Virus record (IMG/VR): IMGVR_UViG_3300008253_000002
Location: 1 to 37,395 of that record
Strand: one strand, 5' to 3'
Source: a virus
Taxonomy: Duplodnaviria > Caudoviricetes
DNA: 37,395 bases
Part shown: piece after piece, positions 1 through 37,395 of the stretch
Layout of the letters: every line of letters begins with the position of its first letter
Position numbering within the stretch: the stretch's first letter is position 1
Made by a program: the position numbers and the translations under genes
Notes under the pieces: generated by a model
Seen by the model: only the letters and a program-made list of their open reading frames with translations
Told to the model about the DNA's origin: nothing
Database searches by the model: none

Positions 1-87
1 GAGAATGGGTTTTTGCACTGTGATTTTAAAGGTGATGAGAAAGTGTTTTTCTTATCAGATAGTAACTCAAATTGGAAAAGGCAGTAA
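1..87 (+). CDS. 3' end of a truncated upstream gene, possibly an M15-type peptidase/endolysin
   Basis: Frame 1 reads ENGFLHCDFKGDEKVFFLSDSNSNWKRQ*; FLHCD resembles the C-terminal F-I-H-V-D motif of M15 peptidases, but only 28 codons are visible. Confidence 0.35.
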   Translation, partial: ENGFLHCDFKGDEKVFFLSDSNSNWKRQ

Positions 88-93
88 AAACTC

Positions 94-1095
94 ATGGCTC
101 AAACTAACGAACTCAATCTAGGCACAGATAACGCGAGTGGGCTACTGAACTATACTCAGCCCACCGATATTAAACCACTACCAGCACTTGGGAACGTATC
201 AACCTCCCAGACTGTTCAAGGTCAGCTAGGTAACATCACAGCTACTAACGATCAGGGTGTGTACACGAACCCTTTAATGACGCGGGCAACCACACGGGCA
301 AATCAAGCGGCAAACAAACGCGGCTTGCTCAACACCAGCATGGCGAACCAAGCGGGGCAAGAGGCAGTGTTATCTGCCGCGTTGCCAATAGCACAGGCAG
401 ATGCAAAGGCATACCAGACACAGGGTCTTGCTAATCAAAATGCCATGAATACATTTGGTACTGCGTCACAGGCTCAAGGTTTTAAGACTGACTCAGCAGA
501 CCAAGCATACGCCCAACAAATGGGTACTGGTGACTACGCATCCGAGATAGTTGACTCAACAGGTACAGTTACAACACCCGCTGGGACTGTTGGTGGTGGC
601 GGTCTTCTACAATCTAAAGCAGACATAGACGCTACAGCTAGGGATCAGCTTTATGAGCAAACTGTAGGTACTGGGGACTATGCGGCTGAGATAACTGATC
701 CATCAACAAATGAAGTTATACAAGCCGCTGGTAGTGTAGGCGGTGGTGGCACAATAACAGCTAAGAACGATGCTCTCATGAAAACTCAAGATGATGTTCA
801 GTTACATGACACCGTGATGAAAGGGTTAGATGAGACCATGCGGGGCAACTTGTTAACGCTTGAGTCAAACTTCAATTCGTTAGCACAGACTTCACGATCT
901 GCATCCACTATCTATTCATCATTCTTAACATCTTTAGTAGCTATCCAACAGGATGCTACGTTGACGAAAGAGTCAAAGGAACTAGCTATTGATGGTGTAT
1001 GGACAAAAGCAGAAGATGCCATTGATGTTCTATTAGCATTTGACTCTGCGGCACTAGGTGTTCAACAGCAAGTATCTGACTTACAAACTGTTTAA
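94..1095 (+). CDS. Probable virion structural/internal protein, 333 aa
   Basis: A/Q/T/G-rich, no Cys; RGLLNTSMA...AALPIAQADA segment resembles podophage internal proteins; internal duplication GTGDYA(S/A)EI...AG(T/S)VGGGG. Confidence 0.65.
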   Translation: MAQTNELNLGTDNASGLLNYTQPTDIKPLPALGNVSTSQTVQGQLGNITATNDQGVYTNPLMTRATTRANQAANKRGLLNTSMANQAGQEAVLSAALPIAQADAKAYQTQGLANQNAMNTFGTASQAQGFKTDSADQAYAQQMGTGDYASEIVDSTGTVTTPAGTVGGGGLLQSKADIDATARDQLYEQTVGTGDYAAEITDPSTNEVIQAAGSVGGGGTITAKNDALMKTQDDVQLHDTVMKGLDETMRGNLLTLESNFNSLAQTSRSASTIYSSFLTSLVAIQQDATLTKESKELAIDGVWTKAEDAIDVLLAFDSAALGVQQQVSDLQTV

Positions 1096-1105
1096 GGTTT
1101 AATAC

Positions 1106-4100
1106 ATGGCACAGTATACCCATAGTAACGGCACTTCCGTAGACATATCTGCTGACCAGATACGAGAGTATGTTGCGGCTATTTTAGCCGACACCAGCAT
1201 CTCAGACTCCGAGAAAGATAACGCTATCAAGGAAGGTGCAGACACTTATGGTGTGCCGATAACTGACGTTGTAAATGCGATTGCAGAGACTTATGCACCA
1301 GAGGCTCAGACAAAAGAAGAGGTTATAGACGTAGCTGAAGAGTTCTTTGGGGGTCTTTATGAAGAGGATGCGTTTGATAGTATTGAAGTACCTTATGTTG
1401 TAAAAAATAAGCAGAACCAAGAAGAGTTCCAAGCAAAGGTAGATTCTCTTGATTTATCGGCAGTGGATATAAGTAGTTTAGATTTAAAAGACCCCACTGG
1501 TCTATCCAACCCTGATGGGACAACCTCAGTTACTTCTATAACGGATGCGGTTGGTTTGGCTGAAGACCAAACAAACACTGGGCTAATATCATCCGCTTTA
1601 GAGGACTTGAATGTTGTTACTGCTGGTTCTGGTAACTCTGCTAGTGGGGCAGACACACATCAGATTGGAACGAGTGGGTTTAATTTTGAGGACGATACAC
1701 AAGTTACCAAATCTACAGAGCCTGAAGGATTAAGCCTGTTATCCTCCCACACTTGGAGTGGTAGTGATAATTGGCTAGGGTCTACCACTTATAGTGGTGA
1801 CTGGTATATCAATGGTGGGTTCGACCCTAGTAGCGGTTGGGAGATTGATTGGGGGATTGGTGTTAATGCGAATACTTCTTTTGGGGAGCAATTAACTTTA
1901 CCTACACAGAGACCACAATCCTTTACCGCTAATGTTAATGAAAATGTTTGGGAGAGTGATGAGGATTATGCAGACTTTTGGAAGGATGTCGACCTAGAAA
2001 CTGGTGAGTACAAGGGGACTGATGCCAGATGGGAGTCAGAAGAGTTTCAAGAGTTCTGGGGGGATGTGGATTTAGAATACGGTATGTACACGGGTCACGA
2101 CCTGAAGTGGCTTGCGGGTAACTCTGCTGATGGTGGCTATTCATGGAATCAAGTTGTGGAGTATGTCCAATGGTCACAGGATAAAGGGGCGAGTCCAACT
2201 GACATACTAACTGGTCTAGAGACTAGTATAGATGGGGTTTCAGAAACCGAGGGGGAACTCCCAGCCCATTCCATAGTTGCGGCACTTTACGGTCTCCCAG
2301 AAAATGATAAAGCGTCTGTTGACGCTTTTATGACTAGTAACGCCAAGTTCTGGGGTAACTATGACAAGGGGAAAGGTACATTCAGTAAACTAGGGACTGA
2401 TCTGTACGGCACACCTTTGATCACATTCAACTATGACATTAACGCTACAGCAGATGTTTTTGGGAATAAATATACATACACGAACCCTGACGGTAGCCTC
2501 TTCTCTGGGCTTCTCCCAAAAGATGGTCGGGTGATATATAAGGGTAATATTCAGTACCTCCCAAATACAACAGTAAACACAACGGCTTGGGCTACATATT
2601 CAAATGGAGTTTACGTCCCCGCTGGGACAGTAACGGGAACCTCGTTAGACCCTAACTACCTTTCCACATATCTTAGCTTCACTACAGGGGAGAAAGTTGC
2701 CCTATTGAAAGGTGGTTCTGTTGAACCATGGCATGAGAATATAAGCCAGTTTGTGGCTAACTCTTCCGCTGGGCTGGGCGGTCAGCGTTACGGTTACGAT
2801 GGTATGACCTTATCTTTGGGTGAGTATATTTCGGCACAACAGGATGTTGGGTACTCCACTGATCAGATTGTAGCTACGTTGGGTCGATCTGGGGTTAGCA
2901 CTCAAGCAGTCGGAGAATACTACGGTATTGAAACCTCAGAGGTCTCTAATTTCTTAACTGGCAACGCAGAGTTCTGGGGTAGATACGACAAAGAGACTAA
3001 CACCCTTGACTACTCAGGAGATAGTGAGGGTTACGCCCCGAATCTAGGCGGTCTTAACGAGAATTATGAATTAACGGGTGGGTTAGTCACGAACTTTGAT
3101 GGTCAACCCTTCTCTGGGATTCTCCCCAATGGTCAAGTTGTCTCCAACGGGCTATTTAAAAACTTAGATTCTACCTTCTCCCCTCTTTTAGAATACCCAC
3201 CAGACCTCTCTGCCGACCTAGCCTCCAACATCGTAGGTGGATTCAGCCTAGTCCTCAACGATGGAAAAATAAACCCATCGGTATTAAACAGTGAGGGGTA
3301 CTTAAATGAAGCGGGGCAAAGACTCGTATCTGACACAATAGATTCGTTACAGAAGTCGGGTGATTGGACAACGGAGACTCTTCTAGAAGCCGCTACCGAG
3401 ATTGGTTTTACCAACGACATCCTTGCAGATATGTACCACATAAAGTCCTCTGAGTTGGAGAACTTCCTAACAGAGAACGCTACGTTTTGGAACTCTTACG
3501 ATAGTGCCACTGGGGAACTTAAATATGACTCTGTCGAGGTCAGTAAATACCTTCCTCCTTTAACAGGTCTTGACCCAGAAACAGGCAATGCCATTGATGG
3601 TGAGTTGGTCAGGTACAGTCATGTGGATGAGGGGTTTGAAGAAGAGAAACCATTCACAGGGGTACTGCCTAGCGGGGATGTCTATAACAAAGGTGTGTGG
3701 GTTGCTAAAGAAAATAACCTTATACCCAGTAATGCCCTTACTAATTTTATAACTAACAAAGTCTACGGAGTTAACGTATTAGCTAGTTTAGTGGAGGTCG
3801 GGTACGACCTCGTTTACACTAATGCCGACCTAACACTGGGCAATGTTGGGGAGATCACTGAGGCTAGTAACCTAATTAAGAATTTCGTTAACTCTGCGAC
3901 TGTAACAGAACCCCTAGCTGACTTAGCCGTTAGGGCTAGTCTGGGGGCAAGCATGGGAGAGGTAGTCCAGACGTTCTTATTCCAAGGAATGGACGGGGTT
4001 ATTGATACCGCAAGTGGGTGGATGGACGAGGTATCAGGCAATTCTATTATAGAGACTCTAAGTACTCTAGCTACTCAGGTCACTGGTCTGCCAGTGGATG

Positions 4101-5992
4101 CCGCGCTATCTTCAATAGTCGGGTATCTACAATCAGACACCCACACTACAAATCCATTTTCATCCCCCGTTACCGCCTTCGGTTTTGAAGCTGTAACTGC
4201 CATAGAAAACGGGTGGGCTACTAAAGAAGATATAGAGAGTGCGCTTGGGATTAGTTTGGGGAATGACCCTAGTAAATGGTCGGTTGATGGGGAAGATTTT
4301 GGACTCATGAATGAGTCTGGTGATGGTATGAGTCTTGCGTTCCTAGACTTGTTAGTCTCCCCTGCCGAGGCATCCACGGGTAATGAGATGTCATTTGCTA
4401 AAGGCGAGGCTACTGGGGGATATGTCAGTACCACAGATGGTAGGCTTGTAGAGTATACGGATGCTAGTGGCTACCCGCAAATTGGAATAGTAGTTAACGC
4501 CTATACCAGTGGCTCTGATCCTGAACTGTATAGGTTAGACGGGGACGGTACGATAATGGAATCAGTAGACCCCCATGTTACCATGGGTCGTTCAGAAGAT
4601 GGGAGTGACTATTATGTAATTCATATTGGTGATTTGACCCAGCAAAGGGATGGTGTAAGTAACATAAATGGGCTAACTGACCGAGTACTGATAACAGGGA
4701 TTGAGGGGTATACATCCCTTACCTATAACCACAGCAATCCGTTTGTTGCATTTTCAGAATCCCTCATCTCAGGATCAACACAAGACAAAAAAGACTACAT
4801 CAACCACCATGTTCAAAAGGGTACGCTAGACAGTCTTTACGCTGGCATACTAGCGTCTGAGATGACCGCTACCCAGTTGTCTGAGTTGGGACTTAAAGAT
4901 TCGGCTGGTACAGAGTTTGAAGCTGTCCAAATACAAGAGTGGTTGGATTTGAAGGCTGGGGAATCGCCAGATCCAGATATTGATATTCCAGATCCAGATA
5001 TTGATATTCCAGATCCAGATATTGATATTCCAGATCCAGATATTGATATTCCAGATCCAGATATTGATATTCCAGATCCAGACATTGATATTCCAGATCC
5101 AGACATTGATATTCCAGATCCAGACATTGATATTCCAGATCCAGACATTGATATCCCAGATCCAGACATTGATATCCCAGATCAAACCTTCGACTTCTCC
5201 CAATACATGGGGCAGATCAACGCTAGATTTGATGGTATAGACACACGGCTTGGGGGTATAGACACACGTATTGGTGGGATAAGCAATGGGGGCGGGGGTA
5301 CTACGACTATTACTACCCCAGCACCAGATTTATCGGGGGTTCTGGGTGGTATATCTGCTCTAGATTCAAGACTAACAGGTCTCACAGGTGGTACGACTTA
5401 CGGTGATGGTGGGTTTAACATATACGGGTTTGATGCGCGTGGGTATGATAGAGATGGGTACGACAAAGATGGGAAATACGACCCTGATAAGAAAACTACG
5501 GTAGAGGACTTTGCTGATGTCAGCGACATTGACATAGGTGCAAGCCTACCGACTATAAACACTGGGGAAGACCAATCTATAGATGACTCGTTGTTCTACA
5601 ACCGTGGGACAGGTATCCACGATGACAAATACTGGGTAGGCGGGTCTAACATAGCAAATATAGCAAACACCCCAACGTACAATCCCTCTATCCAAGGGTT
5701 CAACTTTGAAGAGGACGCACCTAAGCTGATAGGCAACGTAACATCACCACGCTATAGTGCTGACCCCTACGCCACACTTGACACTAACACAGATGCCTTC
5801 GATGTTGGTATCACAAGTAGGTACAATCCTACAGTTTCATCTGCAACACCAACAGCACCGAGCAACTTTATTACAACAGCCAACGCTAATAACAATGCTA
5901 AACGCTACACTATTGACGCAACAAAAGCCGCAACAGCGGGGCTAGAGGCTGAACAACGAAACGGACAGTTTAACTTTGACGAAGCGATATAG
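1106..5992 (+). CDS. Large acidic repeat-containing protein, probably virion-associated, 1628 aa
   Basis: Long ORF in the structural block; D/E/G/S/T-rich, no Cys; three internal domain repeats, (PDPDIDI)10, a heptad segment and GYDxDG repeats. Confidence 0.7.
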   Translation: MAQYTHSNGTSVDISADQIREYVAAILADTSISDSEKDNAIKEGADTYGVPITDVVNAIAETYAPEAQTKEEVIDVAEEFFGGLYEEDAFDSIEVPYVVKNKQNQEEFQAKVDSLDLSAVDISSLDLKDPTGLSNPDGTTSVTSITDAVGLAEDQTNTGLISSALEDLNVVTAGSGNSASGADTHQIGTSGFNFEDDTQVTKSTEPEGLSLLSSHTWSGSDNWLGSTTYSGDWYINGGFDPSSGWEIDWGIGVNANTSFGEQLTLPTQRPQSFTANVNENVWESDEDYADFWKDVDLETGEYKGTDARWESEEFQEFWGDVDLEYGMYTGHDLKWLAGNSADGGYSWNQVVEYVQWSQDKGASPTDILTGLETSIDGVSETEGELPAHSIVAALYGLPENDKASVDAFMTSNAKFWGNYDKGKGTFSKLGTDLYGTPLITFNYDINATADVFGNKYTYTNPDGSLFSGLLPKDGRVIYKGNIQYLPNTTVNTTAWATYSNGVYVPAGTVTGTSLDPNYLSTYLSFTTGEKVALLKGGSVEPWHENISQFVANSSAGLGGQRYGYDGMTLSLGEYISAQQDVGYSTDQIVATLGRSGVSTQAVGEYYGIETSEVSNFLTGNAEFWGRYDKETNTLDYSGDSEGYAPNLGGLNENYELTGGLVTNFDGQPFSGILPNGQVVSNGLFKNLDSTFSPLLEYPPDLSADLASNIVGGFSLVLNDGKINPSVLNSEGYLNEAGQRLVSDTIDSLQKSGDWTTETLLEAATEIGFTNDILADMYHIKSSELENFLTENATFWNSYDSATGELKYDSVEVSKYLPPLTGLDPETGNAIDGELVRYSHVDEGFEEEKPFTGVLPSGDVYNKGVWVAKENNLIPSNALTNFITNKVYGVNVLASLVEVGYDLVYTNADLTLGNVGEITEASNLIKNFVNSATVTEPLADLAVRASLGASMGEVVQTFLFQGMDGVIDTASGWMDEVSGNSIIETLSTLATQVTGLPVDAALSSIVGYLQSDTHTTNPFSSPVTAFGFEAVTAIENGWATKEDIESALGISLGNDPSKWSVDGEDFGLMNESGDGMSLAFLDLLVSPAEASTGNEMSFAKGEATGGYVSTTDGRLVEYTDASGYPQIGIVVNAYTSGSDPELYRLDGDGTIMESVDPHVTMGRSEDGSDYYVIHIGDLTQQRDGVSNINGLTDRVLITGIEGYTSLTYNHSNPFVAFSESLISGSTQDKKDYINHHVQKGTLDSLYAGILASEMTATQLSELGLKDSAGTEFEAVQIQEWLDLKAGESPDPDIDIPDPDIDIPDPDIDIPDPDIDIPDPDIDIPDPDIDIPDPDIDIPDPDIDIPDPDIDIPDPDIDIPDQTFDFSQYMGQINARFDGIDTRLGGIDTRIGGISNGGGGTTTITTPAPDLSGVLGGISALDSRLTGLTGGTTYGDGGFNIYGFDARGYDRDGYDKDGKYDPDKKTTVEDFADVSDIDIGASLPTINTGEDQSIDDSLFYNRGTGIHDDKYWVGGSNIANIANTPTYNPSIQGFNFEEDAPKLIGNVTSPRYSADPYATLDTNTDAFDVGITSRYNPTVSSATPTAPSNFITTANANNNAKRYTIDATKAATAGLEAEQRNGQFNFDEAI
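4967..5182 (+). repeat. 21-bp coding tandem repeat, 10 copies plus 6 bp (CCAGATCCAGAYATTGATATY = PDPDIDI)
   Basis: Directly visible; units start at 4967, 4988 ... 5156 with no spacers. Confidence 0.98.
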
Positions 5993-6407
5993 ACCAGCAA
6001 CATTAAAAGACTTATCAGCAGTCGTGAACATAGCGTTAACCGAGGCTGAGAAGTTCCCCGTCAGACCAGACAAGAAGAAGATTAAGCAGTTAGTCACGGA
6101 GTCAATCTCCACGAAGTCTAACTTCTGTTGGGTCTCTGAGGAAGAGGGTAAGGTGACAGGTGCTTTGGTGGCTATCTCGCATCAAGGTCTTTGGTTTGAA
6201 CGAAAACATTTATCAATTTTATTATTAACCACCACGACAAAAGGCGCGGGAGTCTCGATGCTAAGAGAGATGCTTGCGTGGGTGAGATCAAGTGGGGCGA
6301 TTAAGGTAGTCACGACAGACTTCATTGTTCCTCCACGCATGGCAGTTTTATTAACACGGCTTGGGCTGAGTCCCACAACTACACACACATTTTTTAAAGG
6401 ACAGTAA
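5976..6407 (+). CDS. GNAT-fold acetyltransferase-like protein within the ejection-protein cluster
   Basis: YRPATLKDL, WVSEEEGKVTG, KGAGVSMLREMLAWVR and LTRLGL match the GNAT strand/helix pattern; TTG start overlaps the upstream gene. Confidence 0.7.
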   Translation: MTKRYRPATLKDLSAVVNIALTEAEKFPVRPDKKKIKQLVTESISTKSNFCWVSEEEGKVTGALVAISHQGLWFERKHLSILLLTTTTKGAGVSMLREMLAWVRSSGAIKVVTTDFIVPPRMAVLLTRLGLSPTTTHTFFKGQ

Positions 6408-6409
6408 TC

Positions 6410-7396
6410 ATGGGATTTTTCGGCAAGTTATGGAAAGGGACTAAGAACATCTTTTCTGGAATCGGCAACTTTGTTAAGTCAGCTTTCAGCGGTAAGAACT
6501 GGTGGAAGACAGCACTGGTTGGAGCAACCGCCTACTTTGGTGGTGCGGCTCTTGGGTATTGGAATCCTGCTGGCACTGGTAGTATTTACGGTAAGTTCTC
6601 TGGTGCGCCTGTAACATCTGGTGACCTTGACGCTCCAGCAAGTAGTAAGGGTGGGTGGTTTGGTGCTTTATTTGGTGCTAACCGCAACGATGCCCCGCTT
6701 GAAGGGACATTTGCTCTAGAGACAGGGTTAGACGGTCAGATTGAACAGGGGCAGAACGATATGGCGGCTGAGTTTCTAGGTGGTGAGGGTTGGTCAGCAC
6801 CTAAAATACCTCTAGGGCAATCTGTCAATCGGGCAGACCCACGGCTACTACAAACAGCCCATGCGAATAATACTGTTGGTGCTAGTACATTTGGTCTTGG
6901 TGAACGACCACCTATAGCCGCTGGACAATCATTACCTCTTGAGAATCTAGCTACTGGTGGTGGTGACATAGTCAAAACTGGTCAAGGTTTATTATCTGGC
7001 GCGGCTAATCTAGGGAATAAAACCCAAGAGTATTTACTTGGTCCGAAAGGTGATAGTAAGAATTGGGGCATGGCAGGAAATCCGTGGGTTCAGTACGGAA
7101 TGTTGAACGCTGGGGCTAGTATATTTTCAGATTCCGCGGAGGAAGAGGCATATGGTAAAGCAATGGGTGAAGGCAGGGCGTTACAAAATCTTAATCAACC
7201 AGGCAATGTCTCTAGTGGTAGTAAATTCACACAACCCAGACAATCAGCAAGTGCCAGACAGACACAGGGAACTCCCAAAGATGAGGCTATTAGAATGGCA
7301 TTAGCCACCATGACACCAGAACAGCAAGCCGCTTATATGGACAAGTTATACCTTGAGGGCGCAATTACCAAATCAGAACAGACACAGTTTGCATAG
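6410..7396 (+). CDS. Probable DNA ejection/pilot protein, 328 aa
   Basis: Amphipathic N-terminus MGFFGKLWKGTKNIFSGIGNFVK, then Gly/Ala-rich hydrophobic ALVGATAYFGGAALG; no Cys; sits between the GNAT gene and the giant gene. Confidence 0.65.
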   Translation: MGFFGKLWKGTKNIFSGIGNFVKSAFSGKNWWKTALVGATAYFGGAALGYWNPAGTGSIYGKFSGAPVTSGDLDAPASSKGGWFGALFGANRNDAPLEGTFALETGLDGQIEQGQNDMAAEFLGGEGWSAPKIPLGQSVNRADPRLLQTAHANNTVGASTFGLGERPPIAAGQSLPLENLATGGGDIVKTGQGLLSGAANLGNKTQEYLLGPKGDSKNWGMAGNPWVQYGMLNAGASIFSDSAEEEAYGKAMGEGRALQNLNQPGNVSSGSKFTQPRQSASARQTQGTPKDEAIRMALATMTPEQQAAYMDKLYLEGAITKSEQTQFA

Positions 7397-7405
7397 GAGA
7401 TTAAT

Positions 7406-8128
7406 ATGCCAGAAGTAAATGGAAAGAAGTTTCCCTATGACAAGCAGGGAATTATAGCCGCTGAACAGGAGCGTGAGAGGGCACAGCCTCAACAACCCCA
7501 AGGTCAGGGTTCTCAACAACCCCAAGGTCAGGGTGAGAGTAACGCTGAGTTTGATAAGTATGTCGATAACGCAATGGAACTCCTGTATTCAGATGAGATT
7601 GCCAGCAAACTTTTAAAGTTAGGTGGTAACAATCAGGACTCTGTTGAAGGCATGGCAGACATGATTAGTATGTCAGTCATCAAGGTTGATGAGAAGAACG
7701 GAGATCAGATACCCGAAGATTTGATATTGCCCTTAACAGAGCAAGTGACTCAGATGGTTGAAGAGTTAATTGAATCGCAGACTAAGAAACCCGTCCCTGA
7801 GCAAGCAGTTATTAAAGCGAGTCAACTTGCAGTTAGGAATCTAATTGAGCATTATGGTGTAAGTGATGAACATATAGCTAATGCACTTCAAGGAATGAAC
7901 CCAGAAGAAGTTAGGTCTGCCACTAAGGATTTAGAGGCTACAATGGGACAGGGTGAACAAAGAGGTCGTGAGCAAAGAGGTCGTGAGCAAAGAGGTCGTG
8001 AGCAAAGAGGTCGTGAGCAAAGAGGTCGTGAGCAAAGACCACAGCAAGGTCAACGCCCGCAACGACCTATGCCACAGCAAGGTCAACGCCCGCAACGACC
8101 TATGCCACAGCAAGGAGGAAGAAGATGA
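7406..8128 (+). CDS. Probable internal virion protein with Q/P/R-rich repeats, 240 aa
   Basis: RBS AGGAGA upstream; helical core with disordered repeat termini; no Cys. Confidence 0.6.
   Translation: MPEVNGKKFPYDKQGIIAAEQERERAQPQQPQGQGSQQPQGQGESNAEFDKYVDNAMELLYSDEIASKLLKLGGNNQDSVEGMADMISMSVIKVDEKNGDQIPEDLILPLTEQVTQMVEELIESQTKKPVPEQAVIKASQLAVRNLIEHYGVSDEHIANALQGMNPEEVRSATKDLEATMGQGEQRGREQRGREQRGREQRGREQRGREQRPQQGQRPQRPMPQQGQRPQRPMPQQGGRR
7955..8115 (+). repeat. 15-bp repeat x5.6 (GARCAAAGAGGTCGT = EQRGR) followed by 33-bp repeat x2.3 (PQQGQRPQRPM)
   Basis: Directly visible at 7955-8038 and 8039-8115. Confidence 0.97.
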
Positions 8129-8757
8129 GTATACTAAGGAAAGCGGCAAAAGGGTTCTTTGAAGGTGCTGGAGAGTTTCAGAAGGAAGTCCTTAAAGATC
8201 AGATGGCTAATCGTGGGTGGATGCGTAGGCAGAAATACCTTGAAGGTGTTGAAGCCGCAAAATACGCCCGTAACAGAAGCGGTCAACAAGAAGATTGGGA
8301 GAATCGGGCGGATATTACGCGTAAGAGTAATCTATCAGTAAGAGCGACTAAGTTAGCTAGTACCTTACTATCTGCTGGATCGAATAAATATAAGTTCGAC
8401 AACACGGGTAATTTGCGTGGGAATGATGTTACTGCTGTAGCGCAGTTAATAGATGGGTTCATGAGAGGTAGTTATACCAACGGCAAACCTGTGCCTGAAG
8501 CCCAAGCAAGTGAATTAGCAATGAGTGTAATTACCTCTAAAATGCGTGGTGTGGACGACAAGTCACCATACCCACACATACCATCAAGCGAGGTCATAGA
8601 TCTGATTAGTGGCACTACCAAAAATCCCTCACCAAACTTGCCAGTTACCCCAGATCAGCAAGCGATGTTGGATATGGATAATGCGCCAAAAACTCCTAAG
8701 ATTGAACCACAACAAAGCAAGAATCGTACTCAAGGTAGTGGTCTTTTTGGTCTGTAA
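8125..8757 (+). CDS. Probable DNA ejection/internal virion protein, 210 aa
   Basis: ATGA overlap with the upstream gene and AGGAGG RBS; amphipathic N-terminus; no Cys; directly precedes the giant gene. Confidence 0.6.
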   Translation: MSILRKAAKGFFEGAGEFQKEVLKDQMANRGWMRRQKYLEGVEAAKYARNRSGQQEDWENRADITRKSNLSVRATKLASTLLSAGSNKYKFDNTGNLRGNDVTAVAQLIDGFMRGSYTNGKPVPEAQASELAMSVITSKMRGVDDKSPYPHIPSSEVIDLISGTTKNPSPNLPVTPDQQAMLDMDNAPKTPKIEPQQSKNRTQGSGLFGL

Positions 8758-8804
8758 TACCATAACCACTACACAACGAATTACATATATAGAGATTAAT
8801 ACTT

Positions 8805-11800
8805 ATGGCTAACTCGGAAAACCAGCTAAGTACAGAAGAATACGAGCGTATATTAGGTAACATCACATCCTTCGGTGGGACATCTAATAAACTAGCGGAG
8901 GATTCCCATAAGGAAAGGATGCGTGAGTTGGAAGAGGCTTATAATCCTGACCACTCAACATTCCTAGCCAATCATTTTAAGCATGGTCTTCAACGAGATG
9001 GAAACAGTCTGCAACTCACAGCCGCAGGGTTCACTGGGCAGACTGACCATGCCATTGATACCATACTAGCCCAAAACCAGTATGACTTTGACCACCCAAA
9101 TGATTTGCCAACGGACAGGTTTTACAAAGCATACGAGAAGGCAGAAGACCCAATAGATGTGGGTAAGGCTGTTTATGATGAATTTAAAGGTGCTACTGGG
9201 CTGTTAGCCGAGAACATGAGCCAGTACGCATCTCATGTCCCAGCTATGGTCGCTGGTGGATTTACTGGTGCTAAAATCGGATCGGTAGGTGGTCCACCGG
9301 GTGCGCTTGCTGGTGGCACAATTGGAACTATTGCTGGTGGTGGCGCGGTGTCTGTCGCACTAGAGTATGGGTCGGCAGTTCGAGGTGCAGTCAATACATA
9401 TCTTATCGAGAGGGGTTTAGACCCACTAGACAGGGACAATATCGCAAAAGCTATAGCAGAAGGTGATCTACTCAACACAGAGCGAGTTCCTGCCGCGACT
9501 AAAGGGTTAATTCTTGGTCTAGTTGATCGGTTGAGTCTTGGCATGATGGGTAAGGTGGCATCTGGTTCGTCACACGCAATAACTAAGGGACTTAAAGCCG
9601 CTGGTATTCAAGGTGGCTCTGAGTTCACTGGAGAGTTGTTAGGTAACTTGGCGCAGGAAATAGCTAGAGACCCTGATAAACCCCTGATTGACCATAATCT
9701 GGCGTGGCAAGATGCCACACTTGAAGGTCTTATAGGTGTTGGTGCATCCACCATTGAGATTTCTGCACTATCCATGCTAAACAATAAGGGTAGAGATAAT
9801 GTGATGCGCGGTGGTGAAGCACCATACGACTTCGATGGGTTCACCTCACGCTATGACAGTAGTCAACCCAATGACCCATCCCCTAACCCAGAGGACACAG
9901 TACAACCTCAAGATATAGATGGTCAAAAACTCATAGAGTCGGAGCAGATAGTAGCTGACCAGCAATCTGCTGGTGATGCCTACAATGGTGTGAACTCTGC
10001 CCCAACCCCAGTAGTACCAATTAATGATGACACCCCAAGTAGTACCACTACCGAGTCTAGTGACGCACAGCATTTGCGTGATCTTCTTAACAAAGCACAA
10101 ACACCAGACCCTACCCCCACAACTCCAGAGACACCAATCGTGGTTGCCGATGAAGGTGACGGAGTTATCACAGTTGACCCACAAGGAGATACCACTGGAG
10201 GAATAATCCCAGATGCTGTCGAGCCAGAACAACCAGAAGATCCTGTAACCACAGAAGATACCCAAGCTAAAAACTCATTCCCTATAAATAACTTTAAAGT
10301 GGGTAGTGACACTGATTGGACGACTAATGCTTTTTTGGGCATGATACAACTAGCTAAGAAGCATGGCATCAACAACATAACCAATAATTATGGTGTTGAA
10401 GTGGATAGTGAGAATGGTGTGTTTGCTATCAAGTCGAATGAGACAGACGAGGTTCTAACTGATGATGAGTGGGCTAACCTCATTAAGAGTGGTGGGCAGA
10501 TAGTTGATTCTGTGCCAGAAGAGAACCAAGCTGACATTGATAAGAAAGAGTTAGCTAGCGCGAGTAGGAGTCAGAAGCAGAGAGATAAGTGGAAAGATCA
10601 GGACATCCATGAGGCGAAGAATAGAACTTGGGTATGGACTAAAGGACGAGCGGAAAAGAATCAAATCAATCGCGGTCTTGAAGATACCCACCACATTGAC
10701 ACCAGACCACATAACGGTGAGACTGAGTACATTCTACGCAAGAATCGTCCCCCATCTGAGGACTTTACATGGGTTGGGGCAGAGCGTAATACCGATGACG
10801 GTGTCTTTGGTTATGTGCGTATAGACAGTGGTGATGCTGGCACTATACTTAGGCAGTTAGGTTACTCTGGAGAACCGACTACTATGCCTGATGATTTTGA
10901 TATAGCTAGAACCTATGGTTCTGGAACGCCAATATCCACTGGGGATCAGGTTTACCAAGTCAGCATCACAGATTTTGAAAACTTAGTTGGTAAAAAAGAG
11001 GGAGGTGATACAAGTGGTAGCTTACAAGAAACAGAAATCCAAGAAGAAGGACAAGAAGAAACAAAAGTAATTCCAACATCTGGCAGGCTTGAGGCTGAGT
11101 CTATAGATGCCTACAAGACCAGATTAAAACAAGCCCTCAGTGATGCTATTGATGGGGATGGCATCAAGAATAACAATGCTCTTAAAAAGATTATGCAGGG
11201 TGTGTCTGATAACCCTAAAGCTATACCTGATTCTCTTGAACAAAAGGATGCTCAAGAACTAATTGAGGTTATATTAGTAGATCGCGCACATAAGATTTCC
11301 CGTGGAGAAGGTACACTTAGAGAGAAGTTTGATGCCATCATAGCGTTGACTGCGAAGATACCGAACTTGAATATCCGAACTTCGGAATCTATGGATAAAC
11401 AACAATATAGCACCCCAGCACCACTTGCCTATGCTGTCTCTATAATGTCAGGTGTAGCGGAGTCAGAGGATGGCAACCCATACGTAGCTGGTGAACAACC
11501 TACTATTTATGAGCCGACTGCTGGGAATGGGATGTTACTCATTGGTTCAGAGAGAGATAACTATACATTTGTTAATGAGTTAGATCCGAATAGGGTTAAG
11601 AATCTAAAGTCTGCTGGATTTACCAATGTATGGAATGAGAATATATTAACTGACACCCCGACTAATGACATCTTTGAGGTGGTCGTGGCTAACCCACCGT
11701 TTGGAAAACATGGGATGCTTAGTAATATAGACCAGATCATCCTAAAGAAAAGTATGGAGCGGTTAGAGGATGATGGGACTGCGGTGTTTATCATCTCTGG

Positions 11801-14800
11801 AGACCAAACCAAAAGGGTTGGTAATATATCGCCATCTGATCAGAAGTTTTTTAGGGAGTTGACCAAGAAATACAATGTAACCGATGTGTTTGAGGTTGGT
11901 GGTAATTTGTATAAATCACAAGGCACGACCTACCCAGTAAGGGTTATTAAGATAGAGGGTAAAACACCAACATCAGATGAGACCAGACTATCTTGGCTTA
12001 GATCTGGGGATGGTCTTGATACACACGTAGATAGATTTACAACATGGGACGAGGTATATGAAAGAAGCACAAGAAAAACTGTGGTATCCGAACCATCCGG
12101 AGATGAGTCACTCATCAAAGATGGCGATGGCGCATTGGACGGACAGACCCCCGAAGTCATTACTCCAGATAAAAAAGAGAGTGGCTTACAAAATAAGACA
12201 ACTACTGGAGGAAGCGGAAGCGGAGGGGGTGTTGGAACAGGAGATCCTAAGGTTGACGGAAGACCTAGTACCGGAGATACACGACCTGATGTTGGATCAC
12301 CCGACATCGGAACTGGAGATCCCACTGGAGGAATCGGACTCACTGATGTACCTGATGTCGCACTTCCCGACAAACAACCTACAGGGGATACCGACACAGG
12401 GAAAAATGTATCAAGAGATAGTACAGGAGATAGCGGAACAGGATCTACACCTGATGATGGAGCAACTAAGCGCGTCACTGAGGGAGTAACACCTAAAGCT
12501 AAAGATGGGTCAAGTCTATCTCCTGAACTACAGGAGAAGTTGGACAGTGGTATGAACACCATTTTCGATATATTAGTGGATGTCACTAAGACGCAAACAC
12601 TCACTCCTGAAGAAAAAGCAAAGTTATTTCCTGCGTTAGCTAAACTTTTCGAAGTTGCCATCTCTGCTGGGTACACAAAATTTAAAGAGGCGACAAAGTT
12701 TGTGTTGGCTCAGATATCTAAAGCACTCGGTGTTGTCATGGCGAAGGCTATAGAAATAACTGAGATGATGGGTGTGTATCAAGCGGTTGCAGATCCTAAT
12801 AGCGAGGGTACAACCTCTATCATCGAGTTAATTACTAAAGATGGTGGGTTTGTTGACGCTGATGGGAAACCTTCAACTGAGGTTATGCACTCTGAGTTGT
12901 TAGATACTGTTGAAGATGTGATAGTAGAAGAGTCTACTGACGAGCAAGGTACTCAACCTGATAAAGTAGAAGAGCAGGGGTCAGATTACCAAGTACCCTA
13001 CCCAGTTAAGAGTCGTGGGTTCAACGAGTCCGTACTCATACCAGTAGCACTGAAAGAACCAACGGAGCGTTTCCTGAATAAACTGGAGTCAGAGGTAGGT
13101 GACATTGACCAGTATGTCATGGAGGAATTAGGGTACAAATCCGTTGATGAACTCTGGAAAGGGCTTATGGGGTTACAGGTCGATGGTGTAGCCTCTGCTA
13201 TATATAACATCAATAACGGTGGCGCGACAATCATTGCCGACCAGACGGGTGTTGGTAAAGGTCGACAAGCCGCGGCTCTCATCAGATACGCTAAGAAGAT
13301 CGGCAAAATACCTGTGTTCGTAACGATAGACCCTAACCTATTCACGGATATGTGGGATGACCTTGCTGATATAGGAACAACCGATATTGTACCGTTCATC
13401 TTTAATGATAAAGAGGGCATAACGGTTAAGGTCACAGAGGATTTATCTGATGCTATAGCATCTATCGAAACACAAGTAAGTAATTGGGAGATAACCACCT
13501 CAGAGGCGGATATAATAATAGATGGCATGATTGCTGGCAATAAGCCAACCTCTAAACTCATACACGTTACTAAAGGTGTAAAACGCAAACAGACATTTGA
13601 AAGTATTATTGAAACTGGTGAGTTGCCCGATGGTATTAACTCCCTGTTCTTCACGTACTCACAGATCACCTCGGACAACATCCAGCGGAAAGTCGTAGAG
13701 GCTATAGCGGATAGAGCATTGTTCGTCTTGGACGAGGCTCACAATATAGCAGGGGAGAAAACGAGAAAGGTTAATAAGGAAGATCCTAAAGTTACTGGTG
13801 CTGGATTCATGACTGATGTCATTTCTGGCAAACCTACCGTGTACCTATCTGCCACATTTGCTAAGACCCCAGACAATCTGGGCGGGTTCATGAATACCGA
13901 CTTGCGGATAGCTGTTCGTAAAGAAGGTGACATAGGTTCAGCGTTAGCTGTTGGTGGCATCCCACTACAGACAATATCTACGTCCACCCTTGCAGAATAT
14001 GGTCAGGTTATGCGTAGGGAGCGTAGTTTTAAAGGCATCGAGGTTAACAAGACAGTATTAACCGACCAGAAGGAGCATCACGCAGAGTTATTTGATGCCG
14101 TCACCACTGTCTTACGAGCCATTATTGAAGCAGATAGATCGTTCCACGACAATGACATCCATGCCGCTAATAAGGTTCTCAAAATGCAGTTATCTAGTGT
14201 TGGGGCTAGTAAATCAGTAGCACCTACACTAGACCACACATCCTTTAGTTCTACTGTACACAACTACATCAACCAAATACTGATGGCAGTCAAGGTAGAA
14301 GATGCTGTGGCGTGGGCTTTAGAGGCTCATAGTAATGATGAGAAGATTGTCATCGGCATCCAGAATACCATGATGAGTTTTATAGAGCATTACTCATCTG
14401 AGAATGGGTTAGTAAATGGTGATGTTATTGAGGCTAATTTCTCTGATGTATTGACGCGTGCATTAGATAGAACACTTCTTGTGAAAGAGAAAGGCTCGCT
14501 AGATGACCCAAGCCCATTCCCAATTTCCAAGTTATCGAAGACAACTAGCGATGCGTATGACAAGGCGTACTCGGCAATCAACAATCTGGTAGGTGATCTT
14601 GAAGAGTTAGTTATCCCCATATCACCCATAGATTACCTTATACGAAAACTCTCTGACCATAATATAAATATGGGTGAGATCACAGGTCGTACTATTCGTT
14701 TGAACTATGATAACAGTCTAGGTAGTGTTGATGGTGATATTGGCGTACCAACACTTGACTCTAGACCGAAACCTGACAAGCGCGGTATTGTAGATGACTT

Positions 14801-17800
14801 CAACTCTGGTGTGTTAGATGGTCTGATTGTTAATCAGGCAGGATCAACAGGTCTTAGCATCCACGCATCAGAGAAGTACGATGACCAAAAAGTTCGTCAT
14901 ATGTTGGTACTACAACCAATGGGTGACATTAACAGATTCATGCAGTTACTCGGTAGGATCAATCGCACAGGTCAGGTCAGACTACCTAAGTACACGTTAT
15001 TAAGTACCGCACTTCCAGCCGAGATCAGGGCAGTTATTGTTCTGGCTCGTAAACTAGCGTCACTTAATGCTAACACCTCTGCTAATGACAAGTCTGATGT
15101 ATCAGTTGATGCACCTGACATTTTCAACAAGTACGGTGATGAGATAGTAAATGATTTCTTAGTAGACAACCGTGAAATAGCAGAAGTCCTTGGTCTACAT
15201 AAAAATATGGTTACAGAACCAGATAAAGAATCACAGATTGATATAGCTAGGAAGTTTACTGGTAGAGCCGCCCTCCTAGACACCGACAAACTAGACGCTA
15301 TATACCGACAGATTAATTCTGATTATAAGGATAATATAGATTACCTAAACACTGTCGGTCAAAACGAACTCACAACACAAGTTTTAGACCTCAAGGCTAA
15401 GATACTTTTCTCAATAGTATTTCTTGAGGGTAGAGATCCGACTCATCTGTTCGGGGTTAACACAATCCTGCACAAAGTTAGCATGAAGTCACAGGGTAAA
15501 CCACCTAAAGGAAAAGATGTGGCGTATGCCATATCTAAATCGTTAGGTGATACGGGTTCTCCCGAAGCTTTTGCTAAGACCATACTAGACTCAAAACTTA
15601 AGGCAGATAAAGATGCTGAGTATACTATCTCTATGGAGGCTAATTTAACAGCGTTAGGTCAACTTAAAAAGGAACTAGAGTATGAGGAAAGGATAGCCAG
15701 ACGGCACAAAGCGATAGCTAGAACGGTCACAGAAGACCCCGTTGATTATAAAAAAGAGATAAAAGCAATTGAGACCGCAATTGAAGATCAAGATATTCAG
15801 TTGGGTGCTAACCAACACATCACCAACATAACAACACAAGCAATTACGTCCATCTTCACTGTCGGTCGTGCTGTGAAGTTGGATATTGATGGTGACATCA
15901 TGCATGGGATTGTTGTGGATGTTAGAGATTCGCACCAGACAGGTATTGGATCACCGTACACTCTAGGTAAAACCTCAGTGACATTTATGGTCGCTAGTGG
16001 TATGCGCCAGATCAAATTACCCCTAACAAAGTTAATAAACCCACTTACAGGATTTCCACAAAAGGGTTCTGTTGTAGTAGATCTAGGCAAGAATATAGTA
16101 GAAGAAGGAGTTAAATCTGCTGGTGGTTCTGGTAAATCTTCCGCAAAATTACATAAGAACATCACACTGCTAGCCGATCTTTTAAAACCTATATTCGATA
16201 AGAAAGCCAACCTTGAACTTAGAGAAGAGCGGGTTATAGCCACGGGTAATCTTATAGCTGTGGCAAGTAAGTTAAATGGCACTGTGATTAGATTTACCGA
16301 TGAGCATGGCGCTGTCCATACTGGATTCTTACTCTCTAAACAGTTTGCTAAAAACTTTGATATGTCATCAGACTCGTCACAGCCATTCCTGTTACTTAAG
16401 CCTGAGTACATAACGAATTTCTTAAGTGACTACCAGAAAGATTGGTGGGATAACGAGAGAATTGGCCCACGTCGTGCGGTGAAACACCCATTCTCACCCA
16501 CCACAGCTATACACTCCCCGACAAGGGCAGTCCAGATAGTCCCACACGATGGGATAATGAAAATAGTAATTAATAGTAAGGCGGGTAAAGACGCACTACC
16601 ACTTACTAAAGCCGCTAAGAAACAAGAGTTTAACGCGGTTCTTCACTCTAAGCGTTTGAAAGACAGTGGGTTGCTGTTTGCTGGTAGGAGTGGTAGTTCA
16701 ATGTCTGCCGTGTTCTCAACCGAGAATATGCATGAAGTTATAACTACCCTGATTGGTAATGATGAGGTCAAGGGTCTAGTCGATCTCTACGCAATGGGGT
16801 CTTCCCGAGATGCGTTCATCAAAGCTGGTATGCCAGAAGCCAAGCCTGCTGAAAATACATTTGAGACTAAAGTAGAGCCTAAATCTGAGGATGATAATTC
16901 TCCAGAGATACTATCGAGAATCATGGGGTCTTCTAGAGATCCACAGTTTGGTGACTCCATGTCTACGGACGAGGTTGGGGTAGCGGCACAACGCATGGTG
17001 GCGGAACTCAAACTACACGATAGCGTTGACTCCCCTAGAATCCAAGTATACGCGACACAAGTTGAGGCATTTGGATCTGAAGCCACAGTAGATAAAGTTG
17101 GTATTCGTGCTGGTGGTTACGACCCAGTTCACAATGTGGTGATCTTGATTGCGGAGCATATGCACAGTGAAGAAGATGTGCGCTCCACTATGCGCCATGA
17201 GGTCATCGCTCACTACGGTCTGAACCTACTAGATCCGAAAGAGAAGAAGTCAATTATAGATAAGATTAGTGCATCACGGAAAGTCTTGTGGATGTCTAAA
17301 ATCTGGAAGAAAATTGACGAGCGATACGGAGATTCCCCAGAGTCAGTAAAAGCAGAAGAAGTCTTAGCCTACCTTGCCGAAAGTAAACTTGGGAAAGCGC
17401 AAGAATTATTCATGAAGATCGCATCCTTCATAGCGAAGGTGTTGCGTAAGATGGGGTTCTTTAAAGGTAAGACCACAGTCGCAGAACTGCACAGCATTAT
17501 CAATAGACTAGCCATGCGTATCAGAGAGAAACGTCATCGGTACGAGACTAACTCTGAGAACTCCCAGCAAGTTATGTTTATGAACCGTGGTCGTGGTGGC
17601 AATACGTTTGCCGAATCATTGAGCAACACCCATGCGTTTCTCCGCAGGAAATTCACGGATAGTCTGCAACCCATAGCTGATCTACAAGACTCTTACGGAG
17701 AGGTATTACCTGACGAACAGGATGTACACGGACATGAGAAGGTGATGAGAGGTCAGGTTGGTACTGGGGTAGAGGATTTTACGAATGGTAAGTACAAACA

Positions 17801-20519
17801 GTTAATAAGTGTGATGAATAAACATGGGATTAGTCTTGATGATTTAGACCTCTTCGTCTATGTCAAACACGCTGATGAGCGGAACACCTACATTGCCTCT
17901 ATTAATGACGGTATGCCTGATGGTGGGTCTGGTCTGTACACGAATCCGTTGGAGGTCACTGACAAGCATCTGGAAAAGTTACTCAAGGAAGAGGAAACAG
18001 TAGATAGATTAAGACTAGATATCAACTCTGCTATCAATGGTCTGTCCCCAACAGAGTGGTTGAACGAGTTACAAGACAATAACCCACAGACGCATGAAAA
18101 CTTACTTGAAGCCGCTCAGATCGCTTGGAATATAAATCGTGATACGTTAGCGGAGCTAAAACGCGGTGGTATTATCAGTGAAAAAGTAAAAGATATATTA
18201 ACAGCACGAAATCAATACTATGTCCCATTGAAAGGTGGCGATCAGTATGAGACTACATCTGGTAGTGGTAGTAAGTTCTCTATCTTGGGTACTGGTCTTG
18301 GTAAGGCTATGGGTAGACGCTCAATGGCAGAAAGTCCTATTATCCACACGATTGCTGGTCGCATGGATTCAATAGTTAGAGTCAATAAGAACTTGGTTGG
18401 TAACAAGGTTGTTGAGTTAGTCATGGCTCACCCAGACAAGAAGTTATGGAGTATGGCTAGTACCCACTTTAAGTCATACGTCAGTCTTGAGCGTGAAGGT
18501 ACTGAGGGTGGTGTTGGTGCTGGTGAGATGTTCTTTGGTATAGACTCGGAAGAGTTAGCGGCACTTAAAGATCAGGTCGTTGATTCAGCAATAGACAAGA
18601 ACCGAGTTATCCGCGCCATAGAAACAACAGATGTAGACACAGGGGACGTTACTAAGGTTCGTAAAGTTGTCATGATAAAAGACAATTCCTATGTCTATAA
18701 GGATTCTACTTTCACTACTATGTTTGACGGTAAAGTTATCGCTGTCACGATCCACGATAAGTTAGTATTGAATGCCTTGAAAGGGTCGATGGTCAGTGAT
18801 GAATCAGACATCATGCGGGTATTCCAAATACTCAGTAGCTATCAACGATTCCTCTCCAAAATGTACACTAGCTACAGCCCTAACTTCGTAGGCACTAACG
18901 CTCAACGTGACATTGAGTCTATGCTGATTAATACGGTTGGTGGCGCGGAGTTCTCTGAAGGTTCTACCCAAAGTGACTTCGCTATGCGCGCTATCAAAAA
19001 CATTAAAGATGCTTTCTTCGGTATACGAGACTTTCAAGCTGGGAAAAACACTACGTGGGCTAAAAACTATAAGCAGATGCGTAAGGCTGGTGGGTCTATG
19101 AGTTACGCAAACCTACGCGATGCTGATGCTCTTATGAAAGAGGTTATGAATGACCTAAATAGGTATGGAACTATCCACGGATCTATGTTGGCGACAGGCG
19201 GTAGTGTCTTTAAAGCGATAGACAACTTCAATAGTGCTATAGAAAATACCGTAAGATTATCTGTGTTTGAAGCGGGTATTCATTTCGGACTCTCTAAACT
19301 TAAGTCAGCTAAACTATCCAGAGACATTTCTGTTGACCACGGTAAGAAAGGTGAATGGGGTCAGGTTATCGGTGCATTATATATGTTCGGACCGACTACT
19401 ATTCAGAGTGGTGTTAACCTAATACACAGACTATTCACATCCCATAGATACCAGAAGGTTGTGGCGTTGCTCATTGGTCTTGGGTTCATCCTAGCAATGA
19501 AGAACTCTTTAGACGGTGGTGAGGACGAGGATGGCAACCCATACTGGGATCAGATACCACACCATTATAAGCGATCACGATTAATATATCTGTTCGATGA
19601 CGGGACTAGCTGGAACTTACGTCTTCCATACGGTGCGGCTATCTTCCCATACATTGGTACATTGATGCATGAAGCGGCAACAAAACCCAATACGTCTATA
19701 CCAGACATTGCAGAAAAGTTAATACTATCCGCATCCGCAAACTTCAATCCACTTGGTGGTGGGGATTTTATAGACGCAATCACCCCAACCGCACTTAAAC
19801 TTATTGTCCAACCGTATAGAAATGTAAATTGGATGGGTACAAATGTCTACCCGTCAGGCCAGTATGATGACCGCAACAAAATGGATCACCTTAAGACTTG
19901 GGACTCAACAAACAAAACACTTAAAAGTATAATGAAAGCGTTCAATGACCTCAGTATAACTGATAATCCTGACAGTGTATTTTATAACGACACCTACGAT
20001 ACTAACCAATCTGGGTTTATAGATGTGTCCCCTGAAGTTGTGAAGCTAGCGTTCTCGCACCTCACTGGTGGGTTTGGGTCATCTATCGTAACACTAGGTA
20101 AGTTAGGTACGAAGATAGCTGAAGGTGAGGGTGGTGACATTGGTTGGAACGAAGTCCCTGTAGTACAAACCCTCACGATGTCGTGGGAGGCAGACCCACT
20201 TGATATGAAGGCTACACGGGATGAATACTATAGCTTGAAAGAAGCCGCAAAAACAATATCTAGTGGCTATGATTTGCGTACAAAAGATGGTCAGAAATAC
20301 CGCGAGGATCACTCTAACATTATAAACCTTAATAGCATGACTAGGCGTTATGACGAGGACATTAGCTACCAAAAAGGTGAATTGAAAGGGTTAGACCCAC
20401 TAAGCGATAAATATAAAAGCATTAGATCTAATATAAAACATCGGTATAATAGCTTTATAGGGGAGTATGAAAAAGCCTATGTCGAAGACGAAGAATACCG
20501 TAGGAACCAGTCGCGTTAA
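8805..20519 (+). CDS. Giant polyvalent (DarB-like) virion-delivered protein: Gly-rich hydrophobic N-terminus, amino-DNA methyltransferase, Strawberry-notch-type SF2 helicase, zincin metallopeptidase motif, LPD38-like C-terminus; 3904 aa
   Basis: MTase: QYSTP, YEPTAGNG (~11510), VNELD, ANPPFG (~11690). Helicase: ADQTGVGKGR (~13240), LDEAH (~13730), SAT, GEITGR, AGSTGLSIHA, QLLGRINRTGQ (~14950). Peptidase: RHEVIAH (~17195) plus AEEVLA. C-terminus: YWDQIP...RLPYG...NFNPLGG. Confidence 0.88.
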   Translation: MANSENQLSTEEYERILGNITSFGGTSNKLAEDSHKERMRELEEAYNPDHSTFLANHFKHGLQRDGNSLQLTAAGFTGQTDHAIDTILAQNQYDFDHPNDLPTDRFYKAYEKAEDPIDVGKAVYDEFKGATGLLAENMSQYASHVPAMVAGGFTGAKIGSVGGPPGALAGGTIGTIAGGGAVSVALEYGSAVRGAVNTYLIERGLDPLDRDNIAKAIAEGDLLNTERVPAATKGLILGLVDRLSLGMMGKVASGSSHAITKGLKAAGIQGGSEFTGELLGNLAQEIARDPDKPLIDHNLAWQDATLEGLIGVGASTIEISALSMLNNKGRDNVMRGGEAPYDFDGFTSRYDSSQPNDPSPNPEDTVQPQDIDGQKLIESEQIVADQQSAGDAYNGVNSAPTPVVPINDDTPSSTTTESSDAQHLRDLLNKAQTPDPTPTTPETPIVVADEGDGVITVDPQGDTTGGIIPDAVEPEQPEDPVTTEDTQAKNSFPINNFKVGSDTDWTTNAFLGMIQLAKKHGINNITNNYGVEVDSENGVFAIKSNETDEVLTDDEWANLIKSGGQIVDSVPEENQADIDKKELASASRSQKQRDKWKDQDIHEAKNRTWVWTKGRAEKNQINRGLEDTHHIDTRPHNGETEYILRKNRPPSEDFTWVGAERNTDDGVFGYVRIDSGDAGTILRQLGYSGEPTTMPDDFDIARTYGSGTPISTGDQVYQVSITDFENLVGKKEGGDTSGSLQETEIQEEGQEETKVIPTSGRLEAESIDAYKTRLKQALSDAIDGDGIKNNNALKKIMQGVSDNPKAIPDSLEQKDAQELIEVILVDRAHKISRGEGTLREKFDAIIALTAKIPNLNIRTSESMDKQQYSTPAPLAYAVSIMSGVAESEDGNPYVAGEQPTIYEPTAGNGMLLIGSERDNYTFVNELDPNRVKNLKSAGFTNVWNENILTDTPTNDIFEVVVANPPFGKHGMLSNIDQIILKKSMERLEDDGTAVFIISGDQTKRVGNISPSDQKFFRELTKKYNVTDVFEVGGNLYKSQGTTYPVRVIKIEGKTPTSDETRLSWLRSGDGLDTHVDRFTTWDEVYERSTRKTVVSEPSGDESLIKDGDGALDGQTPEVITPDKKESGLQNKTTTGGSGSGGGVGTGDPKVDGRPSTGDTRPDVGSPDIGTGDPTGGIGLTDVPDVALPDKQPTGDTDTGKNVSRDSTGDSGTGSTPDDGATKRVTEGVTPKAKDGSSLSPELQEKLDSGMNTIFDILVDVTKTQTLTPEEKAKLFPALAKLFEVAISAGYTKFKEATKFVLAQISKALGVVMAKAIEITEMMGVYQAVADPNSEGTTSIIELITKDGGFVDADGKPSTEVMHSELLDTVEDVIVEESTDEQGTQPDKVEEQGSDYQVPYPVKSRGFNESVLIPVALKEPTERFLNKLESEVGDIDQYVMEELGYKSVDELWKGLMGLQVDGVASAIYNINNGGATIIADQTGVGKGRQAAALIRYAKKIGKIPVFVTIDPNLFTDMWDDLADIGTTDIVPFIFNDKEGITVKVTEDLSDAIASIETQVSNWEITTSEADIIIDGMIAGNKPTSKLIHVTKGVKRKQTFESIIETGELPDGINSLFFTYSQITSDNIQRKVVEAIADRALFVLDEAHNIAGEKTRKVNKEDPKVTGAGFMTDVISGKPTVYLSATFAKTPDNLGGFMNTDLRIAVRKEGDIGSALAVGGIPLQTISTSTLAEYGQVMRRERSFKGIEVNKTVLTDQKEHHAELFDAVTTVLRAIIEADRSFHDNDIHAANKVLKMQLSSVGASKSVAPTLDHTSFSSTVHNYINQILMAVKVEDAVAWALEAHSNDEKIVIGIQNTMMSFIEHYSSENGLVNGDVIEANFSDVLTRALDRTLLVKEKGSLDDPSPFPISKLSKTTSDAYDKAYSAINNLVGDLEELVIPISPIDYLIRKLSDHNINMGEITGRTIRLNYDNSLGSVDGDIGVPTLDSRPKPDKRGIVDDFNSGVLDGLIVNQAGSTGLSIHASEKYDDQKVRHMLVLQPMGDINRFMQLLGRINRTGQVRLPKYTLLSTALPAEIRAVIVLARKLASLNANTSANDKSDVSVDAPDIFNKYGDEIVNDFLVDNREIAEVLGLHKNMVTEPDKESQIDIARKFTGRAALLDTDKLDAIYRQINSDYKDNIDYLNTVGQNELTTQVLDLKAKILFSIVFLEGRDPTHLFGVNTILHKVSMKSQGKPPKGKDVAYAISKSLGDTGSPEAFAKTILDSKLKADKDAEYTISMEANLTALGQLKKELEYEERIARRHKAIARTVTEDPVDYKKEIKAIETAIEDQDIQLGANQHITNITTQAITSIFTVGRAVKLDIDGDIMHGIVVDVRDSHQTGIGSPYTLGKTSVTFMVASGMRQIKLPLTKLINPLTGFPQKGSVVVDLGKNIVEEGVKSAGGSGKSSAKLHKNITLLADLLKPIFDKKANLELREERVIATGNLIAVASKLNGTVIRFTDEHGAVHTGFLLSKQFAKNFDMSSDSSQPFLLLKPEYITNFLSDYQKDWWDNERIGPRRAVKHPFSPTTAIHSPTRAVQIVPHDGIMKIVINSKAGKDALPLTKAAKKQEFNAVLHSKRLKDSGLLFAGRSGSSMSAVFSTENMHEVITTLIGNDEVKGLVDLYAMGSSRDAFIKAGMPEAKPAENTFETKVEPKSEDDNSPEILSRIMGSSRDPQFGDSMSTDEVGVAAQRMVAELKLHDSVDSPRIQVYATQVEAFGSEATVDKVGIRAGGYDPVHNVVILIAEHMHSEEDVRSTMRHEVIAHYGLNLLDPKEKKSIIDKISASRKVLWMSKIWKKIDERYGDSPESVKAEEVLAYLAESKLGKAQELFMKIASFIAKVLRKMGFFKGKTTVAELHSIINRLAMRIREKRHRYETNSENSQQVMFMNRGRGGNTFAESLSNTHAFLRRKFTDSLQPIADLQDSYGEVLPDEQDVHGHEKVMRGQVGTGVEDFTNGKYKQLISVMNKHGISLDDLDLFVYVKHADERNTYIASINDGMPDGGSGLYTNPLEVTDKHLEKLLKEEETVDRLRLDINSAINGLSPTEWLNELQDNNPQTHENLLEAAQIAWNINRDTLAELKRGGIISEKVKDILTARNQYYVPLKGGDQYETTSGSGSKFSILGTGLGKAMGRRSMAESPIIHTIAGRMDSIVRVNKNLVGNKVVELVMAHPDKKLWSMASTHFKSYVSLEREGTEGGVGAGEMFFGIDSEELAALKDQVVDSAIDKNRVIRAIETTDVDTGDVTKVRKVVMIKDNSYVYKDSTFTTMFDGKVIAVTIHDKLVLNALKGSMVSDESDIMRVFQILSSYQRFLSKMYTSYSPNFVGTNAQRDIESMLINTVGGAEFSEGSTQSDFAMRAIKNIKDAFFGIRDFQAGKNTTWAKNYKQMRKAGGSMSYANLRDADALMKEVMNDLNRYGTIHGSMLATGGSVFKAIDNFNSAIENTVRLSVFEAGIHFGLSKLKSAKLSRDISVDHGKKGEWGQVIGALYMFGPTTIQSGVNLIHRLFTSHRYQKVVALLIGLGFILAMKNSLDGGEDEDGNPYWDQIPHHYKRSRLIYLFDDGTSWNLRLPYGAAIFPYIGTLMHEAATKPNTSIPDIAEKLILSASANFNPLGGGDFIDAITPTALKLIVQPYRNVNWMGTNVYPSGQYDDRNKMDHLKTWDSTNKTLKSIMKAFNDLSITDNPDSVFYNDTYDTNQSGFIDVSPEVVKLAFSHLTGGFGSSIVTLGKLGTKIAEGEGGDIGWNEVPVVQTLTMSWEADPLDMKATRDEYYSLKEAAKTISSGYDLRTKDGQKYREDHSNIINLNSMTRRYDEDISYQKGELKGLDPLSDKYKSIRSNIKHRYNSFIGEYEKAYVEDEEYRRNQSR

Positions 20520-20535
20520 TGTAGTACACTATACC

Positions 20536-20596
20536 TATCTACTTGGTGGTAGATATGGCTCTGGTGTGTAGATGGTTATCCTTTTCTCTCTACACA
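20536..20596. terminator. Two inverted repeats in the convergent intergenic gap, possible transcription stop
   Basis: TATCTAC/GTAGATA (20536-20555) and TGTGTAGA/TCTACACA (20565-20596); no clear U-tract. Confidence 0.3.
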
Positions 20597-20614
20597 TCCA
20601 GTGCCACCCCAACT

Positions 20615-21064
20615 CTAAACAGAACTCCGTCTATTATTATTGCCATAGTTTGAATGGTGACGTTCAAAACTACTTCCAGAAGATCCTAAAGCCAACCGCT
20701 CTACAAAGTCAGCATCATACTGCGGCACTTCCACCTTACGAACCCCTGCCGCTAGTATATTCTCCATGTCTTTCGCAACTTGCATTTTAGTCCATAAAAA
20801 ACTCCCGTCTACATTCCTCTGATAATTAGCGGCATAAGCGTTCTCTATAGCCGATAATCTATTTGGTCTAATATTCACCTTGTTACTTATTGCGTATGAT
20901 AAAAATCCAGTACCAGTTGCGGTGAATATATACCCGTCCATACACTCTAACGTAGTGCCATACGACCCACTACTAACTGCTTTAAACCCACCAAACCCAG
21001 AATTTAAAACATCAATTAAAGCTGACACACGGTTTTGGCAATGTCGTAAACTTAACGCACTCAT
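20615..21064 (-). CDS. Hypothetical protein, 149 aa
   Basis: GGAG RBS upstream, co-oriented with the operon; no motif recognised. Confidence 0.6.
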   Translation of the reverse strand: MSALSLRHCQNRVSALIDVLNSGFGGFKAVSSGSYGTTLECMDGYIFTATGTGFLSYAISNKVNIRPNRLSAIENAYAANYQRNVDGSFLWTKMQVAKDMENILAAGVRKVEVPQYDADFVERLALGSSGSSFERHHSNYGNNNRRSSV

Positions 21065-21078
21065 AGTTAAACTCCATG

Positions 21079-21375
21079 TTATTTTTTTGGCTCATGTGAA
21101 TTTGATGGATGATACACACGATATTTCTCAGCAATCTCTTTCTGCCTATCCAACGCCTCATTCAGCCAGTACACACCCTTTTCTAAGTCCTGTACTGGAT
21201 CTCCCTTTAATCTAAATCTCCATACATACTTAATCACCTGACCGATACAAGACGCGGTGTAACCGTCAGTACAGCTAGCTAACGCAGATTTTATTGCATC
21301 CTTACACTCAACCTCTCCCGCAGTATAATGTGGTGGGTTATTAACCAAATCTAACTTCGTTTCACTCACTATCAC
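21079..21375 (-). CDS. DUF3310 family protein (T7 gp1.7-like nucleotide kinase family)
   Basis: DLVNNPPHY...ECKDAI...GQVIKYVWR...KGDPVQDLEKG signature. Confidence 0.88.
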   Translation of the reverse strand: MIVSETKLDLVNNPPHYTAGEVECKDAIKSALASCTDGYTASCIGQVIKYVWRFRLKGDPVQDLEKGVYWLNEALDRQKEIAEKYRVYHPSNSHEPKK

Positions 21376-21460
21376 CCCCTAATACTAACCTAAATATAAA
21401 ATCAACCACCCCTACAAACACAAGGATTGGCAAAACAAAAATCGCATATAAATATGTCAT
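21362..21460 (-). CDS. Small hydrophobic peptide, 32 aa (not in ORF track)
   Basis: MTYLYAIFVLPILVFVGVVDFIFRLVLGGDSE*; ATGA overlap with the SNF2 stop, GGAGG RBS, fills the intergenic gap. Confidence 0.6.
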   Translation of the reverse strand: MTYLYAIFVLPILVFVGVVDFIFRLVLGGDSE

Positions 21461-22830
21461 ACTTCCTCCATTAACTTTAACCTCTCTACCTCTTTTGCTA
21501 ACCCAACCAATAATGACTGTTGTACTGATTCTTTCGCCTTCAATGACTCCACTACACGCTCATCGATAGTATTCTTTGCAACAATATAGTTAATGACAGT
21601 AGTCTCAGTTTGTCCTTGTCTGTGTAACCTGCCAACCGCCTGTAAGTAATGCTCGTTTGACCACGGCAAACAATAAAACACCATCTGATTCCCGCCGTGC
21701 TGTAGATTTAACCCATGCCCCATAGACTGAAAATGACCACACAGTAACCTCAACTTCCCATCATTGAAATCTCGTACTGAGTTGGGGGTTTTTATATGTG
21801 TGGCAAACGGGAACCGCGTTTTTATAGCACTCCAATCTGCCTTAAACTCGTAGAACAATAATATAGGTGTCACAGAACTTTCTACTAACTCGCTCAACGC
21901 CTTAAGCTTTTCGACATGGATCTGGACGATCTCCTTGACCTCGGTATATAAAAACCCGTTACACGCTTGGCGTAATTTCCCAGACAGGACAGCAGAGTTC
22001 ACTGCCGCTATAGGGTTATTAGCTATCTCAACTATGAAGTCACGCTCTAACTGCTTGTAAGTTGTATATGCCTTTTCTGGCAACGTGACATTAATGGTGT
22101 TGTGTATCAATGGAGGTAAACTAAGATAGTCCTCTTTAGACATACGAAGAGTAATATCTTTGATCCTCTCCATAATATCATTACCAGCCCCATGCCTTAA
22201 TTCCCAATTCCACTTATTGTAGTCAGTAGGGTAGAAAAACTCATTCTGAAATGTTGTGAATGATTTATGTAACCTCGTACCACCATCAATCAATCTGAAC
22301 TGTGTCCATAGTGATGCTAATGTATTCGCGGCAGGAGTTGCTGACAGACAAAACACCCTGTCTACTTTGTTCCTAATCCCTTTAAGCGTCTTAAATCGTT
22401 TACTAGAGTGATTCTTAACCATACTAGACTCGTCCAGTATCAAAGTATCATATGACCAAGCAATTCCCTGGTCTTTTAATTCTTGAACTAACCAACCCAC
22501 TAAGTCATATGACATTGATATAATTTTAGGATCAGACGCTAACAGCTCTCTTCTTCTCTGTGGATTACCATTAATCGGTATTACTGATATGTCCTTTAGG
22601 TGTTCCCATTCATATGGCTCTTCCGCCCAAACACTCTCAGCAATTCGTGGAGTCCCTAGAATTAGTGCTTTTTTACATTTCCCATCAGCAATTAACTTTT
22701 TTAGGGCGGTCAACATTGTGACTGTTTTTCCAAGCCCAGTGTCATATGAAAGTAGCCCACCTTCTAAGCGACTAATTAGGAAATCAACACCAACTCTTTG
22801 GTACTTGAATAAGTCAGTGTCACTCCGCAT
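21457..22830 (-). CDS. SNF2-family (SF2) phage helicase; start could instead be 22845
   Basis: KYQ Q-motif, DTGLGKT, ILDESS, SATP, GHGLNLQ, QAVGRLHRQGQ. Confidence 0.93.
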   Translation of the reverse strand: MRSDTDLFKYQRVGVDFLISRLEGGLLSYDTGLGKTVTMLTALKKLIADGKCKKALILGTPRIAESVWAEEPYEWEHLKDISVIPINGNPQRRRELLASDPKIISMSYDLVGWLVQELKDQGIAWSYDTLILDESSMVKNHSSKRFKTLKGIRNKVDRVFCLSATPAANTLASLWTQFRLIDGGTRLHKSFTTFQNEFFYPTDYNKWNWELRHGAGNDIMERIKDITLRMSKEDYLSLPPLIHNTINVTLPEKAYTTYKQLERDFIVEIANNPIAAVNSAVLSGKLRQACNGFLYTEVKEIVQIHVEKLKALSELVESSVTPILLFYEFKADWSAIKTRFPFATHIKTPNSVRDFNDGKLRLLCGHFQSMGHGLNLQHGGNQMVFYCLPWSNEHYLQAVGRLHRQGQTETTVINYIVAKNTIDERVVESLKAKESVQQSLLVGLAKEVERLKLMEEV

Positions 22831-23257
22831 TTGTCCGTTCCCCATCAGTAGGTAGATACACCTCTACCACATCACGGTCAACCTCTTCGGCAACCCCTAA
22901 TTCCCAAGCATCCCAATGAACTCTACTATTGTTGGTGCTGAACATCCCATGCAACTCTTCATTCAGTGCCATGATACACCTTGCGATGCAACTGCTTTGG
23001 TTATTAGCCAACTTCACATGAACTGTGTTATCACTGATCGCGGAATCCCAACGTATCTTTTCTCGTATTGCTGATATGCTGTAGCTTTTCCGCTTAGATA
23101 CACGTTTAAGATACTTTGCGTTTCGCTCAAACGCATCAAACACATACATATTATTTGGCAACCACTCAACGAAGTTCTTTACCACCTTGTCATTAATCCC
23201 ATCGAACAACTCAGGACGTGACTTTACAAGATTAACTATCTCTTCAGCCTGTCTCAT
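22820..23257 (-). CDS. Phage hypothetical protein, 145 aa
   Basis: Overlaps both neighbours; YSISAIREKIRWD...KLANN...IAR resembles an uncharacterised phage family. Confidence 0.65.
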   Translation of the reverse strand: MRQAEEIVNLVKSRPELFDGINDKVVKNFVEWLPNNMYVFDAFERNAKYLKRVSKRKSYSISAIREKIRWDSAISDNTVHVKLANNQSSCIARCIMALNEELHGMFSTNNSRVHWDAWELGVAEEVDRDVVEVYLPTDGERTNAE

Positions 23258-23540
23258 TACTCATTACCTCCGCAACTAATGAATCTACACCATCTTTTGA
23301 ATCTATGACCTCTACCCTCAACCCAAACAACCGCAACCTGTTAATCTGGTGCTGTTGCAACGCAGTAAGGGAGTTGCCCTTGCCCAGAGCCTTTAACTCC
23401 ACGGCAATAACAACTCCCCTCGGGAAAATGCACAGTCTATCTGGAACACCTCTAGTAGATGGGGATGACCACTTAAAGGCATCACCCCCCACAGACCTAA
23501 CCTGTTTAACTAGATATTTTTCAATAACAGACTCTCGCAT
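23244..23540 (-). CDS. VRR-NUC domain nuclease
   Basis: MRESVIEKYL, GVPDR, VELKA, LTALQ motifs; usual position next to a SNF2 helicase. Confidence 0.92.
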   Translation of the reverse strand: MRESVIEKYLVKQVRSVGGDAFKWSSPSTRGVPDRLCIFPRGVVIAVELKALGKGNSLTALQQHQINRLRLFGLRVEVIDSKDGVDSLVAEVMSNETG

Positions 23541-23543
23541 AAC

Positions 23544-24236
23544 CTAAAATGGTACACGATCATCTGATGCTACTTTAGGCGGCACTATCTCACCTTCCTT
23601 TGGTATATCTGCTATGGTTTTGTATCCAGTAGCCTTAGCCAGTTCTACCGTATCAACCCAACCCATGATATTTATCTCTGGTGCAGGGACAGACTTGGTT
23701 TTGTTACGAGCCTTCTTACTTGGCATATCCCAAGAAGTTAAAGACACTATAGGCATCTGAAACTTACCAACCTTTCTGGCATTTTGCATATACCCTTTTA
23801 TCAATTTAGATACAGCTACCGTTCCCCCAACCGTGGACGTTGAATACTTATACAACTCCCCTGTCTGAAAGTCCGTGAAGTCAATCTTCAACACGTTCTT
23901 CCACCCATCCCCATCAGAGTAAACACCACTCTTGTCTGGAGAATAGTCTTTTAACTCTGACTTTTTAGGGAAATTATCCGCACCAGAGTCAACATCCTTG
24001 TACAACGCTGTAACCTCTGACGGTACGCTACCATCAACGTAGCAAAGAAACCCTTTTGCCGCACTATTGTGTACGTCTACAACAAATATCTGCTCTGGCA
24101 ATATTGGAGATTGATCCTCACCATATAACCAATCACCTGCCTTGAACTTGGTGTAGTAAAACGCACCACCCTCATCTGCCACACCCTCATCAAATGCCGA
24201 CATTCCTAACTCACTCACTTTCATTAAATCACTCAC
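23544..24236 (-). CDS. Probable single-stranded DNA-binding protein
   Basis: Aromatic beta-rich core (YTKFKAGDWLYG, YSTSTVGG, PIVSL); acidic tail DDRVPF resembling the SSB tip DDDIPF; adjacent to the exonuclease. Confidence 0.65.
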   Translation of the reverse strand: MSDLMKVSELGMSAFDEGVADEGGAFYYTKFKAGDWLYGEDQSPILPEQIFVVDVHNSAAKGFLCYVDGSVPSEVTALYKDVDSGADNFPKKSELKDYSPDKSGVYSDGDGWKNVLKIDFTDFQTGELYKYSTSTVGGTVAVSKLIKGYMQNARKVGKFQMPIVSLTSWDMPSKKARNKTKSVPAPEINIMGWVDTVELAKATGYKTIADIPKEGEIVPPKVASDDRVPF

Positions 24237-25375
24237 TTTGTCACCTCTTTCATCGTTGATATAGTTAATCTCTCTGATTCTTTTCCATCTATATAAAATG
24301 GGGATAAATCAATCCCAATTTCTTCTATCTGTGCCGTGTCTAATTTCTTCCTCCCTGCCACGGTAGTTAACTTAACTTTGAACCCAGTTCCGTCACATGA
24401 ACCAGACACGACACCGCATCCAACTTCGTGCAGGAACATCTTGATTTCTTCCTCTACAAAACCCTTCGTCTTAGTTGCCTTTTTAATCTCCTTCATATAT
24501 ACATCTCTCTCCATGACTAGCTTAGATATATGTTTCATATCTCTCTCGTCTAGGACATTTTCTTTGGGTGGGTCATACTTCAGTACAGACTCACCACATG
24601 AATCTCTCCAAGCACAATAATCACACTCCCCTGTGTATTTGCCCTCGGCTAATAACTTTCTCGGATCATCTAGGTTGCTGAAAATCTTAGCTACCCTGCC
24701 ACGAACTGCGTCAGCAACAGTAGGATCATACCGAATCTCAAACATCGTTATATCCTGATAGTCAGATGCGTTCACATAGATGATCCAACCCCGATCAGGT
24801 CTGTGGTCGGTCTTTTTATGATACAAATCCATTTGAACCTGTACCTGAACAACGTGATCCTCTTTAGGCTCAGATAAATTAGATCGTGGGTCAATTGATT
24901 TAATCTCAATCGCAACCTCATCATCGTCAGGATCATCTGTAGTGCCAGTTTCAGACTCACCAAAATGTTTAGCAGACGTACTGTATGATCTGTTGATAGA
25001 TAACAACCCATCAGAAGTTGCTGACAATTTCCCATCGACTAATGTGACTTGGTTATCTCCCCAATACCAGAAAGCGTAATACCTATATGGTTCTACACGG
25101 TCACGCACTAAACTATCAATCAGGTTAGAAAGCCAATACTCAACATTGTGACCACGCTCCAAAAACCCCCAACGATTCTTGTAACCCACATCCTTTGGGT
25201 GATCTGATTTGTCATACGCCACAGCCCTTAAACATTTATTACTGCTACTTGCACCAACAGTTTTAGAGCGGTCATGAACATCACCAGACTGAGTACGAAA
25301 CTCCGTCTTTTTAGCGTATGGTATATCTATCAAAGACTGTCGGAACGCTGTTAAGTCATCCATTTGAACCACCAT
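24233..25375 (-). CDS. Cas4-like PD-(D/E)XK exonuclease
   Basis: KCLR, ERGH, TSDG, IEIKS, QVQVQM and CDYCAWRDSC give a four-Cys Fe-S pattern around a RecB-like core. Confidence 0.85.
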   Translation of the reverse strand: MVVQMDDLTAFRQSLIDIPYAKKTEFRTQSGDVHDRSKTVGASSSNKCLRAVAYDKSDHPKDVGYKNRWGFLERGHNVEYWLSNLIDSLVRDRVEPYRYYAFWYWGDNQVTLVDGKLSATSDGLLSINRSYSTSAKHFGESETGTTDDPDDDEVAIEIKSIDPRSNLSEPKEDHVVQVQVQMDLYHKKTDHRPDRGWIIYVNASDYQDITMFEIRYDPTVADAVRGRVAKIFSNLDDPRKLLAEGKYTGECDYCAWRDSCGESVLKYDPPKENVLDERDMKHISKLVMERDVYMKEIKKATKTKGFVEEEIKMFLHEVGCGVVSGSCDGTGFKVKLTTVAGRKKLDTAQIEEIGIDLSPFYIDGKESERLTISTMKEVTK

Positions 25376-25673
25376 TTTTATCTGGAAAGATTGGTAGCAA
25401 AGCCTCTATCTCTTCTATGTCCTTACGAATTGCTTTACCTATCCGCTCCATGTAGGCATCAACACTCTCCGTATCTGGATCACGCACCGCCCAATACTTA
25501 CCCCTCTCCCCCTTATCAGAATAGCCACCCTTAACAGGGTCGTGTACTACCCCACAAGAGTGTTCTATAGCTTGTAAACTACGGCAGTATCTAATGAGGT
25601 CATCAATACCCTCTGGACTCAACTCAGATGCTTGCCGTGTTAGTTCTTCCAAAATTATTTTACTACTTTGCAT
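25356..25673 (-). CDS. Hypothetical protein
   Basis: Start moved to the ATG downstream of GGAGG; overlapping operon packing. Confidence 0.55.
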   Translation of the reverse strand: MQSSKIILEELTRQASELSPEGIDDLIRYCRSLQAIEHSCGVVHDPVKGGYSDKGERGKYWAVRDPDTESVDAYMERIGKAIRKDIEEIEALLPIFPDKNGGSNG

Positions 25674-25848
25674 CATCCACCTCCAATACATCTATCTCAT
25701 TCGCTTCAGGTATCCATTGCATACTTCCTTCAAGGTCGCCAATCTTGAGGTTCACAATATGTTGAGCGTGACCCTCACTATCGGCATTAACCACCAGAAC
25801 CCCTGACATGAAGTATCTCTTCATCCAATACGCCCTATACTTTTTCAT
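25663..25848 (-). CDS. Small hypothetical protein
   Basis: MKKYRAYW...VVNADSEGHA resembles small phage proteins with a 'V.A.S.EEA' pattern; G-rich RBS. Confidence 0.55.
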   Translation of the reverse strand: MKKYRAYWMKRYFMSGVLVVNADSEGHAQHIVNLKIGDLEGSMQWIPEANEIDVLEVDDAK

Positions 25849-25852
25849 CACG

Positions 25853-26107
25853 TTACCCCCAAATCTCAACCACTACGGTTTCTGGAGATGCTGATATAAC
25901 TGCGTGGGCTAACCGATCCAACGCAGGATCACTAACATCACCATGAACCCTTTTCACCACCGCTTCACCATCATTCGTGAATATGCAATCTACAACCCAC
26001 ACCAAATCACCATCCACAAGCCGCCAGTCTTTTTTAAGTTCCAGTTGCGCACCTGTTAGTTGGTATGGGTTGTTTCTAGGTCTTTTAACACGCTTCAACT
26101 GCTTCAT
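25853..26107 (-). CDS. Hypothetical protein, 84 aa
   Basis: ATGA overlap with the upstream gene. Confidence 0.55.
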   Translation of the reverse strand: MKQLKRVKRPRNNPYQLTGAQLELKKDWRLVDGDLVWVVDCIFTNDGEAVVKRVHGDVSDPALDRLAHAVISASPETVVVEIWG

Positions 26108-26511
26108 GACACGCCCCCATCCATAACAACGTAATCATCACAAGTAGGGCATTTGTCGCTGACAGACGTAACCCTTACCGCACAAGGTCGGCAATAAGCA
26201 TTCTTCATAACATTCTCACTATAATGGACATCTTCTTTGGCTCTGGCGATTGCCAGTTCATACTCATGCAGACCGATCACGATCCATGTGTTGATTGCTG
26301 ATTGGACACTTGGGCGTTGGGTGAAGTCAATACCACTAATTTGCCGGTACTCATCCCTTGCTATACGCATCACCTGTTGTGTGAACAGGTCTTCTGCACT
26401 ATCACTCCATTTATATTTAGCGTTGAACCGCTCGTCTAACTGTTCTTTGACAGCCGCATCAAGATGCAGACTGATGGTTTTTATATCTCTTTTAACTCGC
26501 TTCATTCTCAT
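26104..26511 (-). CDS. Hypothetical protein with possible ribbon-helix-helix N-terminus and C-terminal Zn ribbon
   Basis: AAGGAG RBS; KTISLHLDAAVKEQLD; CRPC...CPTC; first gene of the leftward operon. Confidence 0.55.
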   Translation of the reverse strand: MRMKRVKRDIKTISLHLDAAVKEQLDERFNAKYKWSDSAEDLFTQQVMRIARDEYRQISGIDFTQRPSVQSAINTWIVIGLHEYELAIARAKEDVHYSENVMKNAYCRPCAVRVTSVSDKCPTCDDYVVMDGGVS

Positions 26512-26558
26512 TATCTCCTTTTCTCAAAATATGTACACTCTTTGAAGAGTGCAAATTA

Positions 26559-26588
26559 ATAATAGCACAAGCTAGTCGTGGATAGCAA
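26559..26588 (-). promoter_or_regulatory. Sigma70-like leftward promoter containing the shared 18-bp motif
   Basis: Minus strand TTGCTA-N18-TATTAT with TG extension; contains ACTAGCTTGTGCTATTAT. Confidence 0.65.
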
Positions 26589-26659
26589 TATTTAATTTAG
26601 TTGCACCTGATTGCCGATAGTTGATAGAATCAAGCCTCCTACAACCAATAAGAGGACAC

Positions 26660-26989
26660 ATGGGCGATGACATACTTAAGAAAATAACAGATGATTGGAA
26701 CTCCCAAATAGCAACATCACCATCAACATTAGTTAAAAAGATAAAAAGTGTCGGTGGAGAGAGTATAGAAGGTGATTGGTATCTGGTGGACAGGTGTATC
26801 GTTAACGTGAAAATAGCGAACTTACTCTACTCAATCCCTGATCTAGCGTGGGCGATACTCAGCGAGGAAGGTGATCTACAGTTAGTTGACCTACCAACAG
26901 CTATCGCCCCTGACATTGTAGTTAAGGCGGTGGATTTACTGAAAACCCACACCACACATGAAAATAATATAAATCTTGAATTACATTAG
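26660..26989 (+). CDS. Hypothetical protein, about 109 aa
   Basis: AGAGGA RBS before ATG 26660 (ORF track starts at TTG 26621). Confidence 0.55.
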   Translation: MGDDILKKITDDWNSQIATSPSTLVKKIKSVGGESIEGDWYLVDRCIVNVKIANLLYSIPDLAWAILSEEGDLQLVDLPTAIAPDIVVKAVDLLKTHTTHENNINLELH

Positions 26990-27004
26990 CGAGGTGTAAT
27001 AAAT

Positions 27005-27325
27005 ATGTCAAAAAGACAAAGACCACTTATGCAGACCACCTACCTCGGAGATGCCGAAGAGGACAGGATTGAAGACCTTATTAAAGAGCGAGTTAAAGAG
27101 GATAGAAGACAAAGGAATGAACCCGAAATTAAGATTGATTGGACATACTCTACTATAAAGCAGTTCTGTCAACGGTATCCTGTCTTCACGGAAGGTGGTG
27201 TCCGATTCATGCTCCACGAAGAATCCAAACATCATCTGCGGGAGCGTGGTTGTGTTGTCCGTGTCGGTGGAAGAATATTGGTGCATGAGAAAAAGTTCTT
27301 AAAGGCACATGGATTAGAGTATTGA
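27005..27325 (+). CDS. Xis/MerR-like winged-helix DNA-binding protein
   Basis: TIKQFCQRYPVFTEGGVRFML...VVRVGGRILVHEKKF; GAGGTG RBS. Confidence 0.7.
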   Translation: MSKRQRPLMQTTYLGDAEEDRIEDLIKERVKEDRRQRNEPEIKIDWTYSTIKQFCQRYPVFTEGGVRFMLHEESKHHLRERGCVVRVGGRILVHEKKFLKAHGLEY

Positions 27326-27350
27326 TAACATCACTAGCTAGTGCTATAAT
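27322..27350 (+). promoter_or_regulatory. Near-consensus sigma70 promoter with a palindromic operator-like spacer
   Basis: TTGATA-N17-TATAAT with TGn extension; perfect palindrome CACTAGCTAGTG at 27332-27343. Confidence 0.8.
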
Positions 27351-27384
27351 ATTAAAACTATCAAAGCACAGGGAAAGTTAGAGC

Positions 27385-27651
27385 ATGACCAAATTTAAGG
27401 AATTTTATCTGGGGTTATCTACGCATGAACGCAGAGAGTTAGCCAAACGCATGGACACCTCAGAACAATACTTGTACCAACTCAGTACAGGTTTTAGGCG
27501 TTTTGGTTACAAGACCCTAGAGCGTGTTGAGTCTGCTACATGGGGTTATATCACGCCCAATGACTTGATAGTCACCACACCACCACCAAGAGTCAGAACA
27601 CCCTTATTAAGAAAGAAAGTGTCTGAGTTGATGCGCTCTGGCAACCCTTGA
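27385..27651 (+). CDS. Cro/YdaS-like HTH regulator
   Basis: RRELAKRMDTSEQYLYQLSTGFRR...VESATWGYITPNDL. Confidence 0.82.
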   Translation: MTKFKEFYLGLSTHERRELAKRMDTSEQYLYQLSTGFRRFGYKTLERVESATWGYITPNDLIVTTPPPRVRTPLLRKKVSELMRSGNP

Positions 27652-27669
27652 CTTACTTAATGAAGTCGC

Positions 27670-27701
27670 ACCCCGATCCTGTGTATCGGGGTTTCTTTTT
27701 T
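27670..27701 (+). terminator. Intrinsic terminator between the Cro-like gene and the replicase
   Basis: ACCCCGAT-cctgtgt-ATCGGGGT followed by TTCTTTTTT. Confidence 0.8.
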
Positions 27702-27723
27702 ATGGGGATAAAAGGATAAAAAC

Positions 27724-30700
27724 ATGGATAAGATCACCGCACAATTTGTAGCAGAGTCAATATCACCAGACCTAGCTAAAGTCGAAAAAGACGGTTCATG
27801 GGTTACGCAATGTGTACACCCTAACCACCCTGACAATGACCCCTCTCTGGTTATCACCGATAAGAAAGGTGGTGGCATACTGGTGTTCTGCCGTGGAGGT
27901 TGTAAGCAGAGCGAAGTCGTTGCAGAACTCCAGAACAGGGAACTGTGGGCAACCAAGTCAGACCTGAGAACAAGTGTTAAGGGCAAGGGTAGCCGTAGCA
28001 CCGTGACTTCTAAGTACCGATACTATTCTGAGGATGGGGAATTACTGTTTGAAAAGCAACGTAAAGAATCATCCGCAGGGAAAAAGACCTTTGTCATCGG
28101 TACATATAATGAAACGGGTGCTTTTATCTACGGCAAACCCAAAGGACACCCACCCCTGTACAACCTGAGTGCAGTTATATCTTCACAGGAAGTGTACATC
28201 GTGGAGGGTGAGAAAGATGTTGATACCTTAACTGACCTTGGGATAACTGCCACCACTAACTTTGACGGTGCAGGGAGGTGGTCTATTGACCACTACAACC
28301 CACCGCTCAAGGGCAAAGATATTATCTTAGTACCTGACAATGACACCGCAGGGCGTAAGCACATGAACGTAGTGGGTATGTCCGTTATGCTTGTCGCTAA
28401 TAGTGTTAAGGTGCTGATGTTAGATGGACTCCCTGACAAGGGGGATGTCTCCGATTGGCTGAATGGTGGGCGTAGCATCGTGGAGTTTCTAGCCCTCTCG
28501 TCCGATGCTCCACCATTCTCCCCAGATGACGCTGTGCCGTGGCGTGACAGGCTATTGATGAGTGACAAGGGGGTTGTTGAGAAGATCGCTAAGAATGTCC
28601 ACATAGCCTTTAGACACGCACCACAGTTTAAGAATAAGTTGCGGTTCAATCTGTTCACCCACACCGTAGAGATCAGCGACAGTGGTGATGATCTGCCGTG
28701 GGCAAGTTCTGGTGAGTGGACTGACCATGACACCATGATGGCAAATGTAGAGTTGAATGACATGGGCATCTTGGTGGGTAAGAACCTGACCGATGATGGG
28801 ATGCTGTCAGTTGCAAGATTGTCTGAGAACTCCTATGACCCCTTGAAAGATTACTTAGAGGGTGTTGAGTGGGATGGTGTGCCTAGAGTTGATGATTGGC
28901 TACTTACCTATGCTAACTGTACTGACCGCAAGGACTACCTTAACATCATTGGTGCTAAGTGGTTGATTGGTGCTGTAGCCAGAGGTCTTAATAACAACCC
29001 GAATGGGGTTAAAGTAGACACTATGCTCATCTTGGAATCTGCACAGGGGCGTAAGAAAAGTACCCTTGTAGAGAGTTTATGCCCCGATAAGACATGGTTC
29101 TGCGATGGGATTGAGGGTGATCTTGGGAACAAAGATGCTGTGATTCTGTTGCAAGGTGCGTTCATCGTGGAAATTCCTGAGTTGGGAGCGTTCTCCAAGA
29201 CCGCAATCAACCAACAAAAGTCTTTTATTAGTCGTAAGGTTGATAAGGTGAGGTTGCCGTTTGAGCGGCACAGTTCGTCATTGCCCAGACGATGTGTGTT
29301 TATTGGTACGCATAACCCCAATGGTGAAGAGTATCTGCGTGACCCATCAGGGAATCGTAGGTTTCTTCCTTGTGAGGTTGGTGCTACCGTGGATATTGAG
29401 GGTTTGGAACGTGACAGAAACCAACTCTGGGGTGAGGCGGTACACCGCTATAAATCAGGTGAATCTTGGTGGGTGGACGATGAGAGTATGGCAGAAATTG
29501 TCAGGTCAGAGCAGAGTAGTCGGTTCTTAGACCATGACATTATGGACGTTGTGGATATGTATATTACACAGCAACCAATCATTCTAGATGCCACGGATAA
29601 AAGGAATATTGACATTGAATGGCACGACCGTGATGAGTCTTTGACAGTCTTTTTCCCCAAACTATTCTGGTTGGAAGTGTATGCGGAAGAGTTCGCTACA
29701 GGGTGTCAAAAACAGCTTAAAGATGGTATCAATCGGGGCATGGCACACCGTGGGTGGGTGAAGGGAACTTACTGGTGTGGTGGGTTGAAATCTACCTGTA
29801 AAGGGTTCAAAAAGACCACAAAAGAGGGTGGCGATGAGGATTTTGGTAAGGTTTTGGGAAAGGTGCTGAAACCATTACTAAAAAGTAATGGTTCTAGCGT
29901 GGATGAAAAAAACCTTACCAAAAACACAAAACCTTACCAAAACCTTACCAAAAAACCCGAAAACCCCGAAAACTCGGAGTTTATCGGAAAAACGCTGAAA
30001 CCATTACTAAATAGTAATGAATCTGATTCTGGTAAGGTAAGGAAAACGGTAAGGTCGGAAAAAACGCTGGAAGCCACGGAATCCGTGGCAATAATAAAAC
30101 CTTACTTACCTTACTATAAAAAGAGTAATATTATTAAATATAATAATAATGTAAATAGTAATGACATAAATTATTCTCACAGGATGGTTATGAAAACGGG
30201 TTATTTTGGTAAGGTTGGTAAGGTCGAGAAAAACGGTAATTATTTTTCTGTTGTCCGAGGGGATTCTGAGAAACCTTACCAACCTTACCGAAAAAACAGC
30301 ATAACTTTTGTCGAGACCGAATTTTTGTTATCCACGTTCGATTCGTTGGTTGGAATTGACTTTGAAACCACAGGTTTATCGCCACGAATAGGTCATGTAA
30401 GATCGGCTCAATTATGGTGTGGTGATGTGGGTATTTTTGTCGATTTTGGTGCTGACCTTGGTTATGAGAATCGGGATAAGGAGGGAGTGATCCGTGGGAA
30501 CTTAGCGTTCCGAGATTTCTGCCAAGCGATCAGTAAACATACACATGGGTTCGTGGCACATAATGCTCAGTTTGAACACAAGTGGATTCGCCACGCTTGT
30601 CCAGAGGTTGGGGATAGGATTGTTATCCACGATACGATGTTAGCTTATGGTTCAATGTATGGTGGGGCGATTTCGTTAGCTGACGCTTGTAAACGGTTTC

Positions 30701-32091
30701 TTAAAGTGGATTTGCCCAAGACCCAACAGAAAAGTAATTGGAACGCCTTGGAGTTAACTGACACACAAATATCTTATGCTATGGCAGATTCCGAGATTGT
30801 TCTGGATTTGTGGAAGGTGTTGGGTAAGCAGTTAAATGACCGTGGGATGGTCAAAGGGTATAAGTTGTTGTTGAGTAGTGTCGCTCCTATTGACCGTATG
30901 ATGAGTAACGGTATGCCTTTTGATATTGTGGGTCATGAGCGTGTTCTTAGACGCTTTGAAGAGGGTGTTGAGTTAGCATCTAGGAGTCTTAATCGCATCT
31001 GTCCTGAGATTGCGAATTGGGATTCACCGACACAGGTTGTTAAGTGGGTTAATGCCAAGTTATCGGAGTGTCCTTTAGAGGATAGACGCTCTGCTTTGGC
31101 AGGGTGGGAAAAGACAGGTGGTGGTGCTTTAACATTGGGTAGGGCTGTTTTAACTGAGCGGTTGTCTGGTGGGCATATTAAGGATGGGTATTTGCGTAAG
31201 GTGTTGTCTAGGTATCTCGCTCGTCAACGAAGGAAGAAAATTAAGAGTACATACGGCAGTTCGTTACGAAAATTGGTTAGTGATGGTCGTATTTATGGTC
31301 ATCTGAGGATTATGGGTGCGGTGACAGGACGAATGTCATCATCTGAGCCTAATCTACAGAATATGCCGTCAGGGGCGTTTAGAGGGTTATTTAAAGCATC
31401 CGAGGATTGTAAGATTTTAGTCTGCGATTACTCACAAATTGAGGTTCGTGTGGGTGGTATGTTGGCAGATTGTGATGTACTTGGTGATATTTTCTCTAAG
31501 GGGATTGATGTGCATCGAGGTACTGCGGCTAAAATGTTCCGTGTTTCAGTTGATGAGGTCACTAAGGCACAACGTAGAGCCGCAAAAAGTTTAACTTTTG
31601 GTATGCAATACGGCATGGGTGCTAGAAGTATTGCTAAGTTGATGGATTGTACTGTTGAAGAGGCTAATGGGTTCATCAGGTTGTGGAAGTCAACCTACCC
31701 TAAAGTATCGGTCTGGCGGGATGCTCAAGCTAAGATAGGGTCACAAGGTGGGTTATTAACTACAGCAGGGGGGAGAACTATTTATGTGAACAGGGGTGTT
31801 TCACCATCATGTTGTTACAATTATCCTGTACAGGGGTCAGCTAGTGATGTGATGTATGCCGCAATCATTGAGTTGGACAGGTTGCTAAGTTGGGAGGATA
31901 TTGACTGCCGACCTATTGCGGTGGTTCATGATGAGATTGTTATGGAGTCAGCAGATCGTGATGTTGACAGGAGTAAAGAGTTACTGGAGATGGCAATGTT
32001 AAATGGGTTTAAGCAGATATTCCCTGATGGTGATATTACAGGGTTGTTGGACGGTGGTTGTTTAGTAGGTGATTCGTGGGGGGTTAAGTGA
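27724..32091 (+). CDS. Fused replicase: Zn-finger/TOPRIM primase, VapE-type P-loop helicase, 3'-5' exonuclease and family A DNA polymerase, 1455 aa
   Basis: Zn: CVHPNH...FCRGGC. TOPRIM: IVEGEKD, PDND, GDVSDW. VapE: WDGVPR, AQGRKKST, IVEIPEL, FIGTHN, DPSGNRRF. Exo: DFETTG, HNAQFE, YAMAD. PolA: TGRMSSSEPNLQN, DYSQIE, RAAKSLTFGMQYG, NYPVQG, VHDE. Confidence 0.92.
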   Translation: MDKITAQFVAESISPDLAKVEKDGSWVTQCVHPNHPDNDPSLVITDKKGGGILVFCRGGCKQSEVVAELQNRELWATKSDLRTSVKGKGSRSTVTSKYRYYSEDGELLFEKQRKESSAGKKTFVIGTYNETGAFIYGKPKGHPPLYNLSAVISSQEVYIVEGEKDVDTLTDLGITATTNFDGAGRWSIDHYNPPLKGKDIILVPDNDTAGRKHMNVVGMSVMLVANSVKVLMLDGLPDKGDVSDWLNGGRSIVEFLALSSDAPPFSPDDAVPWRDRLLMSDKGVVEKIAKNVHIAFRHAPQFKNKLRFNLFTHTVEISDSGDDLPWASSGEWTDHDTMMANVELNDMGILVGKNLTDDGMLSVARLSENSYDPLKDYLEGVEWDGVPRVDDWLLTYANCTDRKDYLNIIGAKWLIGAVARGLNNNPNGVKVDTMLILESAQGRKKSTLVESLCPDKTWFCDGIEGDLGNKDAVILLQGAFIVEIPELGAFSKTAINQQKSFISRKVDKVRLPFERHSSSLPRRCVFIGTHNPNGEEYLRDPSGNRRFLPCEVGATVDIEGLERDRNQLWGEAVHRYKSGESWWVDDESMAEIVRSEQSSRFLDHDIMDVVDMYITQQPIILDATDKRNIDIEWHDRDESLTVFFPKLFWLEVYAEEFATGCQKQLKDGINRGMAHRGWVKGTYWCGGLKSTCKGFKKTTKEGGDEDFGKVLGKVLKPLLKSNGSSVDEKNLTKNTKPYQNLTKKPENPENSEFIGKTLKPLLNSNESDSGKVRKTVRSEKTLEATESVAIIKPYLPYYKKSNIIKYNNNVNSNDINYSHRMVMKTGYFGKVGKVEKNGNYFSVVRGDSEKPYQPYRKNSITFVETEFLLSTFDSLVGIDFETTGLSPRIGHVRSAQLWCGDVGIFVDFGADLGYENRDKEGVIRGNLAFRDFCQAISKHTHGFVAHNAQFEHKWIRHACPEVGDRIVIHDTMLAYGSMYGGAISLADACKRFLKVDLPKTQQKSNWNALELTDTQISYAMADSEIVLDLWKVLGKQLNDRGMVKGYKLLLSSVAPIDRMMSNGMPFDIVGHERVLRRFEEGVELASRSLNRICPEIANWDSPTQVVKWVNAKLSECPLEDRRSALAGWEKTGGGALTLGRAVLTERLSGGHIKDGYLRKVLSRYLARQRRKKIKSTYGSSLRKLVSDGRIYGHLRIMGAVTGRMSSSEPNLQNMPSGAFRGLFKASEDCKILVCDYSQIEVRVGGMLADCDVLGDIFSKGIDVHRGTAAKMFRVSVDEVTKAQRRAAKSLTFGMQYGMGARSIAKLMDCTVEEANGFIRLWKSTYPKVSVWRDAQAKIGSQGGLLTTAGGRTIYVNRGVSPSCCYNYPVQGSASDVMYAAIIELDRLLSWEDIDCRPIAVVHDEIVMESADRDVDRSKELLEMAMLNGFKQIFPDGDITGLLDGGCLVGDSWGVK
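29841..30294. other. Putative replication origin (CCTTACC/GGTAAGG iterons, three hairpins, AT-rich core) inside the replicase ORF
   Basis: 11 exact heptamers in both orientations; hairpins at 29870-29893, 30002-30019 and 30073-30089; AT-rich tract ~30112-30175. Confidence 0.78.
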
Positions 32092-32264
32092 TTAAGTGGT
32101 TAAATAAATGGGTCAGACCAACGGAAGAACCACGAAGGTCAGAGAATCAATGTCATTGTGGTGCGAACATGATTGTGTATTATTCCAAGGGGATTAGGTC
32201 GTGCTACCATTGTGGTAGAAACTATGAAATCTCTAATGGTGTGGAAATTAGGCATCAGCGATGA
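32088..32264 (+). CDS. Small Zn-ribbon protein, 58 aa (not in ORF track)
   Basis: GTGA overlap with the replicase stop; MIKWLNKWVRPTEEPRRSENQCHCGANMIVYYSKGIRSCYHCGRNYEISNGVEIRHQR*. Confidence 0.65.
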   Translation: MIKWLNKWVRPTEEPRRSENQCHCGANMIVYYSKGIRSCYHCGRNYEISNGVEIRHQR

Positions 32265-32417
32265 GGTGATATTGGTTTGAGTTAGGTTTAGCATCCACTT
32301 TGCGCCCACCTTCTCAAACTATGTTCCTCGTTCCTCCACTCCCAAAATGGGTTTTTTCCCATTAAAATCATGGGTCTTCCCTGACCTGTGAGTTCTCCCT
32401 GATTCGTCCGATCTCTT

Positions 32418-32849
32418 TTATTTACGCTCCGAGTTCAGAAACCAATGTACAAATTCATCGGGGTTTTTTATTGTCCGATCATTTGCATCATTTCGTAAAT
32501 TTAAATATTCTTTTGCACTCATGGAAACCTGATATTCGTTAAGTGGTTGCCATGCTATATCTTTAATAGTTTCTAAATCTACCTTAAAACTATTTCCTAT
32601 TTCATCGACAATGGTGTGTTTAACTAAATCGTTTTTTGTGTATAGATATTTTATTGGGTTATAAGAATATCCCCTTAGTGGGTTTTCTAAATCCCACGTT
32701 TGGCTAATGCATTGTGATACATAGTCACTTGATACGCCTGTCTCGATCAGTTCATCTACGGTTATCGTTGATGGGTTAAAATCCTTTAGGTGTTCTACTA
32801 TTGTTACACGACACTTTTCGTCTTCAATTAATCGGTGATTCGTTGTCAT
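32418..32849 (-). CDS. Hypothetical protein, 143 aa
   Basis: AAGGGG RBS, AT-rich coding sequence; no motif recognised. Confidence 0.65.
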   Translation of the reverse strand: MTTNHRLIEDEKCRVTIVEHLKDFNPSTITVDELIETGVSSDYVSQCISQTWDLENPLRGYSYNPIKYLYTKNDLVKHTIVDEIGNSFKVDLETIKDIAWQPLNEYQVSMSAKEYLNLRNDANDRTIKNPDEFVHWFLNSERK

Positions 32850-32911
32850 TTTTTACCCCTTGGTGGTGTTGTTAAAAACTCATTGTTAAATATACTTGTG
32901 TAAATAGATTT

Positions 32912-32952
32912 AAAAATAAGCTGAACGACTAGCAAGTGACACTAGCCGTTCA
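32912..32952 (-). terminator. Intrinsic terminator downstream of the peptidase gene
   Basis: Minus strand UGAACGGCUAG-N9-CUAGUCGUUCA (11 bp, one G-U pair) then GCUUAUUUUU; the G-U pair fixes the strand. Confidence 0.72.
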
Positions 32953-32970
32953 TCATCATTTATTGTTTGT

Positions 32971-33975
32971 TCATAGTTTAAAATCCTTGTTGTTTTGATC
33001 GTCTAAATATTCGTGTATATCGGCTAAACTGAAACCCATGTGTTCTAAAAAATCGTTCGTTGCTCTTGGTCTATTTCTAATGAATATTTCTAACTTGCTT
33101 GCGGTGTGTTGGTAAACTGGTGCTTTAGTTTTGACCTTGATTTTCTTGTGCGTCTTTTTTGGTTTGAGTGGTGGATACGTTACACTTGAGCGATACCCAT
33201 TGGAGTTATACCCATAGTTGGTGGCATATCCCCAATCAATTTCTTCACATGGTTCTTTAAAGACTTGTAAATTATCCCAATCAAATTCTAAAAGCTTATC
33301 TATTAGTTCAAGCATAAAATCTATATCTTGATATTCGTTAGTGGTGTGTTGATTGAAATATCCGACAGATAAATTCACACATTCATTCACTTTAAAACGA
33401 AAACTGGCACTATCAGTTACACTACCCACGGCTGATTGCATTCCAAGGCTTTCATATTGCAAAGCATATTGTGTACTGGCAGTTCGCACCCCTAATTGGG
33501 TTGTGACGATGTCGTTATACCCTTTTCTGTCAAACGATATAGCTTGTGTGATATTGTCCAAACATAGTGTGTTAGCACAGTGTTCTGAGCCGTTACACCC
33601 AATTTCTTCCTCCCTCATGAGGATATACACCCCATTGGGTGGATTGGACGATTTGAGTAGTTGTAGTAAAATGAAGATTCCGGTCGTATCATCCGCTCCG
33701 AGACAATTTGCTGTTGATGATACGACCGAGTACTGATCGTCTATCAGCAATTTTTGTTGTCCACCGATTTGATGTACTGTATCAGTATGGGCTAAAAATA
33801 GTTTATCGGGATTGTCTCCAATCTCACACATAAAATTTCCGAAACTATCCTCGAAACCACCATGCATTTCGATAGTTGGTAATATGAATTTCTCACACCA
33901 AGCATCTTCCTCGACACTCATTGCCGGTCTCATAGTTTTTAACATTTCTAAATATTCGTCTTTTAAGTTTTGCAT
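32971..33975 (-). CDS. M28/M42-like zinc-dependent peptidase/amidohydrolase
   Basis: AHTDTV, LGADD, EEIG, FDRKG and NLSVGYFNQHT metal-ligand motifs. Confidence 0.88.
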   Translation of the reverse strand: MQNLKDEYLEMLKTMRPAMSVEEDAWCEKFILPTIEMHGGFEDSFGNFMCEIGDNPDKLFLAHTDTVHQIGGQQKLLIDDQYSVVSSTANCLGADDTTGIFILLQLLKSSNPPNGVYILMREEEIGCNGSEHCANTLCLDNITQAISFDRKGYNDIVTTQLGVRTASTQYALQYESLGMQSAVGSVTDSASFRFKVNECVNLSVGYFNQHTTNEYQDIDFMLELIDKLLEFDWDNLQVFKEPCEEIDWGYATNYGYNSNGYRSSVTYPPLKPKKTHKKIKVKTKAPVYQHTASKLEIFIRNRPRATNDFLEHMGFSLADIHEYLDDQNNKDFKL

Positions 33976-35321
33976 TATCTTCTCCCTTTTCTTATCCAGT
34001 TTGTTGTTTGTTCATGCTCTACAGAAATACACTTTACTGAACAGTAGTAATACCCATTATCGGAAATAATACTTGTACTTCTGCGGTGGAGCGGAACAAT
34101 TACTTTTCTTGTATTTCGATCTGATCTCGCATCGTGTTCGCAATTCATACACGTTCGCAAACCATGCTTATTGTGAGTGCTTTGGTCGAGCCATTGCAAA
34201 ACATATAATTTATTTCGATACTTCCCTAATTCATCATTTCTAAAAATGCCATGTCCTTTAACGGTCGAATACTCATCACTCTCTTTTAAACATTTTTTAG
34301 AACAGAACATCAATGTTGAATGGTAATAATGATGTAAGCCGTTAGACTTGTATGACCTCTTATCACACGTTGGACAAGCAGGACGATTATCTAATAATGC
34401 TGTACTAGCCATGTACTGATAATGCCCACCATCGGCTTGAAAATAACCCTTTGGGTCTACTCTAAACTTTTTAGTATATTCACTATATGATAGTGAGCTA
34501 GTACCATCGAGATATGGGATTATTAGGTGGTGCTGTTTATCTGTTGAGTTATGATCTTCCAATGGTAACGGGTTTAGATATACACCCTGAAGAAACCGAG
34601 GCGATTGTTTAAATCCTAAGTCTTTCATGTGTTGCACTAGAATATCTCTTTCGGGGCATCTACCATAAACTTTGTGGCTCATTAGCTGTTGATCGGGTCT
34701 AACAAGAACTCTCGCAAGTACAGTATCTTCACCATTACAATCACCATAGATATAAGCGAGCTGTATACCACTCTCGCCACCGTAACATCCAGCAGGGTGT
34801 AACACATCTGTGTCGAAATATGCCCCCCATTCATACGAGTGCCGACCGCCCATACATGACTGTGCGGGGTAATCAGTAGAACATTCAGACAGTGTTCCAC
34901 TTTGCTCATACATCTCTACAATGTCAGGAGAGCTTGTTGCTATCTGCACATTGATACTCTGCTGATTTGTATATGCTCTATGATCGGCTTTATACAGTGA
35001 AGATAGCCGATTAATTTCTCCCTCTTCTAATGTAGTGACTCTCTTTAGATACTTTCCTATCTTGGTAGTTGTATACCTTGGTTCACCCTCCACTACACGA
35101 TTAAAAATAGCCACCGTATCAAATTTTGATGATACTTCTTGTTTAGGGAAATGCGGTATATCTACTCCAAGAGGTAGCCGCATTCGATTGATATGCTCGC
35201 TTAGTTGGTATTCGCCTGAAGCGAATTTCGTTACTTCATTCAGCCGAGCGGTTTTAAATTCACCTCCATGTTCTTCCGCCATCACTAACGCTTCAGTAAT
35301 TTGATTCACTGTAATACTCAT
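33975..35321 (-). CDS. SCM-motif protein with Cys-rich C-terminal Zn-binding region, about 448 aa, function unknown
   Basis: Start moved to ATG 35321 (ATGA coupling); QSCM, HPAGCY, LAY, ARVL, KVYG, PYLD; CPTC, CSKKC, CMNC, CSVKC. Confidence 0.7.
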   Translation of the reverse strand: MSITVNQITEALVMAEEHGGEFKTARLNEVTKFASGEYQLSEHINRMRLPLGVDIPHFPKQEVSSKFDTVAIFNRVVEGEPRYTTTKIGKYLKRVTTLEEGEINRLSSLYKADHRAYTNQQSINVQIATSSPDIVEMYEQSGTLSECSTDYPAQSCMGGRHSYEWGAYFDTDVLHPAGCYGGESGIQLAYIYGDCNGEDTVLARVLVRPDQQLMSHKVYGRCPERDILVQHMKDLGFKQSPRFLQGVYLNPLPLEDHNSTDKQHHLIIPYLDGTSSLSYSEYTKKFRVDPKGYFQADGGHYQYMASTALLDNRPACPTCDKRSYKSNGLHHYYHSTLMFCSKKCLKESDEYSTVKGHGIFRNDELGKYRNKLYVLQWLDQSTHNKHGLRTCMNCEHDARSDRNTRKVIVPLHRRSTSIISDNGYYYCSVKCISVEHEQTTNWIRKGRR

Positions 35322-35452
35322 ACTGTTGCACCCCATAAAATTAATAGTAAGGTTACACACCCAACTAGCCCAATTGCGGCAGTTATTGCCGTAATTAAGT
35401 CTCTCTGTTCTTCAATGTACTTTTGATTCGTGCAGTTTTTGTAGTCGATCAT
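35318..35452 (-). CDS. Small membrane protein, 44 aa (not in ORF track)
   Basis: AAGGAG RBS; MIDYKNCTNQKYIEEQRDLITAITAAIGLVGCVTLLLILWGATV*; its stop overlaps the next ATG. Confidence 0.68.
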   Translation of the reverse strand: MIDYKNCTNQKYIEEQRDLITAITAAIGLVGCVTLLLILWGATV

Positions 35453-35521
35453 AACGCCTTACTCCTTTGTGTTGGTGGTAGTTGTCCGGGATTGTTCCCG
35501 GTTGTCATCTCTGACAATTCC

Positions 35522-35550
35522 AGTTTACCCTTTATATATAAGAGTGCCAA
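35522..35550 (-). promoter_or_regulatory. Sigma70-like promoter for the leftward, probably early, module
   Basis: Minus strand TTGGCA-N17-TAAACT about 70 bp upstream of the 44-aa ORF. Confidence 0.65.
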
Positions 35551-35704
35551 GCATTGATTGAGATTGATAGTCACGTTGTCATGCTGTCATTGTCACACCC
35601 AATCATTGGATCAGGCTGATCAGTATGAAAAGTATTGCGTTCCATTGTCAGAACATCATCGACACATTAAAATGTCATCAAATCAGCGTGTAAGCGTGTC
35701 ATTT

Positions 35705-35713
35705 TGATATAAT
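35705..35713 (+). promoter_or_regulatory. Extended -10 promoter upstream of the small terminase gene
   Basis: TGATATAAT with no recognisable -35. Confidence 0.5.
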
Positions 35714-35847
35714 GAGAGCGTGAAATCGTGATTTTGGCGTTTTATTAAAAGGGTGGGGAGGGTAAAGAGGGGCGTGACCCCCTGACGCTAACACGCCCGC
35801 CCACGCTCACATATATATACTTTTAACACGGTTAATTGGAGGATTTT

Positions 35848-36369
35848 ATGTCTAAAGTAGATAAGTACATAACTAAGATCGAGACAGGTGCGAACTCTTG
35901 TGAACGGTATACAGATGAGAATGGGGTTGATGTACACCACCACGTTCACGATCCTTATGTAGCCACACACTCACCACCCACGCTTACCCCACCCAGAGCG
36001 CCTAAGTTTGGTGAGGTTGGGTGGGGCAAAGGTAAGCGTAAAACTGGTGGGTCAGTGCATGGTACTCGTACTCGTATAACCATATCCAGGGATGTTAAGG
36101 AGATAGTAGAGAAAGAGGGTCTAAACCCAGCAGAAGCACTTGTCAGAGTAGCCGAAATGGCAGAGGATAAGGGTGATTTAGGAACAGCCCGTAGCTGTTA
36201 TTCCGAGTTGTTATCTTATATAAGTACGAAGAAAGACATCTCCAAGATAGATACCAGTGCATTAATAGTTCACTGGAGATCCCCAGATGATGCGCCTAAA
36301 CAGATAGGTGGTGAAGTGATAGAGGTTATCGAAGACAACAGCGATGATTCCAAGAAACAGGGGGGGTAG
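35848..36369 (+). CDS. terS: Probable terminase small subunit
   Basis: GGAGG RBS before ATG 35848; directly upstream of TerL; basic KGKRKTGGS segment then helical NPAEAL...ELLSY. Confidence 0.68.
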   Translation: MSKVDKYITKIETGANSCERYTDENGVDVHHHVHDPYVATHSPPTLTPPRAPKFGEVGWGKGKRKTGGSVHGTRTRITISRDVKEIVEKEGLNPAEALVRVAEMAEDKGDLGTARSCYSELLSYISTKKDISKIDTSALIVHWRSPDDAPKQIGGEVIEVIEDNSDDSKKQGG

Positions 36370-36434
36370 GTCTGATCCCCACCCATTAACACTGGCAACC
36401 AACACACACTAACTTCAACACACTATATATTTTT

Positions 36435-36456
36435 TGGTATAATAGCATAAGCTAGT
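36435..36456 (+). promoter_or_regulatory. Extended -10 promoter for terL overlapped by an inverted copy of the 18-bp motif
   Basis: TGGTATAAT at 36435-36443; ATAATAGCATAAGCTAGT at 36439-36456. Confidence 0.6.
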
Positions 36457-36480
36457 TATAAACCTTCAGGGAGTATTATA

Positions 36481-37395
36481 GTGCCAGAAGTAGAGATACC
36501 CTATTATCCAAGACCACTCCAACGACATCTCCATGACAATATAAAGAGGTGGTCTGTAGTCGTGGCACACAGGCGTTTTGGGAAGACCTTCTGGGCGATT
36601 AATCACTTACTCCGTGACGCACTGACAATGCGTAAGGACAATGTTAGGTTGGCATATATTGCTCCCACTTATCGTCAGGCTAAAACGATCGCATGGGACA
36701 TCTTAAAGAATATGTCCAGACCAGTTCCTCGGATACTCATTAATGAGACTGAGTTACGGATTGATTATCCCAATGGCTCACGACTTCGGTTATATGGTGC
36801 AGGGGATGATCCAGACGCACTTCGCGGGCAGTATTTCGATGGGGTGGTGCTTGACGAGTATGCCCAGATGCCATCAAGTCTCTTTGGCGAGATTATTAGA
36901 CCAAGTTTATCAGATCGTAAGGGGTATGCCATATGGATAGGGACTCCACAAGGCAATGACCTATTTTACGACTTATATCAATCCGCGAAGGTTAGGGAAG
37001 AAGCCAAGGATTCGACATGGATGACAGCACTCTTTAGGGCTTCTGAGACAGGGGTCATTGACCAAGATGAGTTAGAAGACGCTAAGACCATAATGACCCC
37101 AGCCGAGTATGCTCAAGAGTACGAGTGCAGTTTTACTGCCGCGATTGAGGGAAGTTATTATGGGTCGTTCATGGACAGGGCAGAGGAAGAGGGTCGGCTT
37201 GAAGCTGTGCCTTACGAGACTATGTTACCTGTTCATACGGCATTTGACCTCGGAATAAGTGATAGTACCGCTATCATCTTCTATCAGGTTTTGAGGAGGG
37301 AGATCAGGATAATTGACTATTATGAACAGGACGGAGAGGGTCTGGCACATTATATAGCTTATCTTTCGCGTAAACCGTACACCTACGGGACTCAC
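36481..37395 (+). CDS. terL: Terminase large subunit, partial (runs off the window; absent from ORF track)
   Basis: GTG start after AGGGAG; YYPRPLQ, VAHRRFGKT (Walker A), APTYRQAK, GVVLDEYAQM (Walker B), IGTP, AFDLG nuclease motif. Confidence 0.96.
   Translation, partial: MPEVEIPYYPRPLQRHLHDNIKRWSVVVAHRRFGKTFWAINHLLRDALTMRKDNVRLAYIAPTYRQAKTIAWDILKNMSRPVPRILINETELRIDYPNGSRLRLYGAGDDPDALRGQYFDGVVLDEYAQMPSSLFGEIIRPSLSDRKGYAIWIGTPQGNDLFYDLYQSAKVREEAKDSTWMTALFRASETGVIDQDELEDAKTIMTPAEYAQEYECSFTAAIEGSYYGSFMDRAEEEGRLEAVPYETMLPVHTAFDLGISDSTAIIFYQVLRREIRIIDYYEQDGEGLAHYIAYLSRKPYTYGTH

Follow-up and report, generated by a model that had tools for sequence, protein, structure and literature searches.

Can a single phage gene encode most of a replisome, and where would its product begin to replicate DNA? 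The question is raised by the window, a stretch of 37,395 nucleotides from a virus of the Caudoviricetes (IMG/VR record IMGVR_UViG_3300008253_000002, only about 62% of a virus genome), in which an earlier note had described one uninterrupted frame joining a TOPRIM primase, a VapE-type helicase and a proofreading PolA polymerase. Our analysis suggests that the DNA coding for the linker in the middle of this gene is likely the phage's own replication origin, and that the product may be a self-loading hexameric replisome that binds this origin inside its own gene, a reading to which we assign a probability of roughly 0.6 on the grounds of sequence and of analogy with known initiators.

One frame and its neighbourhood

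The replicase gene of this marine phage and the elements upstream of it are as follows.

27322..27350, plus strand: sigma-70-like promoter ahead of the small ORF; strong match (11 of 12, extended -10), to the consensus only
27385..27651, plus strand: 88-aa ORF in the cro/cII-like gene slot of relatives; unnamed PHROG match (E 0.009) only
27670..27702, plus strand: intrinsic-terminator-like hairpin between the 88-aa ORF and the replicase start; consensus match only
27724..32091, plus strand: whole replicase ORF (P0001, 1,455 aa); stop-free translation and independent spanning contig

The slot of the 88-aa ORF gives cI, Cro-like and CII-like matches in the relatives L252 and L081. The claim of an uninterrupted frame is borne out, as translation of the 1,455 codons meets zero internal stops, and a single 7,492-nt contig from another study (run X2) covers all 5,001 compared bases with 133 substitutions and 0 gaps. 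Coverage across the linker, which the earlier note had wished to see checked, is thereby provided by contigs, not raw reads, and by one of the four runs compared, while runs X4 and X8 cover the gene only piecewise. Full-length relatives of 1,455 aa occur at 98% (P0002) and 93% (P0276) identity, but none of the best 5,000 GenBank phage records covers 80% of the replicase in one place. Among the 20 runs listed there is no RNA run that carries the gene, which is uninformative on its expression. The absence of a second polymerase also stands, at least for the 27 other window ORFs scanned with Pfam and PHROG. The SSB that had been counted in the gene set is not confirmed: its 230-aa ORF has no Pfam match and only a weak Atlas lead.

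Domains and catalytic residues

The chain runs from a zinc finger through a TOPRIM primase, a VapE/SF3 helicase, a winged helix and a linker to a 3'-5' exonuclease and PolA. This single-chain order is supported by Pfam, PHROG and Foldseek matches, and every motif named earlier (Zn finger, TOPRIM, VapE P-loop, DEDD exonuclease, PolA A, B and C) could be located.

27724..27954, plus strand: DnaG CHC2-like zinc-binding domain, aa 1-77; C30, H35, C56 and C60, invariant ligands in alignment A4
27991..28509, plus strand: DnaG-type TOPRIM primase core, aa 90-262; E161, D205, D207; PHROG, Foldseek and profile matches
28534..29517, plus strand: helical collar and SaPI1 Rep-like VapE/SF3 AAA+ helicase, aa 271-598; Pfam, PDB sequence and Foldseek matches
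29518..29823, plus strand: winged-helix domain, predicted origin-binding, aa 599-700; AF2 model, pLDDT 88
30346..30834, plus strand: DEDD-type 3'-5' exonuclease, aa 875-1037; D879, E881, D1022; Pfam DNA_pol_A_exo1
30859..32088, plus strand: family A polymerase, aa 1046-1455; motifs A, B and C; Pfam DNA_pol_A and PDB matches

The zinc domain is predicted to be folded (pLDDT 67-89 per block) and weakly matches that of Aquifex DnaG. The TOPRIM domain falls under the Pfam gathering score (Toprim_4, E 0.0012); residues 84-272 match PHROG primase families (E 5e-23), the family profile matches Aquifex DnaG 2AU3 (E 3.9e-5), and Foldseek finds the domain structurally similar to the DnaG and T7 gp4 primase domains (E 4e-6 to 2e-5). 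Since E161, D205/D207 and the four zinc ligands are all invariant in A4, the domain has the residues of a DnaG-type primase and is predicted to synthesise RNA primers.

The helicase is better anchored, with Pfam VapE-like (PF05272) matching aa 378-598 at E 4.5e-65. Its Walker A (K445), Walker B (E483/E486), motif C (N531) and arginine finger (R545/R546) residues are invariant or nearly so across 32 sequences. The closest solved structure is SaPI1 Rep (7PDS), both by sequence (E 3.7e-31) and as the top Foldseek match (E 3e-30 over 472 columns), and R510/F513/R515 align with the ssDNA-binding R248/Y251/K253 of Rep1, F513 being a tyrosine in most relatives.

The region behind the helicase, aa 599-700, is a winged-helix domain by predicted fold, and origin binding is its predicted role. 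In VIA-align searches with the model of aa 599-703 the top 50 rows are almost all winged helices, at modest scores (best Z 5.6, rmsd 3.1, 67 aligned), and the C-terminal part of 7PDS (343-474) aligns with Z 4.9 and rmsd 4.6 over 91 residues. Foldseek gives no match at E<0.001 here, and Pfam has no family for the region. The earlier note had overlooked both this domain and the origin-like linker DNA, which are the more telling features.

In the exonuclease (DNA_pol_A_exo1, aa 875-1037, E 1.2e-11), the Exo II residue, usually an aspartate, is E951, invariant across the seven sequences of alignment A1. The polymerase (DNA_pol_A, aa 1086-1426, E 1.6e-62) has D1235, K1288/F1292/Y1296 and H1402-D1403-E1404, with a Phe at the 762 position of motif B, so that motifs A-C and Exo I-III of a proofreading family A enzyme are all present. 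Its PDB matches are 8JRB (which we take to be Aquifex Pol I; E 4e-43), Klenow (5e-40) and Prex (1e-27). The Phe at B3 fits, nonspecifically, the Hot Spring 1/Aquificae-like PolA cluster 8, the Prex group of Czernecki 2023, of which our PolA trees contained no reference sequences. The chain has no 5'-3' nuclease or ligase domain.

Fused and split relatives

The earlier note had held that the fusion would be undermined if homologs were always split, and most are fused. All three Pfam domains occur in 6 of the 120 matches listed, and the frame is fused at L004, L081, L085, L086, L097, L098 and L252, including relatives at 38-42% identity. One sub-clade (L001-L003 and L093) has two separate genes, divided at the A+T-rich core of the linker DNA, which implies that the tether is dispensable. 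In rooted PolA and VapE trees, from quick IQ-TREE runs with SH-aLRT support only, the split forms nest within the fused ones, and on these rooted trees the change probably ran from fused to split; the AU test gives no direction, since its trees are unrooted and the split rows form a single clade. Programmed frameshifting in the split loci was rejected: ahead of its ATG the PolA frame stays open for a mere 9 nt, and the sequence shows no evident slippery run. A search with aa 820-1200 for shorter relatives gave 2 weak matches among 4,166 candidates and no free PolA of the window's lineage, a negative that carries no weight. More distant VapE-PolA fusions (P0130, P0131, P0182 and P0233) sit on long branches and likely arose independently, and P0131 has no relative in the viral contigs searched.

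These relatives also bear on the possibility that an error of assembly or sequencing produced the fusion, or that two genes were recently joined by chance read-through. Such an explanation could draw on the four related loci that are split at the same place and on a comparison that was possible with contigs only, but an independent contig crosses the gene without indels, fused forms at 38-42% identity come from many assemblies, and the split forms are the nested, derived state in the rooted trees. It is already largely refuted, and we regard it as scarcely credible.

The linker DNA as a likely origin

The 160-residue linker is rich in K, N and S and predicted to be flexible or disordered, and the DNA that codes for it has a structure of its own.

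29839..30321, unstranded: DNA coding for the linker, likely origin of replication; ACCTTAC repeats on both strands
30111..30150, unstranded: A+T-rich core of the likely origin; 37 of 40 bases A+T

Twelve ACCTTAC repeats (seven on the plus strand, five on the minus) lie between 29846 and 30288. The count is 12 in 534 nt vs 7 in the remaining 36,861 nt of the window. The core is flanked by a plus-strand pair at 30099/30108 and a minus-strand pair at 30209/30218. According to the accessible text of the published accounts, the Reps of SaPIs are hexamers that move 3'-5' and bind iterons via a C-terminal winged helix, and their origins carry 6-12 iterons right behind rep, at least two per side of an AT-rich centre and in opposing directions (Qiao et al. 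2022, PMC9371898; bioRxiv 10.64898/2026.10.17.759575). The linker DNA has 12 repeats, at least two on each side of its core, in opposing directions and behind a Rep region, which at the level of sequence is the layout of SaPI origins.

The pattern extends to the family, with a repeat word that differs by lineage. In eight of nine family loci the repeat signal exceeds that of 499 or more of 500 triplet shuffles, at one or both word lengths, the exception being L097, without a significant repeat word (159 and 174 of 500 shuffles). Positions within the repeats are the same in all three strain pairs compared (64/0, 72/0 and 36/0 same/different), against 333/75, 274/30 and 274/122 in the rest of the linker, although the words had been picked in one member of each pair, the first, a choice somewhat biased towards conservation; for the window's own lineage, repeat conservation was read from proteins, not DNA. 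Linker substitutions show weak or no third-position bias in the three pairs (29/33/32, 20/23/32 and 11/6/13 by codon position), and those in VapE show a strong one (24/15/154, 22/5/108 and 20/16/152), which suggests that protein-level selection on the linker is relaxed. The reading frame is nonetheless kept, with no in-frame stop in any of the seven fused linkers tested, vs 0-15 stop-free sequences among 2,000 dinucleotide shuffles of each, and the 93% relative carries indels of +3 and -3 residues here, each in frame. Among unrelated fusions, L010, L021, L133, L138 and L259 are negative in the repeat test and Pas55 is borderline (6/8); a putative origin-coded linker is also seen in the DUF927-type fusion L164 and, more weakly, in the AEP-type L027.

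The repeats could instead be another DNA or RNA element, such as autoregulatory operators or hairpins, or a by-product of low complexity, with the origin elsewhere. The linker protein is indeed rich in K, N and S, the inverted repeats could form hairpins, the genome is incomplete, and cumulative GC skew, which tracks gene direction in the window, has no turn or other origin mark at the linker. Against this, the repeats occur on both strands and in differing frames, are lineage-specific and are kept at all codon positions; as SaPI origins do, they flank an A+T core and come immediately after a Rep-type winged helix. We consider this alternative improbable and the mid-gene DNA the likely origin.

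Is the polymerase made as a free piece?

A different doubt leaves the origin in place and concerns the protein. The polymerase might be mostly free, through an internal start or a cut at the disordered linker, in which case the fused frame would yield a polyprotein or a minor product.

30184..30192, plus strand: in-frame ATGs M821/M823 with a weak AGGA upstream, possible internal start; near the PolA start of split relatives

The ATG behind this AGGA lies 44 codons ahead of the exonuclease, that of L081 lies 46 codons ahead, and the PolA of split relatives begins about 50 codons ahead; L252 has an in-frame ATG as well, and the M-V-M-K stretch is identical in the 93% relative. Prex, moreover, is described as proteolytically processed in the accessible text of PMC7689252. 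Yet the Shine-Dalgarno match is just 4 nt, and L085, L086, L004 and L097 offer only GTG or TTG candidates at varying places. The database protein P0126, which begins at the L081 ATG just mentioned and equals the final 607 aa of the L081 protein exactly, speaks for a free piece, but with a contig of 4,061 nt this may be no more than a gene caller's choice. To keep 97-161 origin codons stop-free across many lineages would be costly if the long product went unused. A mostly free polymerase strikes us as unlikely, though it is the main alternative.

A proposed replisome

What can be read directly from the sequences is the set of domains with their catalytic residues, the frame that is fused in many relatives and the conserved opposed repeats around an A+T core; the self-loading replisome adds to this a mechanism modelled largely on SaPI1 Rep. 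By analogy with this closest solved relative, the VapE part would form a hexamer that unwinds 3'-5' and binds the origin independently of ATP. Through its winged helices, a ring would sit on the repeats at either side of the A+T core. The core would melt, and both rings would then travel 3'-5' along the leading-strand template, with no need of a host loader. If SF3 rings move N-first, the primases, being N-terminal, would be turned towards the fork and the excluded lagging strand, whereas the polymerases at the C-terminal end, on 160-residue flexible tethers, would follow immediately behind the ring, one acting on the leading strand and spare ones being available for Okazaki fragments. E1 helicase moves N-first, according to the accessible part of PMC6831031; the available accounts of SaPI Rep do not state this orientation. 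Primer removal and sealing would be left to host enzymes, because the chain carries no 5'-3' nuclease or ligase domain. The fusion itself may have arisen by read-through across an origin that separated a primase-Rep gene from polA, with one lineage later splitting again at the A+T core.

Besides the split sub-clade, the possible internal starts, the processing of Prex and the lack of a significant repeat word in L097, two observations weigh against the replisome. GP55, in its accessible description the only characterised phage replicase to combine all four activities with an SF3 helicase, forms a dimer and not a hexamer (PMC12205980). The Z scores of the winged helix are modest, and fold alone shows no function.

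A bolder version, to which we give somewhat less than even odds, would have one gene constitute an entire replicon: initiator, self-loading ring helicase, primase and proofreading polymerase together with their origin, six primases leading and six polymerases trailing an N-first ring. Read-through across an origin would then be a general, repeated route to fusion, and the ring, by binding the DNA that encodes it, would hold down its own production. If true, one phage polypeptide would here reproduce the geometry seen at the eukaryotic CMG-Pol epsilon fork.

The locus offers a test system in which the helicase has a solved and studied relative (SaPI1 Rep), the likely origin is readable from the gene and nature supplies a split version. 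It raises the questions of how ring-tethered polymerases affect processivity or the coupling of leading and lagging strands, and whether one protein and 500 bp of DNA would suffice for in vitro replication that depends on the origin. For isothermal amplification and orthogonal replication, a replicase that is single-chain, primer-independent, proofreading and strand-displacing and has a defined origin would be of interest.

Comparison with known systems

The combination of parts, which the earlier note took to be undescribed, is not new. The 2016 supplement of Kazlauskas, Krupovic and Venclovas (PMC4889955), as far as its accessible text goes, lists DnaG (11-224), SF3_VirE (420-700) and PolA (824-1413) in the 1,415-aa Pas55 of Actinoplanes phage phiAsp2, and the window replicase has the same parts in the same order in one chain. 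Homology is confined to the TOPRIM domain, which matches our family profile (E 8e-11), and PolA (24% identity over 241 aa). The Pas55 helicase matches neither PF05272 nor our family's helicase profile (hmmsearch --max, Pfam), its zinc finger was not found, and its linker is acidic with a borderline repeat signal (5 and 70 of 500 shuffles). Pas55, from a high-GC soil actinophage, appears in the accessible text as a bioinformatic note that mentions no origin (PMC4889955), and at sequence level it is only a remote counterpart. The literature searched, in which subscription journals are thinly covered, yielded no experimental study of Pas55, and neither origin-coded linkers nor this replicase family are treated in it. 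With the domain order known since 2016, the added finding is the origin-like linker DNA, and the gain lies in mechanism and testability, not in a new kind of protein.

Other systems share parts of the design, as described in the accessible portions of their accounts. GP55 of lactococcal phage 1706 likewise unites helicase, primase, polymerase and proofreading in one chain with an SF3 helicase, as shown biochemically, but has an AEP primase, PolB and an N-terminal helicase, and is dimeric (Zhang et al. 2025, PMC12205980). P4 alpha combines a DnaG-type primase, SF3 and a winged-helix origin binder (PMC4889955), but is D5-type and lacks a polymerase. Apicoplast Prex and the 'Pyrovirus' 3173-type polyproteins also place a proofreading PolA behind a primase and/or helicase; Pyrovirus, like the present family, has fused and split forms within one lineage, but it carries DUF927, and Prex has a TOPRIM (PMC10201439, PMC7689252). 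The Prex polymerase fits the window protein less well than 8JRB or Klenow does. The Prex helicase is of the T7/Twinkle type (SF4). Phage lambda has its iteron origin inside a coding gene, O, which follows cro and cII, the very slot of the replicase gene in L081 and L252, but O has no polymerase.

The closest solved relative is SaPI1 Rep/PriRep (7PDS), which, as far as its accessible accounts go, shares a homologous VapE-type SF3 helicase, the collar, the ssDNA-binding hairpin residues and the C-terminal winged helix, and whose opposed iterons likewise surround an AT-rich centre directly behind the Rep-coding DNA. There, however, the origin is non-coding, after the stop codon, and a polymerase is neither encoded nor fused, whereas the window frame crosses its origin into exonuclease and PolA; the one element is a satellite, the other a tailed phage. 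By analogy, the window replicase would thus work like a SaPI Rep, but it is not one.

The replicase gene and its surroundings

The replicase gene (window 27724-32091, + strand) encodes 1,455 residues in a stop-free frame, in which all of the expected catalytic residues were found. Its domains were assigned by Pfam and PHROGs:

aa 84-272, +, primase families (PHROGs)
aa 378-598, +, VapE-like (Pfam)
aa 875-1037, +, 3'-5' exonuclease (Pfam)
aa 1086-1426, +, PolA (Pfam)

An AlphaFold2 model of aa 1-715 (32-row alignment, mean pLDDT 87.6) has SaPI1 Rep (PDB 7PDS), a VapE-type SF3 helicase, as its best structural match (E 3e-30 over 472 columns), and the primase domains of DnaG and T7 gp4 rank below it. 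A single contig from another study, found in one of the four runs examined, spans the gene with 133 substitutions and 0 gaps, and full-length relatives exist at 98% and 93% identity. The ORF is therefore real and intact, and the uninterrupted 1455-codon frame of the earlier note is borne out. The virus record is a linear fragment, about 62% complete, and the 20 runs that contain it come from seawater, sediment and a vent. A 91-93% relative (P0274 and P0278, 1,193 + 259 aa, both in the cluster of the replicase and from one 12,049-nt contig) is broken near residue 1192, in the polymerase domain. Because P0275, P0276 and P0279, which are of the same type, are uninterrupted, the break probably reflects a frameshift or an error of assembly.

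Two features flank the gene:

27322-27702, +, near-consensus promoter, small Cro-slot ORF and terminator-like hairpin, directly before the replicase start
32971-33975, -, M28-like peptidase gene (Pfam and PHROGs), in the low-GC leftward block after the replicase

The former resembles a pR-cro-tR1 switch, which would gate replicase expression.

Elsewhere in the window, a 3,904-aa protein (8805-20519, +) carries methyltransferase-like, Strawberry-notch-type helicase and LPD38 domains (Pfam), as in large polyvalent proteins, and is probably injected. A 1,628-aa ORF (1106-5992, +) and four ORFs of 210-333 aa (94-1095 and 6410-8757, +) have no Pfam or PHROG match; judging by where they lie, they may be genes for the tail and for internal virion proteins. 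The PHROG matches of the SNF2 gene include DarB-like neighbours. A 230-aa ORF (23544-24236, -; phrog_9528) is kept beside the Cas4-like gene in the related loci L003, L004 and L252. In the Atlas it falls with unnamed viral clusters at 0.97, and its lead to Pam3_Gp34 reaches only 0.86. The SSB previously counted in the gene set is not confirmed for this ORF.

Relatives and gene context

VapE, exonuclease and PolA occur together in six of the best 120 of 262 matches (7,996 scored), and four of these six align over the whole length at 38-98% identity. Relatives were sought in viral, metagenome and genome contigs, with duplicates merged. Among the matches listed, the frame is fused in L004, L081, L085, L098 and L252 and in the 5'-truncated L086 and L097, while L001, L002, L003 and L093 have two separate genes (of 787-791 aa and 613 aa). 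The neighbours include SNF2 helicase, Cas4/RecE-like nuclease, cI, Cro-like and CII-like regulators, an integrase (L003), and terminase, portal and major capsid genes, because of which the family is assigned to tailed, probably temperate phages. The replicase gene occupies the position that O and P have in lambda. The 45,410-nt contig L252 is binned with a Methylophaga genome, a weak hint at a possible host of this sub-lineage; it holds a complete-looking phage module with cI, cro, cII, fused replicase, VRR-NUC, terminases, portal and capsid.

A profile was also searched against 1.84 billion representatives. Of 30 long proteins from the top 150 that were scanned, seven proved to be VapE-PolA fusions, four of them distant (P0130, P0131, P0182, P0233). 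In the other 23, related polymerases are joined to many primase-helicase modules (AEP+DnaB, Prim-Pol+PriCT, TOPRIM+AAA_25, DUF3987, DUF3631). The database proteins P0136-P0197, P0008-P0012, P0030 and P0084 carry at least six other modules on related exonuclease-PolA (AEP-TOTE+DnaB, Prim-Pol+PriCT, Zn-TOPRIM+AAA_25, DUF3987, TOPRIM+DUF3631, AEP+D5), and in P0184, P0237 and L259 a Zn-TOPRIM is joined straight to PolA without a helicase.

Repeats and selection in the linker DNA

The linker that joins the helicase region to the exonuclease comprises about 160 codons and is not alignable across the family. ACCTTAC occurs 12 times in 534 nt of linker DNA (7 on one strand, 5 on the other) versus 7 times in the remaining 36,861 nt, and the origin-like repeats surround an A+T core:

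30111-30150, A+T stretch (37 of 40), between a + pair and a - pair of repeats

Other lineages have words of their own, namely TGGCTCA (L081, L252), GTGACAC (L085), GTGTAGA (L086), CCTCACC (L004, L098) and GGTGAG (L001, L002). Eight of the nine family loci tested outscored 499 or more of 500 triplet shuffles at one or both word lengths; the sole exception, L097, has no significant repeat word in this test. Three strain pairs, with words picked on the first member of each, show no differing base inside the repeats (64, 72 and 36 positions), whereas the rest of the linker differs at 18%, 10% and 31% of its bases (Fisher p 1e-5, 0.0026 and 7e-6). Substitutions in the linker, unlike those in the enzyme domains, are spread almost evenly over codon positions. 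All seven fused linkers tested, of which L004 and L098 are close kin, lack in-frame stops, and only 0-15 of 2,000 shuffles were equally stop-free; in the 93% relative, linker indels keep the frame. Together, these observations show selection for the repeat DNA itself and for read-through, with little selection on the residues.

Likeness to SaPI Rep

Residues 599-703 are modelled as a winged helix (pLDDT 88). The VIA-align top 50 are nearly all winged helices and include the C-terminal part of 7PDS at a modest score (Z 4.9, rmsd 4.6, 91 aligned), and Foldseek with this model gave no match below E 0.001. SaPI Reps are described as hexamers of SF3 type that unwind 3'-5' and need no separate loader, because their winged helix binds the iterons of the origin. 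These origins carry 6-12 iterons immediately after rep, with two or more to either side of an AT-rich centre, pointing in opposite directions (PMC9371898; bioRxiv 10.64898/2026.10.17.759575). The repeat layout of the window fits this description, and the ssDNA-binding R248, Y251 and K253 of Rep1 align with R510, F513 and R515 of the replicase.

Origin of the split form

A quick rooted tree of PolA groups the 19 family rows in a single clade (SH-aLRT 100), within which the split rows nest with the fused P0003, P0004 and L097 (SH-aLRT 100). The VapE tree likewise unites the window, P0003, P0004/L097 and the split rows (99), inside a 15-row clade (98) that is otherwise almost wholly fused. This nesting in both trees is most simply explained by a single later fission. 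In the split relatives, the stop and the new ATG both lie within the A+T-rich central part of the linker.

Proposed mechanism and alternatives

We favour, with a probability of roughly 0.6, an intact, tethered replisome that uses the linker origin. The replicase chains would form a hexamer that binds the linker repeats, the A+T core would melt, and the ring would travel 3'-5'. Papillomavirus E1 moves N-first (PMC6831031), and the SaPI Rep passages are silent on orientation (PMC9371898). If the direction of E1 carries over, the primases would be at the front of the ring and the tethered polymerases behind it on the leading strand, and spare polymerases would serve the lagging strand.

A less likely but serious alternative is that the polymerase works free, made by an internal start or by cleavage. 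In its favour are the ATGs at codons 821/823, which lie close to the PolA start of the split relatives, the database protein P0126, the reported processing of Prex (PMC7689252) and the dimeric state of GP55, the replicase of lactococcal phage 1706 (PMC12205980). It is improbable that the linker repeats are something other than an origin, and that the fusion is an artefact is scarcely credible.

Comparison with known fused replicases

Two triple fusions appear in Kazlauskas et al. 2016: GP55 (SF3, AEP, PolB) and Pas55 of Actinoplanes phage phiAsp2, the latter listed in the supplement with DnaG 11-224, SF3_VirE 420-700 and PolA 824-1413 as one member (PMC4889955). Judged by labels, the idea that this set of parts was undescribed is thus refuted. 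By sequence, Pas55 is a different lineage: its helicase matches neither PF05272 nor the profile of the window family, it has no Zn finger match, and its PolA is 24% identical over 241 aa. GP55 has already been characterised (PMC12205980); Prex and the Pyrovirus polyproteins are further PolA fusions, the latter occurring in both fused and split forms (PMC10201439, PMC7689252). In the open-access literature, nothing was found on the window replicase family or on an origin doubling as a helicase-polymerase linker. An origin inside a gene is known from lambda O.

Linker repeats were also looked for in unrelated fusions, among them:

L164 6989-12640, +, 1,883-aa fusion of DUF3854 TOPRIM, DUF927 helicase, exonuclease and PolA with an intein-like LAGLIDADG insert
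L010 6783-11192, L021 6983-11479 and L027 971-5383, Prim-Pol...exonuclease-PolA fusions of about 1,470-1,500 aa

The recurrence is strong in the DUF927-type L164, with 12 TCCGACC in the linker DNA (0 of 500 shuffles) as six paired repeats in both orientations, and weak in the AEP-type L027, where five GATGTTC surround an A-rich core ahead of the exonuclease (4 of 500 shuffles); five other unrelated fusions lack the pattern in the triplet-shuffle test. To the known fusions, the present locus adds a VapE lineage of the canonical type whose Rep relative is solved and studied, a likely cognate origin that can be read within the gene, and, in the split form, a natural control.

Follow-up and report, generated by a model that had tools for sequence, protein, structure and literature searches.

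A probable SaPI-type replication origin translated in frame as the helicase–polymerase linker of a phage replicase

According to the accessible part of PMC9371898, SaPI Reps bind iterons of 5–6 bp through a C-terminal winged helix, and SaPI origins carry 6–12 iterons directly downstream of rep, with at least two of them on each side of an A/T region and pointing in opposite directions. For PriRep5, the binding of iterons via the winged helix was shown by cryo-EM, as described in the accessible text of a 2026 preprint (bioRxiv 10.64898/2026.10.17.759575). Primase–helicase–PolA fusions and intragenic origins are both already published, separately from each other, and phage helicase–PolA and further PolA fusions are listed in the accessible part of PMC10201439. 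A literature search based on result listings, with few subscription journals among its sources, did not bring up any article in which an origin is translated as a helicase–PolA linker. Here, a repeat array is described which is read in frame as the linker between the helicase and the polymerase of a phage replicase and which probably constitutes a replication origin of the SaPI type.

The window, i.e., the whole stretch of 37,395 nucleotides that was analysed, is a linear virus record, 62% complete. It carries a large terminase gene and encodes a 3904-aa polyvalent protein, and so it does not fit the definition of a SaPI/PICI satellite as an element without virion genes. The stretch was present in marine and sediment metagenome runs, which consist of contigs with flat depth, with no RNA run among those listed. 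The polyvalent protein (8805–20519) contains methyltransferase-like, Strawberry-notch-type helicase and LPD38 domains. Other features of the window comprised a divergent module at 21457–25375 (SNF2 helicase, VRR-NUC, a 230-aa protein and a Cas4/RecE-like nuclease), with the same order in the related loci L036 and L037, coding tandem repeats at 4967–5183 ((PDPDIDI) x10 in a 1628-aa ORF) and 7953–8115 ((GREQR)n and (PQQGQRPQRPM)n in a 240-aa ORF), and a non-coding segment at 35360–35836, ahead of the terminase region, with several TGTCA/TGACA words.

The replicase gene and its repeat array

The repeat array was located entirely within the replicase ORF, in frame between the helicase and the exonuclease (Table 1). 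The VEGEKD and PDND motifs in the N-terminus of the replicase presumably mark a primase of the TOPRIM type; for the relative P0122, Toprim matches in Pfam were weak and under the curated cut-off. No family in Pfam or PHROG was found for the 88-aa ORF preceding the replicase gene. None of the best 5000 annotated phage records covered 80% of the replicase protein, and when the window helicase alone was used as a query against viral contigs, no matches were obtained. Fused homologs were about 40% identical to the replicase.

Table 1. Features of the replicase gene and of the array within it (positions in the window)
Feature	Position	Strand	Basis or remark
88-aa ORF immediately 5' of the replicase; possible small regulator	27385..27651	+	kept in L035–L037, 34–37% identity
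Replicase ORF, 1455 aa: primase, VapE helicase, C-terminal domain, linker, 3'-5' exonuclease, PolA	27724..32091	+	Pfam, PHROG; full-length fused homologs P0002–P0006
N-terminal Cys/His-containing region and TOPRIM-type primase	27724..28500	+	PHROG primase matches, aa 84–272
VapE (PF05272) SF3-type ATPase, aa 378–598	28855..29517	+	Pfam E 4.5e-65
Helicase C-terminal domain, aa 606–697; predicted winged helix, likely iteron reader	29539..29814	+	AlphaFold; Rep1 alignment
Linker, ~165 codons, K/N-rich, protein not conserved	29839..30335	+	homolog alignment, codon-position counts
Upstream repeat group	29845..30054		GGTAAGG 29845; CCTTACC 29913, 29932, 29943; GGTAAGG 30031, 30036, 30048
Palindrome, core CATTACT-N4-AGTAATG (~29873–29890)	29865..29898		copy 2 at ~29995–30019 (core ~30002–30019)
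Left CCTTAC pair, spacing 9 bp, directed into the A/T core	30100..30114	+	
A/T-rich core, 89%, likely unwinding element	30112..30175		homologous spot is stop and restart in split relatives
Right pair GGTAAGG-TT-GGTAAGG (its lower-strand CCTTAC words face the core); also arm 1 of the 17-bp inverted repeat	30208..30224	+	GGTAAGG 30208, 30217
Outer CCTTACC pair; arm 2 of the 17-bp inverted repeat	30273..30289	+	CCTTACC 30274, 30283
3'-5' exonuclease domain, aa 875–1037	30346..30834	+	Pfam PF01612
Family A polymerase domain, aa 1086–1426	30979..32001	+	Pfam PF00476 E 1.6e-62

An exact-word search returned six copies of GGTAAGG and five of CCTTACC at the positions listed in Table 1, as well as CCTTACTTACCTTAC at 30100–30114, and the two arms of the 17-bp inverted repeat were exact reverse complements of each other; every position that the first-pass annotation had given for these elements was right. 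Together with two CCTTAC copies, the eleven exact heptamers formed an array extending over 29845–30289, and 11 of the 17 heptamer copies of the whole window were concentrated inside 450 bp. The core tract, previously annotated as AT-rich, was with its 89% A+T the top 64-mer of the window (runner-up 77%). It is flanked by the CCTTAC pair at 30100/30109 and the opposed pair at 30208/30217, and the array has in this respect the layout of SaPI/PICI origins, where short opposed iterons of 5–7 bp, at least two per side, flank an A/T region. A short tandem with a period of 11 was also detected at 29909–29953.

The density of the array was confronted with chance controls. In 1000 base shuffles, the maximum was 4 copies of any 7-mer vs. 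12 observed, and 5000 random synonymous recodings of the same peptide reached at most 7 heptamers vs. 11 observed. The sole denser 7-mer cluster in the window was the one-strand tandem coding for (PDPDIDI)n at 4967–5183. The heptamer was translated in differing frames, as NLT or KPY and as GKV or TVR, in line with what had been noticed earlier. The ORF frame contained no stop across the array and the other five frames contained 5–22; an open ORF frame survived in 0 of 20,000 base shuffles.

Just past the A/T core, an AGGA word is located 5 nt 5' of an in-frame ATG at 30190 (30181–30192). Translation may begin internally at this ATG and give a free PolA like that of the split forms described below; it is only a lead, and Met was absent from this position in the fused relatives P0003, P0004 and L195.

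The AlphaFold model of replicase residues 270–705, built from 60 sequences, had a mean pLDDT of 92.8 (a first, alignment-free prediction had a mean pLDDT of 33, which was not taken as a sign of disorder). In this model, the C-terminal domain (aa 606–697) showed a helix-strand-helix-helix-hairpin arrangement, and by its features the domain was DUF3874-like (0.94). The first match in a structure search was 7PDS, i.e., SaPI1 Rep1 (E 6.7e-29, TM 0.74), a helicase that loads itself and has its origin behind its own gene. The alignment of the model with 7PDS reached a Z score of 32.6 with 406 residues aligned (model residues 1–433) and extended through the helicase C-terminal domain, the next entry having a Z score of 13.8. 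By the predicted model, an SF3-type helicase with a C-terminal winged helix is encoded directly upstream of the array, as in SaPI/PICI elements, and the kinship to a SaPI-type initiator-helicase put forward in the first-pass annotation gains structural support from this match.

Arrays and linkers in related loci

Among the matches listed, 160 VapE loci were scored. Of these, 25 were set aside because a usable hit was lacking or the flanks were short, and 5 had PolA behind, leaving 130 unfused loci. An array was called when at least 7 copies of one hexamer, on both strands, occurred in a fixed 500-bp segment past the ATPase domain, with a segment of the same size within the gene being used as the control. 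Arrays were detected in 69 of the 130 listed unfused loci vs. 1 of 130 controls, and in 55/112 vs. 1/112 after dereplication; 61 of the 130 listed loci were below the threshold. In the listed unfused loci, the first copy was located at a median of 4 nt past the VapE stop, only 39 of 659 hexamer copies lay inside the CDS, and none of the arrays was wholly coding. The VapE stops were found at a median of 304 nt past the ATPase domain and the first iteron of the window 322 nt past the domain, so the array of the window sits where a VapE gene normally ends. The earlier suggestion that it occupies the usual 3' end of a helicase gene agrees with these unfused arrays beginning at the stop. A non-coding origin downstream of the rep ORF, as in SaPI elements, is matched by the unfused VapE relatives and not by the window.

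The words of the arrays were lineage-specific (38 different hexamers in the listed unfused loci), and because they vary by lineage, reader and site could be studied as co-varying pairs. Many of the words in the unfused loci L115–L274 had AC near one end (GGAACA, GTAACA, GGTGAC). The 17-nt repeat was found in 34 viral loci, mostly as isolated matches; at least 7 hexamers were present nearby in 6 of these loci, and a VapE gene was located just upstream in 2 of the 34. Large non-coding arrays of GGTAAGG/CCTTACC were observed immediately behind a VapE gene (L016:4704–5070) and behind an unrelated 687-aa gene (L015:4942–5205), and additional arrays were noticed in L003, L012 and L018.

DNA of family members was obtained for at least eight loci (L035–L038, L195, L278, L279 and L282). 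The fused locus L282 lies on a contig of 45 kb that was assigned to a Methylophaga MAG by binning, which gives a host hint for L282 only. Arrays with other words were detected in the linkers: GGTGAGG in L035–L037, GGGTGAGG in L038, AGGTTGAGCCA in L278 and L282 and GGTGACAC in L279. With words picked by eye for each locus, the order of orientations around the core was as in the window in L035–L038 and L195, and the inner sites faced the A/T core in these loci. The array of L195 depends on a degenerate word picked by eye, and the fixed array test gave 4 copies only for this locus, no better than its control. L278 and L282 had a weak A/T core (0.70–0.75), with the richest 40-mer outside the inner pairs. 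The check named in the first-pass annotation, whether homologs keep iteron arrays as the linker diverges, turned out in favour of this pattern, with arrays kept in other words and linkers that could not be aligned as protein among the fused homologs.

Contigs from other studies were also available for the replicase gene. One contig covering 28800–31200 differed by 72 substitutions and zero indels, the X2 linker contained no indels, and in the more distant X18 contig, ~90% alike, the indels within the linker added up to +9 and −9. Iteron bases were changed in 2 of 112 cases in the pairs L278/L282 and L037/L036, vs. 181 of 736 for other linker bases (p 1.6e-10); the pair L037/L035 was excluded from the pool as too close to inform. 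In the same two pairs, second codon positions differed at a rate of 0.255 in the linker vs. 0.052 in the domains, and third positions were changed at 1/39 in iterons vs. 908/2508 in the domains. Between X18 and the window, 1 of 38 listed linker substitutions fell in the 87 iteron bases and 37 in the 379 others (p 0.004, or 0.019 if the single unlisted change falls in an iteron), and the listed changes by codon position were 11/10/13 in the linker and 5/1/34 in the helicase domain. Palindrome copy 1 of X18 had three loop bases changed with the core arms intact, and copy 2 had one loop and one arm change. The homologous right pair encodes GKVGKV in the window and GVRKVR in L035. These counts support the view that selection holds the DNA words, not the linker amino acids, and the earlier claim of a constraint on DNA rather than protein appears justified by the nearly unchanged iterons amid drifting linker codons.

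In three assemblies (L035–L037), the helicase ORF ends with TAA inside the A/T core and a 613-aa PolA restarts 2 nt past the helicase stop in another frame (junctions L035:3352–3359, L036:8293–8300 and L037:8299–8306). Both halves of the array remain coding in these loci, the right half adding ~50 aa to the N-terminus of the split PolA. Stand-alone proteins matching the split forms were P0122, P0127, P0270 and P0271. Programmed frameshifting was considered for the split relatives and rejected, there being no slippery site at the junctions and a PolA-frame stop three codons before the ATG. In the PolA tree and in the helicase tree, the split forms were nested among the fused ones, and a topology with all fused forms together was rejected (p-AU 0.00045, for a group set by the trait after earlier trees had been seen). 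A single fission would be the simplest reading of these trees, with several independent fusions as a possible alternative. As L035–L037 are split at the A/T core and nested among fused forms, the fusion seems to be dispensable in that branch. The first-pass proposal that stops had been kept out of the origin to allow the fusion of PolA stands in part: the open frame is maintained, as seen from the X18 indels of +9 and −9 and from the shuffles, but it is not obligatory, since L035–L037 carry a stop in the core.

Proposed function and competing explanations

In the proposed mechanism, replicase hexamers would bind the CCTTAC(C) iterons on either side of the A/T core via the winged-helix domain coded just upstream, would melt the core and then load themselves, and forks would be started with the replicase's own primase and the tethered PolA. 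Binding, melting and initiation are proposed by analogy with SaPI Rep; the array itself, its position and conservation pattern, the predicted fold match and the split were observed. As for the history, an ancestral VapE gene may have lost its stop at the start of the origin, with reading then continuing across the origin as far as a PolA gene; selection would afterwards have kept the iteron bases and the open frame, not the amino acids, and in one descendant branch a frame-changing break in the A/T core would have led to two proteins again. A more speculative extension, which we consider doubtful, makes the origin the hinge of both fusion and fission: reading through the origin would have built a one-chain replisome, and the break in the melting core would have undone the fusion with both origin halves still translated. 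Origin-bound replicase would also keep its own polymerase half from being transcribed; the initiator would in this way limit itself and act in cis, and each hexamer would carry six tethered polymerases.

The nucleotide skew is weak support for an origin at the array. Cumulative GC skew around 30100 had been named earlier as a check; the raw cumulative minimum was found at ~26.5 kb, at the gene-strand switch, and not at the array. In a leading/lagging model of four-fold sites, which is confounded with gene class, the best switch was at 29.0 kb, with 28.5–30.5 kb close. Within the replicase gene, G:C was 71:61 before the array and 61:26 after it (p 0.017), such a within-gene contrast being significant in only 2 of 6 relatives. 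The scans for sigma-70 promoters and terminators gave numbers close to those expected by chance (4 against 1.8 for the former, 2 against 0.9 for the latter).

Conservation at the level of DNA suits any protein binding site, the two extra palindromes resemble dimer sites, and the raw skew minimum lies at ~26.5 kb; the repeats could accordingly be sites of the replicase or of a small regulator, acting as an intragenic operator or roadblock which limits polymerase expression, with initiation elsewhere. Such an explanation is improbable in view of the unfused relatives, where the array lies past the stop and so cannot repress its own gene, and of the A/T core between opposed pairs and the Rep1 fold, both of which suit an origin; the roles of operator and origin are moreover not mutually exclusive. 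The inverted repeats might instead act in mRNA as a structure for pausing, processing or recoding between helicase and polymerase, since the array stretch folds at −155 kcal/mol (z −12.5), but any opposed repeat array gives such folding. An Rfam search of 26000–37395 gave no match, 1 of 100 predicted pairs was changed on both sides in the two-sequence alignment of L278 and L282, which has little power, the arrays of unfused relatives are mostly non-coding, and the split genes combine the lack of a slippery site with the PolA-frame stop three codons ahead of the ATG, all of which makes a role in mRNA highly improbable.

The K/N-rich linker, the period-11 tandem at 29909–29953 and the other coding tandem repeats of the window would fit repeats that have no role as DNA and arose as a by-product, either of the low complexity of the linker protein or of duplications in this region. 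This explanation is largely refuted and scarcely plausible, because the copies occur on both strands and in several frames, because 11 copies were never reached in 5000 synonymous recodings and because third positions in iterons remained almost unchanged (1/39) vs. the domains (908/2508). The split of three relatives at the same spot could also hint at an assembly or sequencing artefact behind the fusion. Contigs of two other studies cross the linker unbroken and with the frame length kept, and fused proteins occur in several distant lineages; at the DNA level, an artefact is refuted, and the chance left to it is practically nil.

With the array read as a SaPI-type origin, a complete replicon in ~4.4 kb is predicted, in which one gene provides the primase, a self-loading helicase, a polymerase with proofreading and the origin itself. 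The predicted fold ties the VapE/VirE helicases, which are poorly characterised, to SaPI1 Rep1. A repeat array at the VapE stop is common (69/130 listed loci), which offers a simple rule for calling candidate phage origins, and the natural fused and split versions offer a clean test of the benefit from tethering the polymerase to the helicase.

Relation to described systems

The locus resembles SaPI1 pri-rep-ori (Rep1, 7PDS), as presented in the accessible part of PMC9371898, in that the predicted helicase, its C-terminal domain included, can be superposed on Rep1 (Z 32.6) and in that short iterons, opposed around an A/T core, follow directly behind the helicase C-terminal domain, with the primase upstream. 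Unlike the array of the window, the SaPI origin is placed there downstream of the rep frame, and the replicon is described as consisting of primase, Rep and origin only. The array of the window is coding sequence followed by a fused PolA; it comprises 13 copies over ~450 bp and is carried by a tailed phage.

Phage lambda, whose ori lies in gene O, also has iterons and an A/T region within the gene of its own initiator, according to the accessible part of PMC5043065. In lambda, as the same part describes, O dimers act on four 19-bp repeats and the host helicase is loaded, whereas the repeats of the window are 6–7 bp long and the protein itself is helicase, primase and polymerase. With such short repeats and a VapE helicase fusion, the locus is not of the lambdoid type, defined by 19-bp iterons and a non-helicase initiator.

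Pas55 of the Actinoplanes phage phiAsp2 combines a DnaG-type primase, an SF3 helicase and PolA in one chain of 1415 aa, as reported in the accessible part of PMC4889955. The replicase likewise unites a primase of the TOPRIM type, an SF3 helicase and PolA in a single polypeptide, and the likeness is one of architecture only: Pas55 had no VapE match, and its significant similarity to P0001 was limited to PolA (24%), without significant alignment along the primase and the helicase. A scan of pas55 revealed no comparable array: two-strand 7-mers reached at most 5 copies, and the A+T content of 40-mers did not exceed 47%.

The helicase of the apicoplast primase–helicase–PolA polyprotein belongs to another superfamily. 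This polyprotein likewise has a TOPRIM primase, a helicase and PolA in one frame, and for it and for the phage helicase–PolA fusions an origin in the linker is not mentioned in the accessible part of PMC10201439. Helicase–PolA fusions with other helicases (PF13481, D5-type, PF13148) were also noticed among the proteins collected here (P0008, P0010–P0012, P0030, P0040 and P0084), and several of them have low-complexity linkers which may hide origins. Three points in particular are added here to the fusions and intragenic origins already described: a likely VapE reader of the Rep1 type, a control across the family and a fission located in the melting core.
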